Part shown: one piece after another, positions 1 to 64,000 of the stretch
Position numbering within the stretch: the first letter of the stretch is position 1
Layout of the letters: each line of letters begins with the position of its first letter
Assembly: GCA_003551705.1 (NCBI GenBank)
Contig: PUNJ01000020.1
Coordinates: 17,128-81,127, forward strand
Source: Chloroflexota bacterium
Lineage (GTDB): Bacteria; Chloroflexota; Dehalococcoidia; UBA2247; RBG-13-53-26
Length of the DNA: 64,000 bases
Direction: 5' to 3'
The notes under the pieces: model-generated
Seen by the model: the letters and a program-made list of their open reading frames with translations, nothing else
Databases searched by the model: none
What the model was told of the DNA's origin: nothing
Position numbers and translations under genes: made by a program

Positions 1-421
1 GCAAGTATCTAGTCGAGTTGCATGGCGGGCGCATATGGGTCAAGAGCCGGAAGGGCCGGGGCAGCACCTTCGGTTTTTCCGTACCCATAGACGGCAAACC
101 TTCCCCCCAAGGTGACCAGGGACGCAACCCGGCAAGCCGCGCCAAAGGTTAGTTCACAACATCTCCAGTGCACCCCCACAGACAGCCGCCCAGGCAAGCT
201 TCTCTTAACGAGTGTAACCCCAGCTTAAGCAGTTCGCAAAATCCGTAATCGTTTCACAATCTGATTTAACCATTATCTGTAACTACAGTTCGATAGTATT
301 GTCCTAAAGCCTAACCACGCCTACCATGGACAAAAAGCCAGGCAAGGAGGTGAAGGGTGCTTTCGGTATGAATCAGGGTGTAACTCCGCAGTCAGGCAAA
401 GCAAATTAGAGGAGGAATAAG

Positions 422-1402
422 ATGCCTTTGCGAAAAAGAAGAGTTCTATCTTTCTTGCTCGTCATCCTGGCCGTCAGCGTTCTGCTCGTGGCCAGTGTTC
501 CCGTACTGGCGGGCAACACGCTTTCCTATCTTTATGTTGCCATAAACCCGTCCGGGCAGATGAGCGTTGTGGATGGCCCCGACGACTTGCGCGGCAACCA
601 GACGCTGGCCATTTTGGCCACCAAGGCCCACATAGATGATCTCCTGGACAGGCTGGAAGATCTGAGTGACCGAATCGATGACTTGGATGTAGACCTGGCC
701 GATGCCGTCGCCTCTTTGGAACACGATATTGCCGCCCTGCAGGGACAGGTAAGCACCCTTGAAGACGCCCTGAACGCTGGACTGGCCAATGTACAGAACC
801 AACTGGCGGGGCTCGAAAACGAGATCGAAGACGCGATTGCAGGTATTCAGGGTGAATTAACAGCGCTCGAGGCCGAGATCGAGGCCGCCATCGAGGATTT
901 GGACGAGCGCATCGGGCTGCTTGAGACGATTGTAACTGCCTTGGAAGACCGAATGACGGACCTGGAAACGGCCAACGCTGCTTTGCAGGCCGATATGACT
1001 GCCATGGAGGCCGATATGGCCGCCCTGCAAGATAGCCTGGCCACCATGCAAACAATGCTCGATGTGGTGTTCCCGGCTCCGTTGGCAGAAATCACAATCC
1101 CTGAAGACGGTGACGTCCTATCCGGAAAGGTCACCTTCGAAGGCATCGCTTACAGCCCCTATATCGATTATTGGTTTATGCAGTGGGTGGGCGTGCGAGT
1201 TGTGTCCATAACTAACGGTAGCGAAAATGTCGGCGAACCCGGGGAACCCGGAGTATTCAGACTCAATTACGACATTGATTACTGGCTGGATCTAGACGGC
1301 TGGCTCGAGCCAGGGGCTTGGACCATCCAGCTTTACGTCTATGACCTGGCGGGAAGGCGAACCCTGACGGAAATCCCGGTAACAATCGCCGCATCCGACT
1401 AG
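422..1402 (+). CDS. secreted coiled-coil repeat protein (signal peptide, acidic A/L/D/E-rich repeats, C-terminal beta-rich domain)
   Basis: ATG with GAGGAGG SD 7 nt upstream. N-terminal RKRR plus hydrophobic segment ending VPVLAG. About 200 aa of repeats such as DLxxRIDDLDVDL and ALEAEIEAAIEDL. Hairpin terminator immediately downstream. Confidence 0.6.
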   Translation: MPLRKRRVLSFLLVILAVSVLLVASVPVLAGNTLSYLYVAINPSGQMSVVDGPDDLRGNQTLAILATKAHIDDLLDRLEDLSDRIDDLDVDLADAVASLEHDIAALQGQVSTLEDALNAGLANVQNQLAGLENEIEDAIAGIQGELTALEAEIEAAIEDLDERIGLLETIVTALEDRMTDLETANAALQADMTAMEADMAALQDSLATMQTMLDVVFPAPLAEITIPEDGDVLSGKVTFEGIAYSPYIDYWFMQWVGVRVVSITNGSENVGEPGEPGVFRLNYDIDYWLDLDGWLEPGAWTIQLYVYDLAGRRTLTEIPVTIAASD

Positions 1403-1432
1403 CTGACATCAGACTCCGTACCAAAACCCAAT

Positions 1433-1465
1433 GGGAGCTGCCCACAACGGGCAGCTCCCTTTCTG
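1433..1465 (+). terminator. rho-independent terminator (GGGAGCTGCCC-ACAAC-GGGCAGCTCCC + TTTCTG)
   Basis: 11-bp perfect stem, 5-nt loop, followed by a T-rich tract; located 30 nt after the stop of the 422..1402 CDS. Confidence 0.55.
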
Positions 1466-1539
1466 CCTGAACGGGGATCCCAATGCTTGATTTCTGGCAT
1501 AAACTATATGCCGGCACCTCTCTGTAGTAGAATAATAGA

Positions 1540-3441
1540 TTGACTATGTATGACGTGATCGTTGTGGGAGCGGGGCATGCCGGCTGCGAAGCCGCCCTGG
1601 CTTCGGCTCGCCTGCAGTGCCGGACGCTCCTGCTGACCATGAACCTGGATAACGTGGCCCTCATGCCGTGCAATCCCTCCATAGGCGGCCCGGCAAAGGG
1701 GCACGTCGTGCGGGAGATCGATGCCCTGGGCGGAGAAATGGCCCGCAACATCGACCGCACTTTCATTCAAGTCCGCATGCTCAATACAGGCAAGGGACCG
1801 GCAGTCCAGGCGTTGCGGGCACAGGCGGACAAGAAGCTCTATAGCCTGTCCATGAAACAGACCCTGGAAGACCAGCCCAATCTGGAAATCAAGCAAGCCC
1901 TGGTCGAAGAAATAGGGATCGTGGCCGCGCAAAACGGCCACTCGCCGCAGGGACTATGGATAAGAACGGACTCGGGCACGGCATATGAAGGAAAGACAAT
2001 CATTCTCACCACGGGGACATCCCTGGCCGGACGTATCATAATCGGGGATTCCAGTTACCCCGCCGGCAGGTCGGGGGAGCCCGCAGCCACCCGCCTGTCA
2101 CAGAGTCTGCGTCGTCTCGGCTTTCACCTGGGACGCCTGAAGACGGGCACGCCACCCCGGCTGGATGCGGCATCCATCGACTACAATCACACCATACTGC
2201 AGCCCGGGAGCGATTCCCCGCAATATTTCAGCTTCGAAGTAAACGGGACCGGGGAGCTTGAGTTTCCTCCGCCCAACCCCGTCTATCCCGACTTCATGCC
2301 GGGTGGCTGGCGGCCCCAGCTTCCTTGCTACCAGGTCTACACCAACGACCAAACCCATGATTTGATACGGAGTAACCTGCACCGCGCCCCGCTCTTCACG
2401 GGTTCCATAACCGGGATAGGGCCTCGATACTGCCCCTCCATAGAGGACAAGATCGTCAGGTTCGCCCAGAACCCGGCCCATCCGCTGTTCCTGGAACCGG
2501 AAGGTTGGGAGACAAACGAGGTATATGTGCAGGGCGCCAATACCAGCCTGCCGGAGGAGGTGCAACTGGCCATGGTCCGGTCCATCCCGGCTCTGGCAAA
2601 GGCTAGGATGCTGCGCCCAGGCTACGCCATAGAGTACGATTACGTGCCGCCCTCGCAAATCCACGCCTCCCTTGAGGCCAAGCTGGTCCCCGGACTGTTC
2701 CTGGCAGGCCAGATCAACGGCACCACGGGATATGAGGAGGCCGCCGGTCAAGGCCTGATAGCAGGCATAAACGCCGCCTGCCAGGTGAAGGGTCTGCCGC
2801 CTGTGGTGCTGCGGCGTGATCAGGCCTACATAGGAGTGATGATCGATGACCTGGTCACCCGGGAACTAACGGAGCCGTACCGACTGCTCACCTCCCGGGC
2901 CGAGTTTCGCCTGCTCTTGCGGCAGGACAACGCCGACCTGCGGCTGACCCCTACCGGCTATCAACTGGGTCTGATTCCCAGGGACAGGTACGGTTCGGTG
3001 GAAACCAGGAGAGAGCAAATCGACGCCGAAATAGAGCGTCTCGGCAAGACCTATTTCCGGCCCGCCGACGAGAGGAGCGCACTTTCCGCTCTTGAGTTCC
3101 TGCGCAGGACCGAGGTGAGATACGATACCCTGCTGGCCCTGGGCCATGGTTGTCAAGATCTTTCCCCCGAGACCCTGAACCAGGTTGAAATCGAAGCCAA
3201 GTACTGGGGATACATAAGAAAACAGCGCCGTGAAGTGGAAAGAATGCGCCGCCTGGAAGAGTCCCGCATCTCATCCAGAATAGACTATGATGCCATAACG
3301 GGTCTGCGCTATGAGGCCTCTCACAAACTGAAAAAGCTGCAACCGGCGACCCTCGGCCAGGCATCGCGCATCGATGGCGTAACTCCAGCAGATATGGCCA
3401 TCCTGATGGTACACATGGGGAGACTGAGACGAAGATCCTGA
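1540..3441 (+). CDS. mnmG: tRNA uridine-5-carboxymethylaminomethyl modification enzyme MnmG (GidA)
   Basis: 633 aa. N-terminal FAD-binding [16 protein letters not shown]. Length and overall motif pattern typical of MnmG. Confidence 0.9.
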
Positions 3442-3476
3442 AGCAGCATGCAGACCTAGCCCTGCTAAACGCCAGG

Positions 3477-4997
3477 GTGATAACCTTGGACCCAGATAGA
3501 CCGGTCGCCGGAGCGGTGGCCGTAAAAAGCGGCCTCATCCAGCTGGCCGGCGATGCGCACCAGGTAAGGGAGCTCTGCTCCCGTTCAACACGGACCATAG
3601 ACTGCCAGGGCGCTACAGTGGTACCCGGCTTCAATGACGCCCACTGCCATCCACTGGCCCTGGCTTCGAACTTGTTGAGTGTCGACTGCAGTCCGGCATC
3701 CGTACAAGACATAGCCGGTATCCAGGAAAAGATCAGCCTGCATGCCAGGGATTTGCCCCAGGGGCGATGGATCAAGGCCACCGGCTACAACGAGTTCTAC
3801 CTGGCGGAGAAGCGTCACCCAAACCGGTGGGACCTGGACAAGGCGGCACCTCACCACAAGGTCAGACTCACCCACAGGTCCGGCCACGCCTGCGTGCTGA
3901 ACAGCCTGGCCATGGAAGCCCTGGGTATAGGCATGGAAACCCCCGAACCCCCGGGCGGCATAATAGAGCGAGACCTTGACAGCGGCAAACCCAACGGCCT
4001 GCTGTTCGAGATGAATAGTATCGTGGACCAACACATACCACCCTGGTCCAAAGAGGAAATCGAGACCGGCCTGCGACTGGCCGGCGAGCATTTCCTGTCC
4101 CGCGGCGTAACCAGCCTCACCGATGCTACCTGGACGGATACAGTGGCGCGCTGGCACCTGCTGCGAGAGGCCCGGGCACGAGATTTTTTCAGGCCCAAGG
4201 TGACGCTCATGACCGGGGTTGACGACCTTCCCTTCTTTTCGCACAAACGACTGCTCACCGGCGACGCACTTGGCAAGGCTAACAGCGGTATCCGGCTGGG
4301 CGGGGTCAAGATCGTCCTTGGCACGGCTACAGGGACCCTGAGTCCGCCCCAGCAAGAACTGAACAGCCTTCTCTATCGCATCCACGAAGCCGGTTATCAG
4401 GTGTGCGTTCATGCCGTGGAGCAGGACGAGGTTGAGGCTGCAGTCAACGCCCTTGAGTACGTCTTACTCCAAAGCCCCAGGCACGATCACCGGCATAGAA
4501 TCGAGCACTGTTCAGTTTGCCCGCCTGCGCTGATGCAACGCATTGCGACCCTCGAACTGTTGGTGGTTTCTCAGCCGTCCTTCGTCTACTATAGCGGTGA
4601 GCGCTACCTGAACACCGTTCCGGCTGCTGACATCGCTTTCCTCTATCCCTTCCGTTCGCTGCTCAACAAGGGGGTAAAACTTGCAGCAGGTTCAGACACA
4701 CCGGTGGTCCCGCTGGACCCTATGGCAGCCATGTACGCCGCTATTACAAGGTCTACGGAGTCAGGCCATGTACTATCCGGCGACCAGGGAATATCGGCAT
4801 TGGCCACCCTCGAAATGCACACCACGGCACCGGCCCATGCCGCTTTTGAGGAAAGGCACAAGGGACGCATAGCTGCAGGAATGACGGCCGACCTGGCACT
4901 CCTCAGTGCTGACCCAACGCAACCGGACCATGGGCAATTGAAGGATATTAGAGTTTTGATGACAATTCTCGACGGAAAGGTGGTATGGAAAGCATGA
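3477..4997 (+). CDS. metal-dependent amidohydrolase (amidohydrolase-3 family)
   Basis: 506 aa, GTG start. GFNDAHCHP metal-binding HxH motif near the N-terminus. C-terminal region typical of amidohydrolase 3. Confidence 0.7.
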   Translation: MITLDPDRPVAGAVAVKSGLIQLAGDAHQVRELCSRSTRTIDCQGATVVPGFNDAHCHPLALASNLLSVDCSPASVQDIAGIQEKISLHARDLPQGRWIKATGYNEFYLAEKRHPNRWDLDKAAPHHKVRLTHRSGHACVLNSLAMEALGIGMETPEPPGGIIERDLDSGKPNGLLFEMNSIVDQHIPPWSKEEIETGLRLAGEHFLSRGVTSLTDATWTDTVARWHLLREARARDFFRPKVTLMTGVDDLPFFSHKRLLTGDALGKANSGIRLGGVKIVLGTATGTLSPPQQELNSLLYRIHEAGYQVCVHAVEQDEVEAAVNALEYVLLQSPRHDHRHRIEHCSVCPPALMQRIATLELLVVSQPSFVYYSGERYLNTVPAADIAFLYPFRSLLNKGVKLAAGSDTPVVPLDPMAAMYAAITRSTESGHVLSGDQGISALATLEMHTTAPAHAAFEERHKGRIAAGMTADLALLSADPTQPDHGQLKDIRVLMTILDGKVVWKA

Positions 4998-6328
4998 ATC
5001 AATCACAGGTCATGGACTTTCCGTCAACTGTCGATTACGTACTCAGCTTTGCTGACTACGAACGCCTCTCGCGCTCCGCGGTGGTATTCGACCTGGCCAG
5101 GGTCCAGCACCTGCTGGACAGATTGGGCAACCCGCACCTGGGAACACCGTCCGTACACATAGCAGGCACCAAGGGGAAAGGAAGCACAGCGGCAATGATC
5201 GCCAGCATCCTCACCGAATCAGGGTTCCGTACCGGCCTCTATACCTCTCCTCACTTGCTAACGATAAGGGAACGCATACAGATCGACAGCCTTCCCATCA
5301 GCGAAGATAAATTCGCCTCCCTGGTCAACCAGGTAAGACCGCATATCGAAGCGGCCAACGCCTTGTCCGGTCTGGGAGAGTTGACCACGTTCGAGATACT
5401 GACGGCCCTGGCCTTCCTCCATTTCAAGACAAGCGGTGTGGACTACCAGGTGCTGGAAACGGGCCTCGGCGGCAGGCTTGATGCCACCAATGTCATCGTG
5501 CCCGAAGTCTCCGTGATCACCGGGATCAGCTACGATCATATGGAGGTACTGGGGGATACCATCAGCAAAATCGCCACGGAAAAGGCGGGCATCATCAAGC
5601 ACGGTGTCCCGGTCATAAGCGCGCCGCAAGCCCCTGAAGCCGGCGAAACAATTGCCGCAACGTGTTGTGAAAAGGGAGCCGAACTCGTATTAGTTGGGAG
5701 CGATGTCACATGGAAGACCGGAACTTTCGGTACCACCTGCCAGAGCTTCGAAATACGTACCAGGTACTGTAACCATGAACTGGCTCTGCCGCTGTTCGGC
5801 GAATACCAGGTGATAAATGCAGCTTGCGCTGTAGCAGCGGCAGAAACCCTGGCTAGGAAGAACAGTGAGATCGCCGGCCCGACGATAGCAAGGGGGCTGG
5901 CACAGGTCAAATGGCCGGGACGTCTGCAGGTACTGGCCAGGGAACCCCTGTTCCTGGTAGACGGCGCCCATAACGACGACTCCTCCAGGAAGCTGATGCA
6001 AGCCATCCGGCATTACTTCCGGTTCGACGAATTGTGGCTGTTGGTCGGTCTTTCCAGCGAAAAGAACCTGCCTGCCATCATACGAGAACTCGCAAAGGCC
6101 ACGAACAAGGTGATTGTTACCCGGTCTGACCATCCCAGGGCGACCGGGACCGAACTGCTGTTGGCCGAATTTGCCAAACACGGGATTACAGCCGGAGTAG
6201 CAGCTGATACAGGAACCGCCATCAGACTGGCCTATAGCAAAGCTTCACACGACGACGCCATCTGCGCCACCGGTTCACTCTTCATCGTGTCCGAGGTCTT
6301 GCAGCATTTCGCTGCCGAAAGTCTGTGA
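4985..6328 (+). CDS. folC: folylpolyglutamate synthase / dihydrofolate synthase (Mur-ligase family)
   Basis: 447 aa. P-loop GTKGKGST typical of FolC/Mur ligases. 13-nt overlap with the upstream gene. Confidence 0.8.
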   Translation: MESMNQSQVMDFPSTVDYVLSFADYERLSRSAVVFDLARVQHLLDRLGNPHLGTPSVHIAGTKGKGSTAAMIASILTESGFRTGLYTSPHLLTIRERIQIDSLPISEDKFASLVNQVRPHIEAANALSGLGELTTFEILTALAFLHFKTSGVDYQVLETGLGGRLDATNVIVPEVSVITGISYDHMEVLGDTISKIATEKAGIIKHGVPVISAPQAPEAGETIAATCCEKGAELVLVGSDVTWKTGTFGTTCQSFEIRTRYCNHELALPLFGEYQVINAACAVAAAETLARKNSEIAGPTIARGLAQVKWPGRLQVLAREPLFLVDGAHNDDSSRKLMQAIRHYFRFDELWLLVGLSSEKNLPAIIRELAKATNKVIVTRSDHPRATGTELLLAEFAKHGITAGVAADTGTAIRLAYSKASHDDAICATGSLFIVSEVLQHFAAESL

Positions 6329-6580
6329 GGGGAAGGCATGAGTGAACTCTGCCGCGCCCCGGCCAGATTTCTGCTGCACAAGACGTACAGTCAACTTTCA
6401 ACTGTCGCCCGAACCAGGCTTCGTGTTTGACATTCGTGTCAGGCAGACGCTAGAATCTTATCCAACCTTGCTGATACCAGACTTGCCGGCAAGAAAGCAA
6501 GGGAGCTGATTTGGACTTCGCCAAAACCGTTGTTTTCGTCGCCGGTCCGCCGGCAAAAAAATCTACTTGCTGGAGTTGAC

Positions 6581-6820
6581 ATGGCCAAAGGTGAGATAGT
6601 AATCATTGATGTAAACTGTCGCGGCTGCGGTTTCTGCCAGCTTTTCTGCCCCAAGGACTGCATCACCATAACAGGGGACAGGTTCAGCCCGCTTGGTTAT
6701 CTTCTGCCCACCTTCACGAATCAGGACCAATGCAATGCCTGCGGAATATGTGCTTGGATGTGCCCTCACCTGGCCATTGATGTATACCGTTACGCAGGTA
6801 AAGGAGCAGCCAAATCATGA
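6581..6820 (+). CDS. 2x[4Fe-4S] ferredoxin, delta subunit of a 2-oxoacid:ferredoxin oxidoreductase
   Basis: Two CxxCxxCxxxCP motifs (CRGCGFCQLFCP, CNACGICAWMCP). Start moved to internal ATG (M18 of the ORF) which has a TGGAG SD. Lies immediately upstream of the alpha/beta/gamma genes. Confidence 0.7.
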   Translation: MAKGEIVIIDVNCRGCGFCQLFCPKDCITITGDRFSPLGYLLPTFTNQDQCNACGICAWMCPHLAIDVYRYAGKGAAKS

Positions 6821-6970
6821 AATTGGCTGTTCTCGCTGAGTTCTAGATGAACAGGGAGAAAGGCATGGAAAACAGACAACGTCGCCAGCGCCGTTCACCC
6901 GCAGTTAATGCTTTCACCTCTGCGCCGGCATAAAGCATGCCGGCGCAACGACAAACGAGAGGAGTGACGT

Positions 6971-8065
6971 ATGCAAAATAGAACACTTATCCAGGGAAAC
7001 GTCGCTGTGGGCTGGGGAGCGCTAAATGCCGGCTGCGACGGCTTCTTCGGCTATCCGATCACACCCCAGAATGAGATCCCTGAATGGTTTGCCAGCGAAT
7101 TTCCCAAGCGCGGCCGCGTCTTCGTACAGACTCAGTCCGAGACCGGGGCTATAATGATGCTCTACGGTGGCGCAGCAGCTGGATTCCGCGTCATGACATC
7201 CACTTCCAGCCCCGGCTGGGGCCTGATACAGGAAGGCATGTCTCATCTGGCAACAGCCGAATTACCCTGTGTGATCGTTCTTGTGCAAAGGGGCGGTCCT
7301 GGACAAGGAAGCATCAGGCATGCCCAGATGGACTATCTGGCCGTGACGAGGACAGGCGGCGGGGGCGGCTACAAGAACATAGTCCTGGCACCTGCAACCG
7401 TGCAGGAAATCCACGATATGATGCAACTTTCTTTTCACCTGGCGGACAAATACTCCAACCCGGTCATTCTGCTTTCCGATGGGGTCTTGGGGCTGGTAGC
7501 CGAGACCCTGGAAATCCGGACCCTGCAGTTCGAACCCTTGCCAGAAAAAACCTGGGCAGCCAGGGGCAGAGACCGGCAAGGGGACAAGACGAGACGCTTT
7601 ATTCATACTTATCCCAGTGGTGCACCGCCGCCGCGCAGCTGTCCCAACTATGTTTCATGGCTGGGACACCTGGGAGAGAAGTATCAGGATATCATTGATA
7701 ACGAAGTGAGGTGTGAAGAGTATCTTTGCGACGATGCCGAACTGGTAGTAGTCGCCTACGGATATCCATCACGCGTCTGTAAGGAGGCCATTAACACGGC
7801 AAGGGCGGAGGGAATGAGGGTCGGGCTCACCCGTCCAATTACGCTGTGGCCCTTCCCTTACGAGACTCTGCGCAAGAAGGTCAATCACGGTTGTCGATTC
7901 CTGGTAGTCGAAGACAGCCTGGGCCAGATGATAGAAGATGTGCATCTGGCAGTACAGGGCAGAACCAGCATAGACTTCATAGGACTGCTGGACAGGCACC
8001 TGCCGACTGACGGGGGGATGATTCTCCCGGGCAGAGTCCTGCAGGAGATTCGGAGGCTAGCATGA
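6971..8065 (+). CDS. 2-oxoacid:ferredoxin oxidoreductase alpha subunit (KorA/VorA/PorA-like)
   Basis: 364 aa with the N-terminal domain pattern of OFOR alpha subunits. GAGGAG SD upstream. Operon with delta/beta/gamma genes. Confidence 0.8.
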   Translation: MQNRTLIQGNVAVGWGALNAGCDGFFGYPITPQNEIPEWFASEFPKRGRVFVQTQSETGAIMMLYGGAAAGFRVMTSTSSPGWGLIQEGMSHLATAELPCVIVLVQRGGPGQGSIRHAQMDYLAVTRTGGGGGYKNIVLAPATVQEIHDMMQLSFHLADKYSNPVILLSDGVLGLVAETLEIRTLQFEPLPEKTWAARGRDRQGDKTRRFIHTYPSGAPPPRSCPNYVSWLGHLGEKYQDIIDNEVRCEEYLCDDAELVVVAYGYPSRVCKEAINTARAEGMRVGLTRPITLWPFPYETLRKKVNHGCRFLVVEDSLGQMIEDVHLAVQGRTSIDFIGLLDRHLPTDGGMILPGRVLQEIRRLA

Positions 8066-8847
8066 CCAGAGAGACTCAAAACAAGGTCAAGGTTACAGCA
8101 CTTGACAGGATTCTATTCATGCCGGTGCCTGGGTGTCCCGGCTGCCAGCACGGCACCATAGGGCGCATCATCGCCGAGGTCCTTGAAGAGCTTGAGCTGG
8201 ACGGCACCGCCATAGAAGTCATTGGTATCGGTTGTAACTCGGGTGTAGCCATGCTGAATGTGGATGTCGTTCAGGGCTCACACGGCGGAGCCCCTGATAC
8301 GGCCACCGCCATCAAGCGGCTTTCTCCAGATAGCTTCGTATATACTGTGCAGGGCGACGGGGACTGCATAGCCATTGGAGCAGGCTCGTTTATCGGCGCG
8401 CTGACGCGTGGTGAATTGATAACCATCATCATGTGCAACAACGCAAACTACGGCACCACGGGCGGCCAGCTGGCACCCACCACTCTAAGCGGACAGGTAA
8501 CCACTACAACACCGGAGGGTCGAAATCCTGCCGTTAGCGGCCACCCCGTGCACGTTGCAGAGTTGGCAGCAACCTTTAAGAGCGTAGCTTACAGCGCTCG
8601 TGGAGCCCTCACGAGCCCTGCCGAGTACCGCCGGACCAAGAAGTATGTTAAGAAGGCCTTTCAGAAGCAGCTGGACAAGATCGGACTTGGCTACGTAGAG
8701 ATTTTATCAGCCTGTCCGGCCAACTGGCATCTCACCCCGGTCGATTCCATTAAGTGGATGGAGGAGCATATGATACCCGAATTCCCTCTGGGTGAATTCA
8801 AGGACAGTGACGGCAAGAGAAACCTTCCCCGGGACAAACAGGAGTAA
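8062..8847 (+). CDS. 2-oxoacid:ferredoxin oxidoreductase beta subunit (TPP-binding)
   Basis: 261 aa. CPGCQHG motif characteristic of OFOR beta. TPP-binding GDG region. Start overlaps the alpha-subunit stop. Confidence 0.8.
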   Translation: MTRETQNKVKVTALDRILFMPVPGCPGCQHGTIGRIIAEVLEELELDGTAIEVIGIGCNSGVAMLNVDVVQGSHGGAPDTATAIKRLSPDSFVYTVQGDGDCIAIGAGSFIGALTRGELITIIMCNNANYGTTGGQLAPTTLSGQVTTTTPEGRNPAVSGHPVHVAELAATFKSVAYSARGALTSPAEYRRTKKYVKKAFQKQLDKIGLGYVEILSACPANWHLTPVDSIKWMEEHMIPEFPLGEFKDSDGKRNLPRDKQE

Positions 8848-8849
8848 TC

Positions 8850-9413
8850 ATGGAAACTAGATCGCCTTCAAGAGTAGAGTTGATCATTGTCGGCATAGGC
8901 GGCATGGGCGTCCTGGTAGCCGGACGCTTACTGGCCACCGCGGGACTCCGGGCATACGAACACGCCTCGTGGATGCCCACATATGCGGAGTCCAGGCGGG
9001 GCGGCCTGTCCGAGTGCACAGTCATTCTGTCCAATGACCCGATTGCCTCCCCAATTCTCGACCAGTCGCAGTCCATAATGTTGCTGGACAGCTCCCAAAT
9101 GAAGTCTTTTGAGTACAGGGTACGACCAGGAGGTACGATCGTCGCCGAGAAAGCAAGTCTGTTCGATGATTTGAGCAGGGATGACATAAGACTCATGCCC
9201 ATATCCGGTCTTGAAATAGCCATGGGCATCGGCGGCGTGGTGGCCAATAATCTGATCCTCCTCGGAGCCTACATGGAGCTTGTCATGCCTCTGCCCATCC
9301 AGTTGATAACTGATGAGCTTGAGGAGCAGTACCGAGGCAAGGATGCTGTTTTGAAACGGAACCTGGATGCTTTTCGCAAGGGCATGGAGCTGGGAGCGGC
9401 TCTCAAGGTCTAG
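8850..9413 (+). CDS. 2-oxoacid:ferredoxin oxidoreductase gamma subunit
   Basis: 187 aa. GIGGMGVLVAG glycine-rich motif typical of OFOR gamma. GGAG SD upstream. Confidence 0.75.
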   Translation: METRSPSRVELIIVGIGGMGVLVAGRLLATAGLRAYEHASWMPTYAESRRGGLSECTVILSNDPIASPILDQSQSIMLLDSSQMKSFEYRVRPGGTIVAEKASLFDDLSRDDIRLMPISGLEIAMGIGGVVANNLILLGAYMELVMPLPIQLITDELEEQYRGKDAVLKRNLDAFRKGMELGAALKV

Positions 9414-9423
9414 GAAACGAGTC

Positions 9424-10458
9424 ATGACGTTCAAGGTAGTACAGGTAATGGACCAGCCCGGGTCTGCTCTGCCAGACTACGGTTTGATGATTGCCGCTGA
9501 GGGCATCGACGTTGAATTCAGCAAGACCGATTGCCAGAGCGAGGATGCCATAATCTCCGCGGCCGCTGGTGCCGATGTCATCATAACCGCGGCTACCCGC
9601 CAACCCATCACACGGCGAGTTATCCAGGAGTTGCCCCAGATCAGGTTCATCATGAGCATGGGCATCGGCTATGACCACATTGATATAGAGACCGCCTCGG
9701 AACACGGCGTACTGGTGGCCAACGTGCCCGACTACTGCCTGGAGGAAATGTCCGACCACGTGATGGCCTTGATCCTGGCCTTGACAAGGAAGGTGATCAA
9801 GCTGGACAGCATGGTCAAGGCAGGCGGTTGGAAACAGGAGCCGGAGCCCGAGATGCAGCAAAAGGTCTGGCCCACAATGTCCCGTTTGCGGGGACAAACA
9901 TTGGGCCTGATTGGGCTGGGCAGGGTACCTCGCACCCTGTTGCCGAAAGCAAAGGGTTTCGGCATGCAGATTGTCGCCTATGATCCGTACCTTGCTTCGG
10001 AGATGTTTGCGTCCCTCGGCGTAGAGAAGGTAGAACTGGACGATCTTCTCGCACAGTCCGACGTCGTTTCCCTCCATGCAGCCCTGACCGATCAGACCAG
10101 GCACATGCTGGGTGCGGACCAGTTCAATCAGATGAAGGCCTCTGCTTATTTGGTTAATACAGCCCGGGGCCCGCTTGTGGACCATGAAGCTCTATGTGAT
10201 GCACTGACTGCAAACAAGCTGGCCGGAGCTGCACTTGATGTCACTGAACCAGAGCCTATCAATCCTGGCAGCCCACTGCTCAAAATGGAGAACGTCATCA
10301 TCACGGCGCATGCAGCACATGCCTCCATACCGGCCTTTATTGACCTCTTGCAACGGCCGGGACAGGAAGTGGCCCGGGTCTTGCAGGGCGACTGGCCCGT
10401 CGGGCTGGTGAACCCGGGAGCCAGGGATAAGTACTTACAGAGGTTCCGGCAGGGCTGA
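9424..10458 (+). CDS. D-isomer-specific 2-hydroxyacid dehydrogenase (NAD-binding)
   Basis: GLIGLGRVPRTL Rossmann motif plus catalytic R/E/H pattern of the D-2-HADH family. Start set at internal ATG (M20 of the ORF), which avoids overlap with the gamma-subunit gene. Confidence 0.8.
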   Translation: MTFKVVQVMDQPGSALPDYGLMIAAEGIDVEFSKTDCQSEDAIISAAAGADVIITAATRQPITRRVIQELPQIRFIMSMGIGYDHIDIETASEHGVLVANVPDYCLEEMSDHVMALILALTRKVIKLDSMVKAGGWKQEPEPEMQQKVWPTMSRLRGQTLGLIGLGRVPRTLLPKAKGFGMQIVAYDPYLASEMFASLGVEKVELDDLLAQSDVVSLHAALTDQTRHMLGADQFNQMKASAYLVNTARGPLVDHEALCDALTANKLAGAALDVTEPEPINPGSPLLKMENVIITAHAAHASIPAFIDLLQRPGQEVARVLQGDWPVGLVNPGARDKYLQRFRQG

Positions 10459-10585
10459 GCCGGGCACAAAGTCCAAGTTCCAAGATCGAAGGTGCTCAAC
10501 AGTGTCTCCGCGGTGTTATAGCGCCATTCTTGGTCTGGAATGGGAGCGGCAACATTGGGCCGGGCCCACCCTACAGCTATATAGG

Positions 10586-10613
10586 AAACCGGGCCCAGAA
10601 TCAGGCCCGGTTT
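10586..10613. terminator. bidirectional hairpin terminator between convergent genes (AAACCGGGCC-loop-GGCCCGGTTT)
   Basis: 10-bp stem flanked by A-tract on one side and T-tract on the other. Lies between the + strand dehydrogenase gene and the - strand dehydratase operon. Confidence 0.5.
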
Positions 10614-10673
10614 GGTCGATACCTTAATCCCGTCGACTAAAGAACCAAGCTAGCGTCCTGACAGGCGTCTCGC

Positions 10674-11996
10674 CTAGCTGTTCTTCGCCTTGTAAGCCTC
10701 CAGCGTCTCTATGAACGCGTCTACCTTATCATGCGTAGCCGCCTGGTTATAATTGCGCACGTCGATTATGTCGCCCTCCAGCAACAGTACCGGCTTATCA
10801 CTGTACTTCTTGAATATGTTGATTTGGTGCAACTGCCCAGTATGGATAGTCCGGCACGTCATCGCCTGGTGAAATACCACCCCGTCCAGCTTATACTCGT
10901 CGATCATGTCCAGGAACCATTCCACGTTTGTATCTCCCGATCGTTTCCTGGCCTTTTCGTGCCCGCGCGTCATGGAGTCATAGAACCTCCAGGCCATGCG
11001 TTCTATTGGATTGGTGACATTTGCAGGTATGTCCACGGGCGGCGGGGGATGGTAAACGACCTCTATGGGAAAGACCGCACCCTGGCTTTCAAAGTAGTTG
11101 AATATGACCAAGGCATACCAGGGCGGCAGGCTCAGAGCCCAGAGGAGCCTGTATTTCTCGTCCGGGATGGTACCAATCTTGTTGTCCACCCTGTGTTTGA
11201 TCTCATCGTAAAGCTCTCTGTAGAAATCATAGGCCAGTTGGGTGCCCATCATGAAGTAACCAGGCACCATGGCGTTCAGTGCGTCCTCCGTAGGCATGGG
11301 CGCAGGGACTGCCTTACGAAGTTCATAGATATCGTGCCAGACCTTGATAGTCTTTTCGCTCAAGTCAACTACCTCCGCCAGGCGGTCCATATTCAAGCGC
11401 CGTCCCGTATGCCTTTCAAGGAAGTCCACCAGTTCATATAGTTCCTGTACGATATACCTGATATAGTAGTTCCTGACATCCTTGATATCGACGTGGGTAT
11501 AATAAGCCGGCGGGTTCAAAAGTCCCAGTACGTGCACCGGCGCATCCGTGTACCGGCGCGTCGCCTGGTACCACTTGTACCTCGGATCGCAGATCATCAT
11601 TCCGGTACCCAGCATCACGGTCGGCTGCTCCATGCCGCCATCTGGAGCATTGGGCGGCATCCCCCCCAATTCCCGCCTGGTAGCATCGAAGCCCAACCCG
11701 CAAGTGGCATAGGTGCATAGATGTCGCTGGTAGCCCTCAGACTCCGCCTTGGCCAGGTATTGTTCCGCCGACATCTTGGCAGCGCATAGTCCCGCATAAT
11801 TCTCGGTTCCCACGGTCGTGATGTCCATGGCCCTGAGAATATCGTCATAACAACTTGATATGAAGAGGTACGCTATGGGGTCGCCGGCGGCACGCGCTTC
11901 ATGGGCACGCTGCGCCAGGTCTTTTATCATCATGCGAACCCGCTTCGAAGTTTCCGTGGATTTCTCTGCCGTTGTTTTCTCTCTCGGTCCTTCCAC
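10674..11996 (-). CDS. 2-hydroxyacyl-CoA dehydratase / benzoyl-CoA-reductase-type subunit (HgdB/HadC/FldC family)
   Basis: 440 aa, GTG start preceded by AAAGGAGG. Sequence pattern of the 2-hydroxyglutaryl-CoA dehydratase D-component family. Paralogue of the 55539..56846 gene. Confidence 0.75.
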   Translation of the reverse strand: MEGPREKTTAEKSTETSKRVRMMIKDLAQRAHEARAAGDPIAYLFISSCYDDILRAMDITTVGTENYAGLCAAKMSAEQYLAKAESEGYQRHLCTYATCGLGFDATRRELGGMPPNAPDGGMEQPTVMLGTGMMICDPRYKWYQATRRYTDAPVHVLGLLNPPAYYTHVDIKDVRNYYIRYIVQELYELVDFLERHTGRRLNMDRLAEVVDLSEKTIKVWHDIYELRKAVPAPMPTEDALNAMVPGYFMMGTQLAYDFYRELYDEIKHRVDNKIGTIPDEKYRLLWALSLPPWYALVIFNYFESQGAVFPIEVVYHPPPPVDIPANVTNPIERMAWRFYDSMTRGHEKARKRSGDTNVEWFLDMIDEYKLDGVVFHQAMTCRTIHTGQLHQINIFKKYSDKPVLLLEGDIIDVRNYNQAATHDKVDAFIETLEAYKAKNS

Positions 11997-12006
11997 AATG
12001 CCTCCT

Positions 12007-13152
12007 TTAGCCGACCATTTCCAGGAAAGCCTCTACTCGCGTTCGCAATCTCTCGAGACTGCTGACGGGATACTCTTCCTCGACAAACATTACCGGCAGC
12101 TTCTGGGATTCCAGGTACTCCCGGATGTCGGGGACATCGAAGGCGTGAGTATCACAATACAGCACGGAGTAGTAAATAATCCCATTCACTTCAAATTCGC
12201 GCGCCAAGCTTGCAATGTGACCGAACCTGACCTCCAAATCGTCTTGATGGCTGCGCTGGTCATACCTGAAGGTCCGCGGGCAGTGCACATCGTTAAGATA
12301 GGACCTCGCCAGGCTGGCCAACGGATCTTCACCATTCCCTACCTCAAACCAGAAGGGCTTCGTACCAAAACAGAGGTCATCAATCACCACCCTGGCTCCA
12401 CTTCCCTCCAGCATGGAAATGAACGTTGTATCTTCATTCCCGGTACCGCAAAGCATTATCCGCGGCACCTTGCCATCAGCACTCCGGGGTAGCGCGGCTA
12501 TCTCGCTTTCGAAAGCTTCCAGCAGAGCATTGCCTTCTTCCACCGGCAGGCTCATCACCGACATCAGCAATCTGGTCATATCCGACCCGGAAACAGGCGG
12601 CGGGTCCTGCTTGCGATACCCATATATCTTCTGCACAAGACGCCGCTGCTTGTTATGTGCGTCTATAGCCTGTCGCAGCTTCTCCGCACCGATCTCTTGC
12701 CCGGTGTACAGCTCCAAACTGGCCTTGAAGGTCCGCAGCTCTTCGATGAAGAATTCCATGGATGGTCGAGATGTTGTGTGCGGCACGTTGACGAAGTGGC
12801 AGTATTTGTGCGGAATGTTATGCAACCAGAGTTCATATAGCTTCACAATATTGTCGCAGGCATGAGGAACCACATAACCGTCGAGAAAAGAGTAGGCACC
12901 GGATAATCCTACATCCAGAGCACTCCTTGTAAAAGGACAGGCGATCGTCTCCAGATAGCTGTGGGCTTCTCTAATAGGCTCGCTCATGCTGCCAGCCAGG
13001 CGAAAAGGCACCAGGCCGGCTGCAGTTATTATTTCCACAGGGGTCAGGGAGCAGAAATAGCCAACGCCGCCCCTGCCGGCGGCACTTAGTTCCCGAACCC
13101 TCTTGCCCCTGTCTTGGTAGATGTCCGCGACCATAGAGGCATCGAATTTCAT
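12007..13152 (-). CDS. 2-hydroxyacyl-CoA dehydratase subunit (HgdA/HadB/FldB family)
   Basis: 381 aa, GGGGAG SD. HGD-D family pattern with conserved Cys. Its stop overlaps the SD of the downstream partner gene. Paralogue of the 54386..55534 gene. Confidence 0.75.
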   Translation of the reverse strand: MKFDASMVADIYQDRGKRVRELSAAGRGGVGYFCSLTPVEIITAAGLVPFRLAGSMSEPIREAHSYLETIACPFTRSALDVGLSGAYSFLDGYVVPHACDNIVKLYELWLHNIPHKYCHFVNVPHTTSRPSMEFFIEELRTFKASLELYTGQEIGAEKLRQAIDAHNKQRRLVQKIYGYRKQDPPPVSGSDMTRLLMSVMSLPVEEGNALLEAFESEIAALPRSADGKVPRIMLCGTGNEDTTFISMLEGSGARVVIDDLCFGTKPFWFEVGNGEDPLASLARSYLNDVHCPRTFRYDQRSHQDDLEVRFGHIASLAREFEVNGIIYYSVLYCDTHAFDVPDIREYLESQKLPVMFVEEEYPVSSLERLRTRVEAFLEMVG

Positions 13153-13198
13153 ATGGTTGTCTCCCCTTCAGTATTTGGGCGGCCCAGGCAAGGATTGC

Positions 13199-14413
13199 CT
13201 AGATTACAGCGGCGTCCTTGAACCTGATAACGTCGTCCCAGGTGTAGTCCAGGAGTTCTGTAAGAATCTCCTCTGTATGTTGACCAAATTCGGGCGCCTC
13301 CCGCCTTATGGTAAAGGGTGTCTGGCTCAGGCTAACCGGAAAACCCACGGTCTTGGTCGGCCCGAAGACGGGATGGTCAAACACCGTGACGTAGTCATTG
13401 GCAAGCACCTGGGGATCATTGACCAGGTCCAGGGTCGTGTTCACGGGGGCGAAGATGATGCCGTTCTCCTTGAAAGCCGCGATCCATTCATCACGCTCCC
13501 GCATTCCAAAGCGCTCATCAAGCAAAGCGATCAGTTCCTGGCAATTCTTCATCCGGTTCTCCATGCTGTCGAATCTGGGATCCTTTTCCAGCTCTTCCTG
13601 GCCTATGGCCTTGCAAAACAGGGGCCAGAACTTGTCCGGCGAAAGATGGGCCAGTGCAATCCACTTGTCATCCTTGCACTTGTAATGATTCCAGAGGGGG
13701 TTGCCGGCACTCTTCCTCGCAATCCGCATACCCCAGAGATTGGCCATGGTACAGAAGACAACGGGATGCCCCTGCAAAAAAGTCATACCGCCGAGGATGG
13801 AGGCATCCACCTTCTGCCCTACCCCATGTTTCTCCCTGGCAAGCAGAGCTGCAAGCACGCCCATGGCAGTCATAACAGCCCCGGTCTGGTCGGCTATACC
13901 GCCTTGTATCGATACCGGGTCCATTCCTGGCTCCCCCGCCACGGTCATGAGTCCTGACCTGGCCAGTCCTGTGTAGTCCGCCGACGGGTCTTCCTTATCC
14001 GGCCCGTTGGATCCCCAACCGGATGCATGCGCATACACAAGTCTGGGATTGTGCTTCTTCAATGTCCCATAGTCCATGCCCATGCGCTCCGCCACACCCA
14101 TGCGAAAGTTCTGGATGAAAACATCGGACTTTGCTACCAACCGGTACAAGATCTCCTTGCCCTCGTCGGTTCGCAGATCGACGGTCAGGCTCCTTTTGTT
14201 GCGGTTTCCTGCTTCAAAATAGGGATTCCTGACAACCTCCTTGCCCCCTACCATGGCCCCAGCCACACGCATCATACCTCTTCCCAGATCACCGCCGGTT
14301 CGCTCTTCGATCTTGATCACATCGGCGCCCATGTCTCCGAGAAGCATACTGGCCACAGGTCCCTGCTGGAAGATAGTCCAGTCCAGGACCCGCACACCGT
14401 CAAGTACCATCAT
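13199..14413 (-). CDS. family III CoA-transferase (CaiB/BaiF/FldA-type)
   Basis: 404 aa. N-terminal LDGVRVLDWT...GP...LGDMGADVIKIE signature of family III CoA transferases. GGAGG SD. First gene of the operon with the two dehydratase subunits. Confidence 0.85.
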   Translation of the reverse strand: MMVLDGVRVLDWTIFQQGPVASMLLGDMGADVIKIEERTGGDLGRGMMRVAGAMVGGKEVVRNPYFEAGNRNKRSLTVDLRTDEGKEILYRLVAKSDVFIQNFRMGVAERMGMDYGTLKKHNPRLVYAHASGWGSNGPDKEDPSADYTGLARSGLMTVAGEPGMDPVSIQGGIADQTGAVMTAMGVLAALLAREKHGVGQKVDASILGGMTFLQGHPVVFCTMANLWGMRIARKSAGNPLWNHYKCKDDKWIALAHLSPDKFWPLFCKAIGQEELEKDPRFDSMENRMKNCQELIALLDERFGMRERDEWIAAFKENGIIFAPVNTTLDLVNDPQVLANDYVTVFDHPVFGPTKTVGFPVSLSQTPFTIRREAPEFGQHTEEILTELLDYTWDDVIRFKDAAVI

Positions 14414-14627
14414 GGTACACCTCCTGTATTATTGCCCTGCACTCGAAGGCCCGCTTCGCACACGAAGCTGCCTGAATTATAGTTTCCACCTGAATGGGGC
14501 GTCAATTTACGGTCTGGCACGACATATAATAACGAAGTTCGCAAGATACCGGGACAAGAAACCTTGACATGTCGAATACGTACAAAATACCATTGGGCAT
14601 CATTTTGGCAGCTAAAGGAGGTAAACC

Positions 14628-15920
14628 ATGAAGCGACCGCTAAGCGCAGAGCAACTAGCCGCTCTTTACGATGAATCTAAGGAAAAGCTTCCGAAAAGCG
14701 AAAGAGCCAGGTGGCTCGATGATCGGTTAGCGGCCCAGGTCTCATTTGCCTACGAAAAAGCTCCGGCTGTTAAAGCCAAGTTCGACAAGGCTGGCGTCGC
14801 CCCATCCGATATCAAGACCGTTAAAGACCTTGAAAAACTGCCCGTAACTACCAAGGACGAACTGGTGAAGCTGCAGGCCCAGGACCCTCCCCTTGGCGGC
14901 TTTCTAGCGGTCCCCCTGAACAGCCTGTCAAGGGTATATGTTTCACCTGGACCCATCTATGATGCCTGGGGCGACGAAAGGGTCATGGCTGCGGTAAGAG
15001 GTATGGTCAGGTCCGGATGGCCAAAGCCAGGCGACGTCTGCCTTGTGGCCAACATGTACCACATGGTTCCTGCCGGTCTCTTCATAACCGATGTTCTAGA
15101 CATGATCGGGTGTACCGTCGTACCCGCCGGAATAGGCCAGACAGAGCTGCAAGTGAAACTGCTCAAGGACTTGCAGGTGTCCGCCATCTTCAGCTTCCCC
15201 AGCTTCGTAATGACCATTCTCCAGAAAGCAGAAGAGATGGGATATGACGTCAAGAAAGACTTCAATATCAAGTACGTAACCGGCGGCGGTGAGAGACATA
15301 TACAGGTGCTGCGCAAAGTCTTTGAAGAAAAGTACGGCCTCATCGTCGGTGACGGCTACGGGACCGCCGACTTGGGCACTGTTGCCTACGATTGCGGCCG
15401 GGGCGAGGGCTATCATTACGACGACAACGAATGTGTTGTTGAAATAGTCGATCCGGATACAGGCAAGCAGGTCGAACCCATGGAAGTCGGCGAGGTTGTA
15501 GTTACGCTGCTCAGCAATGTTTACCCACTAGTCCGGTTCGGGACCGGCGACCTGGCTTCCTATGTCGACGAAACATGTGCCTGCGGAAGAAGTTCCCCTC
15601 GCATCACCAAGATCCTGGGCATGGTCGGTGAACACGTTCGTGTCAAAGGCATGTTCGTTCACCTTCGAGAACTTGACGAGGCCATGTCCAAATTCCAGAA
15701 CATATCCAAGTACCAGTTGGTCCTCAAGCTTGAGGGGCACAAGGACCAGGTACAACTCAATGTTGAGGCCGACGACGTTCCGGACAAGAACCAGTTTGCA
15801 GAACAGATCAGTGCCCGTTGCCAGGATGTCTTCAAGCTGCGTATGGACGACGTCCAGTTTCTGCCTAAGGGCACACTCCCGGAAGACTACAAAAAGTTCG
15901 TCGATACCCGTTGGGGTTAA
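14628..15920 (+). CDS. phenylacetate-CoA ligase (PaaK)/F390-synthetase-like protein with degenerate P-loop
   Basis: 430 aa, AAGGAGG SD. Clear PaaK-family collinearity (FDKAGV..KDLEKLPVTTKDEL). The canonical SSGTTGKPK phosphate loop is replaced by SPGPIYDAW and GRSDD by GMVGE. Confidence 0.7.
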   Translation: MKRPLSAEQLAALYDESKEKLPKSERARWLDDRLAAQVSFAYEKAPAVKAKFDKAGVAPSDIKTVKDLEKLPVTTKDELVKLQAQDPPLGGFLAVPLNSLSRVYVSPGPIYDAWGDERVMAAVRGMVRSGWPKPGDVCLVANMYHMVPAGLFITDVLDMIGCTVVPAGIGQTELQVKLLKDLQVSAIFSFPSFVMTILQKAEEMGYDVKKDFNIKYVTGGGERHIQVLRKVFEEKYGLIVGDGYGTADLGTVAYDCGRGEGYHYDDNECVVEIVDPDTGKQVEPMEVGEVVVTLLSNVYPLVRFGTGDLASYVDETCACGRSSPRITKILGMVGEHVRVKGMFVHLRELDEAMSKFQNISKYQLVLKLEGHKDQVQLNVEADDVPDKNQFAEQISARCQDVFKLRMDDVQFLPKGTLPEDYKKFVDTRWG

Positions 15921-16070
15921 CGGTTCTTCCCAATCTGGGACAGACGCTCCTCCAGTTCTTGCTGGAGGAGCTTCATTATTTTGGGTCAGAGCCTAGCCGC
16001 CAGCGGTCAGGACCATGCGTCTCAAAACCCAAAGGAGAAACAGCCCAAATAGTCCGGGTCCCTGCCAGAT

Positions 16071-16100
16071 TTGACACTCAGGTACGAGCCTTTCTATACT
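16071..16100 (+). promoter_or_regulatory. sigma70-like promoter (TTGACA-18-TATACT) within a conserved AGATTTGACACTC element
   Basis: Consensus -35 and near-consensus -10 about 165 nt upstream of the DUF35 gene. The 13-nt element is identical to one at 24731..24743. Confidence 0.4.
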
Positions 16101-16263
16101 ATACTTGCATAATCGTTGCACAGAAAGGCGTAATCTCCGCTGCGCCGAAAAGGGATCTGGCCTGAATAGGGTTCCACTTGGATCGCTGTTAAGGAGGTAT
16201 TTGAATGGTTCAACCAGCGCCAGCCTCACCAAAGCTCAGGACTAGAAAGGGGACCTAAGCATC

Positions 16264-16686
16264 ATGTGGGAGAGGGAAAAAATAACACAGCCGGCACCAG
16301 CCTCACCGTTGTTCTGGAGACTCAATGCTGATGTTTACCAACTCTTGGGCGCCAAGTGCCCTGACTGCAACCACATAACGTATCCTCGTCGCAAGATCTG
16401 TCCTTCTTGTGGTAGTTTCAAAGTTGAAGACTACCAGTTATCAAAGTCAGGTACTGTACATACTTTCTGCATTAACTGGACCCCGCCTCCCGGTCTGGAA
16501 CCACCCATCGTCAACGTGATTGTTGACCTCGACGGTGGCGGACGGTACCAGGGTCTGCTAACAGAGGTCGCCAACCCTGAAGAAGTCCAGATCGGCACCA
16601 GGGTTCAAATGGTCCTGCGCAAGGTAATGAAAGACCGGGGCCTCGACATCTACGGCTACAAGTTCAGACTGGAGAAGGAGGGCTAG
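16264..16686 (+). CDS. DUF35 OB-fold/zinc-ribbon protein (thiolase/HMGCS complex scaffold type)
   Basis: 140 aa. CPDC...CPSCGS rubredoxin-like zinc ribbon followed by an OB-fold region. Immediately upstream of a thiolase gene. Confidence 0.75.
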   Translation: MWEREKITQPAPASPLFWRLNADVYQLLGAKCPDCNHITYPRRKICPSCGSFKVEDYQLSKSGTVHTFCINWTPPPGLEPPIVNVIVDLDGGGRYQGLLTEVANPEEVQIGTRVQMVLRKVMKDRGLDIYGYKFRLEKEG

Positions 16687-16688
16687 CG

Positions 16689-17891
16689 ATGAGTATAAGA
16701 GGCAATGTTGCCGTAATCGGCGTAGGCATGATCCCCTTCGGGGAACTCTTTGAAAAGAGCTTCAATGACATGGCCCAGGAAGCTTTCATGAACTGCGTTA
16801 ATAACGTGGACAAGGGCTTTGATCCAAAGGATATCAAGGCAGCCTGGTTTGGACAGTGGAGCGGCGGCGGCATGATCGGCCAGGGAGTTCTGGCGGGCAC
16901 ATCCCTAGCCACTATACTGGGATTGCGCGATATCCCGATAACGAGAATCGAAAACGGTTGTCCCACCGGTAATGATACGTTTCGCAACGCGGTCATCGGT
17001 GTGGCGTCCGGCGCATATGATGTTTGTCTAGCCTTCGGTGCCGAGAAAATGAGGGACAAGCCGGGTGTCGAGTCGCTTGTAGCTGCCGGGGGCGGCGGCG
17101 GCGGCATACTCGGCCTGCATCCGTCCTGGATGCTCGGCATGGGCGGTCCCGTCTTACAGGCACTGTATGCTACCCGCCAGATGCACGAGTTGGGTTACAC
17201 TATGGAAGACTACGCCCGCGTGGCAGTCAAGAACCATCACAACGGTGTTGCCTGTCCGTATGCGGAATACCGGTTTGAAGTATCCATAGAGCGGGTATTG
17301 AATAGTCCTGTGGTATGCTGGCCTCTCCACTTGCTGGACTGCTGTCCGCAGACAGATGGAGCAGCCTGTGCCATTGTTTGCCGGGCCGATCTGGCCAAGA
17401 AGTACACTGACAAACCAGTGTATGTACTTGGCACCGCTACAGGCGTAGACTATCAGGACATGTGGGACAAACATAGTTTCATAGAGATGCTCCCTACCAT
17501 CAAGGCAGCCAAAGCCGCCTTGACCATGGCCGGCATCGCACCGAACGATATTGACCTGGCCGAGGTACACGACTGTTTCACCAACACCGAATTGATGAAC
17601 ATAGAAGATATCGGCTTCTGTAAGAAGGGTGAAGCGGCAGCGCTTCTCAAGGAGGGCTACTGGAACCGCGATGGCGCAAAGCCGATCAACCCCAGCGGAG
17701 GACTGAAGGCACACGGCCATCCGATCGCTGCCACCGGCCTGGGACAGATTTGTGAGAACTTCTGGCAGTTGCGGGAAGAAGTGGGCCAAGAAAGACAGGT
17801 CAAGCTGAAGAATGGTATCGCCCTCAGCCACAATGTGGGTGGCGGCGGCTTCGGCGTTTCCGCGATCAACATTCTTGGTCGTGAGCCCTAA
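16689..17891 (+). CDS. SCP2/archaeal-type thiolase (acetyl-CoA acetyltransferase family)
   Basis: 400 aa. Candidate nucleophile Cys in RIENGCPTGN. C-terminal GHPIAATG and NVGGGG thiolase signatures. GGAGG SD. Confidence 0.8.
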   Translation: MSIRGNVAVIGVGMIPFGELFEKSFNDMAQEAFMNCVNNVDKGFDPKDIKAAWFGQWSGGGMIGQGVLAGTSLATILGLRDIPITRIENGCPTGNDTFRNAVIGVASGAYDVCLAFGAEKMRDKPGVESLVAAGGGGGGILGLHPSWMLGMGGPVLQALYATRQMHELGYTMEDYARVAVKNHHNGVACPYAEYRFEVSIERVLNSPVVCWPLHLLDCCPQTDGAACAIVCRADLAKKYTDKPVYVLGTATGVDYQDMWDKHSFIEMLPTIKAAKAALTMAGIAPNDIDLAEVHDCFTNTELMNIEDIGFCKKGEAAALLKEGYWNRDGAKPINPSGGLKAHGHPIAATGLGQICENFWQLREEVGQERQVKLKNGIALSHNVGGGGFGVSAINILGREP

Positions 17892-17907
17892 TCAAGGTAA
17901 GGAGGCA

Positions 17908-18933
17908 ATGATGGCAGGAATAGTAGGTTACGGGGTATACGTTCCGCAATACAGGCTGAAACAGGCCGACGCCGCCATGCCCTGGGGTGGTTTTGGAATG
18001 GGTGAGAAAGCAGTGTGCGGCTGGGACGAGGACATAGTCAGCATGGCCGCTGAGGCTATGGAGAATGCCGTCAAGAGCGCGGGGATCAAGGCAAACACCA
18101 TCGATGCGCTCTTCCTAGGCACAGCCTCCACACCATATCTTGAGCAACATCTGTCGCCGATCCTTGCCCAGACACTGGGCATGGCGCCTCAGGTACAGTT
18201 GCTGGACTTCACAGGGTCGCTCAATTCGGTATCCAACGCCATGACCTCCTGTCTGGATGCTCTGGCAGCAAAGCGGATCAAGACTGGATTGGTCGTGGGC
18301 ACGGAAAACCGGGCAGCCGGCCCCGGCTCTGAAGGCGAAGTGAATTTCGGCGCAGCAGCCGCCGCCTTCGTAATCGGGAACTCTGATTCCGCTGCCGAAA
18401 TCGAAGGCTTTTCCACCTATCAAACAATGTTCTATGACAGATGGCGCGCTACCAAGGATTCCTGGGTATCCAATTGGTTCGATTACAGGTTTGCGCGTGA
18501 ATATGGCTACCAGAAACATGTCAGTGAGGCAACCGGAGATCTCATGACCAAGCTGGAGAAGAAACCTGACGATTTCACCAATGCAATTTTCTATCAAGCC
18601 GATGGTAGAATACCCGCCTTGGTGGCAAAGCACATTGGCATCAAAGCCGACAAGGTATTTCCTGACCTCACCCCTGCACTGGGTGATCTCGGCAGTGTTT
18701 CGGCTTACGTTTGCCTATCGGGTCTATTGGAGAACTCACAGGCCGGCCAGAGAATACTGCTGGGTACTTACGGTGCCGGCAGCGCCACGGCCTTCAGCAT
18801 ACTGGTAGGCGACAAGATCGAAGCGAAGAAGGGTCGCGCCAAGAACCTGCAGCAGTACGTTGAAAAGAAGTTATATGTCGACTACCCGGCGTACCTCAGG
18901 ATGATGGGAACCCTTTCAAGAGTCCCCTACTAG
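17908..18933 (+). CDS. HMG-CoA-synthase-like protein (partner of DUF35/thiolase)
   Basis: N-terminus AGIVGYGVYVPQYRL matches the archaeal HMGCS N-terminus. Start set at ATG with AAGGAGG SD (M33 of the listed ORF). Hairpin terminator downstream. Confidence 0.7.
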   Translation: MMAGIVGYGVYVPQYRLKQADAAMPWGGFGMGEKAVCGWDEDIVSMAAEAMENAVKSAGIKANTIDALFLGTASTPYLEQHLSPILAQTLGMAPQVQLLDFTGSLNSVSNAMTSCLDALAAKRIKTGLVVGTENRAAGPGSEGEVNFGAAAAAFVIGNSDSAAEIEGFSTYQTMFYDRWRATKDSWVSNWFDYRFAREYGYQKHVSEATGDLMTKLEKKPDDFTNAIFYQADGRIPALVAKHIGIKADKVFPDLTPALGDLGSVSAYVCLSGLLENSQAGQRILLGTYGAGSATAFSILVGDKIEAKKGRAKNLQQYVEKKLYVDYPAYLRMMGTLSRVPY

Positions 18934-18955
18934 AACCGAGTTAGATAAGGTATGA

Positions 18956-18986
18956 CCCCCGGCGATACATCGCCGGGGGTTTTCTT
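18956..18986 (+). terminator. rho-independent terminator (CCCCCGGCGAT-ACA-ATCGCCGGGGG + TTTTCTT)
   Basis: 11-bp GC-rich stem, 3-nt loop, T-tract; 22 nt after the HMGCS-like stop. Confidence 0.6.
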
Positions 18987-19416
18987 ATTATGCGGCCGGC
19001 GGATTTCGAGCCCGGTGAAACCCGGCCTTAGGCCCGGACACTGCTCCAAAGATCAGGTTGCTGCCCGCTAACTTCGCGCCTGGTCCATATTGACAAGCGT
19101 GCCTGCAACTCTTAGAATGTCTCCATGGTTAACTGGCAAGTGACGGCAACCACTAAAGAGTGCGACGAAGTGGGCGATTTTGCCACCATAATGGTCTACC
19201 CCGACCAAACGGCACAATGCGCCTTCTTCAACAAGCACAGCAGGACAATACGAGGTCAGAAGAGGATCAAGAACTGTAAGTGGCCCAATTGCAGCCTGGT
19301 GGCGGAATTCAAAGAATACGCATTCACCATCTAGGCTAGTAGGCCTCAGCGAAGGCCCAGGACGCTTCCGGTTCCCGTACTACTGGACTAACCATCCGGA
19401 AGTTTGGAGACGTTTC

Positions 19417-20391
19417 TCAGCTACCCCGGACCTGTTTCAGCCATGCATCAATCAGGTTGTGATTGGTGAGAATCTGGCTGGCTGCTGAATAGGGGTCTAT
19501 CTCACCCGTCTCGACCCTTTCGAGATAGCGTGCAAGATCCTTGTCGTTTTCTATTTGGCTCACGATCTGACTCATGATCCTGTATTCAATAGTGCGAAGC
19601 AAGTCGAGCTTTCGTTGCCTTGACCTATTACGGTCCAAATGACCACCATCACCAAGAGCCTTCTCATGGGCCTTTATGTGCCGGTATAACTCCTCAATGC
19701 CCTTGTCATTTACCGCCTCAGTGGCAACAACAGGGACCTTCCACCAGGAATCAGGCCTCTGGCTCAACATGCCTTCCACTTCAGCCAGCATGTAATCAGC
19801 ACCCGGCCGGTCGGCCTTGTTGACCACGAATATGTCGGCGATTTCCATCAAGCCCGCCTTCATCGTCTGGATGCTGTCACCACCCTCAGGCACCAGCACA
19901 ACCACAGTAGTGTCAGCGGCCTCCATGATATCAATCTCGGTCTGGCCGACACCAACCGTTTCGACCAGGACGAAATCCTTACCCGCAGCGTCCAACAGTT
20001 TCACCACACCTGACGCCGTTCTGGGTAGACCTCCATGGCTGCCCCTCGTGGCCATGCTGCGAATGAAAACGCCCTCATCCAGATAATGCTGCTGCATCCT
20101 TATGCGGTCTCCCAGTATCGCACCACCAGAGAAGGGGCTCGTTGGATCCACAGCAATGATACCGACGTCCCTTTCATCCTGGCGCGCACTGCCAGCGAGT
20201 CTGCCAACCAGTGTACTTTTGCCTCCTCCCGGGGGGCCGGTTACTCCTACGGTGAAAGCCTTGCCTATGTGGGGATACACGGATTTCATTATGTCAGGCA
20301 CTTCCCGGCTGTCTCTTTCAACCAGCGTAATCAACCGTGCCAGGGCTTGCCTGTCACCCAGCAGCATTTTTTCTACCATCTCAGTAATCAT
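19417..20391 (-). CDS. meaB: methylmalonyl-CoA-mutase-associated G-protein chaperone MeaB/ArgK
   Basis: P-loop GPPGGGKST. MeaB-like length (324 aa) when started at the internal ATG preceded by GGAGG. Divergent from the mutase genes. Confidence 0.85.
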   Translation of the reverse strand: MITEMVEKMLLGDRQALARLITLVERDSREVPDIMKSVYPHIGKAFTVGVTGPPGGGKSTLVGRLAGSARQDERDVGIIAVDPTSPFSGGAILGDRIRMQQHYLDEGVFIRSMATRGSHGGLPRTASGVVKLLDAAGKDFVLVETVGVGQTEIDIMEAADTTVVVLVPEGGDSIQTMKAGLMEIADIFVVNKADRPGADYMLAEVEGMLSQRPDSWWKVPVVATEAVNDKGIEELYRHIKAHEKALGDGGHLDRNRSRQRKLDLLRTIEYRIMSQIVSQIENDKDLARYLERVETGEIDPYSAASQILTNHNLIDAWLKQVRGS

Positions 20392-20573
20392 AAAGACTCC
20401 TTCCGGATTTGCGCGCGCAGCATCTGGGGAACCATGCAGGGATAGGCGGCGTACAGGCTTTTGCAACACCTCACAACTATTTGTTATTATAGTAAACGTT
20501 CACGCACCCTTTCAAATCTGCGTGGCAAACTGTCAGCCTTGAGTCCGGTGATCCAACATAGCTAGGAGGAAGT

Positions 20574-22175
20574 ATGACCGCGAATAACGAGGACCAGATT
20601 AAGTCAGCATCGGGCATTCCCATCAAAGACCTATACATCCCAAATGATATCAAGGATATCGACTATGATAAGGAAATCGGCCTGCCCGGCCAACCACCAT
20701 TCACTCGTGGCGTGTACCAGACCATGTACCGCGGCCAGTTGTGGACCATACGCCGGCTGAGCGGTTTCAACACACCGGAGGACACTAACAACCTATACCG
20801 CGAAGAGTACGAACTGGGACAGACCGGTTTCTCCATAGCACCCGACATCTCCACAGCCTCTGGAATGGACCCCGATGATCCCAGGGTGGTGTCCGACGTA
20901 GGCCATGCCGGTGCTCCAATATACTCGCTTGAGGACATGGAGACGGTATTCGACGGCCTGCCCATCGAAAGGGTTTCCACCTTCCTGGCCGATCGAGTAG
21001 GCGGTCTGCTGACACCGGCCTATTTCATCATGGCCCAGAAGCGCGGCATACCGATGGACCAGGTACGCGGTACTACGGCTAACGACCTGTGCACCTGGAG
21101 TTCAATGGAGCTCGCCAACCAGCCCACTCCCCATACCTTTCTCCGGATGTCCGTGGACCTCATCGAGTGGTGTGCTGAGAACGCGCCAAGATGGTACCCC
21201 ATCTCCATGAACTCTTACAACCCCCGCGACAATGGGATCACCGCCGTCCAGGAGTTAGGCATGCTCATGGCCACGGTCATTCAGTATATTGAAGAAGCAA
21301 AGCGACGGGGCAGGGTACCACTTGACAAGTTTGTCAGGCGCTTCGCGTTTAACATGGCAGTCCATAACGATTTCTTCGAAGAGATATGCAAGTTGCGCGC
21401 CGCCCGCCGCATGCTGCTTAAGATCATCAGGGACCGCTACGGCATCGATGACCCGAAATGCGGCCAGCTCCGGGTCCATGTGCAGAGTTCCGGGTCCACC
21501 CACACCCACCAGGAACCCCTCAACAACCTCGTCCGCATAGCCTATCAGGTAATGGCCGGAGTCCTTGGTGGAGCCCAGTCGATACATGCCAACGGTTATG
21601 ACGAGGCGGTCTGCCTGCCCACCGATCAGTCCATGCTACTCTCTATCCGGACCGAGCAGATTGTCGCCCTCGAGACCAACGTTACCAACACCATCGATCC
21701 GCTGGGAGGTTCCTACTTCGTGGAATCCCTCACCAACGAAATCGAGGAGCGTGCCTGGGACTTCGTCAAGAAGATCGAGGAAGTCGGCGGCATGGCCCAG
21801 GCCATCAACACCGGTTGGATACACAGGGAGTACAAGGCTGCTATCATCGACTACGAGCGCAAGCTGCGGTCAGGAGAAATTAACGTCGTCGGCGTCAACA
21901 AGTTCCGGATGGAGAAGGAACCGCACAGCATACCTATTTTCAAGCCCGACCCGAAATCTGCAGACATTCTTGTCGAACGAATCAAGCGCCAGCGCGAGCA
22001 ACGGGACAACGCCAAAGTCACCAAGGCGCTGCAGAACCTGGAAGAAGTTGTCAGGAGCGAAGAAAATACTTTCCCTGCCATCATGGAAGCGGTCAAGGCC
22101 CAGGCTACCCCGGGTGAACTGGCAGCCATTCCGCTCAAAGTCTACGGTCCGTGGACCTATCCCATTGGAGTATAG
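20574..22175 (+). CDS. B12-dependent acyl-CoA mutase large (substrate-binding TIM-barrel) subunit, no B12 domain; copy 1
   Basis: 533 aa collinear with the methylmalonyl-CoA mutase catalytic domain (FTRGVYQTMY, WTIRRLSGF, PRVVSDVGHAG). AGGAGG SD. Confidence 0.85.
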   Translation: MTANNEDQIKSASGIPIKDLYIPNDIKDIDYDKEIGLPGQPPFTRGVYQTMYRGQLWTIRRLSGFNTPEDTNNLYREEYELGQTGFSIAPDISTASGMDPDDPRVVSDVGHAGAPIYSLEDMETVFDGLPIERVSTFLADRVGGLLTPAYFIMAQKRGIPMDQVRGTTANDLCTWSSMELANQPTPHTFLRMSVDLIEWCAENAPRWYPISMNSYNPRDNGITAVQELGMLMATVIQYIEEAKRRGRVPLDKFVRRFAFNMAVHNDFFEEICKLRAARRMLLKIIRDRYGIDDPKCGQLRVHVQSSGSTHTHQEPLNNLVRIAYQVMAGVLGGAQSIHANGYDEAVCLPTDQSMLLSIRTEQIVALETNVTNTIDPLGGSYFVESLTNEIEERAWDFVKKIEEVGGMAQAINTGWIHREYKAAIIDYERKLRSGEINVVGVNKFRMEKEPHSIPIFKPDPKSADILVERIKRQREQRDNAKVTKALQNLEEVVRSEENTFPAIMEAVKAQATPGELAAIPLKVYGPWTYPIGV

Positions 22176-22190
22176 AGAAGGAGTAATCGC

Positions 22191-22601
22191 ATGGACTCAA
22201 AGAACGTCAAGATATTAATGGCCAAACCCGGTCTGGAAGGGCACTGGCGCGGTCTGATTGCAGTCAGCAGCGCCTTCAGGGATGCAGGTTTCGAGGTCAT
22301 TTACGGCGGCAGTATGCGGCCAGCAGAGATCGCCACGACAGCCGCCCAAGAAGATGTGGATATTGTCGGACTGAGCATACTCTGTTCAAACTATATGCCA
22401 CTCACTTCCCAGACCATTGAACAACTCAAGGCCCACGGCAAGGGTGACGTCATGGTCCTGCTTGGCGGTATAATCTACCCCGACGACTTCACTGAACTTC
22501 AAAAGATGGGAGTAAGCGGCATCTTCATACCGGGAACACCACTCGAAGACATCGTCAAATTCGTAAATGACAGGATACCTGAACTCAAGAAAGTTGCATA
22601 G
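22191..22601 (+). CDS. B12-binding small subunit of split acyl-CoA mutase; copy 1
   Basis: 136 aa. KILMAKPGLEGHWRG cobalamin-binding loop (ExHxxG variant of DxHxxG). Rossmann-like remainder. GGAG SD. Confidence 0.85.
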   Translation: MDSKNVKILMAKPGLEGHWRGLIAVSSAFRDAGFEVIYGGSMRPAEIATTAAQEDVDIVGLSILCSNYMPLTSQTIEQLKAHGKGDVMVLLGGIIYPDDFTELQKMGVSGIFIPGTPLEDIVKFVNDRIPELKKVA

Positions 22602-22653
22602 CCCTTGGGCAATAAGTAGGTCCAGAGTTTGGTAACTCTCAAGGAGCGTGAAT

Positions 22654-24249
22654 ATGGCAAGCGAAGATAAGGTGTTTTCACTATCTGGGATCCCAATCAA
22701 GGACCTCTACACGCCGGACGATGTGAAGACCATTGACTATGACCGAGACCTTGGCTTGCCGGGACACCCCCCCTATACACGAGGCGTCTACGCCACGATG
22801 TATCGCGGCCAGCTTTGGACGATACGCCGTTTGAGCGGTTTCAATACACCTGAAGAGACTAACAAGCTTTACCGGGAGGAATACGAACTGGGGCAGACCG
22901 GGCTTTCGGTAGCCCCAGACATCTCTACCGTCGTCGGCATGGATGCGGATGATCCAAGAGTTTCCGCAGACATCGGACATGCCGGCGTACCCATGAGTTC
23001 CATTGAGGACGTCGAAGCCACCTTCAACGGCATCCCCATTGAGAATGTGTCCACCTATCTGGCAGACAGGTGTGGGGCAGTTACCACGGCCATGTATTTC
23101 GTCATGGCGGAGCGGCGCGGCCTTGATCTCAAGGGGCTCCGTGGTACAACCGCCAATGACATGTTGAGCTTCAGCGTGCCCAGCCTCGTGAACCAGACGC
23201 CTCCGCAAGCATATCTCCGCTATGCCGTCGATTTCATCGAATGGTGTTGCGAGCACGCTCCTAGATGGAACCCCGTATCCTTTGACTCATACAACTCCAG
23301 GGATTGCGGGCTCGACGCTGTACAAGAGCTTGGCATGTTGCTGGCCACTGCCATTCAGTACATGGAGGAAGCGAAGAGGCGAGGCAGGGTACCCCTGGAC
23401 AAGTTCGTCCGGCGAGTCTCCTTCGATACCGGTTTGCACAACGACTTTTTTGAGGAAATCGCCAAACTCCGGGCCGCCCGACGTATGTGGTACAAGATCG
23501 TCCGTGACCGCTATGGCATAACGGACCCCAAATGCGCTCTGTTTCGCGTTCACTGCCAGAGTTCGGGCTCGACTCATACAACTCAGGAACCGTTGAATAA
23601 CCTCATTCGCATAGCCTATCAGGTAATGGCAGGAGCACTGGGTGGTGCCCAGTCCATCCATGCCAATGGCTATGACGAAGGCATCTGTCTGCCAACCGAG
23701 CAATCGATGCTGCTCTCGATTCGCACAGAGCAAATAGCGGCCCTGGAAGCAAACATTGGAAACACCATCGACCCTCTTGGGGGCTCCTACTACGTAGAAT
23801 CCCTGACCAACGAACTTGAGGAACGCTCCTGGCAATATGTCAAGAAGATAGAAGACATGGGAGGGATGGCCGAGGCCATGAGTTCCGGTTGGCTATACAA
23901 GGAGTACAGGGATGCCATGATCGAGCACGAGAGGAAGGTGGCCACGGGTGAACTTCCCATAGTCGGCGTGAATAGGTTCCGGCTGGAAAAAGAGCCCTAT
24001 GAGGTCCCCATCTTTAGATGGGACCCGGAAGCTCCGTACAAACAGATTGAGAAACTCAAGGCATTCAAGCAGAAACGAGATAAGGACAAGTTGACGGCAT
24101 CCCTGGAGAACCTTGAAGCTGTTACCCGCCGGGGCGAAAACGTGTATCCGGCCGTAATGGACGCGATCAGGTGCAATGCCACTCTTGGCGAGATATCGGA
24201 TGTGCAATTGAAAGTTTACGGCCTCTGGCGCCGGCCGCTGGCAATCTAA
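22654..24249 (+). CDS. B12-dependent acyl-CoA mutase large subunit; copy 2 (paralogue of 20574..22175)
   Basis: Same architecture and motifs as copy 1 (YTRGVYATMY...). Start set at the ATG 7 nt after an AAGGAG SD. Confidence 0.85.
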   Translation: MASEDKVFSLSGIPIKDLYTPDDVKTIDYDRDLGLPGHPPYTRGVYATMYRGQLWTIRRLSGFNTPEETNKLYREEYELGQTGLSVAPDISTVVGMDADDPRVSADIGHAGVPMSSIEDVEATFNGIPIENVSTYLADRCGAVTTAMYFVMAERRGLDLKGLRGTTANDMLSFSVPSLVNQTPPQAYLRYAVDFIEWCCEHAPRWNPVSFDSYNSRDCGLDAVQELGMLLATAIQYMEEAKRRGRVPLDKFVRRVSFDTGLHNDFFEEIAKLRAARRMWYKIVRDRYGITDPKCALFRVHCQSSGSTHTTQEPLNNLIRIAYQVMAGALGGAQSIHANGYDEGICLPTEQSMLLSIRTEQIAALEANIGNTIDPLGGSYYVESLTNELEERSWQYVKKIEDMGGMAEAMSSGWLYKEYRDAMIEHERKVATGELPIVGVNRFRLEKEPYEVPIFRWDPEAPYKQIEKLKAFKQKRDKDKLTASLENLEAVTRRGENVYPAVMDAIRCNATLGEISDVQLKVYGLWRRPLAI

Positions 24250-24264
24250 AAAGGGGTGAAATTC

Positions 24265-24672
24265 ATGGTCAAAGACAGGGTGAAGATATTGATGGCAAAG
24301 CCCGGCCTCGAGGGACACTGGAGGGGCATGACCATAGTCAGTAGCGCCCTGCGGGATGCTGGATATGAGGTAATCTACGGGGGAAACATGCTGCCGCCGG
24401 AGATCGGCCAGACCGCAGCCCAGGAGGACGTGGACATGGTAGGGCTGAGCATCCTCTCGTCAAATTACATGAGACTGGTAAGTGAAACTCTGGAGGAACT
24501 CCGCAAGAACAACAAGGACGACGTAACAGTATTGCTGGGCGGCATCATCTGGGAATCGGACTTCGCGGCTCTCAAACATATGGGGATTGCCGGAATATTC
24601 ACACCGGGTACGCCCTTGCAGGACATCGTCGCCTTTGTCAATACAAAGACCGCAGCGCAGCCCAGCCGGTGA
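24265..24672 (+). CDS. B12-binding small subunit; copy 2
   Basis: KILMAKPGLEGHWRG identical to the copy-1 loop. Start at the ATG preceded by AAAAAGGGG. Confidence 0.85.
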   Translation: MVKDRVKILMAKPGLEGHWRGMTIVSSALRDAGYEVIYGGNMLPPEIGQTAAQEDVDMVGLSILSSNYMRLVSETLEELRKNNKDDVTVLLGGIIWESDFAALKHMGIAGIFTPGTPLQDIVAFVNTKTAAQPSR

Positions 24673-24734
24673 GAATGCGTGCACTGCATTGAGTATACCA
24701 ATCCCTGCACGGAGCCTGGTCGTGACTGCGAGAT

Positions 24735-24764
24735 TTGACACTCGAAAAAGGCCTGCCATATACT
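24735..24764 (+). promoter_or_regulatory. sigma70-like promoter (TTGACA-18-TATACT) within a conserved AGATTTGACACTC element
   Basis: Same 13-nt element and same spacing as the promoter at 16071. Lies about 320 nt upstream of the cdhB-like gene. Confidence 0.4.
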
Positions 24765-25083
24765 GTAGTTGCCTTGGATGGCCTAGGGTCAGTGAGGAAA
24801 ACGCTTAGTGCCGATTACGCCTAAAGAACAAAGCCGCATTGTGGGCGTCGCCCACAGCAATAGATGGCGATCTGAGATCGCAGACCGAACCAACCGGGCA
24901 GATTCCCTAGACCAGCACCATACGGTTTGCCCATTATCCACATCATCTCTTACTCCGTTGTCGCGATTGATGCCTGGCATCAATTCAACGGTGCATTTAG
25001 CAATGCGATTACACCTTTCTTGATGAGGGCCTTTCCATAGGTCCAAGATTGATCCCGACAGCCAAGTGAAGGAGGGAATTACG

Positions 25084-25548
25084 ATGAGTATCAAGGATCC
25101 AGCAGGGTTAGCCCAATATCTTCGAAGCGGCAAGCGAGTGCTGATCATGACCGGAGCGCTCTGTGATGAAATCAATTTCGATGGCAAGAGCCTGTTGGAC
25201 TATGCTGCCGACATTGCCAAGAGGACCAAAGCTCCAGTAGCTGCCACAGGCAATACGGTCAACGGCCTCCGAGAGCGAGGCGTGGAGACACACAAGTCCT
25301 GGGCGGCTGAGATCGTAAATTTCATGAAATATGATTGGCACAACCCGCTCATGGCTGACAAACCCGAGGTGCTGCTTTTGATAGGATATAGCCCGACTAT
25401 GGCAGCGAACTTAGCCTCTTCCGTAAAGGATGCGGAAACCGTCGCCTTGGGCGGCAGCTACATCGAGGAAGCCACGTATTCTCTTCCCAGTGTCAAGTCT
25501 TTCTCTGAGTGGCAGCAAGAGTTAACGGAGTTAGTCAAGGCACTATAG
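25084..25548 (+). CDS. CdhB-like protein (epsilon subunit of archaeal-type CO dehydrogenase/acetyl-CoA synthase)
   Basis: 154 aa. Rossmann-like pattern KRVLIMTG...APVAATGN...EVLLLIGY and a C-terminal ELVKAL, resembling ACDS epsilon subunits. Start at ATG after GAAGGAGGG. Confidence 0.5.
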   Translation: MSIKDPAGLAQYLRSGKRVLIMTGALCDEINFDGKSLLDYAADIAKRTKAPVAATGNTVNGLRERGVETHKSWAAEIVNFMKYDWHNPLMADKPEVLLLIGYSPTMAANLASSVKDAETVALGGSYIEEATYSLPSVKSFSEWQQELTELVKAL

Positions 25549-25554
25549 CAGGAA

Positions 25555-26124
25555 ATGGATAACAAGTCCGAGACGCAGAAGAGCAGGATCAGCGAAGGTG
25601 AATTCCGCCATTACGTTTTCGAGCGGCAGGAATTGCTGGATGAAACGCGACGCTTTCTGGAACAGGCGGGATATGAATGGAAGCCTGTAGACCATGTGGG
25701 ATTTGTCCAGCCCGATTTCCGAACCAAGCGTAAGGCAGAAGGGCGCCGTTTCGAAATAGCAGGCCTGCTCCGGGAGAGCATGGATGAAGCCGTTGAGGCA
25801 CTCATCAAGCTATCTGCGATACGAGCTGTAAATGCAAACATCGATTGCGTGCTGGTTCTGCCGCCCATAAATGAGTATGTGCTCATCGAATTCCTCATGG
25901 ATGAACGAGGGCGCTGGTACTTCGGGATGAAAGATGCCAAGATATCGATGTGGTTTGTCAATCCGGATAACAGGACCACAATGTGTGTCATTGGCGGTCC
26001 AAGCGATAGAGAATTCTTAAAACACTTCTTCATGAGCCAGGCCAATTTCGATGAGTACATGTCCATGCGCGCACTACACCTCATCCAAGAAAGACTTATG
26101 GCTGAGGAAGAAGAGGACGACTAG
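25555..26124 (+). CDS. hypothetical protein (no recognisable motif; acidic C-terminus)
   Basis: 189-aa ORF in operon context between the cdhB-like and SDR genes. Confidence 0.5.
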   Translation: MDNKSETQKSRISEGEFRHYVFERQELLDETRRFLEQAGYEWKPVDHVGFVQPDFRTKRKAEGRRFEIAGLLRESMDEAVEALIKLSAIRAVNANIDCVLVLPPINEYVLIEFLMDERGRWYFGMKDAKISMWFVNPDNRTTMCVIGGPSDREFLKHFFMSQANFDEYMSMRALHLIQERLMAEEEEDD

Positions 26125-26177
26125 TTTGAGGGGGGACCCAATTAATCTTACCCTCACAAATAACAAGGAGGTAAGTG

Positions 26178-27077
26178 ATGGGCAAACTTGATGCTAAGAA
26201 CGCAGTAGTTACCGGTGGCGGCCGGGGCATTGGCCGAGCAGTAGCCTTGGAATTGGCCAAGAATGGCGCCAAAGTAATAGTTTCCGACTTGGGCGGATCG
26301 AGGAGCGGCGAAGGTGCGGATGCTTCTGCAGCGGAGGAAGTCGTTGCCGAGATCAAACAGGCCGGGGGCACGGCAATGGCCAACCATGAGTCTGTTACCG
26401 ATTTCGTGGCGGCTGAAAGAATAGTCAAGACCTGCGTAGATAGTTTCGGCAGCATAGATATACTGGTCAACTGCGCCGGCATTCTGCGCGACCGCATGTC
26501 CTGGAACATGTCCGAAGAGGAATGGGATGCTGTTATCGCCGTACACCTCAAAGGTATGTTCAACATGATCCGGCATGCTGGCCGATTTATGAGGGAACAG
26601 AAGTGGGGGCGCATCGTCAGCACCACCTCTGATGCCTGGAGAGGCAGTCCAGGACAGCCGAACTACAGTGCCGCCAAGGGGGGCATAGTCAGCCTCACTC
26701 GCACACTGGCCGGTGAACTCGGCAAATACAATGTCACAGCAAACGCCATCGCACCGTTTGCAGCCACCAGGATGACCATGGACGAGGAGGTTATCGCCAG
26801 GTTCAAGAAGTACTATGAATCGGGCATGATGACAGAGGACCAGTATGATGAACTGGTCAATATGCCCGGTCCGGAGTACCTGGCTCCCGTGGTTGCGTAC
26901 CTTTGCACCGAAGAAGCCGCCGCCATCAACGGCAAGGTTGTCGGATGCGGTGGCGGACGGGTCTCTCTGTATTCTGACCCGGTCGAAATTCGCGGTCTTT
27001 TCAGGGACCATAGACAATTCGGTGCCTGGACAGTTGAAGAACTGATCAAGCTCGTGCCGAAGACTCTTCTTACATAG
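26178..27077 (+). CDS. MFE-2-type (R)-specific 3-hydroxyacyl-CoA dehydrogenase (SDR family)
   Basis: Near-collinear with the dehydrogenase domain of peroxisomal multifunctional enzyme 2: VTGGGRGIGR, SDLGG, VNCAGILRDR, GRIVSTTS, catalytic NYSAAK. AAGGAGG SD. Confidence 0.8.
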   Translation: MGKLDAKNAVVTGGGRGIGRAVALELAKNGAKVIVSDLGGSRSGEGADASAAEEVVAEIKQAGGTAMANHESVTDFVAAERIVKTCVDSFGSIDILVNCAGILRDRMSWNMSEEEWDAVIAVHLKGMFNMIRHAGRFMREQKWGRIVSTTSDAWRGSPGQPNYSAAKGGIVSLTRTLAGELGKYNVTANAIAPFAATRMTMDEEVIARFKKYYESGMMTEDQYDELVNMPGPEYLAPVVAYLCTEEAAAINGKVVGCGGGRVSLYSDPVEIRGLFRDHRQFGAWTVEELIKLVPKTLLT

Positions 27078-27276
27078 TAAGGAAGGTAAATAACCAAATA
27101 CGCTGTACAGCTCCCTGGTCAGAGGTTGACCATTCTACCGAGGAGGTAGAATAATGGTTTAGTTTTACCAGGTCACTCACGCCGGAGACGTGAGCCTGGC
27201 CCGATCAAGGTGAATCAGGGCATGTGACCTAGTGGCCAGCAGTGAAGAAGAGGAGCATATCTTAAAGGAGGTCAAT

Positions 27277-28641
27277 GTGAGCGTCGGAGAAGATCCAGAA
27301 AAGAATGTTCCGCCCGGAAGAGAATTTCAATTGCCCACAGACCCCGATTATCTCTGGGACGGGTTAAAGGACATAGGACTGGGCATAAGATGGGTAGCCG
27401 AAGTTAAGAAGGCCGACATGCAAATCGAGCTTTCCGGACCCAAGTGGGAGTACAAGAGCTACACCATCATGGAAGTGATTGAAGAGCCTGGCATAGTAAG
27501 GGACGGCATAGTAACACTGGTTGGTCCCGATCTGCACGAGGTGGAACCCGGTACTTCGGTGCCCTCTGCCTGGGACATCAAGGTCTACGGCCCTGGCATC
27601 GGCCAGCGGCATCGCGAGTATCTGGAACGGCAAATGGCCATGGCTCTGCACGGAATTGAGGGATACATGGCCTTTGGTTCTTTCCAGGCACCCTGGATGA
27701 GGATCAGCAAGGCTGTGGCGGGGCGGCTTACGTTCGCCAAGCTGTGCCAGATAATCCATGCTTATATCAAGACCGTGGTCCCTCAAGTGGAAGCCATGGA
27801 GTTCCGCTGGATAATCGGCGCCCCCGAAATCGGCGGCCTCGACCTGATAGAGCCGTTATATCGCAGGGGTATTCAAAGGTTGAAGGCCCAGGAACAGTCG
27901 GTTGCCCTTGAAGACGAAGACGTCGACCTGTTCTACGGGTGTACAATCTGCAAATCACTGGCCCCCAACCACGTATGTGCCATTACCCCCAGCCAGATAC
28001 CCTACTGCGGCATTCTGTCCTACAACGGCGCCCAGGTTACGGTCGAGCTGGACCCCGAGGGCTACATATTCCCGATGCCAAAGGGCGAGTGCAAGAACTT
28101 CCTTCAGGGCAGCTACTCCGGCGTTGATGCAGCAGTGTATGAAAGATCAAACCATCAGGTAAAGAGGGTTAATATCTTCAGCGCTATCAGGTACCCCACC
28201 ACCAACTGCGGATGCTTTGAGGGCGCTGCATTCTATATACCTGAAGTAGACGGTCTCGGCGTTGCCATCCGTCGCTATATCGGTGTGACACCTCTCGGCA
28301 TAAAGTTCTCCCGTTTGGCAGGTACCATATCAGGCGGCTCGCAGAACCATGGCTACAAAGGCGTGTCGATGCGCTCAATGCAAAGCAAGACTTTCCTCAA
28401 GGGAGACGGGGGCTGGAACAGAATCGTCTGGATGCCCGCTGACCTGAAAGAAGAAGTAGCCGAATACATTCCCGAAGAGATCTACGACAAAATAGCCACC
28501 GAGCAGGACACCATCGACCCGGTCGAACTCAAGGAGTTCCTGAAGAAGAAAGGTCACCCCGTAGTTGAGAAATTCTGGAAAAATGGTGAACCTCAATCGT
28601 TGAATGTACCTCTCCCAGGAGGGGAGTGGGCCGACGAATAA
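27277..28641 (+). CDS. cdhC: acetyl-CoA synthase (A-cluster) subunit, archaeal CdhC type; copy 1
   Basis: A-cluster ligand pattern C-x2-C-x8-C-x9-C followed exactly 67 residues later by the Ni-binding C-G-C (TNCGCFEG). About 455 aa, as in archaeal beta subunits lacking the bacterial AcsB N-domain. GTG start 5 nt after AAAGGAGG. Confidence 0.8.
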   Translation: MSVGEDPEKNVPPGREFQLPTDPDYLWDGLKDIGLGIRWVAEVKKADMQIELSGPKWEYKSYTIMEVIEEPGIVRDGIVTLVGPDLHEVEPGTSVPSAWDIKVYGPGIGQRHREYLERQMAMALHGIEGYMAFGSFQAPWMRISKAVAGRLTFAKLCQIIHAYIKTVVPQVEAMEFRWIIGAPEIGGLDLIEPLYRRGIQRLKAQEQSVALEDEDVDLFYGCTICKSLAPNHVCAITPSQIPYCGILSYNGAQVTVELDPEGYIFPMPKGECKNFLQGSYSGVDAAVYERSNHQVKRVNIFSAIRYPTTNCGCFEGAAFYIPEVDGLGVAIRRYIGVTPLGIKFSRLAGTISGGSQNHGYKGVSMRSMQSKTFLKGDGGWNRIVWMPADLKEEVAEYIPEEIYDKIATEQDTIDPVELKEFLKKKGHPVVEKFWKNGEPQSLNVPLPGGEWADE

Positions 28642-28656
28642 ATTGGGAGGTCGAAA

Positions 28657-28872
28657 ATGGGAGATAACCTTTGCGGAGTATGTCAGAAGAAGGAAACAGA
28701 AGCTACATGCAAAGTCTGCGGCGTGGCACTGTGCGCTGAATGTGTCCGTGAAGTCAGCGTAGAAAATCCAGGCCAACGGGTGCTTGGTGTGCTGACCAGT
28801 CCTCTCAAGTCAGGCACGAAGAAACAGAAGGTCTGTGCGACCTGTATGAAGGAAGTCGATTTCGTCGATTAG
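28657..28872 (+). CDS. 4xCxxC zinc-ribbon miniprotein; copy 1
   Basis: 71 aa with CxxC pairs at residues 6/9, 18/21, 26/29, 60/63. GGGAGG SD. Conserved paralogue at 32907..33128 in the same relative position. Confidence 0.65.
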   Translation: MGDNLCGVCQKKETEATCKVCGVALCAECVREVSVENPGQRVLGVLTSPLKSGTKKQKVCATCMKEVDFVD

Positions 28873-28955
28873 GTGCTTCCGCTTGCTGCTGAAAGACTTC
28901 CGTTCGTATGCGTTAACGCTTGGGCTAAGTATCGATAAGTCGGAGGATAAGAGCT

Positions 28956-31445
28956 GTGAAAGATAATAACAGAATTGCTCACGTCGGGTCCCTGGAAGTC
29001 AACATAGGCGACGTAGTTCGCGACCCCAGGGGGCACGAAGACGAAATCGTTGAAATACTGGAGAACGATTTTGTTGAAGGTCGACATAGCAACTTCGGTG
29101 GATGGATTACCCTCCTGCCGGATGCCATTGATCTGGCGGAACTCGATTATTCATACCTTAACAAATACCCGCCTCTCTATTCAGAGAGCGAGAGCACTTG
29201 CCGGGACTGCAGTCTGGGAGATTGCGATCTTAGCCAGCGTGCGGGAAAATGCGGACTCAGCGCCGAATCCTTCCAGGGGAGACTGAGCCTGCGAAAGGCC
29301 TGCCGCGGTTGCATGACTCAAATTACTGCAACCCGTCAGTTGCTTAATTACGCCCTCAAACGCTGGCCGGAGGATACCCCAGTCTCCATGGGCGAGATCC
29401 TTAGCATATCCGATAGTGCCCCAGCTATCACCGTTCTCTCCGGCATCTTGATCAAGACCATAAAGGACCTCAACAGGGCCCAGTCCTATGCGGAGCAGCA
29501 GCTAGCCAGGCTGTTCCAGGCCAGTTTCAACGGGACCGGCACGGCGGTTGAATTCGAGAGCATGGTCTTGCACACCGGCTCGGTACTATTGCTGACCATG
29601 GGCGTAGCAGAGATGCTGAAGATCTCCTGCTACGGATTCATCAGTGCAGCAAACGAGGAGTTGGAAGTCATCGACCAGTTCCCAGCCCCCAGCGTGAAAG
29701 GCGGATGGGCTTCCGTCGACAACAGCAAACCGTCGATTGCATTCGAAGGAGATGACTTTCTTCCCGCCTGGTGCGCACTGGACTACATGAAACAGCAAGA
29801 CCTGCTCGGTCAGATAGAGATCTGCGGCCTGGGCTCAGCCGGCGATGACATCGCCAGGTTCCATGACCAGTGCCGCGTTCTGGGTCCAGCCGTGAGAGCC
29901 ACCAAGGCCATCCGAAACGGTGTATTCAACGTAGTCGTCCTCAGCCCGGGCTGTACTCCGCAAGATCTGCTCGGTGAGGTCGAGCGAGCCGGCAGCAAGG
30001 CCATATGGGTTGGCAGCAACGGCATCGGCAATTTGCGCGACAGAACGGACGAGACCGTCGATAGCATAGTTGCCGCGCTGGCTGCCGGAGAGAAGGCCGT
30101 CTGGGTCCGCGATGTGGAAAAGGCAGGCGAGGTGGCTGTCAAGGCTGCACAGACCATCGCCAAATCCAAGTCCAGCCTGACGTCCGAAGATGACGCTGTC
30201 AAGGCTGCCGCAAGCCACGACAAGAACTGTGACCTCTGTACCCTGGTCTGTCCTCTTAATCTTCCTGTTGCCAAGGCCGTAAAGGGACTGGAAACAGGCG
30301 ATTGGACAGCGATGCTTGAAGTGGAGAAAGCGTGCAACTTCTGCGGCAAGTGTGAAGATGCGTGCCCCAGCAAGTTGGAATTACGTGACATCATTGTCGC
30401 CGCCGAAAGAAGACAGGCTGACAAAGACAAATTCGTTATGCGACCGGGTCGCGGTCCAATTTCGATCACCGAATTGCTGCAGTCAGCGTTTGCCGTGGGT
30501 TGGGGCAGCATTCCAGCCATGGTTACCCTATTCGGGTGCGGTGACGCTCCGCAGGAAGAGATAGCCTGGATGGCTGATGAATTGTTGAAAGGTGGATGCA
30601 TGGTCTTCACTGCAGGGTGTGGCGCCTCCGATATAGCGCACTCCTACAGCGAAATGAAGAAGAAATACGTATTCGAGGAATACGCAGCCACCTGCGCAGC
30701 CAGAAACCTGGTGAACTGCGGCAGTTGCTCGGCCATGTGTCATGCACTGCCCATGTACCTGATGTTGAGGCCCTCCGGAGGGATTCCGCTGTACGGCGGA
30801 ATTCCACCCCTGGGTGATTCCATCAATCTTGGCGGCGCCCAGTCATTAATAATATGGGGCTCCATGTCCGACCGCATGTACGCCATGGCAGCGGCCTGGG
30901 CACGACTCGGTTCCACCGTTATCGTGGGTCCCTCATCATCGCTCAAGTGGCCTCGCTCCCTGGTGGGCAACAGGTATGATCGCAGCCGCTGGTGGGTACA
31001 TCACGGTGAGACGGCAAAGAAGCGCGAAACTGAGCCCGTCCCCGAACACCTCATCATGCCGGTTGAGACAAAAGAGGAAGCGCTGACCATGCTGGCGCGG
31101 TCGGTCCTGACCGTGAAGGACTATCGTGAAAGCCGCGCCACGCACCTGGAAGTCTTGATTGATTACTATGACCGCTTCTATAATGAGTTGCCGGCTGACT
31201 GGCCGTTGCTGGTAAGGTCTGACTTCGAACTGCCACCCCGCTACAGAAGATACATGGTCAGATTGCTGGGCGAGGAATATGGTTGGGAAACCGAAGGAAT
31301 GCGGATCAAGCAGGCCAAGCACCGGGACGGCAAGCTCATGACACTGTCAGAGTTTGCGGCCAATTACGGCATGGAGCAAGGCATCTACAGTACCCGGCTG
31401 AAGAGCCAGTTGCCCCTACGCCTCAGAGACAAGGTAGAGGAATAG
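28956..31445 (+). CDS. cdhA: CO dehydrogenase catalytic subunit-like protein, archaeal CdhA type with ferredoxin-like insertion; copy 1
   Basis: 829 aa. N-terminal CxxCxxxxC...C Fe-S motif. Inserted 2x[4Fe-4S] ferredoxin segment (NCDLCTLVCP / CNFCGKCEDACP) as in archaeal alpha subunits. C-terminal Cys cluster (GCG..., NCGSC). Sits in a cdhC/cooC context. Confidence 0.6.
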   Translation: MKDNNRIAHVGSLEVNIGDVVRDPRGHEDEIVEILENDFVEGRHSNFGGWITLLPDAIDLAELDYSYLNKYPPLYSESESTCRDCSLGDCDLSQRAGKCGLSAESFQGRLSLRKACRGCMTQITATRQLLNYALKRWPEDTPVSMGEILSISDSAPAITVLSGILIKTIKDLNRAQSYAEQQLARLFQASFNGTGTAVEFESMVLHTGSVLLLTMGVAEMLKISCYGFISAANEELEVIDQFPAPSVKGGWASVDNSKPSIAFEGDDFLPAWCALDYMKQQDLLGQIEICGLGSAGDDIARFHDQCRVLGPAVRATKAIRNGVFNVVVLSPGCTPQDLLGEVERAGSKAIWVGSNGIGNLRDRTDETVDSIVAALAAGEKAVWVRDVEKAGEVAVKAAQTIAKSKSSLTSEDDAVKAAASHDKNCDLCTLVCPLNLPVAKAVKGLETGDWTAMLEVEKACNFCGKCEDACPSKLELRDIIVAAERRQADKDKFVMRPGRGPISITELLQSAFAVGWGSIPAMVTLFGCGDAPQEEIAWMADELLKGGCMVFTAGCGASDIAHSYSEMKKKYVFEEYAATCAARNLVNCGSCSAMCHALPMYLMLRPSGGIPLYGGIPPLGDSINLGGAQSLIIWGSMSDRMYAMAAAWARLGSTVIVGPSSSLKWPRSLVGNRYDRSRWWVHHGETAKKRETEPVPEHLIMPVETKEEALTMLARSVLTVKDYRESRATHLEVLIDYYDRFYNELPADWPLLVRSDFELPPRYRRYMVRLLGEEYGWETEGMRIKQAKHRDGKLMTLSEFAANYGMEQGIYSTRLKSQLPLRLRDKVEE

Positions 31446-31517
31446 ATTTCGGCCCGATTGTTACGTCGATAAAGTAATCGTTCTGAAACCCGGTTACAAC
31501 GTGGGAAGGGGGAAAGC

Positions 31518-32885
31518 ATGGCTGTACCTGAAGAAGAAGCAGTCTCTAAATTGCCGGCCGGAAGGATCTTTCAGTTACCCACAGATCTGGACCATCTCTG
31601 GGACGGCCTGGACGACATAGGCCTGGGACTGCGATGGCTCAGCGAGGTCAAGAAAGCCGATATGCACCTTGAGTTGGGGGGGCCCAAATGGGACTACAAG
31701 ATGTTCTCCGTCTTCTACATTGAAGAGGATCCTGAGAAGGTCCCGGATGGCCAGGTCAAGCTCATAGGGCCGGATATCCCAGAAGTCAAGCCGGGAACTT
31801 CCTTGCCGGGGGGATTCACCATCAGGATCTACGGCAAAGAACTTACACAAGCCCATCAGGGTTATGTTTCACGCCAGATTGGCACCGCCCTTCAGGGTCT
31901 TGAAGGTTTCATGCTCTTCGGCTCACCTGACAGTCTCTGGATAAGGATAAACAAAGACGTGGCCGACAGGCTCACCTTTGCAAAGATATCGCAATTTTGT
32001 TATGCGACTGCCAAGACCCTGGTACCTCAAGTTGACGCCGTGTCCTTCTTCTGGGTAATAGGAGATCCGGAGGTAGGCGGTGTAGAGATGGTCAACCCCG
32101 TTTTCGAATGGGCTTCCGAGAAGTTTAAAGTCATCAGTGCCAAGGAACTGTACGACGACGAAGATGTAGACATGTTCTACGGCTGCACCATCTGCAAGTC
32201 ACTGGCGCCTAACCACGCATGCGTGCTGACACCCAGCGCCCTGCCTTACTGCGGTATCATCGGCTATGACTCTGCCAAGGTAACAGCCGAAATGGACCCC
32301 GAGGGCTACGTATTCCCCATCCCCAAAGGCGAATGTCTCGACCCAGAAGCTGGTCACTATACCGGCGTGGACGAGGCTATCTGGGAGAAATGCAATCATT
32401 TGGTGAACCGCGTCCACATCTACAGCAGTATCAAGTACCCGACCACGAATTGCGGGTGCTTCGAAGCCGCTTCCTTCTATATTCCTGACGTGGACGGCAT
32501 CGGTCTCGCCATGAGACGTTATACGAAAATGACCCCGCTTGGCATCAAATTCTCAACCCTGGCTGGCACCATTTCCGGGGGTGCCCAGAACCATGGGTTC
32601 AAGGGGCTTTCCATAGCAGGTATGTCCAGCCCGAACTTTCTCAGAGGAGATGGTGGCTGGAACCGGGTTGTCTGGATGCCGTCCGACCTCAAGGAGGAAA
32701 TAGCGGATGTCATACCTGAGGAGCTTTACGACAAGTTAGTCACGGATGAAGAGACTGTGGATGCCGCTGAGCTCAAGCAATTACTTATTGAACGCGGACA
32801 CCCTATAACGGAGGTGTTCTGGAAGAACGGGGAACCGCAACCGTTGCAGATACCTCTTCCAGGCGAGGACTGGCCCGAGGAATAA
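31518..32885 (+). CDS. cdhC: acetyl-CoA synthase (A-cluster) subunit, CdhC type; copy 2
   Basis: Same C-x2-C-x8-C-x9-C ... CGC (TNCGCFEA) arrangement. Paralogue of 27277..28641. GGGGG SD. Confidence 0.8.
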   Translation: MAVPEEEAVSKLPAGRIFQLPTDLDHLWDGLDDIGLGLRWLSEVKKADMHLELGGPKWDYKMFSVFYIEEDPEKVPDGQVKLIGPDIPEVKPGTSLPGGFTIRIYGKELTQAHQGYVSRQIGTALQGLEGFMLFGSPDSLWIRINKDVADRLTFAKISQFCYATAKTLVPQVDAVSFFWVIGDPEVGGVEMVNPVFEWASEKFKVISAKELYDDEDVDMFYGCTICKSLAPNHACVLTPSALPYCGIIGYDSAKVTAEMDPEGYVFPIPKGECLDPEAGHYTGVDEAIWEKCNHLVNRVHIYSSIKYPTTNCGCFEAASFYIPDVDGIGLAMRRYTKMTPLGIKFSTLAGTISGGAQNHGFKGLSIAGMSSPNFLRGDGGWNRVVWMPSDLKEEIADVIPEELYDKLVTDEETVDAAELKQLLIERGHPITEVFWKNGEPQPLQIPLPGEDWPEE

Positions 32886-32906
32886 TTCCTGATCGGGGGT
32901 TGAATC

Positions 32907-33128
32907 ATGTCGGAGAATCTTTGTGGAGTTTGCCAGAAGATGGCCGCTCAATGGACCTGCCAGGAGTGCAAAGTGGCACTATGCGAGCAGTGTGTAAAGG
33001 AAGTGCGCATAGAGTCCACCAGACCAGGTCAGAGGATGATGGGAAGGGTTACGAGCCCCATGAAGTCAGGGGTGAAGAAGATCAAGGTCTGTGACAAGTG
33101 CTTCAGGGAAAAGGAGTTTCTGGGATAG
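32907..33128 (+). CDS. 4xCxxC zinc-ribbon miniprotein; copy 2
   Basis: 73 aa. Cys positions conserved with the 28657..28872 miniprotein. Confidence 0.65.
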   Translation: MSENLCGVCQKMAAQWTCQECKVALCEQCVKEVRIESTRPGQRMMGRVTSPMKSGVKKIKVCDKCFREKEFLG

Positions 33129-33141
33129 CAGCCGAGGAGGC

Positions 33142-35628
33142 ATGATGGATGATAACAAGTATGCTCAAGTCGGCCCTCATCGGGTTGACATTGGTGAGGT
33201 AGTCCGCGACCCACGCGGTATTGAGGATATCGTCAAAGAAATCCTTGAAAAGGACTTCGTTGAGAGTCGCTACGCTCAGTTTGGAGCCCACCTTAATATT
33301 CTGCCTGACGCTGCTGACATTGCCGACTGGGACCATACACTCCTGTCCAGGTATGAACCACTGTATATGCTTTCGGCGCATATTTGCAGGGATTGCACTT
33401 CAGGTCCCTGTAACCTGAATAGTGCCAGCGGGGTGTGCGGACTGGAAGGAGATGTCCTCAAGGCAAAGCTAAGCCTCCGAAAGGCTTGTCGCGGCTGCCT
33501 GGTGCAGATGATCACCAGCCGTGATATTGTCAACTACTCACTGAAGATCTTTGGTCAGGACCACCCCTGCAGCATGGGCGAGTTGCTCACCATGTCCGAT
33601 CACTGCCCGCCCATAGGCACACTCAGCGGTATTCATGTTAAGTCGCTTAACGACTTGGACCGTGTGCTCGCCTATGCCGAATCACAGTTGAGCAAGCTCT
33701 TCCAGGCAAGCTTCACCGGCACGGGAACGGTCAACGATTTCGAGAGCATGGTCATGCACGCCGGCTCCGTCCTGCTGCTGGCCATGGGCGTGGCAGAAAT
33801 GGCCAAGGTCTCTTGTTTCGGGTTTGTTTCAGCCGCCAACCACCAGATAGACCAGCTCGACAACTTTCCGCCCGCCACCTCCGCCGTGGGATGGGCCGCT
33901 ATTGAAAAGGACAAACCCGTGGTGGCCTTCGTCGGCGACAGCTTCCTTCCGGCATGGACCGCAATCCAGCATATGCGGGAAAATGAACAGGTAGAAGCAA
34001 TTGAGGTATGCGGAGTAGGACCGGCAGCGGACGATATAATCAGATTTTATGACAAAGGCAGGGTTATCGGTCCCATGACCCGAGCGGCCCGTGCCATACG
34101 GAACGGTGTCTTTAACGTGGTAGTAGCCGGACCGGGCTGCATACCGCAAGACCTGTTCACAGAATCCGAGCGGGCCAACAGCAAGTTCATCTGGACCGGC
34201 CCCAATGGCGTAAGCAAACTCAAGGACAGAACTGACGACTCCGTCGACAAGATGGTAGCTGACTTGCTAAAGGGAGAGTCGGGAATCTGGATCAGGGATG
34301 TTGAGAAAGCCGGTCAAGTCGCCGTTAGGCTGGCAGGTTCGCTTGGTCCCAACAAGAGTGTATTCGCTCTGGACGACCAAGATGCGGCAAGGCTTGCCTC
34401 GAAGTGCTCTGAGAAGTGCGACCTGTGTTTTTACGCCTGCCCCAACAGCTTGCAGGTCCCCAAAGCTGTAAGAGGGATTGCCGGAGGAGATTGGGCAACC
34501 ATGGCCGGGTTGGAGAAGGGTTGTTATTTCTGTGGCAAGTGCGAGGAAGCCTGTCCTGAAAACGTCCAGGTCCGCGATCTTGTGGTCGCCGCTGAAAGGA
34601 AGAAGGCAGAACAAGACAACTCCGTGATGAGAGCAGGCAGAGGACCCCTCCCCCTGACTGAGATCCTCCAGTCCGCCTTCTCCATGGTCTGGGGCAATGC
34701 ACCCGGCATCGTGGTCCTGGCAGGTTGCGGCGACGCCGATCGCGATGAAATCGGCTGGTTGGCCCACGAATTGACCCGTCGCAACTGCATTGTCTTTCTG
34801 GCCGGATGCGGCGCTGCCGAAATCGCCCGCAATTACCAGGACAAGAAGGGCAAGCATATATTCGAGCTCTACACATCCTCCATTGAGCCGAGATCCCTAA
34901 TTAACTGCGGTGGATGCGCAGCGATTTCCCTGGCCAACAACATGTACATGTACGCCAGGGCTGCTGGAGGAATACCGCTATATGGTGGTATCCCAGAGGT
35001 AGGCGAGGGCTCTTTGTACACCACCTTCTCACTCTTGTTATGGGGTTCTCTGCCGGAGAGAATGCATGCTGTTGCAGCAGGCTACGCCAGACTGGGCGTC
35101 AGGGTGGTGATGGGCCCCAACTCGGGCTGGAACTGGGGCAGATATCTGCCAGGTAACCGCTACGATAGAAGCAAATGGTTCGTGTACCACGGCGATGACG
35201 GCCGCAAGCGAGAGACCGAGCCCATACCTGAGCATCTTATTATCCCTGTCGAGACCAAGGAAGAGGCCCTGACCATGATCCCGAGGACGTTCTTCAGCAC
35301 ATCGGAGATGCGGGAGGGCCGCGCCGCCCGCTTGGACTTCTTCTTCGAACTCTACAGGTTGTTCTATGGCGAGCTGCCCGAGGACTGGCAGCTCTTTATA
35401 CGCTCCCATCTTGATATACCGACCAGGCACAGGATCCGCTTGATCAAGCTGCTTGACGAGGAGTTCGGCTGGGAAGGGGCTGGCATAAAACTCAATAAGG
35501 CCAGGAACAGGGACGGCAAGTTGCTGACGCTTTCGGAATTCAATACCAGCTACGGTATGGAGCTGGGCCGGTACCACTGCCGTTTGGAGAGACTGCTGCC
35601 CAAACACCTGCGCAAGAAGGACGGGTAA
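33142..35628 (+). CDS. cdhA: CO dehydrogenase catalytic subunit-like protein, CdhA type; copy 2
   Basis: Paralogue of 28956..31445 with the same N-terminal Cys motif, ferredoxin-like insertion (KCDLCFYACP / CYFCGKCEEACP) and C-terminal Cys cluster. Start at ATG just after GAGGAGG. Confidence 0.6.
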   Translation: MMDDNKYAQVGPHRVDIGEVVRDPRGIEDIVKEILEKDFVESRYAQFGAHLNILPDAADIADWDHTLLSRYEPLYMLSAHICRDCTSGPCNLNSASGVCGLEGDVLKAKLSLRKACRGCLVQMITSRDIVNYSLKIFGQDHPCSMGELLTMSDHCPPIGTLSGIHVKSLNDLDRVLAYAESQLSKLFQASFTGTGTVNDFESMVMHAGSVLLLAMGVAEMAKVSCFGFVSAANHQIDQLDNFPPATSAVGWAAIEKDKPVVAFVGDSFLPAWTAIQHMRENEQVEAIEVCGVGPAADDIIRFYDKGRVIGPMTRAARAIRNGVFNVVVAGPGCIPQDLFTESERANSKFIWTGPNGVSKLKDRTDDSVDKMVADLLKGESGIWIRDVEKAGQVAVRLAGSLGPNKSVFALDDQDAARLASKCSEKCDLCFYACPNSLQVPKAVRGIAGGDWATMAGLEKGCYFCGKCEEACPENVQVRDLVVAAERKKAEQDNSVMRAGRGPLPLTEILQSAFSMVWGNAPGIVVLAGCGDADRDEIGWLAHELTRRNCIVFLAGCGAAEIARNYQDKKGKHIFELYTSSIEPRSLINCGGCAAISLANNMYMYARAAGGIPLYGGIPEVGEGSLYTTFSLLLWGSLPERMHAVAAGYARLGVRVVMGPNSGWNWGRYLPGNRYDRSKWFVYHGDDGRKRETEPIPEHLIIPVETKEEALTMIPRTFFSTSEMREGRAARLDFFFELYRLFYGELPEDWQLFIRSHLDIPTRHRIRLIKLLDEEFGWEGAGIKLNKARNRDGKLLTLSEFNTSYGMELGRYHCRLERLLPKHLRKKDG

Positions 35629-35631
35629 GGC

Positions 35632-36126
35632 CTAGTCGTCGTCATCTCGAGGTTCAGCCTTGACGAGATCAAGTGCCTCGAAGGGACACCTGTCGGCACA
35701 GACGCCGCAGAGATCCAGACTCTTGTCCGACCGCTTGCAACTTGGGGCATTGATTACGTGCAGGCTGCCGTTGATGACCTGGAGCACCTCAGGTACCGTT
35801 TCCCGCTTGGAGAGCCGGCCTCCTATAGTGACCGTTGTCAACGCCCTGCCGCATGCCAGCACACAGTCCCCACAGCCTGTACACCTTGTCCGGTCTATGA
35901 CATGATCAGTGCCCGGTATCCTCTCGCCCTCTCCCAGAAACCCCTTCAAGGTCTTCAAGGCATCGGCTTGTTCCGGCTCCTGAAGAGGAGGACAATCATT
36001 CAATGTCCGGTCCCGGCTGATGAGATCGAAGGCAAAGGAATAGCAGGTTGGGCAGCCGCATAGCTTGCAATTGGTCCGCGGCAGGAAGCGGTAGATGTGA
36101 AGCGGTTGGACTTCTTTCCTACTCAT
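35632..36126 (-). CDS. poly-Fe-S protein (N-terminal CxxxCxCxxC plus 2x[4Fe-4S] ferredoxin domain)
   Basis: Motifs CTGCGDCVLACG and CGVCADRCP. Start set at the ATG that overlaps the upstream stop (ATGA coupling) with a G-rich SD. Last gene of the minus-strand operon. Confidence 0.55.
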   Translation of the reverse strand: MSRKEVQPLHIYRFLPRTNCKLCGCPTCYSFAFDLISRDRTLNDCPPLQEPEQADALKTLKGFLGEGERIPGTDHVIDRTRCTGCGDCVLACGRALTTVTIGGRLSKRETVPEVLQVINGSLHVINAPSCKRSDKSLDLCGVCADRCPFEALDLVKAEPRDDDD

Positions 36127-36517
36127 GATCCGCCCCAGGCAGGATTTCGTTAAGGGGAGTCGGTGCTTTCGTCGACACTGCTGCAACGACGCCTATTAAG
36201 CTCAGACCGGCCGCAGTCATGTGCTCCACGTCCGCCAACAGGTAACCCGTGTAAAGGCTGGCCGGCATGACACCTGTGCCTGCCTCAATCGTCTTCTCTC
36301 CTCTTGCTTCAACAACGATATGGGAAACCTCGCTTCGCAACGAAATTGCTCCCCCATCGGCTAAGCCCATCTTCTTCATGTCTGCCGGCGATAATCTGAC
36401 AATGGCAGCCAGTTTCTGGTACGCATCACCCCAGCCATGCTTCTGCCTGGCAATATCTAAGTGGATGTCGCTATAAGTGAGTATCGTCAAGGGCAGTCCG
36501 TCCATTTCCGGGGTCAT
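36119..36517 (-). CDS. FwdD/molybdopterin-dinucleotide-binding-domain-like small subunit
   Basis: 132 aa, size and position typical of FwdD-type C-terminal molybdopterin-binding domains split from FwdB. GGAGGG SD. Stop/start overlaps on both sides. Confidence 0.4.
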   Translation of the reverse strand: MTPEMDGLPLTILTYSDIHLDIARQKHGWGDAYQKLAAIVRLSPADMKKMGLADGGAISLRSEVSHIVVEARGEKTIEAGTGVMPASLYTGYLLADVEHMTAAGLSLIGVVAAVSTKAPTPLNEILPGADHE

Positions 36518-37743
36518 CCCAGTCCCTCCAGAAGTCGCTGCAACACCACGGTCTCGGCTGGATACGGTCCTGCGCTGAAGCGTGTTAGGTCTGCCTTCTC
36601 GCCGTCCATACGCAGTACCGCGCCCTCGCTTTCGAGGCCGGCTACAGCAGTAGTAATCCGAATAGCCGCTCGCTCAGAGGTAAGAGTAGTGAAACTATCT
36701 ACGCAGATTATGTCCGCTTGTGAGAGCCTGGACATCAACGCCTGCGGAAATACCGCATAGGGGTCAGAGCCCACACACAGAAGGACGTCGGGAACAGCCC
36801 CTTTCACCTGCTCAGTGAAAGAGCACTCAGGTCCATGACGAACGGTTCCAGCAAAACTCACACTCCCCACAGAGCCGGTCTCCTCAAACAGCTCCCTCCC
36901 CAGGCCCATCAAATTCGGTTCCGATAACATGGGTATCACCGCAACCTTGGCCCCCTCGACAGAATTGGCCTTTGCCACCATCTCGCAAAAGACGTTGGTG
37001 TCTCCTCCCAGTGAGCGGCCCAAACCGTCACCGCAGAAAACCACAGCAAATCCCGCCTTCATGAGCAGTTCCCGGAACTGCCGGGCCTCCGGTAAGTCAT
37101 CGCCACGCTCGAGCACAGCCTCCAGAAAGGCCAGGTCGCCACCGGGCTTTAGCTTGAACTTCGGCCGGCACAGGGAGGTGAACTCGCTCTCCCGGATATC
37201 CACACTGCTGAGGACGACGTTCTTCGGTTGCCACCCTGAGGGATCGTAATCGCTGTAGCAATAATACGTGAATTTGGAAAGATGCCGCGGATGGGTGTGG
37301 GCCGGATTTGACCCCCAGTACACCAGCAGACCGGCGCTATCCTTTATGTCAAGCAGAGAACAGGAAGGGAGATTCTTCTCAAGGATGGACTTCAAAATCT
37401 CTCCAAGTCCCAGCGAGAGGCTGCTGTCCAATACGGCTCCCAACCGGCGGGCTATTTCGATGGCGGTCTTCTGTGCCTCGATGGTGGAACTCCCAAGACC
37501 GTAGATAAGCGGATTCCTTGCGTATCTAAGCAGGTGTGTTGCTTCCGTTACGGCTTCCTCCAGGGAAACGTCCCGCTCTCCCACACGCGTGCGGCCCCTG
37601 CGTGCGGGGTCTCGGCTCGAGGCAAAGAGGGCAGCTCCCCTGGCACAGATATTCTCTATAAGCTTGAGAGTACTCCCGGCCTCTATCCGGATATCATCGC
37701 AGAAACAACTGCAACCGCTGCACGTCAAGGTTATCTTGGACAT
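36514..37743 (-). CDS. FwdB-like molybdopterin oxidoreductase subunit (formylmethanofuran dehydrogenase subunit B family)
   Basis: 409 aa. N-terminal CSGCSCFCDD, i.e. the CxxCxxxCDD Fe-S motif characteristic of FwdB/FmdB. Molybdopterin-oxidoreductase-like remainder. Confidence 0.55.
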   Translation of the reverse strand: MSKITLTCSGCSCFCDDIRIEAGSTLKLIENICARGAALFASSRDPARRGRTRVGERDVSLEEAVTEATHLLRYARNPLIYGLGSSTIEAQKTAIEIARRLGAVLDSSLSLGLGEILKSILEKNLPSCSLLDIKDSAGLLVYWGSNPAHTHPRHLSKFTYYCYSDYDPSGWQPKNVVLSSVDIRESEFTSLCRPKFKLKPGGDLAFLEAVLERGDDLPEARQFRELLMKAGFAVVFCGDGLGRSLGGDTNVFCEMVAKANSVEGAKVAVIPMLSEPNLMGLGRELFEETGSVGSVSFAGTVRHGPECSFTEQVKGAVPDVLLCVGSDPYAVFPQALMSRLSQADIICVDSFTTLTSERAAIRITTAVAGLESEGAVLRMDGEKADLTRFSAGPYPAETVVLQRLLEGLG

Positions 37744-37749
37744 ATTCGT

Positions 37750-39975
37750 CTAGTAGGAAGAGCGGGCCATGGCAGCCTCTTCCAGGATGGCTGTCGGCAA
37801 CTCCTCTGCACCAATCAGGTAAATCCTGCCCTTGCCAACTCCGGCTATACGGCGCATCAGTTCAGGGTCGGCGGAGCGCTGGTTGATGCAGATGCAGGAT
37901 ATGGTGATGCCTCTACGGGCTATCAGCGCCGCCTGTCTGAGCGCATATCTTTGAGGCGATGGATGCGGCGCTGTCGCGTCACCGTCCGATATCAGGATGA
38001 TATGCTGCTTGGCCCTGCCTTTCGGGTGACGTGCCAGGAGATCGCCTGCTTTGAGCAAGCCGTAGCCGATATTCGTAAAGGCATTTTCATGCAAGTCCAG
38101 GTCAAGCACGAGCCGGCTGACGCGATGCGGGCTGGCTGTAAGATCGACCACGATGTCAGCCAGATTTGAGAAGGAGATCACAGCTACACGGTCCTTATAG
38201 GCAGTCGCCGCCAGAGACAAGGCTATAGCGCTTTCCTTAGCAAACCAGAACTTCTCCAACTGGAGCATGGTCCCGGAGAGGTCAAGCACCAGGACGATGT
38301 CCATCCTGGTCCGAATATCCTTTATGTTAACCAGGATATCCTCCCTGGTTATCTCCTGTCTGCGATTACGCATGGCTTCTCTGAGGGTATCACGGAAGGA
38401 GATGTCGCGGTACTTATCGCCGAAGCGGAAGCGCCGCGTCCCAACCACTTTGCCCTCGCCCAGGTTGAGCTTCTTGCCCGCGCCGTGCCTGCCGTAACTA
38501 TAGAGGTAGGCACCTTCCTCCAACCGGGGAGTGAGTTTCTCAAGAAGAAAATTGATACCCCGCTGGCTCAGCATCCAGCCGCTGCTGGTCCTCTCCAAGA
38601 TGTCCTCTTCCTCCAGAAACTCCAGGGTCTTGGACAGGGCCGTCTTCTCCAGGTACTCGCGAATGCGCTCTTTTTCCTTCCTGAACTCCTCCACTTCCAT
38701 AAGTAGTTCGCTGTCAAGGTTGTCCAGCTTGAAGCGCTCCGGATACAGCTCGGGCAGGCGCTCGGATATTTGCTGGTATAGCATGGCCAGTTTGGTGTCG
38801 GGAAAGCGCTTGATTCGCTTCAGAAGCAGATCAAAGGCACCATACTTGAGCGGCTTGCGGAACTTGTCTTCCCGGACTATCTCTTCAACCAGTGAAATAA
38901 CATCGTCCTTGGTAAGCGAGGCTACCTCCACTTTGCCGCCATCAAGACCGGTGACCATGGCAACTATTCCTTCGATAATGCTCTGTCTCTTCCCAGGCAA
39001 GTCGACCTCTGGGGCCAGTTTCAGTCGATGAGGCAGAGACACGACGGCTGCATCCCCGAGCATGCGGTTTTCGTCCTCCAGGCCCAGATGAGGAAGATGT
39101 GCCAGGAGTTCCGCATAACGGACCATGCCCCTGGTACCCACCCCTCGCTCCACTTCAGCATGCCGCCTCGTCTCATTCACGATTGCCACCGCCTTGCCGG
39201 TCAGTGAAGAGTCCAGTGTCAGGCCCGCCTCGGCAATCCGGGACGAGACAATCTTACACTGCTGCTCAGCGTCATCCACATAGCCAAGCCTCATCACGTC
39301 GAAGCTGTCAGTAAGGTCCAGCGGCAACGACTTCAGCGCAGATTCACTGCCCGTAGCAACGACCAGAATATCCAAGTCGATCCGCTGGTCCAGCACACCA
39401 ATGGTCAGGGAGCCGCCCTGGACGGCATACATTACGGCATTGAGGACCCTTTCGGGAATCCTGTCAATGAAATCAATGATCAGGATGCCCCGGTTGGCTT
39501 TGAGCAATTTCCCCGGCAAGAAGGCCATGGTGGAGTGCAACCCCTCACGCAGGGCTACACCAGGGTCCACATCGCCTATCAGGTCTTCTACCATGAGGCC
39601 GGCGCTTCCCTGCACATTGACGATCCTGTCGGCGGCGCAGCGGACGGCACTCTCAAGGACTTCACCGCGGTCCCTTCTCTCCAGGCACCACGGACAAGTG
39701 GGGGCTTCAGGATCACAGTTCATAGGACAACCCTTCACTACCTGTATGTCCGACAAAATGCAGGAAAGATTATTGGCCAGGCTGGTCTTGCCGCTGCCCG
39801 GTGCACCCAGGATCAGCAAATGATGGCTGCTGTAAATGCTGCTGAGCAGCGCCTGTTTCTGGGGTTCTTCCAGCCACAGACCCTGGAATACGTCTTGAGT
39901 CTTATCCGGCTTGTCTCGCAAAGTTGCCAGAATCTCTTCTCGGAGCACAATTCTAGGTTCCTTCGGCGTGTTCAA
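37750..39975 (-). CDS. ChlD-like AAA+ ATPase fused to a C-terminal von Willebrand A (MIDAS) domain, with Cys4 insertion
   Basis: Walker A GAPGSGKTS. ChlI/BchI-family collinearity (KANRGILIIDFIDR...VVATGSES). Cys4 insert CPMNCDPEAPTCPWC. C-terminal vWA DLSGTM...ISDG. The annotated start is TTG; a GTG at 39948 with an AAGGAA SD is an alternative. Confidence 0.7.
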   Translation of the reverse strand: MNTPKEPRIVLREEILATLRDKPDKTQDVFQGLWLEEPQKQALLSSIYSSHHLLILGAPGSGKTSLANNLSCILSDIQVVKGCPMNCDPEAPTCPWCLERRDRGEVLESAVRCAADRIVNVQGSAGLMVEDLIGDVDPGVALREGLHSTMAFLPGKLLKANRGILIIDFIDRIPERVLNAVMYAVQGGSLTIGVLDQRIDLDILVVATGSESALKSLPLDLTDSFDVMRLGYVDDAEQQCKIVSSRIAEAGLTLDSSLTGKAVAIVNETRRHAEVERGVGTRGMVRYAELLAHLPHLGLEDENRMLGDAAVVSLPHRLKLAPEVDLPGKRQSIIEGIVAMVTGLDGGKVEVASLTKDDVISLVEEIVREDKFRKPLKYGAFDLLLKRIKRFPDTKLAMLYQQISERLPELYPERFKLDNLDSELLMEVEEFRKEKERIREYLEKTALSKTLEFLEEEDILERTSSGWMLSQRGINFLLEKLTPRLEEGAYLYSYGRHGAGKKLNLGEGKVVGTRRFRFGDKYRDISFRDTLREAMRNRRQEITREDILVNIKDIRTRMDIVLVLDLSGTMLQLEKFWFAKESAIALSLAATAYKDRVAVISFSNLADIVVDLTASPHRVSRLVLDLDLHENAFTNIGYGLLKAGDLLARHPKGRAKQHIILISDGDATAPHPSPQRYALRQAALIARRGITISCICINQRSADPELMRRIAGVGKGRIYLIGAEELPTAILEEAAMARSSY

Positions 39976-40717
39976 TCAGCAGTTTGCACAGTTCGTCGAC
40001 AGCCACCACTGCAGGGGAGTCTTCGGGCACCCCGGTAACAGGCTTGCCCTCGATGTCCAGAAGCGCCACGGCAGGATCGAAGGGAATGAAGACAGCGATT
40101 TCAAGGCCGTTCTCACTGGCCATTTGCCCTGCTCCTGCTTTGACCTCCGAAGTCACACGGTTCATGACTGGAATAATGGCGCCGAACTCCACGGATAGCT
40201 CCTCAGCAAGCTCCTGTATCCTCTTGGCAGTCAATATCCCGTTCTTGGTCGGGTCCGCGACCACTATCATCACATCCACATCCCGCGTGGTGCGTCTGCT
40301 CAGATGCTCGAGTCCGCCGTGACAGTCTATGACGGTGAAGTCGTAGCCTTGCGACCTGCTGTCGATTACCTGTCTGATCACATGATTCACGGCACAATAG
40401 CAGCCCTCGCCCTCGGGACGGCCCATGATGATGACATCGAAATCGGGGAACTCGTGGACCGACTCATGGATGGACAGCTTGAGGTATTCCTCTTTGGCAG
40501 CCGCCACCTTGCTGCGGGCGGGAGCGTTGATTATATCTTCGCGGGCCTGGCCCACGTTCTTGTCCACGCTCACACCGAGGGCTTCGGGCAGGTTGGAATC
40601 AGGGTCGGCGTCTATGGCCAGCACCGTCCCCTGTTTTGCCAGCCTCTTGATAAGCATGCTGGACAGGAAGGTCTTGCCTACCCCACCCTTTCCGGAAATG
40701 GCGATCGCAATACCCAT
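39953..40717 (-). CDS. cooC: CooC/AcsF-family Ni-insertion ATPase (MinD/ParA fold)
   Basis: Deviant Walker A GKGGVGKT. Metal-binding CxC (EGCYCAV) characteristic of CooC. 254 aa. GAGGAG SD. Confidence 0.8.
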   Translation of the reverse strand: MGIAIAISGKGGVGKTFLSSMLIKRLAKQGTVLAIDADPDSNLPEALGVSVDKNVGQAREDIINAPARSKVAAAKEEYLKLSIHESVHEFPDFDVIIMGRPEGEGCYCAVNHVIRQVIDSRSQGYDFTVIDCHGGLEHLSRRTTRDVDVMIVVADPTKNGILTAKRIQELAEELSVEFGAIIPVMNRVTSEVKAGAGQMASENGLEIAVFIPFDPAVALLDIEGKPVTGVPEDSPAVVAVDELCKLLIEHAEGT

Positions 40718-40719
40718 AA

Positions 40720-41751
40720 CTACTCCTCAAGTACGTTGGATACAAGCTCTTCAATGAGTTTGAATGGATCGTCGTAGAATTTCGATTCAGGCGATGGTTT
40801 GATACGGCTACCAAGAGACGATGATGCAACTTTTCTAACGTCGGCTACGCTGGCCTCCAGCCTGTTCTCCAGTCTGGCCATGGCCTGGACCTTTTCGTAG
40901 AGGGACAGGGCAGCCCTGACACTGGCGGGCTGGTCCATTTCCTTTCTCCAAGGGTCCTCTCTGGTACTCCGGACCAGGGTCACTACCGAGTCCAAGACTT
41001 TATCGCTTACCTGAACACCATCTATCTTGAGGCCGTGCTTCAAAATGATGGACTTCTCCATGTCGGTGGTCTCCGGATAGCCCATCTTGACCACGTCAAA
41101 GCGGTCCAGCAGTACATCAGAAAGCTCTTCGACGCCGGCCCGCTCTCTGGGGTTCATGGTGGCTATCATCATGAAGCCGGCGGGATAGTCCACGTCGTAC
41201 GGGCCTATGGTGGCGATGCCTTCTTCCAGCACTTGAAGCAGAGCATTCTGAAGCTTTTCAGTTACCCTGTTAAGTTCGTCGAAGAAGACTATGCCCCTGT
41301 TACCCTTCAGCAGCTTTCCGGGAAGGAATACCCGGTAGTCCTGGGGTCCATACTTGAAGGCCTGGGTGGGATCTATGTCGCCGAGCAGGTCTTCAGCCGT
41401 GAGGTCGGGGGAACCCTGCAAGCGCACGAAACGCTGCTCCCCCGAGATGGTAGCCGGTGTCAGTTCCTCACCGGCCGCCGCTTTGGCCTTGCAGCGAGGG
41501 CAGACCGGCGACTGTGGATCGCAATGATAGGGGCAGTCAGCCACAACCGTTATCGGCGGCATAGCAGCAGCTATGTGTTTAGCCATGGTCGTCTTGCCGA
41601 CGCCGGGAGGGCCTTCGATGAGAGTATGGTGGCCGGCGAGCAACGAAGCCAGGATCTTGTCCTTGGCATCCTTCTGGCCGACAATGACATCCAGCATGTC
41701 ACCGCCCTCAGCAGCATACTTCAGGATCGTGTCTTTGAGTCCCTCGATCAT
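40720..41751 (-). CDS. ChlI/BchI-like AAA+ ATPase with Cys4 zinc-ribbon insertion
   Basis: Walker A GPPGVGKTT. ChlI-family collinearity (KGNRGIVFFDELNR, MIATMNP, LLDRFD). Insert CPYHCDPQSPVCPRC. GGAGGG SD. Confidence 0.75.
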   Translation of the reverse strand: MIEGLKDTILKYAAEGGDMLDVIVGQKDAKDKILASLLAGHHTLIEGPPGVGKTTMAKHIAAAMPPITVVADCPYHCDPQSPVCPRCKAKAAAGEELTPATISGEQRFVRLQGSPDLTAEDLLGDIDPTQAFKYGPQDYRVFLPGKLLKGNRGIVFFDELNRVTEKLQNALLQVLEEGIATIGPYDVDYPAGFMMIATMNPRERAGVEELSDVLLDRFDVVKMGYPETTDMEKSIILKHGLKIDGVQVSDKVLDSVVTLVRSTREDPWRKEMDQPASVRAALSLYEKVQAMARLENRLEASVADVRKVASSSLGSRIKPSPESKFYDDPFKLIEELVSNVLEE

Positions 41752-41909
41752 GTTCCCTCCTGCGTGCCAGTATACTATACTCTAAAGCGGAGACCAAATT
41801 GCTCAATGGCGCATGCAAACCCTCAGTGGTAGAATGAGCAAAGGCATTACGGACCGATTGGCGACATCATCCCAGTGAAGATGGACCCCAGGAGAGGACA
41901 TAGACTGTA

Positions 41910-42734
41910 GTGGAAATCAGGGACTTTCTCGATAGACCCGAATTCCCCCTTTCCAGTCGCTACGACCCCCATTGGGTCCTCGACAACCAGATGGGACCGA
42001 ACGCGCTCTGGCTGCTTGAATGGCTTTCGGAGGCATTGGATCTCAAACCAGGGATGCGCGTGCTCGATCTCGTTTGCGGAAGGGCGCTTACCAGCATCTT
42101 CATGGCAAAGGAGTTCGGCACTCAGGTGTGGGCCGTCGATCTCTGGATATCGCCCGACCACAATTGGAGAAGGGCGGAACAGGCCGGAGTGGAAGATGCC
42201 CTATTTCCTTTGCGTGCGGAGGCACACGCCCTGCCATTTCCTGGGGACTTCTTCGACGCCATAGTGTCAATTGATGCCTACCAGTATTTCGGTACCGACG
42301 TACTCTATCTCGGCTACCTTTCAAGGTTCCTTCGTCCGGAAGGCCAGGCGGGCATTGTGGTACCCGGCCTCATGCAGCCAATCACTGAGGTCCCGGAACA
42401 CCTTGCCCGTCCACAGTCCAACGGAAAGGTCTTCTGGGAGAATGAGTGTTGGAGCTTCAAGACGGCTGAGTGGTGGCGGGAACACTGGAGCCGCAACCCC
42501 TCGGTAACCGATATTCAAGTGGACGTTCTCAAGAATGGATGGCGCCACTGGAGGGACTTCGAAAGAGCCCTTGAAATGACAGGCAAGTCGGTCTTTCCTT
42601 GCGATGCCGAGGCGCTGGAGATGGACCGCGGCAGTTACATCGGCTTTGTCCGAGCTACTGCCAGGCGCACCGGGAAAGCCGGCGTTAATCTGTATGACCC
42701 CTACATAGGCGTATCTTTCGGTCTGGACGCCTGA
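41910..42734 (+). CDS. class I SAM-dependent methyltransferase
   Basis: Motif I VLDLVCGRA. GTG start with distant GGAGAGGA; start uncertain. Confidence 0.6.
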   Translation: MEIRDFLDRPEFPLSSRYDPHWVLDNQMGPNALWLLEWLSEALDLKPGMRVLDLVCGRALTSIFMAKEFGTQVWAVDLWISPDHNWRRAEQAGVEDALFPLRAEAHALPFPGDFFDAIVSIDAYQYFGTDVLYLGYLSRFLRPEGQAGIVVPGLMQPITEVPEHLARPQSNGKVFWENECWSFKTAEWWREHWSRNPSVTDIQVDVLKNGWRHWRDFERALEMTGKSVFPCDAEALEMDRGSYIGFVRATARRTGKAGVNLYDPYIGVSFGLDA

Positions 42735-42901
42735 TTCGCCGGAACTAGGTATAGAATGCTGAGTGCTGAGTCCCCACGTGCGGACGCCTGACTCAGTACG
42801 CCACACCTCTCACCGATCGCAGTCCCGCCAGGTAATCGGCCTATAATGATTTTATGCGGCAATGAATTGGTCGCCCTGATCGCAGTGGAAGGAGGGCCTG
42901 T

Positions 42902-44833
42902 ATGGAACCGAGTGCGAATCTGGAGGGACTGCGGACCAGATACCCGAACAAGATCGCGTCCGAACGCACCGTCTTTCGTCACATCCGTCGAGGAGCCAGA
43001 ATCTTCGTCGGCACAGGCTGCGGCGAGCCTCAATACTTGATAGACAGCCTCATTCACTTTGTTCAGGCCCATCCCAAGGCATTCTACGACGCTGAAGTGC
43101 TACATCTGTGGACCCTCGGAGTTGCACCATACACCGATGAGAAGTTCACCAGGAATTTCCGCCATAATTCCTTCTTCGTAGGGAACAGCACCAGGGATGC
43201 CGTGAACAAGGGACTGGCTGACTACACACCCATCTTCCTGTCACAGGTCCCCAACTTGTTCACCCGCGGGCTTGTGACGGTCGACGTGGCCCTGATCCAG
43301 GTCTCGCCCCCCGATGAGCACGGCTACATGAGCCTGGGGGTGAGTGTTGATATAACCAAAGCAGCCATAGAGCATGCCTCAGTGGTGATTGCGCAGGTGA
43401 ATGCCTACATGCCGCGGGTCCATGGAGATGGCTTTGTCCACATCGACGAGGTAGACTTCATTCTTCCCCGTGACGAACCCATACTGGAGCTTCGACGCAC
43501 GCCACCGGACGAGACGGCGCAGCAAATAGGACGGTACGTCGCCAGCCTCATACGTGACGGCGACACTGTACAGGTGGGTTACGGCAGGATACCCGATGCT
43601 ATCATGTCTTGCCTGGACGGAAAGAACCATATTGGTGTACATACGGAACTGCTCAGCGACGGGCTTGTTGAACTGCTGAGACAGGGTGTTGTCGACAATA
43701 CTGGAAAGACCATCAACCGGGGTAAGAGCGTAGCGGCTTTCTGTATGGGCAGCAAAGCTACTTATGCCTACATTCACGATAACCCTTCCATTCAGTTCCG
43801 TACCATAGAATACACCAACAGCACCCTGATTATCGCCCAGCACCGCAATATGGTGGCTATCAATAGCGCCCTGGAAATAGACCTGACTGGACAGTCCACG
43901 GCAGAGTCCCTGGGAAAGCTGTTTTATAGCGGCATAGGTGGTCAGGCTGATTTCATGAGGGGAGCCATAATAGCCCCTAACGGGAAGAGCATCCTGGCAC
44001 TGCAGTCCACCAGCGACGACGGAGAGAGTTCTCGCATCGTCCCCTTTCTGAAGGAAGGCGCAGGCGTAACCTTGGTGCGAGGCGACATTCATTATGTGGT
44101 CACGGAATACGGCATAGCCTATCTACATGGCAAGAATATCCGGGAAAGGGCCATGCAGCTGATCTCCATTGCTCACCCCAAGTTCCAGCCCTGGCTCATA
44201 GAAGAGGCCAGGAGACTGAACCTCATCTATCGCGACCAGGCCTATATCCAAGGCAAAGGAGGAGAGTATCCCGAGGACCTGGTCACCTACCGGACCACGA
44301 GAACCGGGCTCGAGGTGATGCTGAGGCCCGTGAAGATCAGTGATGAGCCCCTGCTCAAGGACTTCTTCTACTCGCTTTCAGATACCTCACTGTACCGTCG
44401 CTTCATGTCGGCCAGAAAAGACATGCCGCACGAGCGCCTGCAACCATTGGTGGTCGTGGACTATACCAGGGAGATGGCCATTCTGGCTGTAAGGCCCAAA
44501 GATAGGGCTGAAGAAGTCATTGGTCTGGCCCACTACTATATAGACGATGCTTCACACACAGCCGAACTCGCGGTTGTGGTTGCCGACGCCTTTCAGGAAA
44601 AGGGGGTGGGCACCGAACTGGTCTCCTACACGATCTACCTGGCCAAGCACCAGGGACTACTGGGCCTCACGGCCGAGGTCCTGGCGGACAACAGGGCCAT
44701 GCTGAAGATACTCGAAAGGGCGGGATTTCAGGCCCAGGACGGGAGCCAGACAGGCACCTACACCGTCAAACTGGTCTTCCAGAGGGAAACGGGGGAGGGG
44801 CCAGGCGAGAGGGGACGAAGCCCCGGCTTTTGA
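42902..44833 (+). CDS. acetyl-CoA hydrolase/transferase-family protein fused to a C-terminal GNAT acetyltransferase domain
   Basis: 643 aa. The N-terminal ~430 aa are collinear with 4-hydroxybutyrate CoA-transferase/acetyl-CoA hydrolase. The C-terminal ~170 aa carry the GNAT fold pattern (QEKGVGTELV). GGAGGG SD. Confidence 0.7.
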   Translation: MEPSANLEGLRTRYPNKIASERTVFRHIRRGARIFVGTGCGEPQYLIDSLIHFVQAHPKAFYDAEVLHLWTLGVAPYTDEKFTRNFRHNSFFVGNSTRDAVNKGLADYTPIFLSQVPNLFTRGLVTVDVALIQVSPPDEHGYMSLGVSVDITKAAIEHASVVIAQVNAYMPRVHGDGFVHIDEVDFILPRDEPILELRRTPPDETAQQIGRYVASLIRDGDTVQVGYGRIPDAIMSCLDGKNHIGVHTELLSDGLVELLRQGVVDNTGKTINRGKSVAAFCMGSKATYAYIHDNPSIQFRTIEYTNSTLIIAQHRNMVAINSALEIDLTGQSTAESLGKLFYSGIGGQADFMRGAIIAPNGKSILALQSTSDDGESSRIVPFLKEGAGVTLVRGDIHYVVTEYGIAYLHGKNIRERAMQLISIAHPKFQPWLIEEARRLNLIYRDQAYIQGKGGEYPEDLVTYRTTRTGLEVMLRPVKISDEPLLKDFFYSLSDTSLYRRFMSARKDMPHERLQPLVVVDYTREMAILAVRPKDRAEEVIGLAHYYIDDASHTAELAVVVADAFQEKGVGTELVSYTIYLAKHQGLLGLTAEVLADNRAMLKILERAGFQAQDGSQTGTYTVKLVFQRETGEGPGERGRSPGF

Positions 44834-44883
44834 CGTGCGGAGTGTGGCACCGATATAATGGCCACAAAGCTCTGGAAGTCCGC

Positions 44884-45669
44884 ATGCTGAAAGTCAAAGA
44901 TGTCAACGCCACCTTCGCCGAAAAGGGCATTCACGTCACCCTGCCCCTGCCGGAGGAATATGAAGTCGATGCCCTGGAAATACTGCAGAAACACAATACC
45001 CCGGGCGGATACGGACTGCTCCTGAACATCAGCTACCGTGACGACTCCGGCCGGCAGGTATCGGATATCGTCTTTTGCGAAGCCAAGGTCGAAGGCAAAC
45101 GGCGGAGCCAGCAGCAGGAGATACGCCAGCCGGCAAAAGCTGACATGTTGCCTTTCAGAAACAGTGAAGGCTTCAAGAGTGATGAGGAAGCCCGTTCCTA
45201 TCTGGCCGAAGCCATGGGGCATCTTCTCAAGGACAAGGGCTATGAGCAAAGTGAGCGCGAAGGGGTGGACCTTTATTACGAGAACGACGGCCGGGGCTTT
45301 TTCCTGGCTATCGCCGTGCGATCCGACGACGAAGCCCTGGAGAAGGCCAAAAGGCTGGCCGAAATCCGCCTGAAGTACGGATTGGACCACGATTACGGGC
45401 TGCTGTTGCCGGCTTTTCAAGAGTCATTGGGGATGTCCTTGCTTAACCAGGACAAATGGATGTGGCGGAATGAAGAATTCCTGTCTTTCAACAAGATCGG
45501 CGTCTATGCCGTGGACAACTGGAATCCCAATCTGATCTATGCCTTCACAACGTATCCCAAGCCCCGGGAACTGAAGCGATATTTCATGACGACAGGCTCG
45601 CAGTGGCAGATGGTCCGGTCCCGGTATGTAGCCGGTCGCAGTCGCCGCCGCAAGGAGACAGAAGACTAA
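44884..45669 (+). CDS. hypothetical protein
   Basis: ORF of 261 aa from an internal ATG; no recognisable motif; coding-like composition. Confidence 0.4.
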   Translation: MLKVKDVNATFAEKGIHVTLPLPEEYEVDALEILQKHNTPGGYGLLLNISYRDDSGRQVSDIVFCEAKVEGKRRSQQQEIRQPAKADMLPFRNSEGFKSDEEARSYLAEAMGHLLKDKGYEQSEREGVDLYYENDGRGFFLAIAVRSDDEALEKAKRLAEIRLKYGLDHDYGLLLPAFQESLGMSLLNQDKWMWRNEEFLSFNKIGVYAVDNWNPNLIYAFTTYPKPRELKRYFMTTGSQWQMVRSRYVAGRSRRRKETED

Positions 45670-45875
45670 TCGTTTCCGGGAAGGCCCAAACCCGGAAATC
45701 TGACACCATCCGAAGAGGTACCTGAGGATCGGCCTCCTTTTCCTGCGGGTCGCGATCCCGTAACCCTCCTTAACCATCGTTTAATCCCTGGGTGTTAATA
45801 TTTTACCGAAAGGTGTTCCCTTCCTGTTACGGCCTTCGGCACTGCTGACAAAATAACCAACTCCGGAAATCTCAA

Positions 45876-46217
45876 GTGTGGGTGTTAGAAATCCTGGTTA
45901 TCATAATCGGGGTCATGGGCATCATTGTGATCGCCTGGGGCGCCTTTATCACCTTCGTGAGGCTGATCGTCACCGAGTACTTGAGCTTAGTTCGCCACCA
46001 TCCCACCAAGAAACGGGAATCGCTGCGTGTGATGTTCGGTATCAGACTTCTGTTGGGACTGGAATTCCTGATCGCTGCCGATGTTATCCGTACCGTAATG
46101 GACCCAACCTTGACGGAAATCGCCATCCTGGCCAGCATTGTAGCCATTCGTACCGTGATCAGCTTCTTCCTGGACAGAGAGATAGCCCACGTACCCCCTG
46201 AATTACGAGAAGACTAG
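45876..46217 (+). CDS. small integral membrane protein (DUF1622-like)
   Basis: 113 aa with three predicted TM helices. GTG start. Confidence 0.5.
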   Translation: MWVLEILVIIIGVMGIIVIAWGAFITFVRLIVTEYLSLVRHHPTKKRESLRVMFGIRLLLGLEFLIAADVIRTVMDPTLTEIAILASIVAIRTVISFFLDREIAHVPPELRED

Positions 46218-46365
46218 GAGGGACTTCCTATCGGTCCACTGTGCCGGACCTAAAGGTTAAGAAAGCGCCGGATGACCGGTCAGGTCCCAGCCCGTGGTCC
46301 ATTTGTATAATCATAGTATGCAGGAAATCGCGCCCGCTCAAGCCGGGCAATCCAAGGAGGGCAAA

Positions 46366-47418
46366 ATGTCCAAGACAATCGAAGAACTACTAGGCAAGGA
46401 GGCTGACCGCCTCCTCAACCATACCGCCATATTTCCCAAGATGCAACTTCACCTGCCCGGCCCGGACTTCATAGACCGAGTGCTCATTTGCTCCGACAGG
46501 AGTGCAGCCGTCCTGCGCAATTTCCAAACCCTTTTTGACAACGGCCGCCTGGCGGGCACTGGCTATCTCTCCATACTGCCCATCGACCAGGGAATCGAAC
46601 ACAGTGCCGGGGCCTCCTTTGCGCCCAACCCGGAGTACTTCGATCCTGAAAACATAGTCAAGCTGGCCATCGAGGGTGGCTGCAATGCAGTAGCCTCCAC
46701 CCTGGGAGTACTGGGATCGATGGCCAGGAAATATGCCCATAAGATCCCGTTCATCATGAAAATAAACCATAATGAACTTCTCAGCTACCCGAATACGTAT
46801 GACCAGATACTCTTCGCCAGCGTGCAGCAGGCCTTCGATATGGGTGCCGTGGGCATCGGTGCGACAGTCTATTTCGGCTCAGGTGAAAGCGACCGGCAAA
46901 TACAAGAGGTTTCCCAGTCCTTCCAGATTGCTCACGAGCTTGGCATGGTGACCATACTCTGGTGCTACCTTCGCAACGAGGCATTCAAAACCAAGGAGGC
47001 CGACTACGAACTGTCGGCTGACCTCACCGGCCAAGCCAATCACCTGGCGGCCACCATTCAGGCTGACATAGTGAAGCAAAAGCAGCCTGTGAACAATGGT
47101 GGATTCAAAGCTCTTAAGTTCGGCAAGACTGTTGATGAGGTCTATAGCAGACTTACCTCGGACCATCCCATTGATCTTACCAGGTACCAGGTCATCAACA
47201 GCTATATCGGACGCGTCGGCCTGATCAACTCCGGCGGCGCTTCGGTGAAGGAGGGAGACCTGGAGGAGGCAGTAAGGACCGCCGTAATCAACAAACGGGC
47301 CGGAGGGATGGGGTTGATCACGGGTCGCAAAGCATTCCAGCGCCCCATGAAGGAGGGCATCGAGATACTCAACGCGGTGCAGGATGTGTACCTCAGCCCG
47401 GAAGTGACCATAGCATGA
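46366..47418 (+). CDS. fbaB: class I fructose-bisphosphate aldolase (DhnA/FbaB type)
   Basis: Near-collinear with E. coli FbaB ([55 protein letters not shown]). ATG after AAGGAGGG. Confidence 0.85.
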
Positions 47419-47474
47419 ATGGGCCGGCCCACGTATCCTGTCAGACCCATTTTGACTCCCGGTATGGCACGAAG

Positions 47475-47514
47475 TTAGGGTCTCAGGCCCTCAGTCAAGG
47501 ACCTGAGACCCTAA
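47475..47514. terminator. 13-bp inverted repeat between convergent genes (possible bidirectional terminator)
   Basis: TTAGGGTCTCAGG...CCTGAGACCCTAA. No clear U-tract, hence low confidence. Confidence 0.35.
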
Positions 47515-47544
47515 CAGTCTAGCCGGAGAACCCCCATCTCCGGG

Positions 47545-48750
47545 CTACGCCGTCTCCAATATGTTCGCCTGCTTAAGGTCCTCTATCTCTTTACTGGACA
47601 GCTTGAGTAATTCCCGGCAGACTTCCTCAGTGTGCTGACCCAGCAATGGCGCCGGCGTGCTGGGCATGATGCTGGCCCCGCTCATTCTAAAGGGGCTGCT
47701 CGAGTAAAGCCTCTTTCCGGACACCGGGTGTTCGACTTCAACGACAGCGTTCAGGTGCACCAACTGCGGGTCTGACAAGGATTGGTATGCTCGCTGCAGC
47801 ATCCCGGCTGCCACACCCGCCACCTGCATGAGTTTCATGACCTCGCCAGGTTCTCGTTCAAGGGTCCACTCGGTTATCAGCCTGTCCAACTCATCAACAT
47901 TCGCTAGACGGGCCGGCAGTGTGGAAAATTTTGCGTCCTCTGTCCAGGCTGGGTTTCCAAGGACTCTGCAGAAACTCTCCCATTCCTCGCCAGTAAACAC
48001 ACATATGGCACACCACTCATCGTTGCCCTTGCAGCGATAGGCATTGTGCGGCGCGGCGTAATTGTGGCGGTTACCGATGGCACCAGGTACCCGGTCGTTT
48101 ATTACGTAGTCCAAATAGTAATCGCCTATGGTAGCTGCAGCGACCTCGACCTGGGATATGTCTATAAACTGTCCCTTGCCTGTCCGGCGCCTGTAATCCA
48201 GGGCGGAGATGGCGGCGAATACTGCCTGCTTGCTGGCTATATGGTCGGGAAAGGGCACGTTGGCGCCAACGGGATATTCTTCATCGGGATGCCCCCACAG
48301 ATACAGCACGCCTGAGGCAGCCGCCAGCATGGGACCGTATGCCTGGTAATCTGAATACGGCCCATGAGAACCAAAACCTTGACTGCTGACATAGATTACG
48401 TCAGGCTTTATCTTCTTCACATCTTCATACCCAAAACCCAAACTCTGTACCGCGCCACCCCGGAAGTTCTCTGCCACAATATCGCTCATCTTGATGAGTT
48501 CCCGGACCAGTTCCTTGCCTCTCTCCGCTTTCAGGTTTACGCCAAAACTCCGCTTGTTCCGGTTCCCCTCGTTGAAGCCGGCGATATTATTGGGATCGGG
48601 CCCAATCGTTCGAACGAAGTCCATATTTTCCTTGGACTCGATCTTTATTACGTCGGCCCCAAGTTCTCCGAGGATCTTGCCAAAGTCGGGGATAACGCCA
48701 CCGGTACAAAAGGTAACTGCCCTTATTCCCTGCAAAGGTACGTTAGGCAT
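47545..48750 (-). CDS. family III CoA-transferase
   Basis: 401 aa. GIRAVTFCTGGVIPDFGKILGELGADVIKIE signature. AAAGGAGG SD. Confidence 0.85.
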   Translation of the reverse strand: MPNVPLQGIRAVTFCTGGVIPDFGKILGELGADVIKIESKENMDFVRTIGPDPNNIAGFNEGNRNKRSFGVNLKAERGKELVRELIKMSDIVAENFRGGAVQSLGFGYEDVKKIKPDVIYVSSQGFGSHGPYSDYQAYGPMLAAASGVLYLWGHPDEEYPVGANVPFPDHIASKQAVFAAISALDYRRRTGKGQFIDISQVEVAAATIGDYYLDYVINDRVPGAIGNRHNYAAPHNAYRCKGNDEWCAICVFTGEEWESFCRVLGNPAWTEDAKFSTLPARLANVDELDRLITEWTLEREPGEVMKLMQVAGVAAGMLQRAYQSLSDPQLVHLNAVVEVEHPVSGKRLYSSSPFRMSGASIMPSTPAPLLGQHTEEVCRELLKLSSKEIEDLKQANILETA

Positions 48751-48765
48751 TTCGATCCTCCTTTA

Positions 48766-49986
48766 CTATATGACATTCGCCCGTTTCAGGGCCGACAATT
48801 CCTGCTTCGAAAAGCCAAGTTCCTTCCTGTAGTACATCTCATTGTGCTCGCCAAGAGTCGGAGCCGTCTGCCTGATCTTGCAGGGAGTTTCGCTCCATCT
48901 ATATGGCGGTCCAGGCATCTTATACTTGCCTACAACGGGATGTTCCACATCCACAAAGAACTTCCTGGCTTTGGTGTGATCACTGTCTATGAAGTCCTTC
49001 ACGTTCCATATGGGCACGATGGGAACCCCCTCTCTGTGCCCTGCTTCAAAGAGTTCCACCATGGTATATTGCGTGGTAATCTCCAGCATAAGCGCATACA
49101 GGTCTGCGGCATTCCCGATCCTGTACATGAACTCGCGCCATTCGGGCATCATCAGGACTTCAGGGTAGTTAAGCACTTTGAGCAGTCCATCCCATTGCCG
49201 TGGTGTCAAGGCGATCACGCGTACGTATCCGTCCTTGCAGGGATAGACCGGATATACCATGGCCCCAAACCGGCCCTCGGGTGGGGGTTCAGGCATGCCA
49301 GGATTTACATTGTAGGAATACATGGCTATCGTCCAAGGATAGAGGCCAAGCCTGGAGCATTCATGTACGGAGACATCGATATACTGGCCCTCTCCGCCAT
49401 TGCTTCCCCTCTGGTACAGGGCTGTGCTGATGGATATGGAGGCGATCAGGCATGCGGAGTCATAAGATGGTGTACCAGGCAGATTGCACGGGGGCCTGTC
49501 AGGAAACCCGCTGGTAATCATGGTTGTGCTCAAGGCAAAATGCACCATGTCCGAGCCTTTCCAGTCCCTGTACGGCCCTGTTTGACCAAAATCGGTTATG
49601 CTGGCCATAACCAGTCCGGGATTGATGGCCTTGAGCGAATCATAGCCTAATCCAAGCCCCTCCAAATAGCCCGGATGGAAGCTCTCCACAAGCACGTCAG
49701 CCGACTTTACCAGCCGGCAAAGGATATCCTTGCCATCCGGCGACTCCAAGTCCAGCGTGATGCCGAACTTGTTGGCATTCCGGTAGAGAAAAAACAGGCT
49801 TCGCTCTTCGCAAATCTCGTCCTCCGCAAAGGGAGGGTACGAGCGGGCTGGGTCTCCCTCAGGGGGTTCGATCTTGATGACTTCAGCCCCCTGGTCGGCA
49901 AGAAGTTTGGTACAATAAGTACCCTTGTTATCAGTCAAGTCTAGAACGCGGTATATACCCAGTGAACCTTCCTGCTTTTTGGGCAC
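48766..49986 (-). CDS. family III CoA-transferase
   Basis: YRVLDLTDNKGTYCTKLLADQGAEVIKIE signature. Start moved to the GTG 7 nt after AAAGGAGG (codon 11 of the listed ORF). Confidence 0.8.
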   Translation of the reverse strand: MPKKQEGSLGIYRVLDLTDNKGTYCTKLLADQGAEVIKIEPPEGDPARSYPPFAEDEICEERSLFFLYRNANKFGITLDLESPDGKDILCRLVKSADVLVESFHPGYLEGLGLGYDSLKAINPGLVMASITDFGQTGPYRDWKGSDMVHFALSTTMITSGFPDRPPCNLPGTPSYDSACLIASISISTALYQRGSNGGEGQYIDVSVHECSRLGLYPWTIAMYSYNVNPGMPEPPPEGRFGAMVYPVYPCKDGYVRVIALTPRQWDGLLKVLNYPEVLMMPEWREFMYRIGNAADLYALMLEITTQYTMVELFEAGHREGVPIVPIWNVKDFIDSDHTKARKFFVDVEHPVVGKYKMPGPPYRWSETPCKIRQTAPTLGEHNEMYYRKELGFSKQELSALKRANVI

Positions 49987-50167
49987 AGTGATACCTCCTT
50001 TCAAAGTCGGACTCACCGCTTAAGCAGATGGATGCATGCAGGGGGAAAGGAGGTATAGGTGCCCCCACCTTTGCACCGCCGCGGTACGGCAGAACCCTTT
50101 GGAGTAAATAATATATCAAATGAGTCTTGTTGAGAAGCCTTCGGCAAACTTGTGTGCCCGTCACTCA

Positions 50168-50917
50168 TCACTCGCAGCCCAGATACCGCAAAAACCACTC
50201 CACCGATAGCCCAACCAGTCTTTCCAGTGCTTCAGGCCCGTCAAGACTGTGGTCTCCGCCTGATATCACCTCCAGGGCCTTCGGTTCACGGGCAGCTTCG
50301 TATATTCTATAGCCATCACGTAAGGGCACCGCTTCATCTTCGGCACCATGGATCACCAGCAAAGGACAGCCCGTTTCGGACGCCGCCTTTAGAATGTCGA
50401 ACTGCCTGGTATCTTCAAGTCCCTCAGCCTTGATCCGCCTGCCCGAAGGTAATGTCAACAGCCTGCTGCTCCTCCCGTTGTCCAACCACCCGAGAATATC
50501 CGGAGACAATATGCATGGGGTTGCCACGACCACCATGGCCTTTATGCGGGAGTCCCGGGAAGCCAATGCTACCATCCCGCCCAAGCTGGACCCGATGGTC
50601 CCCAGCCGGTCAATATCTATGTCCATGGACTGAGCGAAGTCCAAGGCTGCCCGGTAGTCCTGAATGCGGCCGCTCAGACTGGTATTCTCAAAGTCCCCTT
50701 CACTCTTTCCTCGGCCCTCACCGCAACCACTATAGGTAAATCTCAAACAGGCAAATCCCGCCTCGTTCAGTGCCCTGTCCAGAACCAGCCATTTGTTGCC
50801 ATCCTTGTGGCTTTCCAGACCATGGGATAAAACAACGCACGGACTTCCCGGCGAAGGCAAGCTGAAGCTGGCAGCTAAGGCCATGCCCTGGCTCTTGAAG
50901 GTCAATTCCTGTTCCAT
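50168..50917 (-). CDS. alpha/beta-fold hydrolase (dienelactone-hydrolase/BAAT-like)
   Basis: GSSLGG nucleophile elbow. Start set at the ATG with GAGAGG SD (M38 of the listed ORF). Confidence 0.6.
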   Translation of the reverse strand: MEQELTFKSQGMALAASFSLPSPGSPCVVLSHGLESHKDGNKWLVLDRALNEAGFACLRFTYSGCGEGRGKSEGDFENTSLSGRIQDYRAALDFAQSMDIDIDRLGTIGSSLGGMVALASRDSRIKAMVVVATPCILSPDILGWLDNGRSSRLLTLPSGRRIKAEGLEDTRQFDILKAASETGCPLLVIHGAEDEAVPLRDGYRIYEAAREPKALEVISGGDHSLDGPEALERLVGLSVEWFLRYLGCE

Positions 50918-51142
50918 TAAGACACCTCTCGGGGGACAAGATACAACAATCCATAAACAAACGCCAAACCCTTGAGAACAGCCCCACGTATGTTCGCTGC
51001 ATAAAAAGGTAATCGACAGGCTATCCAATTGCAGATTATTTCCGGTCTGCTATTATAAGGAGTCGGATTATATTACGAAATATTGCACATGATTCTGTTT
51101 GGGCATGCTGGTCACTGAAGCTAACCATGCAGGCCCGGAGGT

Positions 51143-52414
51143 ATGATGACAGACACCGAAACACTATATCTGGTCCTGGCGATAATCTTCGTCGGACTGT
51201 CGGCCTTCTTCTCCAGTTCGGAAACAGCCTTTATATCCCTGCAGAGGATTCGCATCAAGCACCTGGAAAGCCAACAGGTGCAAGGGGCCTCTCGGGTGGC
51301 CAAGCTGCTGGAAAGGCCGGAGAGGTTCCTGTCCACTGTTCTCCTGGGCAACAACTTCGTGAACACGGCAGCCGCAGCTCTGGGTACCGCGGTCGCACTG
51401 TCCCTGCTGCCGGGCGAGCAGCAACTGGCTCTGATCCTCGCTACCATAATAGTCACCATGATACTTCTCATCGCCGCCGAGATCGTGCCCAAGATCGCGG
51501 CTTCACAGCATAGCGAGAGAATGGCCCTGGTATATATAACCCCTATCCTGGTTATATCCTGGGTGCTCAGGCCTTTCGTCCTCGTTCTGGAGTGGATAGG
51601 CACCGGGGCCAGCAAGTTGATAGGCGGTGAACCAATGTCCAGGCACCTGGTCACCGAGGAAGAGATCCGGACCATGATCTCGGTGGGTAAGGAGGCCGGT
51701 GTGGTTGAAGAAGCTGAAGCCAAGATGCTGCACAAAGTGTTCGAGTTCGGTGACGATCCGGTCCATGAGGCCATGACACCCAGAACACAGGTGGTCTGGC
51801 TCGAGAGAGGTACAACCCTCGGCGCTTTCCTGGACATCTATTCCCAGAACCCACACAGCCGCTTCCCTGTTTATGAGGAGACCCCTGACAACATCATCGG
51901 CATGCTGTCAATCAAGGACGTGCTTCTCGCTCAAGCCCACGGAGAGTTTGATCGGGATGCCAGCATAGACGGCATGCTAAGGCCCATAACCTTTGTACCT
52001 GAAAGCAAACGGATTGGACAGCTTTTTACGGAAATGCAGGCGGAGGGGAACCAGATGGCTATTGTGGTGGATGAATGGGGTGGTATTGACGGTATAGTTA
52101 CCATGGAACAGCTTCTGGAACAGATAGTAGGACATTTTGGTGATGAACTGGCCCGGCAGGTGAGTGATTTCCAGGCGATCGACGAATACACCTACGAGGT
52201 GGACGGCAGCATGCGCGTTGAGGAGGTAAACGAGCAGATGCACCTGGATATCCCGGAGGGTGATTATGAGACCATCGCCGGCTTTGTTCTCAGCAAGCTG
52301 GGCCATATTCCCCAGCAAGGCGCCCAGATCAGATTTGGTGAATTGAAGTTCACCATAAAAGAAATGCGCAACCTCAGAATCGAGAAGCTGCGCATTACCA
52401 AAGAAATCCGGTAG
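51143..52414 (+). CDS. CNNM/CorC-HlyC family transporter (DUF21 membrane domain + CBS pair + CorC_HlyC)
   Basis: 423 aa. N-terminal TM domain, tandem CBS region and C-terminal transporter-associated domain. GGAGG SD. Confidence 0.8.
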   Translation: MMTDTETLYLVLAIIFVGLSAFFSSSETAFISLQRIRIKHLESQQVQGASRVAKLLERPERFLSTVLLGNNFVNTAAAALGTAVALSLLPGEQQLALILATIIVTMILLIAAEIVPKIAASQHSERMALVYITPILVISWVLRPFVLVLEWIGTGASKLIGGEPMSRHLVTEEEIRTMISVGKEAGVVEEAEAKMLHKVFEFGDDPVHEAMTPRTQVVWLERGTTLGAFLDIYSQNPHSRFPVYEETPDNIIGMLSIKDVLLAQAHGEFDRDASIDGMLRPITFVPESKRIGQLFTEMQAEGNQMAIVVDEWGGIDGIVTMEQLLEQIVGHFGDELARQVSDFQAIDEYTYEVDGSMRVEEVNEQMHLDIPEGDYETIAGFVLSKLGHIPQQGAQIRFGELKFTIKEMRNLRIEKLRITKEIR

Positions 52415-52426
52415 GACAAGCAGAAC

Positions 52427-52453
52427 GGGGAGCAATCTGCTCCCCGTATTTCC
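52427..52453. terminator. hairpin terminator GGGGAGCA-ATC-TGCTCCCC + GTATTTCC between convergent genes
   Basis: 8-bp GC stem, located between the CorC-family stop and the L25 stop. Confidence 0.5.
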
Positions 52454-52463
52454 TAAGGCGTTA

Positions 52464-53069
52464 TTACTCTTCTTCCCCTTCTTCCTCTGCAGCCTCTGCT
52501 TCTCCCTCGGCCACAGTTGCGGTCACCCTAACAACAGTCAGTTCTGGATCATCCATTATCCGAGCGTTGGGGCCCAGACCGAGGTCTCTGACATGGATCG
52601 CCTGCTCAGCCTCAGTCAGAGAGCTGATATCAACCTCAACTTGGGGCGGAATGTTCATGGGAAAAGCCTCAACGGTAAGGGTGTCCAACTCCTGCGTAAT
52701 CAGATTGGCCTTGATTTTGCTCGCCGGTGCCTCTCCTACCAGCACAACCGGGACTTCAACCTGCACGTTCACACCCATTCTCACTTCCAACAAATCAATA
52801 TGAAGGTAGTCTCCGGTGCGGGGATCTCGCTGCACCTCTCCAACAAATACATTCCTGGGTCGCGGGTCTTCGTCGATGTTCAGGCTGATGAGCCGGCTAT
52901 GCCCCGCCGCTGAAAGAGCGCGTCTCAGTTGATCACCCTCACACTGCACGGCCCGGGATTCGACCCCATGCCCGTATACGTGCACCGGTATGATCCCCTG
53001 CCTGCGGAGAAACCTGACTTTCTTTCCAAGGATATCGCGGGATTCAACCCGCAGTTTTATCTGGTCCAT
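52464..53069 (-). CDS. rplY: 50S ribosomal protein L25 / general stress protein Ctc
   Basis: 201 aa. L25 N-domain plus Ctc-type C-terminal extension with acidic tail. AAGGAGAGG SD. Confidence 0.85.
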   Translation of the reverse strand: MDQIKLRVESRDILGKKVRFLRRQGIIPVHVYGHGVESRAVQCEGDQLRRALSAAGHSRLISLNIDEDPRPRNVFVGEVQRDPRTGDYLHIDLLEVRMGVNVQVEVPVVLVGEAPASKIKANLITQELDTLTVEAFPMNIPPQVEVDISSLTEAEQAIHVRDLGLGPNARIMDDPELTVVRVTATVAEGEAEAAEEEGEEE

Positions 53070-53107
53070 TCATCCTCTCCTTATTCTGCCTCTGTTTACT
53101 TGTTCCA

Positions 53108-53857
53108 TCAATCATAATCCCTTACGAAACTGATTAGCAACTCGTTGAACCGCTGATTCAAACGCAGATGGGGTGCATGGCCGCGGCAGGGCATAATTTC
53201 CAGGCGTGCACCCGATACCAGTCCGGCCGCTTTGTAGGCTCCATTTACGGTGTAGTACGGGTCCTGCCGGCTCCATACTATCATGGTGGGTACGACCAGT
53301 TCCGGCAACCGGTCCAGGCAGACCCACTGCCCGTATCCCCCGTTTTCCTGCATGAACTTGGGATATGGTTGTGGCAGTCCCATTATCCTGCGAGCACCGT
53401 GAAAGAGTGTGCCCAAACAGCTTCCCCACCAGGCCAATTTGGTGAAAGCTGCCGCATTTACCAGAACGAGCTTGCTCACCTTCTCAGGGTGCCGCAGGGC
53501 TATCTCCAAGCAGACGCGACCTCCAAGGGAATGGCCCACCAGCACCGGCGAGGTCAGCTCAACCTCTTCGAGGAACCGCAGAGTGAAGTCGACGAAATCC
53601 GAGAGGTAGTAACCATCCTTGCTCTTATCACTCCCACCATAACCAATCAGATCAGGGGCGTACAGGGAGTGAGATCCGGAAAGTGCCTGCATGGTACCCA
53701 ACCAATCTCTGGAATCGCTTGCCCCGCCATGCAGGAGCAGAATCGGTCTGCCCTCTCCAGCAGTGAGGTAGTGCACCTGGTACTCGCCCGCTTGCGTTAC
53801 TCGCCCTTGGACGGTAGATGCCAGCGGCGAGTCCGCCAGACCGCTGTCAATCAACAT
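53108..53857 (-). CDS. alpha/beta-fold hydrolase
   Basis: HGGASDSRDW...GHSLGG nucleophile elbow; 249 aa. Confidence 0.7.
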   Translation of the reverse strand: MLIDSGLADSPLASTVQGRVTQAGEYQVHYLTAGEGRPILLLHGGASDSRDWLGTMQALSGSHSLYAPDLIGYGGSDKSKDGYYLSDFVDFTLRFLEEVELTSPVLVGHSLGGRVCLEIALRHPEKVSKLVLVNAAAFTKLAWWGSCLGTLFHGARRIMGLPQPYPKFMQENGGYGQWVCLDRLPELVVPTMIVWSRQDPYYTVNGAYKAAGLVSGARLEIMPCRGHAPHLRLNQRFNELLISFVRDYD

Positions 53858-54019
53858 ACGTTAAATGATAGTACAGGAGGGAACCTACGACAAACCGGGA
53901 TTTCGTTTACAATGCGATTGGCCAGGTATCGAAGTAATGAAGAGTGACCCGTGGAACATACAGCAAGGCCTTGTTATAATGGTTCCCGACTAGGAACTCC
54001 CCAATCCAAGGAGTACGAT

Positions 54020-54247
54020 ATGATGAAGAAATCACCCATCTCCTTGCCTTGCGCACTGTGCCGCGGTTCTGGAAAGTCCGCTGGCAGCAAATGTATAGCT
54101 TGCACGGGTAAAGGCGGGGTCCTCGTTCATCCCAGGGAAGACGGCACCGGCTTACCATGCGGCAACTGCGGAGGTTCAGGCAAAAGCTGGGGGCATATAT
54201 GCAAGTCCTGCTTGGGCACCGGTTGGCAGGACAGGGTGGTTGTGTAA
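54020..54247 (+). CDS. DnaJ-type cysteine-rich zinc-finger miniprotein (4 x CxxCxGxG)
   Basis: 76 aa from the ATG after AAGGAG. Repeats CALCRGSG, CIACTGKG, CGNCGGSG, CKSCLGTG. Confidence 0.5.
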   Translation: MMKKSPISLPCALCRGSGKSAGSKCIACTGKGGVLVHPREDGTGLPCGNCGGSGKSWGHICKSCLGTGWQDRVVV

Positions 54248-54279
54248 CCTGCCGGCGGCGCTAAGCCCGGCAACCTCAC

Positions 54280-54308
54280 TTGACAGCCGTCAACCAGCCC
54301 GATATTAT
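54280..54308 (+). promoter_or_regulatory. sigma70-like promoter (TTGACA-17-TATTAT)
   Basis: Consensus -35 and a good -10, located about 80 nt upstream of the second dehydratase operon. Confidence 0.3.
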
Positions 54309-54385
54309 CAAAAAAACCGCTAGACCCGCCCCAGTTCGCACCCATTCAGCAGCATAGGGGGGAACCCCTCTTGAAGGAGGAGTTA

Positions 54386-55534
54386 ATGTTGCCTAAACAC
54401 GAGGGTTCAAGAGCACTCAAACAATTCTCAATCGCAACCTCTACCCTGGTCAATCCTGAAATGAATCGATGGAGAGAGCAGGGTGGCCGGTTCATGGGCT
54501 ACTTCTGCTCGGCCATGCCTGTGGAAATGATCACCGCGGCAGGACTTTTCCCTTTCCGTGTACGAGCTACGGGGAGTACGGGAACGGAGTTATCGGACTC
54601 CTATTTCAGCAGCATCAACTGCTCGTTTCCGCGTCACGCCTTCAACATGGCCCTGAACGGAGACTTCGATTTCCTGGATGGCCTGGTCGTCTTCAACAGT
54701 TGCGACCATGTGCGCCGCGCTTATGACCACTGGGTTCACCAACTGAAGACGCCATTCGTGCAGATATTGAGCCTTCCCAAGAAGACCGAGGCCCCACAAA
54801 TTGAGTGGTTCACGGATGAGCTCCGCATTTTCAAAGAGCGCATGCAGGACTTCTACCGCGTGGAAATTACCGACGAAAAGCTGCAGGAAGCCATCACCCA
54901 GCATAACCGGTCACGGCGCCTGCTGCGAGACCTGTATGCTACCCGCAAGGCCGATAACCCGCCAATTACGGGTGCAGAGATGCTGGCCGTTACCGTCGCT
55001 GGTTCGGCTATGCCGCAAGATGTCTATGCACGGCTGCTCGATGAGTTGGTCGATGAGACGAAGGGGATGGAAGGCCATGCAGGTTACAGAGCCAGGCTGA
55101 TGCTGACAGGCGGTCTACTGGACAATCCGGAGTATCTAGAGACCATCGAAGGCCAGGGAGGCCTGATAGTAGCGGACGCCCTCTGCTACGGGTCACGAAC
55201 ACTGTGGAAGGACGTGGACGAGAATGCGGCTGATCCGCTTGTCGCTCTGGCCCAGTACTACATAGCGGATCGACCCTCTTGCCCCCGTATGTACACGGAG
55301 TATCCAAAGAGGACTAACTATATCAGGGAAATGGTCAGGGAATTTCGGGTTGACGGGGTAATTTTCCAACGCCTCTCATTCTGCGAAACATGGGGACTGG
55401 AGCAGTACTCAATGACCAACGATTTCAAAGAATGGAACATACCTCTTCTCTGCCTCGAACGAGAATACGTTCCGGGCGGGACCGGGCAACTGAAGACCAG
55501 AATACAAGCCTTTCTGGAAGCACTGGGGAGATAG
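54386..55534 (+). CDS. 2-hydroxyacyl-CoA dehydratase subunit (HgdA/HadB family); second locus
   Basis: Paralogue of 12007..13152 (GYFCSAMPVEMITAAGLFPFR). Start at the ATG after GAAGGAGGAG. Confidence 0.75.
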   Translation: MLPKHEGSRALKQFSIATSTLVNPEMNRWREQGGRFMGYFCSAMPVEMITAAGLFPFRVRATGSTGTELSDSYFSSINCSFPRHAFNMALNGDFDFLDGLVVFNSCDHVRRAYDHWVHQLKTPFVQILSLPKKTEAPQIEWFTDELRIFKERMQDFYRVEITDEKLQEAITQHNRSRRLLRDLYATRKADNPPITGAEMLAVTVAGSAMPQDVYARLLDELVDETKGMEGHAGYRARLMLTGGLLDNPEYLETIEGQGGLIVADALCYGSRTLWKDVDENAADPLVALAQYYIADRPSCPRMYTEYPKRTNYIREMVREFRVDGVIFQRLSFCETWGLEQYSMTNDFKEWNIPLLCLEREYVPGGTGQLKTRIQAFLEALGR

Positions 55535-55538
55535 AATA

Positions 55539-56846
55539 ATGGATGCAAAGAAAGAACGAAGTGTATCAAGGCTCCGTGAAGAAATCGCCATGTTCGAGCC
55601 CATACTCGAGGTATTGAAGCTCGACCCAGGCGAGATGGGTGAGCTGCAGATGTTCATTATCGAGGACATACTGAACGGTCACCGCAGGGTTATTGAAGCT
55701 GTCGAACAAGACCAGGTATTCCTTGCCAGCCAGTTCACCAATCCGGTAGAGATACTGACGGCTATAGATGTTCCCTGGTATTTTCACGTTGCCAGCCAGT
55801 TCATGGCCGGCGGGACTGGCGGAAGCCCGCATACGGACGAGGACCTCGAAGAGATGGACAAGCTGGGCATCCCATCGGACTGTTGCACCCTCATGCGCCT
55901 GTTGCTTTATCATCAGGCTGCTGGGTTGCTGCCGATCCCAACAGCATACCTGGCATTGACCGAACCGTGTGATAGCGTTGCCGGCATGCATGCAGTCTTC
56001 ATGAACCATCCCGACTGGAGAAATGTATCGTGCTTCGCGCCTGACCCGCCGTATCATAATGACGAGAGAGCTGTCACTTACTATGCAGGCGAAATAAAGA
56101 GGATGGTCGAGTTTGTGGAAAAGCACACAGGAAAGACCATGGACATGGCCCGCCTCAAAGAGGTGATAGACGAGACCAACAAGGGCTACTCCCTTTGGAT
56201 GGAATACAACGACTTGAGAAGGTCGGTGCCCACACCACATGGCCACGTTATGCCAATGTCATGCTTCCATCTGGTGAACACTACCGGTGCCGGGGACCCG
56301 GCCAAGACAGCCTGGTACGAAAAGATGGTTGCCAACGCAGAAGCCCGTGTCCGTGAGAACAGGCCGGAGGTGCCCAACCAGAAGATCAGGCTTTTCTGGT
56401 ACGATATTCAACCAATGTTCTTTGGCGAACTAGTGCCATGGCTCGAGCAAGAGTGGGGAGCAGTCATCGCCATGGACATGATAAGCTACTGTCCCTACGA
56501 ACTTATAGACACTTCCACCGAAGATGCCATGTTCAAGGGGCTCGCCAAACGAGCTTTCCAGCACGGACCCATGGTCCACCAGGCGCGCGGCCTGGCCAAT
56601 AACGTGGTCCATGATATCACCCGGATCGTGAGCGACTACGGTATTGACTGCGTTGTCTTTCCAGGCCACATGGGCCACAAGGACATGGCAGCCAGCGCCA
56701 GCTTCATGCGGGAGGTATGTCGAGACCTGGGAGTCCCGTTCATGCATATAGGCATGGATGTATGTGACAAACGGTACACTACCGTTGATGAAATAAAGGA
56801 TAAGATGTCACACTTCTTTACCGCTATGGGGTTGGGTCAGAAATAG
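55539..56846 (+). CDS. 2-hydroxyacyl-CoA dehydratase subunit (HgdB/HadC family); second locus
   Basis: Paralogue of 10674..11996. Its ATG overlaps the upstream stop. Confidence 0.75.
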   Translation: MDAKKERSVSRLREEIAMFEPILEVLKLDPGEMGELQMFIIEDILNGHRRVIEAVEQDQVFLASQFTNPVEILTAIDVPWYFHVASQFMAGGTGGSPHTDEDLEEMDKLGIPSDCCTLMRLLLYHQAAGLLPIPTAYLALTEPCDSVAGMHAVFMNHPDWRNVSCFAPDPPYHNDERAVTYYAGEIKRMVEFVEKHTGKTMDMARLKEVIDETNKGYSLWMEYNDLRRSVPTPHGHVMPMSCFHLVNTTGAGDPAKTAWYEKMVANAEARVRENRPEVPNQKIRLFWYDIQPMFFGELVPWLEQEWGAVIAMDMISYCPYELIDTSTEDAMFKGLAKRAFQHGPMVHQARGLANNVVHDITRIVSDYGIDCVVFPGHMGHKDMAASASFMREVCRDLGVPFMHIGMDVCDKRYTTVDEIKDKMSHFFTAMGLGQK

Positions 56847-57016
56847 GTTACTTGACCGGCCACTACATCTATAAAGGCGACAAACTTCGACGCGCGGGAA
56901 TTCCACACTCATTGTTCCCGTCGCGGCGAAGCATATCGGTTTGACGTTATCCCTTGGGTTGGAGATAAAATATATCTAAGCCTTTCTAGCAAGAGGGCCG
57001 TCGAAAAACACTTTTC

Positions 57017-58249
57017 ATGACGAGCGAACCTAAACTTCGAGAAGTGAGGACACAGCCGGCTCTCCATCAGGGCCGGCAGGGCTTTGTTCTGACCGACCCT
57101 CTGGGCATATGCCAGGCTGCTATCTTCATACCTGCATCGCTGGCGCCCTTGCTCGCTCTCATGGACGGAACACGTGGACCCGACGCCTTGCGTACTGCTT
57201 TCCAATTGAGAATGGGCATGGCCCTGAGCAATGAGACCATCCATCAGCTTGTATCAAGCCTGGATCAAGTCCTTCTCCTCGACAACCAGCGGTTCGCTAC
57301 TGCCCTCAGGAGCGCCGTCGAAGCTTACCGGGCGGCGCCATACCGGGCCTTCACCTTGCCAGGCAATTGCTGCCCCAGTGACCCTGCCGGCTTGTCCCAA
57401 TACTTCGACGGCCTGCTAAGCACGGCAGACCATGACCAGGTTGTACCCGCAGATAGAATCTTGGGAGTGATCGTACCCCACATAGATTTTCCCAGGGGAG
57501 GCCCAGTGTATGCAGACGTCTGGTCAAAGGCCGGCAACGCTATCAGAGAAGCCGAGCTGGTGATCATTCTGGGCACGGACCACGCCGGACAAAACAGCAG
57601 CCTCACCCTTACAAGACAAAGCTACCAAACGCCATGGGGTACCCTGCCCACCGCAACAAGCCTGGCCGACGAGATCGCCAGAATTGCTGGTGATGAATTA
57701 TTCAAGGACGAACTCCATCACAGCCGGGAACACTCTGTAGAAACCGCGGCCCTGTGGGTCCATTACCTGATGCGGGACAGAGTACGTCCCGTTCTACCGG
57801 TTCTCTGCGGTTCCATGCAAGAGTATATGGGCAGTTCCCGAAGCCCTGCCACCAATGGCTCCGTGGGAACGGTGGCCCGCATGCTGAGCAAGATTGCTTC
57901 CGGAAGAAGGACCGTCTTCGTAGCCGCGGCGGACCTGGCACATGTCGGCCCGGTTTTCGGCGATCCCCATCCTTTGGACACCGTGAGCAAGACAGAACTT
58001 ACCAAGACTGATGAGAGGCTTATGCAGGTGCTGGCCCACGGCGACCCGGAAGCCTTCTTGGCAGAGATCAGCGCAGAGGGTGATAGGCGTCGGATCTGCG
58101 GAGTCCCACCCGTGTACCTGATGTTGCTGGCCCTGAGCAGCTTGGACGGTCTATCGGGTATACCGGCCGGTTATGCGCAATGCCCGGCCAGCGAAGACGG
58201 CGGTTCCATAGTTTCCATCTGTGGCATGGTGTACCGCACCAGTGATTGA
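57017..58249 (+). CDS. MEMO1/AmmeMemoRadiSam-B family protein with about 100-aa N-terminal extension
   Basis: Motifs VIVPHIDF, ILGTDHAG, AADLAHVGP and ICGVPPV parallel the Memo1 signatures IIAPHAGY, ILGPSHH, SSDFCHWG and CGRHPI. Confidence 0.6.
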   Translation: MTSEPKLREVRTQPALHQGRQGFVLTDPLGICQAAIFIPASLAPLLALMDGTRGPDALRTAFQLRMGMALSNETIHQLVSSLDQVLLLDNQRFATALRSAVEAYRAAPYRAFTLPGNCCPSDPAGLSQYFDGLLSTADHDQVVPADRILGVIVPHIDFPRGGPVYADVWSKAGNAIREAELVIILGTDHAGQNSSLTLTRQSYQTPWGTLPTATSLADEIARIAGDELFKDELHHSREHSVETAALWVHYLMRDRVRPVLPVLCGSMQEYMGSSRSPATNGSVGTVARMLSKIASGRRTVFVAAADLAHVGPVFGDPHPLDTVSKTELTKTDERLMQVLAHGDPEAFLAEISAEGDRRRICGVPPVYLMLLALSSLDGLSGIPAGYAQCPASEDGGSIVSICGMVYRTSD

Positions 58250-58270
58250 CGTTGGCAAGATAATCCCAGT

Positions 58271-59710
58271 TTAAGTAACCCGTGCCTCCCTCAGAAAGAA
58301 GTCGACCCACCAGTAGATGTCACGGGCCCTTATGGAACTTCTTAGCCTCTTCATGCGTGACCTGCGCTCGTTGGTATTCATGATGAAGGCCTGATAGATA
58401 GCCTGGGCGGTACTCTCAACATCGTAGGGGTTTACGAGCAAAGAACCACCACGAAGCTGCACGGCCGCCCCGGCGAACTCGCTTAGTATCAGTACACCGT
58501 TACGGTCGACGTTAGCGGCACAATACTCCTTGGCTACCAGATTCATGCCATCCTTGAGAGGCGTCACCAGGGCAATAGCAGCAGCACGGTAGTACGCCAA
58601 CAATTCCATACGAGGCAGATTACGGTACATGTAGTGTACAGGTACCCAGGCCCAGCGGCTGAACCTGCCGTTAATCTCACTCACCAGTCCCTCCACCTCC
58701 TCTCGGAGTTCCTGGTACTCCGGAATATCTTCCCGGCTGGGTACAACTACCTGCACCAGTGTTACCTTCTCCTGGAGATCTGTATATTGTTCGAGGGCAT
58801 AACGGAAAGCCTGTAGCTTCTGGGGAAGACCCTTGGAATAGTCCAAACGGTCGACACCCAAGATTATCTGCCTATCCGGCACTGCCTGGCACAGGTCCCA
58901 TGCCCTTTGGGCCACAAGCTCTTGCGACGCGTCCCTGGCGAATTGGCCGAAATCAATGCTTATGGGAAAGCTCCCCACTTTCAGCTCTCTTTCCGGCCTG
59001 GCAATAGTCGATACTTGCCTGCGAGCATCATGCTGCACGCCCTTTATCAGTGATTCAACGCATTGCAAAAAGTTGTTACGATCACGGGCAGTCTGGAAGC
59101 CCAGCAGGTCATACTCCATCATCGCTTGAAGCACCTGGCGACGCCAGGGCAGCTTCAGGAAAATATCGAGCGGAGGGAAAGGCGTGTGAAGAAAGAAACC
59201 AGTCTTGTTACGTACCTTGAGATTGCGCAGCTCCTTAGCTACAAGAAGCAGGTGGTAGTCCTGGACCCAGATATAGTCAAGACGGCTTACGTTGCGGGCA
59301 ATAACCTGTGCAAACTTGGCATTTACTTCCTTGTAGACGTTCCAGTAGGCGGGGTCAAAATTGCAGAGGTTCTGCAGATCATGAAAGAGCGGCCAGAGTA
59401 TCTCATTGGAGAAGCCATAGTAGTAGTCTCCAACCTCTTCCTCAGTAAGGTTTACCCCCTTAAGCGCGTACCCTGCTTCCACGCCTTTTGCAGCAAGGGC
59501 TTGTTCCAGGCCGCCATCCTCATAGACTCCCGGCCAGCCTATCCACAGTCCGCCCTTCTGACGAAGGACAGGCTCCAGTGCTGTAACAAGGCCCCCGCCG
59601 CTTGCCTCCACCTGCCACATCCCCCACTCGTCACGAATCAGAGTGAAGGGCAAGCGATTGGATACTACTACCAGGCCGTTTGATTGTGCCTGGCCATTTT
59701 CCCAGCCGAT
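58271..59710 (-). CDS. otsA: alpha,alpha-trehalose-phosphate synthase (GT20 family); start codon ambiguous
   Basis: GT20/OtsA collinearity. The conserved N-terminal LVVVSNRLP motif is encoded in frame upstream of the first ATG/GTG/TTG. An AGGAGGG SD sits 5 nt before an in-frame ATC at 59710. Confidence 0.75.
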
Positions 59711-60197
59711 TGTGTCCCTCCTGACCAGTCCAATCCGTGCCAGGTTATGTCATTTTGACCATGCCATCTGCCACCCTCATGACAGGTCGCCCATACGGCA
59801 ACCCAGGAAAGGCCAATCCCAGTGCAAGGACCAATTTCTGGCAACAACAATATATCACAGGCCTTCATGAAGCCGCAATACATCTCAATCCTGTCTCTCG
59901 ACGGCGTTCAACCGCCCGACATTTCAGACTCGTCACTGGCAGTGTCTCGCTCTTATATCGTGACGGCGGGCTACAGGCAGGCGCGGTGCCCGCTCTATTT
60001 CTACACCTTTGAGATGGCGGGGGTCCGACCGGCAACCCAGTCATCCGCTAAACGGACTTGCGACCACCCGGCCAAGGTTGAGGCGGATACCGTTTGATCT
60101 CCAATGAGGTCCATGTAATAAATCCGTTACGTTTGCCCCGTTCCAAGAAGACACAAAAGGAGTACCATGGTGACAGGCCTGCAAAGGGAGAAGAGTC

Positions 60198-60431
60198 GTG
60201 GCCAGGTTCCTGATAGAAGCACCACATGGCGCGGATGAATGCTTGAAGATGTTCCATAAGATGGTCGAGATGGCCAGGGACGCGGACAAGCTCGAGTTTG
60301 GTTGTAAGGCTGATGACCACCGAGCAATAGCTGTAATGGATGCAGACAGTGAGGCACAAGCCTTGGAGATGGTGCCAGAATCTTTTCGCCATAGGGCGCA
60401 TATAGTCAAACTGGAAGACTTCGAGCCCTAA
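60198..60431 (+). CDS. small hypothetical protein (77 aa)
   Basis: GTG start 7 nt after GGGAG; no known motif. Confidence 0.35.
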   Translation: MARFLIEAPHGADECLKMFHKMVEMARDADKLEFGCKADDHRAIAVMDADSEAQALEMVPESFRHRAHIVKLEDFEP

Positions 60432-60549
60432 CCGACCAAGGCGCCTAAACATGCAAAGAGCCTTGGCATAATGAACGCGGCCCCATCGAAGACAGGGCCG
60501 CCTCACTTCTTCCTAAAACACGCTGATTAAGACGAAAGTATCAAGTCCT

Positions 60550-61761
60550 CTAGAAGACCACCCCTTGCTTTCTGAACTCCAAGACGTCTTCCTCAGAATA
60601 GCCCAGTCCAGTCATGACTTCTTGAGTATGCTTGCCCAAGGTAACCCCCAGACTACGAATGGTACCTGGTGTATCCGAGAGCTTGATGCTGATACCAATC
60701 TGCTGGATCTTGCCAAACTTCGGATGATCAACCTCCACCAGCATCTGCCGCTGCAGGACCTGAGGATCGGAGAAGAGTTCGTCCAGTTCCAAGACCTTGC
60801 CTATTGGCACATCAGCCTTTGTCAATTCATCGAACCACTCATCTCTGGTCTTTGTCAGGAATATCTCCTTGAAGGTGGCGAATAGCTCGTCCTTCTTGCT
60901 CTCGTCAAACTGAAAAGGAATCATCTCTTCCTTGCCCAGTGCCTTGCACATATTGGCATAAAAGCGGGGTTCGATGGGACACAGGGTAAGCCACTTGTCG
61001 TCTTTGGCTTTGTAAACGCTATAGAAAGGTAAGGTTCCACTGGTCATGGTCTCACCGCGCTTGGGAACGACACCCTGATAAAGGAACTCACCACCGCCTG
61101 GCACTCCGGTCAGTATTTGGACTACTCCGTCGGTCATCGAAATATCAACATGCTGCCCGCGGCCGGTCCTTTCCCGGGCGCAAATGGCCAGGAGTATGCC
61201 AATGACGGTCTGGTATACGGCTACAGCGATGTCTGCAACTATGTTCAGGGCGATCACGGGCGGCCTGTCACCGTCATCACCAGTGAGGCCCAGCACCCCC
61301 CCCATTCCGGCATAATTGGCATCGTGACCCGGGAAACTCCGATAGGGGCCAGTCTGACCATATCCGGAAACGGAACACACGATTATCCTCGGATTGATCT
61401 TGGATGCCGCCTCATACCCGGCATTCATGCGATCCATCACACCTGGCCGGAAGGCTTCCAGAACAACATCAAATTCGGCCACCAATCTGTTAAATATCTT
61501 CTGGCCCGCCTCCTGCCTCAAGTTGAGCGCCATATTGCGCTTGTTCCGGTTGGTGGCCATGTAGGCATTCATCTTCTCGTTTTCTTCGTCGCTTTCAGGA
61601 AAGTAAGGCAGGCCATCGCCCACCCCACGACTGCCACCACCCGGAGGCAGGTCTATTTTCAGGACCTCAGCTCCCATGTCACCCAGCATCATGGCTGCTA
61701 TGGAAGCTGGACCCAGTCCCGTCATATCCAGGACTTTGATTCCACTAAGTGCTGATGCCAA
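60550..61761 (-). CDS. family III CoA-transferase
   Basis: GIKVLDMTGLGPASIAAMMLGDMGAEVLKIDLP signature. TTG start 5 nt after AGGAGGG. Confidence 0.8.
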   Translation of the reverse strand: MASALSGIKVLDMTGLGPASIAAMMLGDMGAEVLKIDLPPGGGSRGVGDGLPYFPESDEENEKMNAYMATNRNKRNMALNLRQEAGQKIFNRLVAEFDVVLEAFRPGVMDRMNAGYEAASKINPRIIVCSVSGYGQTGPYRSFPGHDANYAGMGGVLGLTGDDGDRPPVIALNIVADIAVAVYQTVIGILLAICARERTGRGQHVDISMTDGVVQILTGVPGGGEFLYQGVVPKRGETMTSGTLPFYSVYKAKDDKWLTLCPIEPRFYANMCKALGKEEMIPFQFDESKKDELFATFKEIFLTKTRDEWFDELTKADVPIGKVLELDELFSDPQVLQRQMLVEVDHPKFGKIQQIGISIKLSDTPGTIRSLGVTLGKHTQEVMTGLGYSEEDVLEFRKQGVVF

Positions 61762-61937
61762 TTTATCCCTCCTATCTATCGGACAAGCCGAAAATTGACG
61801 CCGCAGGCCGGTTTCTAAGAGGTATGAACAGATATGTCAGTTCTCTTACTGAAACCGGAATTCACCCGCCAGAAACCGCCTCGCAGCAGCCAACGGTGCG
61901 TGGATTGGCAGCGTACACAATCAGCCCGCCTGACCCA

Positions 61938-62192
61938 TTACGTTGCAGATTCCTGGCTCAACCCCTTTCCTCGCTTGAATTTCAACCAGAAATACGGAAA
62001 GCCCAGTATGAATACCAGCAAGCCAAAGCTTACCATCTTCACCGATTTCAATGCTTCGGGTGGAGTTATGATAACGTCCATAGGCATTACCCCGAGAGCC
62101 AGCTGCTGCATAACAAGCTTGTCTCCGTCTCGCTTGATCCCGCTGAAGACAGATGCCACTGTTCCATCTGGATTGTAGACCGTCATGCCCAT
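61938..62192 (-). CDS. small hypothetical protein with C-terminal transmembrane helix (84 aa)
   Basis: ATG preceded by AAAAGGGGGG SD. Hydrophobic segment MVSFGLLVFILGFPYFWL. Confidence 0.4.
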   Translation of the reverse strand: MGMTVYNPDGTVASVFSGIKRDGDKLVMQQLALGVMPMDVIITPPEALKSVKMVSFGLLVFILGFPYFWLKFKRGKGLSQESAT

Positions 62193-62370
62193 GATTACCC
62201 CCCTTTTCTCTGGGCCCGGGACCGGCCCGTCTGGCAGTCTGCTTTCCGACTGCAAAACTTCTTGAGCATGCCCCGTAGTTCAAGCTATTCTTAAGATACG
62301 GATTTGTTATGGAGTATAAAGGATGCCCGAGATCAAATCAAGCTGGCTGCCCTCGGAGCTGGAGTGAGCC

Positions 62371-63819
62371 ATGGGCAAACAGATCGAAACCTTCAATAGC
62401 ACAATATGCCACCTGATAACCGCTGCCAGGTCCTCTGCCACTACGGCAGAGAAGCTTGACCTGCTGACGACCCTCGCTCCCCAAGCTTTGGCTGTGAAAG
62501 GGTGTTCCCTGCTACTGCTTGACGGTGAGAACAAGAAGCTGATTTATGCTGCCAGCCATGGTTTGAGCGAGAGGTACCTGCGCAAGGGTCTGATTGAGGC
62601 AGAGAAGAGCATGCCCGAAACCACCCATGGCAAGGTTGTCAAGGTAAAGGACGCCGCTAGCGACGAGCGCCTCCAGTTCCCCGAACTGGCCCAACAGGAG
62701 CATATAGCCTCGATAATGGGAACCCCTGTCACCATAAGAGGCACTGTAGCCGGTAGCCTGCGAGTCTATAGCCGGGTAAGTCGCGATTTTTCTGCAGCTG
62801 AAGAGAACTTCCTGCTCACCGTGGCTGAAGTGGCCGGGCTGATCCTCGAGTCAGGTCAGATGCGCCGCAAAGAGTCCAATGCCCTTTCCCAAGCTTCGAT
62901 AGGATTGGAAAAAGGCCATGTGCTGCCTGTCAGGGATGCCGTCTTTGCCCATCAAAGTGAAGAGGAGTTTGCCAAGCTGCTGGATTTCTACCAGATTGAA
63001 TGGCTCTACGAACCCCGTTCGTTCCCTCTCAAATGGGAAGAAGGCCGGATCACCGAGATGTTTACCCCCGATTTCTACCTGCCCGGCTTGGACCTTTACA
63101 TTGAGGTGACAACGCTGAAACCCGAACTGACGAGGGACAAAAAGAGAAAGGTCAGGCGCATGCACGAGGTCCATCCCGATGTAAAGATAAAGCTGCTGGC
63201 CCGCCATGAATACGATATTCTGCTGTCCAAGTACGGGTACGGGCCCCTGGCCGGCACCAAGACCAGGGGAGCCGGCCAGGTACTGTATAGCACCGAGCGC
63301 ATACAGACCCGTGTCCGCCAGCTCGCCGAGGAGATATCCAGGGGCTACGAAGGTCAGCGGCCATTGCTGATCGGTGTAATGAAAGGTGTGTTCATTTTTA
63401 TGGCCGACCTGATGAGATACCTGACCGTCCCGGCGGAGGTGGACTTCATGGCCATATCCTATTATGAGGTCGAGAAAGGCGGCGCCGTCAGGGTAACCAA
63501 AGATCTGGACATCAATCCCGAGGGGCGCAACGTCCTGCTGATCGAGGACATCGTCGATACGGGAATGACCTTGAGCTTCATCCTGGCATATCTCAGAACG
63601 CGCAAGCCAGCCAGTCTTGCCGTTTGTACCCTCTTCGATAAGAATGTGCGGCGGCTGGCTGATGTTGAACTTGATTATGTGGGCTTCGCGGTCCCTGAGG
63701 AGTTCATCATCGGTTACGGGCTCGATAATCGGGAAGAGTACCGCAACCTGCCCTTTGTGGCCCTACTGGAGCATGAGCAACCTCCGGACCAGCCACCCCC
63801 CAACCAACAGACGGAATAG
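62371..63819 (+). CDS. three-domain fusion: N-terminal GAF domain, Vsr/DUF559-like middle domain, C-terminal hypoxanthine-guanine phosphoribosyltransferase
   Basis: C-terminal ~180 aa collinear with Hpt (LLIGVMKGVFIFMADL, LLIEDIVDTGMTL, GYGLDNREEYRNLPF). Middle segment TPDFYLPGLDLYIEVTT resembles the DUF559/Vsr motif. N-terminal ~165 aa GAF-like. Confidence 0.75.
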   Translation: MGKQIETFNSTICHLITAARSSATTAEKLDLLTTLAPQALAVKGCSLLLLDGENKKLIYAASHGLSERYLRKGLIEAEKSMPETTHGKVVKVKDAASDERLQFPELAQQEHIASIMGTPVTIRGTVAGSLRVYSRVSRDFSAAEENFLLTVAEVAGLILESGQMRRKESNALSQASIGLEKGHVLPVRDAVFAHQSEEEFAKLLDFYQIEWLYEPRSFPLKWEEGRITEMFTPDFYLPGLDLYIEVTTLKPELTRDKKRKVRRMHEVHPDVKIKLLARHEYDILLSKYGYGPLAGTKTRGAGQVLYSTERIQTRVRQLAEEISRGYEGQRPLLIGVMKGVFIFMADLMRYLTVPAEVDFMAISYYEVEKGGAVRVTKDLDINPEGRNVLLIEDIVDTGMTLSFILAYLRTRKPASLAVCTLFDKNVRRLADVELDYVGFAVPEEFIIGYGLDNREEYRNLPFVALLEHEQPPDQPPPNQQTE

Positions 63820-64000
63820 TCCCGACGATGAACAAAATCCCTGGGTGACCTACCCGGCCTTCCCTACCCTTTCGGACAGGTACCTCCGGTTCAATCACCC
63901 AGGGTATTTATATATTAGCACCACAAGGCCGAGGTGCAAGAGATGCTTAGAGCCGATTAGAGACCATCTGGTCCATTTGCGGTCCTTTATTGTTCCATAT

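Follow-up and report, generated by a model that had tools for sequence, protein, structure and literature searches.

Paired eight-cysteine miniproteins encoded beside divergent CdhA-like proteins are candidate zinc-finger subunits of a non-canonical ACDS-like complex

Eight-cysteine miniproteins encoded next to divergent CODH alpha-like proteins may well serve a non-canonical ACDS-like complex as stoichiometric subunits with a structural or adaptor role. In the window, the whole 64,000-nucleotide stretch of a Chloroflexota contig that was analysed here, two genes for such proteins, mini1 and mini2, each form part of a module with a CdhC-like and a CdhA-like gene. The case for a permanent subunit present 1:1 with the CdhA-like protein is built on gene adjacency, gene fusion, paralogue-specific pairing, retention of the miniprotein with partners that have no recognisable cluster ligands and a fold of the interaction type, and taken together we give this reading about an even chance. 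Physical binding to the CdhA-like protein and an adaptor function are what we infer from these observations.

The two miniproteins are paralogues that occupy equivalent positions in a duplicated gene module. The mini1 gene (28657..28872, plus strand; identified from its open reading frame and translation) encodes a B-box/FYVE-like protein of 71 aa whose eight cysteines form four CxxC pairs at residues 6/9, 18/21, 26/29 and 60/63. Its paralogue mini2 (32907..33128, plus strand, 73 aa; open reading frame and alignment) is 56% identical in a pairwise alignment and carries a 2-aa loop insertion that shifts the last pair, giving 6/9, 18/21, 26/29 and 62/65. The N-termini read MGDNLC in mini1 and MSENLC in mini2, with the common start MxxNLCGVCQK. 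Translations and alignment thus confirm the two open reading frames, the shared cysteine pattern and the common start that the first-pass annotation of this DNA had described, and TIGR00316 and TIGR00314 matches of the flanking genes bear out its placement of both miniprotein genes between CdhC-like and CdhA-like genes in duplicated modules. The two three-gene modules (CdhC-like, mini, CdhA-like) are paralogous throughout, with identities of 58% between the CdhC-like and 53% between the CdhA-like copies, and the miniprotein genes lie 15-21 nt 3' of the CdhC-like and 13-83 nt 5' of the CdhA-like gene. A strong Shine-Dalgarno sequence had been claimed for each miniprotein gene. This holds for mini1, where GGGAGG can be read from the sequence at 28645..28650 on the plus strand, 6 nt before the ATG, but not for mini2, whose upstream region contains only a G-run (GGGGG at 32895-32899). 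No terminator-like site interrupts the plus strand between 24.6 and 36.3 kb and an Rfam scan of the window returned no RNA family.

Strong purifying selection acts on mini1 and mini2, which both code for protein. Nei-Gojobori counts gave pN/pS ratios of 0.156 for mini1 (12 sequences) and 0.174 for mini2 (11 sequences), in sets whose synonymous sites are near saturation (pS ~0.71), and these ratios identify both as genuine constrained genes. That the open reading frames are not chance occurrences also follows from the recurrence of orthologues of each copy in 19 Dehalococcoidia/Chloroflexota MAG loci. Orthologue identity across the MAG loci is 75-83% for mini1 and 70-82% for mini2, and the range of 75-83% is close to that of the flanking enzymes. 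A family alignment of 32 sequences, whose columns average 31% identity, shows seven of the eight cysteines to be invariant. The sixth ligand (C29) is cysteine in 30 of the 32 sequences, histidine in one and aspartate in one, and such replacement by His or Asp is a pattern typical of zinc sites.

The miniprotein family is rare and adjacency to a CdhA-like gene is the constant feature of its cdh-linked members. Searching 5.8 billion proteins with a profile yielded 38 clusters, all of 71-74 aa and each of either the mini1 or the mini2 type, and only 46 matches came from an HMM search run exhaustively over 1.84 billion representatives. Among these are about 30 proteins of 69-87 aa matched over their full length, some long multi-repeat proteins covering profile positions 2-35 only, which is the B-box-like half, and three CdhA-like proteins with the miniprotein as an N-terminal domain (P0055, 910 aa; P0068, 911 aa; and the fragment P0062). 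The miniprotein is encoded directly upstream of, or fused to, a CdhA-like protein in 35 of 39 loci, a count that is biased by the fact that the loci were found via the miniprotein. Linked loci span Dehalococcoidia, Desulfobacterota-type MAGs and a Ca. Syntropharchaeia archaeon. In the 19 Dehalococcoidia/Chloroflexota MAG loci the order is CdhC-like, mini, CdhA-like wherever the locus is long enough, and pairing is always paralogue-specific, mini1-type genes accompanying CdhA1-type and mini2-type genes CdhA2-type partners. Other lineages show the order VWA-mini-CdhA-CdhB-CdhC and the Ca. Syntropharchaeia archaeon (L029) mini-CdhA-CdhB-CdhC. Separate miniprotein genes lie directly 5' of the CdhA-like gene in L003, L025, L027, L030 and L036-L039 and in a Thermodesulfobacteriota MAG (L028). 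A rule by which the gene always falls between CdhC and CdhA was rejected in view of these gene orders, since only the adjacency to CdhA-like is invariant. Of the system-specific position proposed initially, the part that stands is therefore the adjoining or fused CdhA-like partner, while the CdhC-CdhA interval is a feature of some lineages only.

Four of the 39 loci (L026, L031, L032 and L035), with the homologues P0044, P0051, P0053 and P0075, have no cdh context. P0044 lies 3' of a MraY C-terminus, P0051 is flanked by LigT-like and CAP-domain genes, P0053 adjoins a YggU-like gene and P0075 is found on a phage-like contig; no phage relatives of P0075 turned up in viral-contig scans, in tblastn searches of GenBank phages or in PHROGs. 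These four homologues indicate that the miniprotein fold is generic and not intrinsically cdh-specific. The HMM search and co-occurrence analysis that the first-pass annotation had put forward as a check consequently support a linkage to cdh genes that is prevalent but not exclusive. Nucleic-acid binding is common among small zinc-finger proteins of prokaryotes, and homologues in unrelated contexts, one of them on the phage-like contig, would suit a nucleic-acid-binding zinc-finger regulator of the operon, with the cdh linkage reflecting autoregulation and not membership in a complex. We consider such a regulator very improbable, given that neither Pfam nor NCBIfam yields a helix-turn-helix or known DNA-binding family match, that each duplicated enzyme module has its own copy with paralogue-specific pairing and that the miniprotein occurs fused to an 830-aa enzyme subunit.

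Profile and model comparisons indicate that the miniprotein is most likely a binuclear cross-braced treble-clef finger which begins with B-box spacing and ends with a FYVE/RIM-like distal fourth pair. All Pfam matches of mini1 and mini2 are sub-threshold and fall on B-box, ANCHR-like B-box, FYVE, RING and HIT families. The B-box family PF00643 scores 21.9 bits for mini1 and 21.4 bits for mini2 against a gathering threshold of 24.1 bits, the ANCHR-like B-box PF22586 26.2 bits for mini2 against 27 bits, and the FYVE family PF01363 20.6 bits for mini1 and 16.8 bits for the other copy against 27.8 bits. The first three cysteine pairs reproduce B-box spacing exactly (C6-x2-C9-x8-C18-x2-C21-x4-C26-x2-C29), whereas the fourth pair of mini1 is a CxxC at 60/63, 30 residues past the third, where a B-box would be expected to have a nearby H-x2-8-H. 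Searched against the PDB, the family profile matched the B-boxes of MID1, CONSTANS and TRIM28 at E ~3e-4 and a FYVE domain at 0.02. B-box zinc fingers are members of the binuclear RING-like treble-clef class (PMC4506424). Two AF2 models were computed with pLDDT values of 69.3 and 68.6, the deeper alignment used for the second bringing no gain in confidence. The models contain small beta elements with strands at residues ~31-36 and 54-59, and from the last CxxC a helix runs over residues 61-66 (pLDDT 69). For both models the best Foldseek match was the RIM zinc finger (2cjs, 2a20; probability 0.97-0.99, TM 0.5-0.64), at weak E values of 0.03-0.08, and the FYVE domain 2yw8 was also matched with a TM of 0.5-0.6. 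The PI3P-binding motifs WxxD, R(R/K)HHCR and RVC are absent from the mini1 and mini2 sequences. From the spacing and homology of the cysteines we infer zinc binding with a 1+3 and 2+4 arrangement of the pairs.

The label of zinc ribbon given to the protein at first does not fit this picture. DZR_2 is the sole zinc-ribbon family matched and remains sub-threshold (residues 54-70, E 0.0064, 16.7 versus 27 bits), zinc-ribbon ribosomal proteins appeared in the fold search at probabilities of <=0.6 only, and the closest matches are B-box spacing and FYVE/RIM-type fingers. On the basis of the family scans and the B-box/FYVE/RIM fold matches, the zinc-ribbon and rubredoxin labels were both rejected. 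Identity with a known ACDS subunit was likewise rejected: the NCBIfam scan of mini1 and mini2 gave no match, no ACDS or CODH/ACS entry is among the sources of the 31 PDB sequences that the family profile matched, and a structural preprint on ACDS makes no mention of zinc (PMC13370988). These scans uphold the earlier remark that canonical cdh and acs operons have no such subunit. Pfam, NCBIfam, PHROGs, the PDB and the searchable literature hold no curated model, entry or account of the miniprotein family, and nothing specific on a zinc-finger partner of CODH/ACS or on this gene cluster was found in the searchable literature.

The partner CdhA-like proteins are divergent CODH alpha proteins with incomplete cluster ligand sets. 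Copy 1 (28956..31445, plus strand) scores 442.7 bits and copy 2 (33142..35628, plus strand) 478.2 bits against the TIGR00314 cutoff of 781.3 bits. The start of copy 2 is likely ATG 33142/33145 and not GTG 33091, which would overlap mini2, because the alignment to copy 1 begins at MMDDNK. Aligned to the canonical CdhA 8riu_A, copy 1 lacks the D-cluster cysteines and Cys1 of the C-cluster, with GICCT replaced by GLGSAG. An alignment of 18 miniprotein-associated CdhA-like proteins to the same reference extends this observation to the whole group. All 18 keep the C-cluster histidine, all have lost Cys1 (GICCT to G-x-G-[SPAN]-x) and the D-cluster cysteines, and all read GD(D/N/S)F in place of GHN. 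With scores below the TIGR00314 cutoff and an incomplete C-cluster set (His and five Cys), the partners fall short of the CdhA equivalog. The fused forms are missing the whole N-terminal B/D motif. In the archaeal-type partners (L029 and L030) Cys2-5 and the E/F ferredoxin insert are absent as well, so that no recognisable cluster ligands remain. B, C, E and F cluster ligands are thus lost from these two proteins, yet their miniproteins keep eight of eight cysteines. A segment of about 50 residues at the N-terminus is conserved across partners (V/L-D-x5-R/K-D-x-R-G...D-F/W-x-E-x-R), and phmmer produced no alignment of this segment to canonical CdhA.

The ligand losses bear directly on a possible redox function. 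With four CxxC pairs and strictly anaerobic hosts, the miniprotein might be a redox centre, either a rubredoxin-like Fe(Cys)4 site or a small Fe-S cluster, that serves as electron entry or exit in place of the missing D-cluster. The absence of D-cluster cysteines from all 18 aligned partners agrees with this idea and is consistent with structural groups A-2 to A-6 of the Ni-CODHs (Inoue et al., 2019; PMC6344411). We nevertheless regard a redox centre as doubtful. The Pfam scan of mini1 and mini2 found no match to rubredoxin (PF00301) at E<=0.01, the knuckles (CGVC, CKVC, CAEC and CATC) are not of the CxxCG/CPxCG type with an aromatic core, the best matches in both sequence and fold are zinc fingers, and two members have His or Asp as ligand 6. 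Most partners, moreover, still contain the E/F ferredoxin insert, which offers a possible electron route. Since the miniprotein is retained with the cluster-less L029 and L030 partners, electron supply to those clusters cannot be what its role depends on, and the sequences argue against a purely electron-transfer role. The suggestion of a rubredoxin-like electron-transfer or assembly subunit in the first-pass annotation is accordingly weakened in its first part and still plausible in its second.

Fusion of the miniprotein to the CdhA-like N-terminus is old and maintained. P0055 and P0068 carry the miniprotein domain at the N-terminus of the CdhA-like protein and are collinear over their full length while being only 39% identical. 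They come from independent samples and assemblies and share the same neighbourhood, consisting of MoxR, CooC-like, VWA, the fused mini-CdhA, CdhB-like, CdhC-like and a homologue of the conserved 189-aa protein described below. The collinearity, the low identity, the independent assemblies and the shared neighbourhood are the grounds on which we consider the fusion long-kept, and a long-kept fusion of this Rosetta-stone kind implies 1:1 co-function of the miniprotein and the CdhA-like protein. In a separate observation, MAFFT placed the N-terminal Cys motif of unfused CdhA-like proteins onto the miniprotein domain of the fusion.

The genes around the two modules encode an intact ACS beta-like protein, Fwd-like and Fe-S proteins and a set of ATPases. 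CdhC-like copy 1 (27232..28641, plus strand) has a complete A-cluster motif and scores 358.1 bits, and copy 2 (31518..32885, plus strand) scores 359.1 bits, both against a TIGR00316 cutoff of 355.95 bits. Alignment to 9c0s_E locates the A-cluster motifs CxxCx8Cx9C and CGC in the window copies, and the motifs are complete in the seven CdhC-like relatives checked, which belong to six loci. Scores above the cutoff together with the motifs place the window proteins in the CdhC/ACS beta equivalog. Upstream of the first module, a CdhB (epsilon)-like small subunit is encoded at 25066..25548 (plus strand; weak TIGR00315 match, E 7e-9), and CdhB-like genes are found beside CdhA-like genes in other lineages (L023, L037-L039). 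It is followed by a conserved 189-aa protein with no significant family match (25555..26124, plus strand), which has homologues in L023, L038 and L039 and whose gene co-occurs with the core genes across all lineages. On the minus strand lie genes for an Fe-S protein with a CdhE/AcsC-type N-terminal [4Fe-4S] and a ferredoxin domain (35632..36186; PF04060 3.6e-12), matched by NF003195 in its N-terminal region and conserved in L039 and L040, for a FwdD-like molybdopterin-binding-domain protein (36119..36517) and for a protein like formylmethanofuran dehydrogenase subunit B (FwdB-like, 36514..37743; TIGR03129 268.5 bits versus a cutoff of 327.8 bits). The same strand encodes a ChlD-like AAA+/VWA protein (37750..39975), a CooC/MinD-type P-loop ATPase (39953..40717) and a MoxR/ChlI-like AAA+ ATPase (40720..41751), all assigned by family scans.

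The ATPases bring a maturation function into consideration. The miniprotein could be a metallochaperone or maturation factor of the HypA, CooT or CooJ kind that acts with the MoxR, ChlD-like VWA and CooC-like ATPases to insert Ni or Fe-S clusters into the A-cluster of the CdhC-like protein or into the altered site of the CdhA-like protein. All three ATPases belong to the conserved gene set, the miniprotein gene directly follows the VWA gene in lineages other than Dehalococcoidia (L003, L023, L036-L040), CooT is present in L023, and a structural zinc site of the CxxC...CxxC kind occurs in HypA too. A dedicated maturation factor would also be compatible with the gene adjacency and the fusion. 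We still judge this function unlikely. The miniprotein is duplicated with each CdhA/CdhC module while the ATPases are single-copy, the mini1 and mini2 sequences contain no His-rich or MHE-type Ni-binding motif, NCBIfam and Pfam give no chaperone family match, and the stability of the fusion to the CdhA-like N-terminus over deep divergence suggests a permanent subunit.

As structural or adaptor subunits, the miniproteins would dock on the CdhA-like proteins and could link them to other components. mini1 and mini2 would be small cross-braced fingers in which, by homology with B-box and FYVE domains, pairs 1+3 and pairs 2+4 each hold one zinc ion. Each miniprotein is proposed to bind its cognate divergent CdhA-like protein, in effect a pseudo-CODH, at or near the conserved N-terminal segment. 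A conserved loop that is poorly modelled (PGQRVLGVLTSPLKSG) and an acidic-hydrophobic C-terminal tail (E-x-D-F/V) are the candidate docking surfaces. Once docked, the miniprotein could tether a further component such as the CdhC-like ACS or the Fwd-like/Fe-S module. The B-box, FYVE and RIM matches of the miniprotein are all protein-interaction modules. The canonical ACDS of Methanosarcina has a tether in the CdhA N-terminal region, which crosslinks to the tail of CdhC and is directed towards the supercomplex core (PMC13370988), an analogy that supports docking of the miniprotein at the CdhA-like N-terminus.

A wider, more tentative reading is that the miniprotein marks an unrecognised ACS-centred machine of Dehalococcoidia, Desulfobacterota and Ca. 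Syntropharchaeia and is its obligatory adaptor. CODH alpha would have become a scaffold, in part or completely, alongside an intact A-cluster ACS, and CFeSP and methyltransferase would be replaced. The replacements may be the Fwd-like B/D(/A) proteins, the Fe-S protein and the conserved 189-aa protein, and Dehalococcoidia may add B12 acyl-CoA mutases and an SDR. If so, an ACS-centred complex could (de)carbonylate acyl-CoA with a carbon donor or acceptor that differs from the canonical one. To our knowledge, CODH/ACS ranks among the best-studied of the ancient metalloenzyme systems, with a subunit inventory that is regarded as settled. The miniprotein is a putative sixth, zinc-finger-type component, found in a clade where the CODH subunit has lost catalytic ligands and the ACS is intact. 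It points to uncharacterised ACS biochemistry in abundant subsurface Dehalococcoidia, in sulfate-reducer-type bacteria and in relatives of alkane-oxidising archaea, provides a handy genomic marker for the ACS-centred system, and would be one of few B-box/FYVE-like binuclear zinc fingers that a metabolic enzyme of prokaryotes has taken on as a subunit. Judged by Pfam, NCBIfam, PHROGs, the PDB and the searchable literature, what is new is the combination of a zinc finger with CODH/ACS and the ACS-centred cluster in which Fwd-like partners accompany a degenerate CODH subunit; fold class and enzyme family are each known.

Several known systems resemble parts of this arrangement. Like CdhB (epsilon), a non-catalytic subunit bound to CdhA in archaeal CODH, the miniprotein is a small accessory protein encoded beside CdhA. 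The two have no kinship in sequence or fold, and the miniprotein is additional, the CdhB-like gene being present as well. Unlike CdhB, the miniprotein is found only with a variant CdhA-like clade, among loci that were themselves found via the miniprotein. The partner CdhA-like proteins share with Ni-CODH groups A-4 and A-6 of clade A the loss of the D-cluster, an incomplete C-cluster and a position beside ACS beta, but their signature (His kept, Cys1 changed to S/P/A/N, no GHN) is an exact match to neither group; the account of these groups does not mention a zinc-finger miniprotein, Fwd-like genes or the ligand-less archaeal form (Inoue et al., 2019; PMC6344411).

Among small metal-binding proteins, rubredoxins are similar in their CxxC-knuckle metal site, small size and anaerobic hosts. 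They have one site instead of the two predicted here, and the miniprotein displays neither a rubredoxin signature nor a rubredoxin family match. HypA, CooT and CooJ are likewise small proteins encoded with Ni-enzyme genes, and HypA shares the CxxC...CxxC zinc site. No homology to them was detected: the miniprotein starts with MGDNLC or MSENLC and not with the MHE N-terminus of HypA, matches none of these families, has no Ni-binding N-terminus or His-rich tail, and is fused to its partner in one clade. B-boxes (PF00643, PF22586) agree with the miniprotein in the spacing of the first three cysteine pairs, in profile matches and in near-threshold scores, and both are small two-metal modules, the metals of the miniprotein being predicted. 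In the miniprotein, however, the nearby H-x2-8-H of the B-box gives way to a CxxC ~30 residues on, after a conserved loop, and the host is prokaryotic, with attachment to a metalloenzyme and no TRIM or transcription-factor context. The FYVE/RIM-rabphilin group (PF01363; 2a20, 2cjs, 2yw8) provides the best structural match of both AF2 models and has the same eight cysteines in four CxxC pairs over ~65 residues and, as far as the models show, the same C-terminal helix that begins at the last pair. The miniprotein differs from FYVE domains in having no PI3P motifs, and the similarity is bounded by a Pfam score of 20.6 versus 27.8 bits and Foldseek E values of 0.03-0.08. The RIM finger is a protein-protein adaptor, the function proposed here for the miniprotein.

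The CdhA-like proteins have lost part of their ligand motifs in both copies encoded in the window (28956-31445 and 33142-35628). In each, the first C-cluster cysteine is gone, with GICCT of the canonical CODH alpha subunit replaced by GLGSAG or GVGPAA, and neither the GHN motif nor the D-cluster cysteines are present. Relatives encoded at L029 (4969-7122), from a Ca. Syntropharchaeia archaeon, and at L030 (3876-6086), an archaeal-type partner on a metagenome contig, do not possess any Fe-S or C-cluster ligand and also lack the E/F insert. The CdhC-like protein adjoining CdhA-like retains the full A-cluster. Judged from these residues, CdhA-like looks like a "pseudo-CODH" scaffold beside an intact ACS.

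The longest open reading frame of the second CdhA-like copy begins at a GTG at 33091 and shares 38 nt with the gene of the 73-aa miniprotein (mini2). A GAGGAGG motif shortly upstream and the alignment with copy 1 point to the ATG at 33142 or 33145 as the true start. The gap between mini2 and its CdhA-like gene is short (13-50 nt), while the gap following mini1, the 71-aa miniprotein of the first module, measures 83 nt in the window (28873-28955) and up to about 290 nt in locus L001 (10217-10505). No Rfam family was matched in the window.

A six-gene block on the minus strand (35632-41751) is conserved together with the cdh-like genes across lineages. It encodes an Fe-S protein whose N-terminal domain is of the CdhE type, an FwdD-like and an FwdB-like protein, a ChlD-like AAA+/VWA protein, a CooC-like ATPase and MoxR; the FwdB-like protein scores 268 bits against TIGR03129, short of the cutoff of 328. 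Neither CFeSP (CdhD/E) nor a methyltransferase is present. At L040 the block genes are followed by an amidohydrolase (Pfam Amidohydro_3), a member of the superfamily to which FwdA is also assigned.

Ahead of the cdh-like genes, the window encodes MeaB, two tandem mutase pairs, each made up of an acyl-CoA mutase large subunit and a B12-binding subunit, and an SDR (19417-24672 and 26175-27077). The Dehalococcoidia loci keep this add-on and have either one or two of the mutase pairs. The Desulfobacterota and archaeal versions of the cluster lack it and carry other genes in its place, for example BcrAD/BadFG-type activases, CooT and DsbD_2 in L023. A 189-aa protein (25555-26124) accompanies the core genes in all lineages, with 25-35% identity in L023, L038 and L039, and represents a candidate further subunit. 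It belongs to no family, its sole match being a sub-threshold one to DUF6528 (E = 0.006). Genes of acyl-CoA metabolism are abundant in the flanks (14628-18933 and 42902-50016). Their products include an AMP-binding ligase, a trio of DUF35/ChsH2-type OB protein, thiolase and HMG-CoA-synthase-like protein, a fusion of acetyl-CoA hydrolase/transferase with GNAT, a pair of CoA-transferases of family III, and a DeoC-type aldolase.

Four clear miniprotein homologues (L026, L031 at 10001-10213, L032 and L035) lie outside any cdh context and have a Q-x-V-L-G-V-x-T-S loop in common. This subgroup is closer to mini1 than to mini2. One member is found on a phage-like contig that also encodes YopX and ThyA and contains numerous small ORFs; the other three are on contigs with housekeeping-type genes.

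Unfused CdhA-like proteins carry an N-terminal cysteine motif, C-x2-C-x4-C...C...C-x2-C, that is missing from those fused to a miniprotein domain at their own N-terminus. In a MAFFT alignment (A5) this motif (window 29196-29315) was placed on miniprotein cysteine pairs 2-4, probably a cysteine-driven artefact. Both CdhC-like proteins close with a conserved tail, FWKNGEPQxLxxPLPGxxWxxE (28573-28638 and 32817-32882), encoded right before the miniprotein gene. The tail may be a docking peptide; in canonical ACDS, the C-terminal end of CdhC is a tethering element (PMC13370988).

What the first reader, a model, noticed from the sequence alone, without database searches (positions are those of the whole stretch)
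35632..41751. Candidate novel metallocentre-maturation operon: ChlI-like AAA+, CooC, ChlD-like AAA+-vWA, FwdB/FwdD-like Mo/W enzyme and poly-Fe-S protein, convergent on the CODH/ACS-like modules
Seen in sequence: the minus-strand operon encodes, in order, a ChlI/BchI-family AAA+ ATPase, a CooC with the CxC nickel motif, an AAA+ fused to a vWA/MIDAS domain (ChlD architecture), an FwdB-like protein (CxxCxxxCDD), an FwdD-like small subunit and a ferredoxin-like Fe-S protein, with overlapping stop/start codons throughout. Established: AAA+/vWA pairs (BchI/BchD, CobS/CobT, CoxD/CoxE, NorQ/NorD, CbbQ/CbbO) are motors that insert or remodel metal centres, and CooC inserts Ni into CODH. Inference: a chelatase-like motor coupled to CooC, dedicated to maturing the adjacent CdhA/CdhC-like enzymes or the FwdB-like enzyme. 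As far as I know this combination is not described.
Basis: partly seen in the sequence, partly recalled or inferred. Interest (0 to 1): 0.8.

Follow-up and report, generated by a model that had tools for sequence, protein, structure and literature searches.

The report
Chelatase-like motor plus CooC for atypical ACS
The six genes are real, and they are half of a roughly 13-gene set, conserved across several phyla of anaerobes, that pairs a chelatase-type ATP motor and a nickel chaperone with an unusual, uncharacterised relative of the CO-dehydrogenase/acetyl-CoA-synthase enzyme; I found no paper describing this combination.

Summary
Window 35632-41751 (minus strand) is one tight operon encoding:
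- a ChlI-like AAA+ ATPase;
- a CooC with its CxC motif;
- a ChlD-like AAA+-vWA protein;
- FwdB-like and FwdD-like proteins;
- an Fe-S protein.

Two reciprocal context surveys, anchored on the AAA+ and on the CdhA-like protein, show these genes travel with CdhA-, CdhB- and CdhC-like genes. The set recurs in Dehalococcoidia, Syntrophales, Thermodesulfobacteriota, Nitrospinota and Spirochaetota, often interleaved in one operon.

Three corrections:
- The CdhA-like proteins are not canonical CODHs. They belong to Inoue's atypical group A-4, in which two C-cluster ligands and both acid-base residues are replaced. Only CdhC keeps a full Ni-cluster ligand set.
- The FwdB-like protein lacks the W/Mo-ligating Cys and the catalytic His. 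With FwdD' and an FwdG/CFeSP-type Fe-S protein it looks like an enzyme subunit, not a chaperone or a standard Mo/W enzyme.
- More distant members of the AAA+/vWA family occur in DPANN archaea and methanogens without CooC or Cdh.

Most likely mechanism: an I/D-type motor plus CooC loads or repairs nickel in the ACS-like subunit. This is inferred, not shown. It is a new variant of a known kind.

The parts
40720..41751 (-). AAA1: ChlI/BchI-like AAA+ ATPase (343 aa), catalytically complete, with an invariant 4-Cys insert (C73x3C77...C84x2C87)
   Evidence: best PDB hit ChlI 8OSF, 3.5e-19. Walker A Lys, Walker B DE, sensor-1 Asn, Arg finger and the four Cys are present in every sequence that covers the column (80 sequences); the family is 67-83% identical across phyla.
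39953..40717 (-). CooC-type P-loop ATPase (254 aa) with the CxC metal motif; always directly downstream of AAA1
   Evidence: CooC1 3KJE, 1.4e-19, CxC aligned. (Lys10, Lys15 and CxC invariant in 50/50). (adjacency 43/49; two more visible).
37750..39948 (-). AAA+-vWA (732 aa): ChlD/BchD-like architecture. The AAA+ module is probably hydrolysis-dead (Walker B D-F) and carries the same 4-Cys insert. A helical linker with a small winged-helix-like element and a disordered stretch follows, then a C-terminal vWA domain with intact MIDAS (DxSxT...T...D)
   Evidence: AlphaFold2 model pLDDT 76.6. Foldseek best hit BchI 1G8P, then Lon, CbbQ, ChlI, NorQ/NorD complexes and vWA domains.
36514..37743 (-). 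FwdB-like protein (409 aa). The N-terminal [4Fe-4S] Cys motif is kept; the W/Mo-ligating Cys and the catalytic His are absent
   Evidence: TIGR03129, 268.5 < 327.8. (alignment to 5T5I_B: Cys118 to Gly, His119 to Leu). (family at that site: S8/C7/G4/A2; His never)..
36119..36517 (-). FwdD-like small beta-barrel subunit (132 aa)
   Evidence: (PF01568, 29.8 bits), (FwdD 5T5I_D, 0.0035).
35632..36126 (-). Fe-S protein (164 aa): the N-terminal [4Fe-4S] domain of the corrinoid Fe-S protein large subunit (AcsC/CdhE) fused to an FwdG-like 2x[4Fe-4S] ferredoxin
   Evidence: 2H9A 5e-7; 7BKB_L 4e-6; 5T5I_G 7.5e-5.
44884..45669 (+). orf279 (261 aa called): conserved companion of the ATPase module, with a PD-(D/E)xK-like fold related to AF_2093; no Pfam family
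33145..35628 (+). CdhA2: atypical CdhA (Inoue structural group A-4). C-cluster His to Asp, Cys1 to Pro, acid-base His to Gln and Lys to Arg; the other four C-cluster Cys and the ferredoxin-type Cys motifs are kept
32907..33128 (+). Small 8-Cys protein (73 aa) upstream of CdhA2
   Evidence: found upstream of CdhA-like in 26 loci. (reads into the CdhA N-terminus in L045-L049).
31518..32885 (+). CdhC2: ACS beta subunit with all A-cluster ligands (4 Cys plus the CGC motif)
   Evidence: (TIGR00316, 359.1 > 355.95).
28956..31445 (+). CdhA1: second A-4-type CdhA (53% identical to CdhA2; signature D/S/Q/R)
28657..28872 (+). Small 8-Cys protein (71 aa) upstream of CdhA1
27232..28641 (+). CdhC1: second ACS beta subunit (58% identical to CdhC2)
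25555..26124 (+). orf189: AF_2093-like small protein, paralogue of the C-terminal half of orf279
   Evidence: profile vs 2PH7, 6.3e-9; 27% identity to orf279, 9e-5.
25066..25548 (+). CdhB-like (ACDS epsilon homologue)
   Evidence: (profile vs 3CF4_G, 1.7e-19).

Best explanation
The six genes are one arm of a conserved system of about 13 genes that builds and serves an atypical enzyme related to acetyl-CoA decarbonylase/synthase (ACDS).

ATPase module. AAA1 is the active I-type ring. The AAA+-vWA protein is a D-type partner that binds ATP but probably cannot hydrolyse it. Together they would form a Mg-chelatase-style two-component motor. The vWA MIDAS site docks on an acidic residue of the target, possibly through the AF_2093-like adaptor orf279. 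CooC binds Ni at its CxC motif. ATP hydrolysis by AAA1 opens the target so that CooC can load, or reload, nickel into the A-cluster of the CdhC-like subunits.

Enzyme subunits. FwdB', FwdD' and the FwdG/CFeSP-N Fe-S protein are not chaperones. They are a catalytically altered Fwd-type redox or scaffold module of the mature enzyme, which also contains CdhA (group A-4), a small 8-Cys protein, CdhB-like epsilon, CdhC and orf189.

Shown: gene content, motif states, and conserved co-occurrence measured in both directions. Inferred: physical complex formation, nickel as the cargo, CdhC as the target, and a maturation role rather than a turnover role.
For: - Domain identities.
- I/D-type asymmetry: the two AAA+ modules are paralogues. 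AAA1 is catalytically complete, while the D-like module has Walker B Glu replaced by Phe in 41/45 with an invariant MIDAS site.
- CooC CxC is invariant in 50/50 sequences and aligns to the Ni site of CooC1.
- AAA1 followed by CooC: 43 of 49 loci by script, with two more visible.
- Cdh-like genes in 13/16 well-flanked loci, interleaved on the same strand in 20 loci, with heavily shuffled gene order across at least five phyla.
- Reverse survey: 9/12 well-flanked CdhA-anchored loci carry the ATPase genes, and none of the recovered CdhA-like sequences has the canonical His or Cys1 ligand.
- CdhC keeps every A-cluster ligand: 28/28 for the four cluster Cys, 18/18 for CGC. CdhA has lost two C-cluster ligands.
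- The stand-alone module orf279-AAA1-CooC-AAAvWA in L035, L036, L039 and L040, alongside a second complete locus in the same genome (PFIF01: L040 and L041), behaves like a trans-acting accessory module.
- Established precedent, from background knowledge and the abstracts listed: BchI/BchD, CobS/CobT, CoxD/CoxE, NorQ/NorD and CbbQ/CbbO are AAA+/vWA pairs that insert or remodel metal centres. ChlD links the motor to the substrate-carrying subunit (PMC6604950) and acts allosterically (PMC3789969).
Against: - There is no experimental or expression evidence.
- Canonical CODH/ACS matures with CooC/AcsF alone, so the need for a motor is unexplained.
- Interleaving with structural genes fits an integral subunit equally well.
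- The wider 4-Cys AAA+/vWA family occurs in DPANN archaea and methanogens without CooC or Cdh, so the motor is not intrinsically a nickel device.
- Some loci carry two CooC paralogues (L119-L121, L137), so the targets may be plural.
- The invariant 4-Cys inserts have no assigned role.
- AAA1 and AAA+-vWA score far below the curated BchI/BchD cut-offs.
Confidence: 0.5

Rival explanations
1. The AAA+/vWA pair, with or without CooC, is an integral working part of the enzyme rather than an assembly factor. It could be an ATP-driven activase that repeatedly reactivates an off-state, as CbbQ/CbbO does for Rubisco or RACo for the corrinoid protein. Alternatively it could be an energy-coupling device that drives a thermodynamically hard step. 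For example, low-potential electron injection through Fe-S clusters held by the 4-Cys inserts, or by a cluster bridging the CooC dimer, in the manner of NifH.
For: - Genes are interleaved with the structural genes in one operon in 20 loci.
- AAA1 is extremely conserved (67-83% identity across phyla), much more than FwdB' (35-50%).
- The 4-Cys motifs in both AAA+ modules are invariant.
- CooC-like also matches Fer4_NifH above Pfam's cut-off (27.8 vs 25).
- The enzyme lacks a recognisable corrinoid protein and a functional CODH site, so its chemistry must differ from ACDS.
Against: - The stand-alone ATPase modules, separate from the enzyme genes (L035-L040), look like accessory factors.
- The closest solved relative of the P-loop protein is CooC1, with the Ni-binding CxC aligned; no NifH-family chain reaches 1e-5.
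- All characterised AAA+/vWA pairs are chaperones or activases, not electron pumps (background knowledge).
Confidence: 0.2
2. The motor and CooC mature a different centre than the A-cluster. One candidate is the altered cluster in the A-4 CdhA (Asp and Pro/Ser in place of His and Cys). The other is a cofactor site in FwdB'.
For: - AAA1-CooC is immediately followed by FwdB'-FwdD'-FeS in several layouts (the window, L025, L041, L043), while AAA+-vWA sits directly before the 8-Cys gene and CdhA in many others.
- Loci with two CooC paralogues suggest two targets.
- FwdB' keeps several pterin-family motifs such as WGSNPxxxHPRH.
- The variant C-cluster site keeps four Cys, including the one that ligates Ni in canonical CODH.
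Against: - The position of the FwdB' metal ligand is not conserved (S/C/G/A), which argues against a defined Mo/W site.
- No Mo/W cofactor biosynthesis or insertion genes were seen in the loci.
- AAA1-CooC also occurs next to CdhC without FwdB' nearby (L019-L023, L032, L034). Several of these contigs are short, so this is weak evidence.
Confidence: 0.17
3. AAA1 and AAA+-vWA are the I and D subunits of a genuine class I tetrapyrrole chelatase (Co or Ni) needed for corrinoid supply. They sit next to B12-dependent enzymes for that reason only.
For: - The best NCBIfam hit for both proteins is TIGR02442 'putative cobaltochelatase'.
- Two B12-dependent acyl-CoA mutases and MeaB lie upstream in the window.
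- CobU/CobS-like genes lie downstream of the stand-alone module in L035, L036 and L039.
Against: - No CobN/ChlH-like large subunit occurs in any of about 160 loci. Every ORF of at least 900 aa in the first 80 loci was inspected.
- Scores are 105-112 bits against a cut-off of 779.
- The conserved partners are CooC and Cdh-like genes, not tetrapyrrole genes.
- The cobU/cobS adjacency is confined to one closely related lineage.
Confidence: 0.04

Closest known systems
Mg-chelatase motor BchI/ChlI plus BchD/ChlD, and the homologous CobS/CobT of aerobic cobaltochelatase
   Same: - Two paralogous AAA+ proteins. The short one is catalytically complete. The long one has a degenerate ATPase site, a linker and a C-terminal vWA domain with MIDAS.
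- The best solved relatives are ChlI and BchI.
- The insert that carries the 4 Cys aligns with the same region of ChlI.
   Different: - There is no H/CobN-type substrate subunit in any locus.
- The conserved partners are CooC and Cdh-like proteins.
- Both AAA+ modules carry an invariant 4-Cys motif that is absent from ChlI in the aligned region.
- Scores are far below the curated family cut-offs.
CoxD (MoxR AAA+) / CoxE (vWA) / CoxF maturation of the Mo-Cu CO dehydrogenase; also NorQ/NorD and CbbQ/CbbO
   Same: An AAA+ plus vWA-MIDAS pair encoded beside a metalloenzyme. The known systems act after translation on the enzyme's metal centre or active site (PMC4240915, listed; NorQ/NorD structures appear among the fold hits).
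   Different: - The target family here is the unrelated Ni-Fe-S CODH/ACS family.
- The vWA protein carries its own AAA+ module, which is D-type rather than the CoxE/NorD type.
- A CooC is an obligate neighbour.
CooC / AcsF nickel-insertion ATPases of canonical CODH and ACS
   Same: MinD-type P-loop with the signature Lys and the CxC metal site. Encoded inside cdh/acs clusters.
   Different: In characterised systems CooC/AcsF act without an AAA+ motor (background knowledge). Here CooC is almost always translationally adjacent to AAA1.
Archaeal ACDS (CdhABCDE), including Inoue et al. 2019 'structural group A-4' Ni-CODHs (PMC6344411)
   Same: - CdhA, CdhB (epsilon) and CdhC homologues; CdhC has a full A-cluster ligand set.
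- The CdhA signature D/P/Q/R is exactly that of A-4, whose representative comes from the Syntrophaceae CG2_30_49_12 genome, the same genome as locus L024.
   Different: - There are no CdhD/CdhE corrinoid subunits. Only the N-terminal Fe-S domain of CdhE survives, fused to an FwdG-like ferredoxin.
- The C-cluster site is altered.
- Extra subunits are present: an 8-Cys protein, AF_2093-like proteins and FwdB'D'.
- Inoue et al. recorded only the association with ACS beta and did not note the AAA+/vWA or Fwd-like genes.
Formylmethanofuran dehydrogenase FwdBDG module
   Same: FwdB-, FwdD- and FwdG-like proteins are encoded together. The FwdB N-terminal [4Fe-4S] motif is kept.
   Different: - There are no FwdA or FwdC.
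- The W-ligand Cys and the catalytic His are missing.
- The score is below the equivalog cut-off.

Membership tests
BchI/ChlI Mg-chelatase ATPase subunit I (TIGR02030) | Score at or above the curated equivalog cut-off (466.95 bits) | tested here: not met
   AAA1 scores 83.5 bits.
BchI/ChlI Mg-chelatase ATPase subunit I | Complete AAA+ catalytic motifs: Walker A, Walker B DE, sensor 1, Arg finger | tested here: met
   Present in every sequence covering the column, 80 family members. The closest solved structure is ChlI 8OSF.
Class I (ATP-dependent) tetrapyrrole chelatase | A large substrate-binding H/CobN subunit encoded with, or co-occurring with, the I and D subunits | tested here: not met
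   No such ORF in the loci. ORFs of at least 900 aa are RpoB/RpoC, CdhA fusions or unrelated. Whole genomes were not searched.
BchD/ChlD (TIGR02031) | Score at or above the cut-off (499.55 bits) | tested here: not met
   41.2 bits.
BchD/ChlD architecture | N-terminal AAA+ module paralogous to subunit I, then a linker, then a C-terminal vWA domain with MIDAS | tested here: met
   32% identity to AAA1 over 315 aa. MIDAS DxSxT/T/D invariant. Model and fold hits.
MoxR-type AAA+ (Pfam AAA_3, PF07726) | Domain score above the gathering threshold, and pairing with a vWA protein | tested here: met
   67.8 bits against a threshold of 27. A vWA partner is adjacent. The score is nearly equal to that for Mg_chelatase (64.2), so Pfam does not separate the two assignments.
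CooC/AcsF Ni-insertion ATPase | MinD-type deviant Walker A with the signature Lys, plus the CxC metal-binding motif | tested here: met
   GKGGVGKT and CYC, invariant in 50/50 and aligned to CooC1.
CooC/AcsF Ni-insertion ATPase | Ni binding and ATP-dependent Ni transfer | not testable with these tools
   Needs biochemistry.
FwdB, formylmethanofuran dehydrogenase subunit B (TIGR03129) | Equivalog cut-off of 327.8 bits | tested here: not met
   268.5 bits.
FwdB / Mo-W bis-pterin formate-dehydrogenase-type catalytic subunit | Metal-ligating Cys/Sec (Cys118 in 5T5I numbering, from background knowledge) and the adjacent catalytic His | tested here: not met
   Gly and Leu in the window protein. Across the family: S8/C7/G4/A2 at the Cys position, and His never.
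FwdB | N-terminal [4Fe-4S] Cys motif | tested here: met
   C8, C11, C15 and C33 invariant in 23/23, plus an extra C13.
Ni-CODH CdhA (TIGR00314), canonical C-cluster | C-cluster ligands His and Cys1-5, plus the acid-base His and Lys | tested here: not met
   His to Asp, Cys1 to Pro or Ser, His to Gln, Lys to Arg in both copies. Scores are 478 and 443 bits against a cut-off of 781.
Inoue 2019 Ni-CODH structural group A-4 | Signature D / P / C C C C / Q / R with the E and F clusters present | tested here: met
   CdhA2 reads Q-D-P-C-C-C-C-R, matching Table 2 of PMC6344411. The ferredoxin-type Cys motifs are present.
ACS beta subunit CdhC (TIGR00316) | Equivalog cut-off of 355.95 bits, and the A-cluster ligands (4 Cys plus Cys-Gly-Cys) | tested here: met
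   359.1 and 358.1 bits. Ligands are aligned to solved ACS structures and invariant in the family.
ACDS epsilon subunit CdhB (TIGR00315) | Homology to the solved epsilon subunits | tested here: met
   The single sequence scores 35.8 bits, below the 101.2 cut-off. The family profile hits 3CF4_G at 1.7e-19. It is a homologue, not an equivalog.

The most novel reading that the evidence does not exclude
The full gene set comprises A-4 CdhA, an 8-Cys protein, CdhB', CdhC, AF_2093-like proteins, FwdB'D'G', CooC and an I/D-type AAA+ motor. It could encode a previously unrecognised class of Ni-Fe-S enzyme, an ACDS/Fwd hybrid with no corrinoid protein. In this reading the AAA+ motor is an integral ATP-driven component. 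The enzyme would carry out carbonyl or acyl-CoA chemistry other than acetyl-CoA synthesis, for example decarbonylation or carbonylation of branched or unusual acyl-CoAs supplied by the co-conserved B12 mutases, in subsurface Dehalococcoidia, Syntrophales and relatives.
Probability: 0.25. Interest if true: 0.9.

Novelty: new variant of a known kind. Interest (0 to 1): 0.72.

Why it matters
- **A new pairing in nickel-enzyme maturation.** Ni-CODH/ACS is among the oldest and most studied metalloenzyme systems, and its known maturation needs only CooC/AcsF-type ATPases. A chelatase-type AAA+/vWA motor obligately paired with CooC would be a new element of nickel-cluster biogenesis. It would extend the BchID, CobST, CoxDE and NorQD principle to the anaerobic Ni-Fe-S enzymes.
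- **A defined composition for an orphan enzyme group.** The catalogued but unexplained 'A-4' CODHs now have a conserved, testable subunit list: intact A-cluster, altered C-cluster site, Fwd-like module, no corrinoid protein.
- **Ecological reach.** The system occurs in abundant uncultured subsurface anaerobes, so the enzyme may represent an unrecognised carbon-transformation step.
- **Practical use.** Anyone trying to express these enzymes heterologously would need to co-express this operon.

Tried and rejected
- **Literature.** Ten full-text searches found no description of the combination. The marine CODH survey PMC13240472 does not mention chelatase, MoxR or Fwd. Only Inoue 2019 was relevant.
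- **Tetrapyrrole chelatase reading.** Rejected: no CobN/ChlH gene in the loci, and the cobU/cobS adjacency is confined to one lineage.
- **FwdB' as an ordinary Mo/W enzyme.** Rejected on the active-site residues.
- **CdhA-like as a working CODH and target of CooC.** Judged unlikely from the ligand and acid-base substitutions.
- **orf189 as a second epsilon subunit.** Rejected: hhalign probability 0.2%. It is AF_2093-like instead.
- **orf279 as a nuclease.** The fold is PD-(D/E)xK-like, but no invariant acidic/Lys triad sits on the core strands, so a structural or adaptor role is assumed. This is not proven.
- **Internal promoters or terminators.** The scan gave nothing above chance.
- **Source names.** The cluster-member look-up gave no useful names for the ATPase or Fwd-like proteins.
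- **Not done.** I could not read model coordinates to test the geometry of the 4-Cys site.

Full report
**What is in the window**

The window is bacterial: it encodes bL25 at 52464-53069. It matches a 66.7-kb contig assembled from run SRR490150. The closest relatives of its proteins come from Chloroflexota/Dehalococcoidia MAGs.

Six minus-strand ORFs fill 35632-41751. Junctions range from an 8-nt overlap to a 6-nt gap. The scan found no promoter-like or terminator-like excess inside. The last gene ends 3 nt from the stop codon of a convergent CdhA-like gene.

**What the six proteins are**

- **AAA1** (40720-41751) hits Pfam AAA_3 (67.8 bits), Mg_chelatase (64.2) and AAA_5. In NCBIfam it hits TIGR02442 'putative cobaltochelatase' (105 bits), then BchI (83.5), all far below their cut-offs. 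Its best solved relative is ChlI 8OSF (3.5e-19), then MoxR 2R44 (1.7e-16) and BchI.
- **The second protein** is a CooC. Its best solved hit is CooC1 3KJE (1.4e-19), with the Ni-binding CxC aligned.
- **The third protein** (start revised to 39948) combines an AAA+ module with a C-terminal vWA domain. The AAA+ part is 32% identical to AAA1 over 315 residues. An AlphaFold2 model (pLDDT 76.6) shows an AAA+ module, a helical linker, a small winged-helix-like element, a disordered stretch and a vWA domain. Foldseek returns BchI first, then Lon, CbbQ, ChlI, NorQ/NorD complexes and many vWA domains.
- **The fourth protein** is FwdB-like, at 268.5 bits against a cut-off of 327.8. Its PDB hits are 8RJA and 5T5I.
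- **The fifth protein** is FwdD-like.
- **The sixth protein** (start revised to 36126) is a fusion. Its N-terminus matches the [4Fe-4S] domain of the corrinoid Fe-S protein large subunit. Its C-terminus matches the FwdG ferredoxin.

**Motif states across relatives** (on proteins taken from the fetched loci)

- AAA1: Walker A Lys, Walker B Asp-Glu, sensor-1 Asn, the Arg finger and four Cys (C73x3C77...C84x2C87) are present in every sequence that covers the column, 80 in all. This includes the distant archaeal members.
- AAA+-vWA: it keeps Walker A and the same 4-Cys insert. It has Phe in place of the Walker B Glu in 41 of 45 sequences. Its MIDAS residues are invariant. An active short subunit paired with an inactive long one carrying a MIDAS site is the asymmetry known for ChlI/ChlD (background knowledge; abstracts of PMC6604950 and PMC3789969).
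- CooC: both Lys residues and the CxC are invariant in 50 of 50.
- FwdB': the N-terminal cluster cysteines are invariant. The residue aligned to the tungsten-ligating Cys118 of 5T5I is Gly in the window and S/C/G/A across the family. The next residue is never His. FwdB' is therefore not a standard formate-dehydrogenase-type catalyst. Several pterin-family motifs do survive, so cofactor binding cannot be excluded.

**The convergent genes**

On the plus strand lie, in order: CdhB-like, orf189, an SDR, CdhC1, a 71-aa 8-Cys protein, CdhA1, CdhC2, a 73-aa 8-Cys protein and CdhA2.

- Both CdhC copies pass the curated CdhC cut-off and keep all A-cluster ligands.
- Both CdhA copies fall well below the CdhA cut-off. 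They carry Asp for the C-cluster His, Pro or Ser for Cys1, Gln for the acid-base His and Arg for the Lys.
- This is exactly 'structural group A-4' of Inoue et al. 2019. Those authors listed the group as bacterial, deep-branching, with incomplete active-site signatures and associated with ACS beta. They did not mention AAA+, vWA or Fwd-like neighbours.
- The CdhB-like family profile matches solved ACDS epsilon subunits at 1.7e-19.

**Two unknown proteins**

**Context survey anchored on AAA1**

The scan of one genome per GTDB species returned 80 loci.

- Where AAA1 is at least 60% identical (54 loci), CooC lies directly downstream in 43 of 49 loci with room for it. Two of the six scored as lacking it show CooC just past my distance cut-off.
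- Cdh-like genes are present in 13 of 16 loci with at least 9 kb on both sides.
- In 20 loci the Cdh genes are on the same strand and interleaved with the ATPase genes. One example is AAA1-CooC-CdhC-AAAvWA-8Cys-CdhA-CdhB'-orf189-FwdB'-FwdD'.
- Gene order is shuffled between lineages while the set is kept. The lineages include Dehalococcoidia, Syntrophales, Thermodesulfobacteriota, Nitrospinae/Nitrospinota and Spirochaetota. A bare AAA1-CooC pair occurs in 'Ca. Alkanophaga'.
- One lineage has a stand-alone module, orf279-AAA1-CooC-AAAvWA, behind a TetR-like gene (L035-L040). One genome (PFIF01) has both this module and a full locus.

**Reciprocal survey anchored on CdhA-like**

The metagenome scan returned 79 loci.

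- None of the recovered CdhA-like sequences has the canonical His or Cys1. Most read Q-D-[P/A/S]-C-C-C-C-R.
- Of 12 loci with at least 7.7 kb on both sides, 9 contain the ATPase genes. The three exceptions are L095, whose Fwd-like operon runs off the end of the locus, and two members of a Q-N-A...E sub-group.
- The 8-Cys protein precedes CdhA in 26 of the first 80 loci, and again in most loci of the second survey. It reads into the CdhA N-terminus in one lineage.
- In the Dehalococcoidia-type loci the two-subunit B12 mutases and the SDR are conserved upstream.

**Limits of the association**

AAA1 relatives at 47-58% identity occur in Woesearchaeota, Undinarchaeota, Micrarchaeota, Methanobacteriota and Methanosarcinales. 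They are followed by, or fused to, a vWA domain, and have no CooC or Cdh nearby. Relatives at 56-63% identity in Hydrothermarchaeota, other archaea and two Clostridia-type MAGs pair only with AAA+-vWA. So the 4-Cys AAA+/vWA pair is an older, more general device. Coupling to CooC and Cdh is a property of one clade.

**Interpretation**

The evidence supports a functional unit, not a chance juxtaposition. I commit to the following model.

- AAA1 and AAA+-vWA form an I/D-type motor.
- The motor docks on the enzyme through the MIDAS site, possibly through orf279.
- Together with CooC it loads or repairs nickel in the A-cluster of CdhC.
- FwdB'D' and the FwdG/CFeSP-N protein are redox or scaffold subunits of the mature enzyme.

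Confidence is about 0.5. The steps shown are gene content, motif states and co-occurrence. Complex formation, the cargo, the target and the timing are inferred.

The main rival, at about 0.2, is that the motor is an integral ATP-dependent activase or energy-coupling part of the enzyme. A different target (the variant CdhA cluster or FwdB') has about 0.17. A true tetrapyrrole chelatase has about 0.04, because no H/CobN subunit was found in any locus.

**Novelty**

Ten literature searches found no description of a ChlI/ChlD-like pair with CooC, or of Fwd-like subunits with A-4 Cdh enzymes. AAA+/vWA maturation motors and CooC are each well known, so this is a new variant of a known kind. The enzyme it serves is uncharacterised and could prove more novel than the chaperone.

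Noticed in passing
window 28657-28872 (+) and 32907-33128 (+): Two paralogous small 8-Cys proteins (71 and 73 aa; CxxC-x7-CxxC-x3-CxxC...CxxC) are encoded between each CdhC and CdhA gene. The same gene precedes CdhA-like in 26 loci across phyla. It reads into the N-terminus of CdhA in L045-L049, a Rosetta-stone sign that it is a CdhA-bound subunit.
   Followed up: partly
window 35632-36126 (-): The 'poly-Fe-S protein' is a fusion of the N-terminal [4Fe-4S] domain of the corrinoid Fe-S protein large subunit (AcsC/CdhE) with an FwdG-like ferredoxin. No other part of CdhD/CdhE is present in the cluster.
   Followed up: partly
window 19417-24672: MeaB (minus strand) and two sets of two-subunit B12-dependent acyl-CoA mutases lie just upstream of CdhB-like. 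The large subunits are at 20574-22175 and 22648-24249, the B12-binding subunits at 22191-22601 and 24256-24672. The mutase and SDR genes are conserved upstream of the Cdh-like genes in related metagenome loci (L098-L102, L105).
   Followed up: partly
window 6971-18933 and 42902-61761: The whole window is an acyl-CoA metabolism island. It holds at least four family-III CoA-transferases, a PaaK-like ligase, a thiolase with an HMG-CoA-synthase-like gene, a VOR-type 2-oxoacid:ferredoxin oxidoreductase, two benzoyl-CoA-reductase/2-hydroxyacyl-CoA-dehydratase-like pairs, and a butyryl-CoA:acetate CoA-transferase fused to a GNAT domain.
   Followed up: no
L119-L121, L129, L130, L137 (metagenome loci): Some layouts carry two CooC paralogues. 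One precedes CdhC and the other follows AAA1 and precedes FwdB'. This hints at two separate metal-insertion targets.
   Followed up: no
L144, L146, L149, L151, L154, L159, L160: A sub-group of CdhA-like proteins has the signature Q-N-A-C-C-C-C-E. It showed no AAA1, CooC or AAA+-vWA nearby, even in the two loci with long flanks. L133, with the same signature, does have them.
   Followed up: no
L052 13257-15056; L036 142-1923; L039 6207-7934; L035 8-790 (truncated): An amidohydrolase lies beside the AAA+ modules in two unrelated lineages. The L052 protein matches the Pfam adenine-deaminase C-terminal and amidohydrolase domains. The delta-proteobacterial ones were judged adenine-deaminase-like by eye from their N-terminal sequence only. 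Unexplained.
   Followed up: no
L035 7736-9019; L036 8737-9264; L039 14891-16264: CobU-like genes, and CobS-like genes in L035 and L039, lie downstream of the stand-alone orf279-AAA1-CooC-AAAvWA module, which sits behind a TetR-like regulator. They were identified by eye from the sequence and occur in one closely related lineage only.
   Followed up: partly
L059 9980-12466; L064 9938-12139; L063, L075: Methanobacteriota and DPANN archaea carry a 4-Cys AAA+ of this family, fused to or followed by a vWA domain, with no nickel-enzyme genes nearby. The ancestral role of this AAA+/vWA family is unknown.
   Followed up: partly
L004, L006, L008, L013, L014, L016: In several Dehalococcoidia genomes the cluster lies a few kb downstream of rpoB/rpoC. 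These were identified by eye from the N-terminal sequences of the ORFs of at least 1,200 aa.
   Followed up: no

What the first reader, a model, noticed from the sequence alone, without database searches (positions are those of the whole stretch)
37750..41751. Unusual Cys4 insertion (C-P-x-x-C-D-P-x-x-P-x-C-P-x-C) directly after Walker A in both ChlI/ChlD-like AAA+ proteins
The 343-aa protein carries CPYHCDPQSPVCPRC and the 741-aa protein carries CPMNCDPEAPTCPWC at the equivalent position, replacing the Cys-free loop found in bona fide ChlI/BchI. Conservation of this insertion in two diverged paralogues suggests a functional zinc-ribbon or metal-handling element peculiar to this subfamily, for example a metal relay or a partner-docking site.
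Basis: seen in the sequence. Interest (0 to 1): 0.55.

Follow-up and report, generated by a model that had tools for sequence, protein, structure and literature searches.

The report
Cys4 metal knuckle in ChlI-like ATPases
Two related ATP-driven motor proteins in this gene cluster each carry a conserved four-cysteine loop that most likely holds a structural zinc ion. The loop is an old, widespread feature of the whole magnesium/cobalt-chelatase motor family, not a speciality of these two proteins.

Summary
CPYHCDPQSPVCPRC lies at residues 73-87 of the 343-aa protein and CPMNCDPEAPTCPWC at residues 83-97 of the 741-aa protein. The two motifs align without gaps and are conserved in 119/120 and 116/116 database relatives.

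Two parts of the interpretation fail:
- **Not an insertion.** The loop aligns gap-free with the known "i1" insertion of solved ChlI/BchI, where D/S occupy the first two Cys positions.
- **Not peculiar to this subfamily.** The same C-x3-C-x(5-9)-C-x2-C signature occurs in both I and D subunits of ordinary chelatase motors next to CobN. It also occurs in a named Ammonifex "putative cobaltochelatase" and in Asgard and DPANN AAA+/VWA pairs.

Best explanation: a structural Zn(Cys)4 knuckle that stiffens i1 on the partner-docking face of the ring.
- In two high-confidence AlphaFold models the first Cys pair sits in a loop after a strand and the second at a helix N-terminus.
- Relatives show Cys-to-His or Cys-to-Asp swaps, or delete the whole module.
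- The motif survives in the ATPase-dead D-like paralogue.

The more interesting result is the context. A ChlI-like/CooC/ChlD-like trio is embedded in divergent CdhA/CdhC and FwdB/D-like clusters and has no CobN.

The parts
40720..41751 (-). ChlI-like AAA+ ATPase, 343 aa. Catalytically complete: Walker A GPPGVGKT, Walker B DE, Arg finger in LLDRFD.
   Evidence: Pfam AAA_3 67.8, Mg_chelatase 64.2 and AAA_5 64.2 bits. TIGR02030 scores only 83.5 bits against a cutoff of 467. AF2 pLDDT 92.
41437..41559 (-). i1 insertion module of the 343-aa protein (residues 65-105): strand, Cys knuckle, Cys-capped helix, strand.
   Evidence: AF2 model: E67-70, coil 71-84, H85-92, E99-102, pLDDT 90-93. It corresponds to i1 of ChlI/BchI.
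41491..41535 (-). Cys4 motif CPYHCDPQSPVCPRC (C73, C77, C84, C87). These are the only four Cys in the protein.
   Evidence: Conserved in 119/120 and 63/63 relatives.
39953..40717 (-). CooC-type P-loop metallochaperone (254 aa) between the I-like and D-like genes. It has the deviant Walker A GKGGVGKT and a C-x-C motif (GCYC, nt 40394-40402).
   Evidence: Pfam CbiA/ParA family. Motifs read from sequence. It immediately follows the ChlI-like gene in 43/44 related loci.
37750..39975 (-). ChlD-like protein (741 aa as ORF, 732 aa in the database): degenerate AAA+ module, helical middle, disordered linker (485-523) and a C-terminal VWA domain with MIDAS DLSGT.
   Evidence: Walker B is D-F (nt 39469-39486), the Arg finger is lost in LTDSFD (nt 39298-39315), and MIDAS lies at nt 38269-38283.
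39685..39729 (-). Cys4 motif CPMNCDPEAPTCPWC (C83, C87, C94, C97) in the ChlD-like protein.
   Evidence: 116/116 relatives keep it, with an invariant CPWC. The predicted topology matches the 343-aa protein: E77-80, coil, H95-102, E109-112.
36514..37743 (-). FwdB-like protein (409 aa), same operon. It lacks the Cys-His metal-ligand pair of formylmethanofuran dehydrogenase subunit B.
   Evidence: TIGR03129 268.5 bits, below the cutoff of 327.8. The alignment to 8rja_B shows SVCHG replaced by SLGLG.
36119..36517 (-). FwdD-like molybdopterin-dinucleotide-binding-domain protein (132 aa).
35632..36186 (-). Fe-S protein (PF04060 plus a 4Fe-4S ferredoxin domain). Last gene of the operon.
27232..35628 (+). 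Two tandem CdhC-like/CdhA-like pairs (469 + 829 aa, 455 + 845 aa) that converge on the operon. They are the likely client enzymes.
   Evidence: CdhA845 scores 478 bits on TIGR00314 against a cutoff of 781. Cdh genes co-occur in 16/22 long related loci.

Best explanation
The four cysteines form a structural tetrahedral metal site, most likely Zn(Cys)4. It is built from two knuckles, C-P-x-x-C in a loop and C-P-x-C capping a helix. The site rigidifies the i1 insertion that all ChlI/BchI/ChlD-type AAA+ proteins carry between the Walker A helix and strand beta2.

In solved ChlI rings, i1 sits with the H2 and PS1 hairpins on the insert-bearing face and touches the neighbouring subunit. A metal-stapled i1 therefore serves ring assembly and partner docking, not catalysis or metal delivery. 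The Cys4 form is the common, probably ancestral state of this clade. The Mg-chelatase I subunits of phototrophs have lost the ligands but kept the loop (DPFNSDP).

In this window the site is present in both halves of a motor/adaptor pair. One half is an active ChlI-like ATPase. The other is an ATPase-dead ChlD-like protein with a VWA/MIDAS domain. By analogy with the ChlI5-ChlD ring and with NorQ/NorD, and together with the interposed CooC, the pair probably matures or activates the neighbouring divergent CdhA/CdhC and/or FwdB/D-like metalloenzyme.

Shown here: the motif, its conservation, its homology to i1, its distribution, and the synteny. Inferred: metal identity, structural role, and client enzyme.
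For: - **Homology to i1.** The loop aligns gap-free with solved cyanobacterial ChlI and, with one one-residue gap, with BchI. i1 lies after the Walker A helix. It is folded in ATP-bound subunits, contacts helices alpha6-alpha7 of the neighbour, and has been proposed to bind ChlD/ChlH (PMC10653834).
- **Models.** The loop is confidently predicted (pLDDT 90-93 and 87-89) with the same topology in both proteins: strand, coil with C1/C2, C3-P-x-C4 at a helix N-terminus, strand.
- **All-or-none pattern.** Among 35 archaeal and other relatives, 26 have all four Cys, 9 have none (8 delete the whole module, 1 replaces it), and 0 are partial.
- **Ligand-type substitutions.** The Bacillota family has C-C-C-H (CAYNCDPAAPHCPVH). 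Another family has C-D-C-C.
- **Kept in the dead paralogue.** The motif is retained in 116/116 ChlD-like proteins whose Walker B Glu and Arg finger are gone. The ChlI-like set keeps DE in 119/120 and DRF in 120/120.
- **Independent of client.** It is present next to CobN, in DPANN and Asgard AAA/VWA pairs, and in the Cdh/Fwd clusters here.
- **System level.** ChlI-like is followed by CooC in 43/44 loci, ChlD-like is present in 22/25, and Fwd or Cdh genes in 20/22.
- **Structural neighbours.** They include BchI, ChlI, MoxR and NorQ-NorD metal-insertion complexes (PMC13036017 abstract). The I5D ring model comes from PMC13297055.
Against: - No coordinates were available, so Cys-Cys distances in the models were not measured.
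- AlphaFold does not model metals, and sequence cannot distinguish Zn from a rubredoxin-type Fe(Cys)4 site.
- No solved structure of a Cys4-bearing family member was found by sequence search.
- Natural deletion of the whole module in some DPANN relatives shows it is dispensable for the basic ATPase. This fits a structural or docking role but does not prove one.
- The client enzyme is inferred from gene order only. Some related loci have only ChlI-like plus CooC (L135, L137), or lack Cdh (L001).
Confidence: 0.6

Rival explanations
1. The four Cys bind iron, either as a rubredoxin-type Fe(Cys)4 centre or a small Fe-S cluster. This would give the motor a redox-sensing or electron-transfer element suited to its strictly anaerobic, Fe-S-rich client enzymes.
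For: The second knuckle, C-P-x-C, is also the rubredoxin knuckle (own knowledge of the rubredoxin family). The operon is surrounded by Fe-S proteins. Sequence alone cannot separate Zn from Fe sites.
Against: The motif is equally conserved in CobN-type chelatase motors and DPANN AAA/VWA pairs with no redox context. The spacing C-x3-C-x6-C-x2-C does not match ferredoxin or radical-SAM cluster motifs (own knowledge). The Cys-to-His and Cys-to-Asp variants and the whole-module deletions fit a structural staple better than a redox cofactor.
Confidence: 0.17
2. The Cys4 loops are a metal-handling relay that transiently binds Ni, or another catalytic metal, and passes it between CooC, the VWA MIDAS site and the client enzyme.
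For: A Ni chaperone gene with a C-x-C motif sits between the two Cys4-bearing genes in 43/44 loci. AAA+/VWA pairs such as NorQ/NorD drive metal insertion.
Against: The same motif occurs in relatives that handle other cofactors or have no CooC. It is kept in an ATPase-dead subunit. Some relatives delete it wholesale. Four-thiolate sites buried in two knuckles are typically inert structural sites (own knowledge). In the known systems the MIDAS/VWA domain or the large subunit holds the transferred metal, not the AAA+ inserts.
Confidence: 0.08
3. The cysteines are a thiol/disulfide redox switch regulating ATPase activity, as thioredoxin regulates plant CHLI.
For: C-x3-C and C-x2-C pairs could in principle form disulfides. 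Plant CHLI is thioredoxin-regulated (own knowledge, not tested here).
Against: The hosts are strict anaerobes or archaea with reducing cytoplasm. All four Cys are kept or lost together, and Cys-to-His/Asp substitutions occur. Both features are typical of metal ligands, not of disulfide pairs.
Confidence: 0.03

Closest known systems
i1 insertion of Mg-chelatase ChlI/BchI (PDB 8osf, 6l8d, 1g8p)
   Same: Same position (after the Walker A helix, before beta2). Same length as in the two ChlI structures; BchI needs a single one-residue gap. Shared residues include V-V-x-x-x-P-[FY]-x-x-D-P. The overall AAA+ clade-7 fold is shared.
   Different: Solved ChlI has D and S at the first two Cys positions and no Cys at the last two. 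BchI keeps only C1. The window proteins score far below the BchI/ChlI equivalog cutoff (83.5 against 467 bits) and have no ChlH/CobN partner.
ChlI/ChlD-like motors of CobN-type class I chelatases ('putative cobaltochelatase', TIGR02442-like)
   Same: They carry the same Cys4 signature, often the identical ADCPYHCDP, in both I and D subunits. They have the same I (active) plus D (AAA-VWA) architecture.
   Different: They are adjacent to CobN and cobalamin genes. They are only about 30-37% identical to the window protein. The Walker A is of the G-x-K-G-T-[GA]-K-S type, and C2-C3 spacing is usually one to three residues longer.
MoxR AAA+/VWA metallo-chaperone pairs (NorQ/NorD, CbbQ/CbbO, CoxD/CoxE)
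   Same: An AAA+ hexamer plus a VWA/MIDAS adaptor encoded beside a metalloenzyme. These are Foldseek neighbours (9qh*, 6l1q). NorQD drives metal insertion (PMC13036017).
   Different: Those motors lack the i1 module and its Cys4 site. Their VWA partner has no dead AAA+ domain. No CooC is interposed.
CooC/AcsF Ni-insertion ATPases of CODH/ACS
   Same: The middle gene has the CooC hallmarks and sits in a Cdh cluster, as cooC does in the cdh operons of methanogens (own knowledge).
   Different: Here it is flanked by, and apparently co-translated with, a ChlI/ChlD-like pair. I found no paper describing this arrangement.
Treble-clef / zinc-knuckle Cys4 modules
   Same: Two short knuckles, the second at the N-terminus of a helix, each Cys followed by Pro.
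   Different: It is embedded as an insertion in a P-loop domain instead of forming a free-standing finger. Metal binding is untested.

Membership tests
BchI/ChlI Mg-chelatase subunit I (TIGR02030) | Scores above the curated equivalog cutoff (466.95 bits) | tested here: not met
   83.5 bits, and only profile positions 5-198 are matched. A CobN-linked Cys4-bearing ChlI-like protein (L089) scores 442 bits for comparison.
BchI/ChlI Mg-chelatase subunit I (TIGR02030) | Works with a ChlH/BchH/CobN-type large subunit | tested here: not met
   No ORF of 1000 aa or more in the window. tblastn with two CobN proteins finds nothing in the window or in any of the 60+ subfamily loci.
BchI/ChlI Mg-chelatase subunit I (TIGR02030) | AAA+ clade-7 core with an i1 insertion after the Walker A helix, and intact Walker A/B and Arg finger | tested here: met
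   Gap-free alignment through i1 to ChlI 8osf/6l8d; 1g8p aligns with one one-residue gap. Foldseek hits to 1g8p and 8osf at E about 1e-13. DE and DRF motifs are present.
BchD/ChlD (TIGR02031) and fused cobaltochelatase subunit (TIGR02442) | Scores above the curated cutoffs (499.55 and 779.45 bits) | tested here: not met
   The 741-aa protein scores 41.2 and 111.8 bits.
BchD/ChlD (TIGR02031) and fused cobaltochelatase subunit (TIGR02442) | Architecture: ChlI-like AAA+ module, flexible linker, C-terminal integrin-I/VWA domain with MIDAS | tested here: met
   Pfam Mg_chelatase plus VWA. AF2 shows an AAA module at 1-345, a disordered segment at 485-523 and VWA at 556-741. MIDAS DLSGT at 565-569.
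MoxR-type AAA+/VWA chaperone systems | MoxR-like AAA+ domain (PF07726 AAA_3) above the gathering score | tested here: met
   67.8 bits against 27. The 2r44 MoxR protein is the top Foldseek hit.
MoxR-type AAA+/VWA chaperone systems | Co-encoded VWA partner and a client metalloenzyme in the same cluster | tested here: met
   ChlD-like present in 22/25 loci and Fwd or Cdh genes in 20/22. Actual chaperoning of a client is not testable here.
Structural Zn(Cys)4 knuckle / treble-clef module | Four ligands in two knuckles, the second at a helix N-terminus, with ligands conserved together | tested here: met
   (topology). (26 with four Cys, 9 with none, 0 partial). (His/Asp substitutions).
Structural Zn(Cys)4 knuckle / treble-clef module | Stoichiometric zinc bound by the four thiolates | not testable with these tools
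   No model coordinates and no metal analysis were available.
CooC Ni-insertion ATPase (middle gene) | Deviant Walker A GKGGxGK[ST] and a metal-binding C-x-C motif | tested here: met
   GKGGVGKT at residues 9-16 and GCYC at 105-108. Only general CbiA/ParA/MinD family hits were found in the libraries.

The most novel reading that the evidence does not exclude
The ChlI-like/CooC/ChlD-like trio may be an undescribed three-component, ATP-driven maturation or activation machine. It would be dedicated to the divergent bacterial Cdh-type CODH/ACS, and to the catalytic-Cys-less FwdB/D-like proteins encoded with it. In mechanism it would be an I5D-type ring whose VWA/MIDAS arm, together with CooC, loads or remodels a Ni-Fe-S (or other) centre. 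The Cys4-stapled i1 modules would form the docking platform. This would extend the chelatase-motor principle from tetrapyrroles to protein-bound metal clusters of the Wood-Ljungdahl enzymes.
Probability: 0.4. Interest if true: 0.6.

Novelty: new member of a known kind. Interest (0 to 1): 0.32.

Why it matters
For the Cys4 loop itself the result is mostly corrective. It is a family-wide and probably ancestral feature of chelatase-type AAA+ motors. It marks the i1 insertion as a discrete module that is metal-stapled in most lineages, ligand-less in phototroph ChlI/BchI, and deleted in some DPANN archaea. That gives experimenters a simple handle (Cys-to-Ser mutants, or module deletion) to test what i1 does, which is still open for magnesium chelatase.

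The context matters more. A chelatase-like I/D motor with an interposed CooC is tightly and repeatedly linked to poorly understood bacterial Cdh-type CODH/ACS and Fwd-like genes. The hosts are Chloroflexota, Desulfobacterota and related uncultured anaerobes. This points to an unstudied cofactor-assembly route in a globally abundant subsurface metabolism.

Tried and rejected
- **Insertion relative to ChlI/BchI:** rejected by gap-free phmmer alignments to ChlI and a near-gap-free one to BchI.
- **Subfamily-specific motif:** rejected by the representative search, the genome and metagenome scans, and the CobN contexts. L152-L170 were retrieved through the peptide pattern ADCPYHCD, so their 100% motif presence is selected for. 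They count only as proof of existence in classical I/D pairs.
- **Measuring Cys-Cys distances:** the structure tool returns no coordinates and none were in /data, so geometry rests on secondary structure and pLDDT only.
- **Literature on the motif:** six motif strings gave no hit. Searches combining ChlI/BchI with zinc or cysteine motif, and CooC/CODH with MoxR/VWA/chelatase, found nothing describing either the motif or the gene trio.
- **Contexts that were uninformative:** P0238 lies on a 2.5-kb contig. P0195 of Ammonifex is a lone fused I/D gene with no CobN within 8 kb.
- **Cluster names:** a second cluster-name look-up yielded almost no organism names.
- **Bona fide BchI of Chlorobi, Heliobacteria or Chloroflexus:** not sampled. 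The statement that phototroph Mg-chelatase I subunits lack Cys4 rests on three solved structures only.
- **Tetrapyrrole chelatase function for the window pair:** considered and rejected because no CobN/ChlH is present.

Full report
**1. What is there**

The minus strand between 41751 and 35632 carries a tightly packed six-gene operon:
- a 343-aa AAA+ protein (40720-41751);
- a 254-aa P-loop protein (39953-40717);
- a 741-aa AAA+/VWA protein (37750-39975; 732 aa in the database);
- a 409-aa FwdB-like protein, a 132-aa FwdD-like protein and a 184-aa Fe-S protein.

Two CdhC-like/CdhA-like pairs (27232-35628, plus strand) converge on it.

The 343-aa protein hits the MoxR (AAA_3), Mg_chelatase and AAA_5 Pfam models about equally (64-68 bits). 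It reaches only 83.5 bits on the BchI/ChlI equivalog model, whose cutoff is 467. The 741-aa protein has a ChlI-like N-terminal module and a C-terminal VWA domain. The nearest database sequences come from Chloroflexota/Dehalococcoidia, Syntrophales and Desulfatiglans MAGs.

**2. The observation**

CPYHCDPQSPVCPRC occupies residues 73-87 of the 343-aa protein (nt 41491-41535). CPMNCDPEAPTCPWC occupies residues 83-97 of the 741-aa protein (nt 39685-39729). The two proteins align at 32% identity over 315 residues, with the four Cys in register and no gap.

The four Cys are the only ones in the 343-aa protein. The chance that four randomly placed residues fall within 15 positions is 2.5e-4.

Conservation is near total:
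- 119/120 relatives at 67% identity or more;
- 63/63 ChlI-like and 34/35 ChlD-like genes in syntenic loci, almost all metagenomic;
- 116/116 ChlD-like database relatives, with an invariant CPWC.

**3. It is not an insertion**

phmmer aligns the loop to the solved ChlI subunits without a gap; R. capsulatus BchI needs a single one-residue gap. Nostoc and Synechocystis ChlI read VVANDPFNSDPSDP where the window protein reads VVADCPYHCDPQSP. BchI reads VEGCPVSSPNVEM and keeps only the first Cys.

The cryo-EM paper on Nostoc ChlI calls this segment insertion i1. It is a relatively large insert immediately after the Walker A helix and is specific to ChlI-like proteins. It sits with the H2 (i2) and PS1 (i3) hairpins in the upper region of the ring. 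It is folded in ATP-bound subunits and flexible in ADP-bound ones, and it contacts helices alpha6-alpha7 of the neighbouring subunit. It has been proposed to interact with ChlD/ChlH (PMC10653834).

The difference is that the ligands are present here and absent in the solved phototroph proteins.

**4. It is not peculiar to this subfamily**

An exhaustive HMMER search of 1.84 billion cluster representatives gave 9254 hits, of which only 43 had E below 1e-30, so the immediate subfamily is compact. Among the best 150 representatives, about 25 are classical ChlI/ChlD-like proteins. They have Walker A G-x-K-G-T-[GA]-K-S and score 320-690 bits on TIGR02030/TIGR02442. They carry C-[PR]-[FY]-x-C-D-P-x(4-8)-C-x2-C.

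Specific cases:
- One is Ammonifex degensii WP_015739867.1, named "putative cobaltochelatase" by NCBI.
- In locus L089 a TonB receptor gene is followed by ChlD-like (Cys4), ChlI-like (GCPFSCDPSDKENLCPFC; 442 bits on TIGR02030) and a 1180-aa CobN.
- In L090 an archaeal CobN is followed by a fused I/D protein with Cys4, beside CbiG and a tetrapyrrole methylase.
- In L152 a CobN precedes an I/D pair, both with ADCPYHCDP or GCPYHCDP. L152-L170 were retrieved through that very peptide, so they show existence, not frequency.

A scan of GTDB species genomes found 40-60% identical relatives in Asgard (Borrarchaeum), Woesearchaeota/Nanoarchaeota and other MAGs. Each is followed by, or fused to, a VWA protein, and none has Cdh, Fwd or CooC genes nearby. 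Of these, 26 of 35 carry Cys4.

**5. What the Cys4 element most likely is**

Both AlphaFold models are confident through the loop (pLDDT 90-93 in the 343-aa model with mean 92; 87-89 in the 741-aa model). Both give the same topology: a short strand, a coil bearing C1 and C2, C3-P-x-C4 starting a helix, then a return strand. A knuckle plus a helix-capping pair is the arrangement of treble-clef and zinc-knuckle sites (own knowledge).

The comparative pattern is that of a metal site on a separable module:
- In the archaeal set, sequences have four Cys (26) or none (9). Eight have i1 deleted cleanly, running from ..LLP to FVRIQGSPD, and one has it replaced. None is partial.
- A Bacillota family has C-C-C-H (CAYNCDPAAPHCPVH).
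- A family of about 450-520 aa has C-x3-D..C-x2-C.

The motif is kept in the D-like paralogue although its Walker B Glu (D-F in 63 relatives) and its Arg finger are gone. The I-like protein keeps DE in 119/120 and DRF in 120/120. The site therefore does not serve ATP hydrolysis. Because it occurs whatever the client, it is unlikely to handle the delivered metal.

I conclude that it is a structural Zn(Cys)4 staple of i1 that supports ring assembly and partner docking (confidence about 0.6). The rivals, in order, are a rubredoxin-type Fe site, then a metal relay, then a disulfide switch. The tools returned no coordinates, so thiolate geometry and metal identity remain untested.

**6. The system around it**

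In 63 related loci (60 non-redundant metagenomic plus three fetched earlier; ChlI-like 60-84% identical), gene order is strongly conserved:
- the ChlI-like gene is immediately followed by the CooC-like gene in 43 of 44 loci with enough downstream sequence;
- a ChlD-like gene is present in 22 of 25;
- FwdB/D-like genes are present in 16 of 22 long loci, and CdhA/CdhC in 16 of 22;
- at least one of Fwd or Cdh is present in 20 of 22.

The same order recurs in a Desulfatiglans MAG and a Deltaproteobacteria MAG. No CobN/ChlH homologue occurs in the window or in any of these loci, so this is not a tetrapyrrole chelatase.

The middle gene has the CooC hallmarks: GKGGVGKT and a GCYC C-x-C motif. The D-like protein has the ChlD architecture: a dead AAA+ module, a helical middle, a disordered linker at 485-523, and a VWA domain with MIDAS DLSGT.

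Two known models guide the inference:
- The current Mg-chelatase model is a ChlI5-ChlD ring. The ChlD middle segment lies in the pore and its MIDAS domain engages ChlH (PMC13297055).
- NorQ/NorD, a Foldseek neighbour, is an AAA+/VWA pair that drives metal insertion (PMC13036017).

By analogy, the window pair plus CooC most plausibly matures or activates the co-encoded metalloenzymes. This is an inference from gene order and architecture only.

The likely clients are themselves unusual. The CdhA-like proteins score well below the CdhA equivalog cutoff (478 against 781). They may belong to the bacteria-only, deeply branching clade-A CODH groups described by Inoue et al. (PMC6344411). I did not test which group. 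The FwdB-like protein lacks the Cys-His pair that aligns with SVCHG of FwdB.

**7. Comparison, novelty, verdict**

The element works like a zinc knuckle and sits in the i1 insertion of the ChlI/BchI/ChlD clade. The proteins are not members of the BchI/ChlI, BchD/ChlD or TIGR02442 equivalog families, because their scores fall far below the cutoffs and they have no CobN partner. They do share the architecture of those families.

I found no paper that mentions the motif or the I/CooC/D trio. The motif is nevertheless abundantly present in database sequences of a well-known family. As a finding about a "peculiar Cys4 insertion" it is largely explained and of modest interest. The conserved association of a chelatase-type motor and CooC with divergent Cdh and Fwd-like genes is the part worth following up.

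Noticed in passing
window 36514-37743 (-): The FwdB-like protein keeps the N-terminal C-x2-C-x3-C cluster motif. It lacks the Cys-His pair that aligns with SVCHG of solved FwdB (here SLGLG). It has no Pfam molybdopterin hit and falls below the TIGR03129 cutoff. It may be a non-catalytic or differently ligated Fwd-like subunit.
   Followed up: partly
window 27232-35628 (+): There are two tandem CdhC-like/CdhA-like pairs. The CdhA-likes score 478 bits against the 781-bit CdhA cutoff. No CdhB/D/E-like genes turned up among the larger ORFs I scanned, and smaller ORFs were not checked. They may belong to the bacteria-only clade-A CODH groups A-3/A-4/A-6 of Inoue et al. 2019, some of which have incomplete C-cluster ligands. 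Ligand positions were not checked.
   Followed up: partly
L032, L035-L039, L043 (DPANN and other archaeal MAG loci), also P0131, P0140, P0149, P0160: Close relatives (40-45% identity) have the whole i1 module, about 35 residues, cleanly deleted. The chain runs from the Walker A helix straight into the FVRIQGSPD strand. These are natural delta-i1 variants.
   Followed up: partly
L048, L050, L057, L061 (Bacillota / Clostridia MAGs): A separate ChlI-like family (Walker A GLRGTGKTT) has the fourth Cys replaced by His (C-x3-C-x6-C-x2-H, e.g. CAYNCDPAAPHCPVH), with an extra His before the third Cys.
   Followed up: no
P0163, P0165, P0171, P0179, P0188, P0194, P0218 (about 450-520 aa): Another related family (Walker A GERGQ[GA]K[ST]) carries G-C-x-I-x-D-D-P-x3-C-x2-C. 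Asp replaces the second Cys. Its function and context were not examined.
   Followed up: no
window 39948-39975 (-): The mechanical ORF for the ChlD-like gene starts at a TTG that overlaps the CooC-like gene by 23 nt. The database version is 732 aa, so the true start is probably 9 codons downstream.
   Followed up: partly
L003 5140-5355: In the Desulfatiglans locus a 71-aa zf-HIT-like protein lies between CdhC and CdhA. Two small unannotated ORFs (153 and 191 aa) precede the ChlI-like gene. They could be further accessory proteins of the cluster.
   Followed up: no
L005 4700-7111 (P0121, 803 aa): The nearest relative outside the subfamily (56% identity) is a single fused AAA+/VWA protein with Cys4. 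It lies near CofD- and nitroreductase-like genes, which is yet another context for the same motor.
   Followed up: no
window 20574-24249, 42902-44833, 47545-50016: The surrounding genes point to acyl-CoA metabolism: two methylmalonyl-CoA mutase large subunits, an acetyl-CoA hydrolase/transferase-GNAT fusion, and two family III CoA transferases. This may hint at the carbon flux that the Cdh-like enzymes serve.
   Followed up: no
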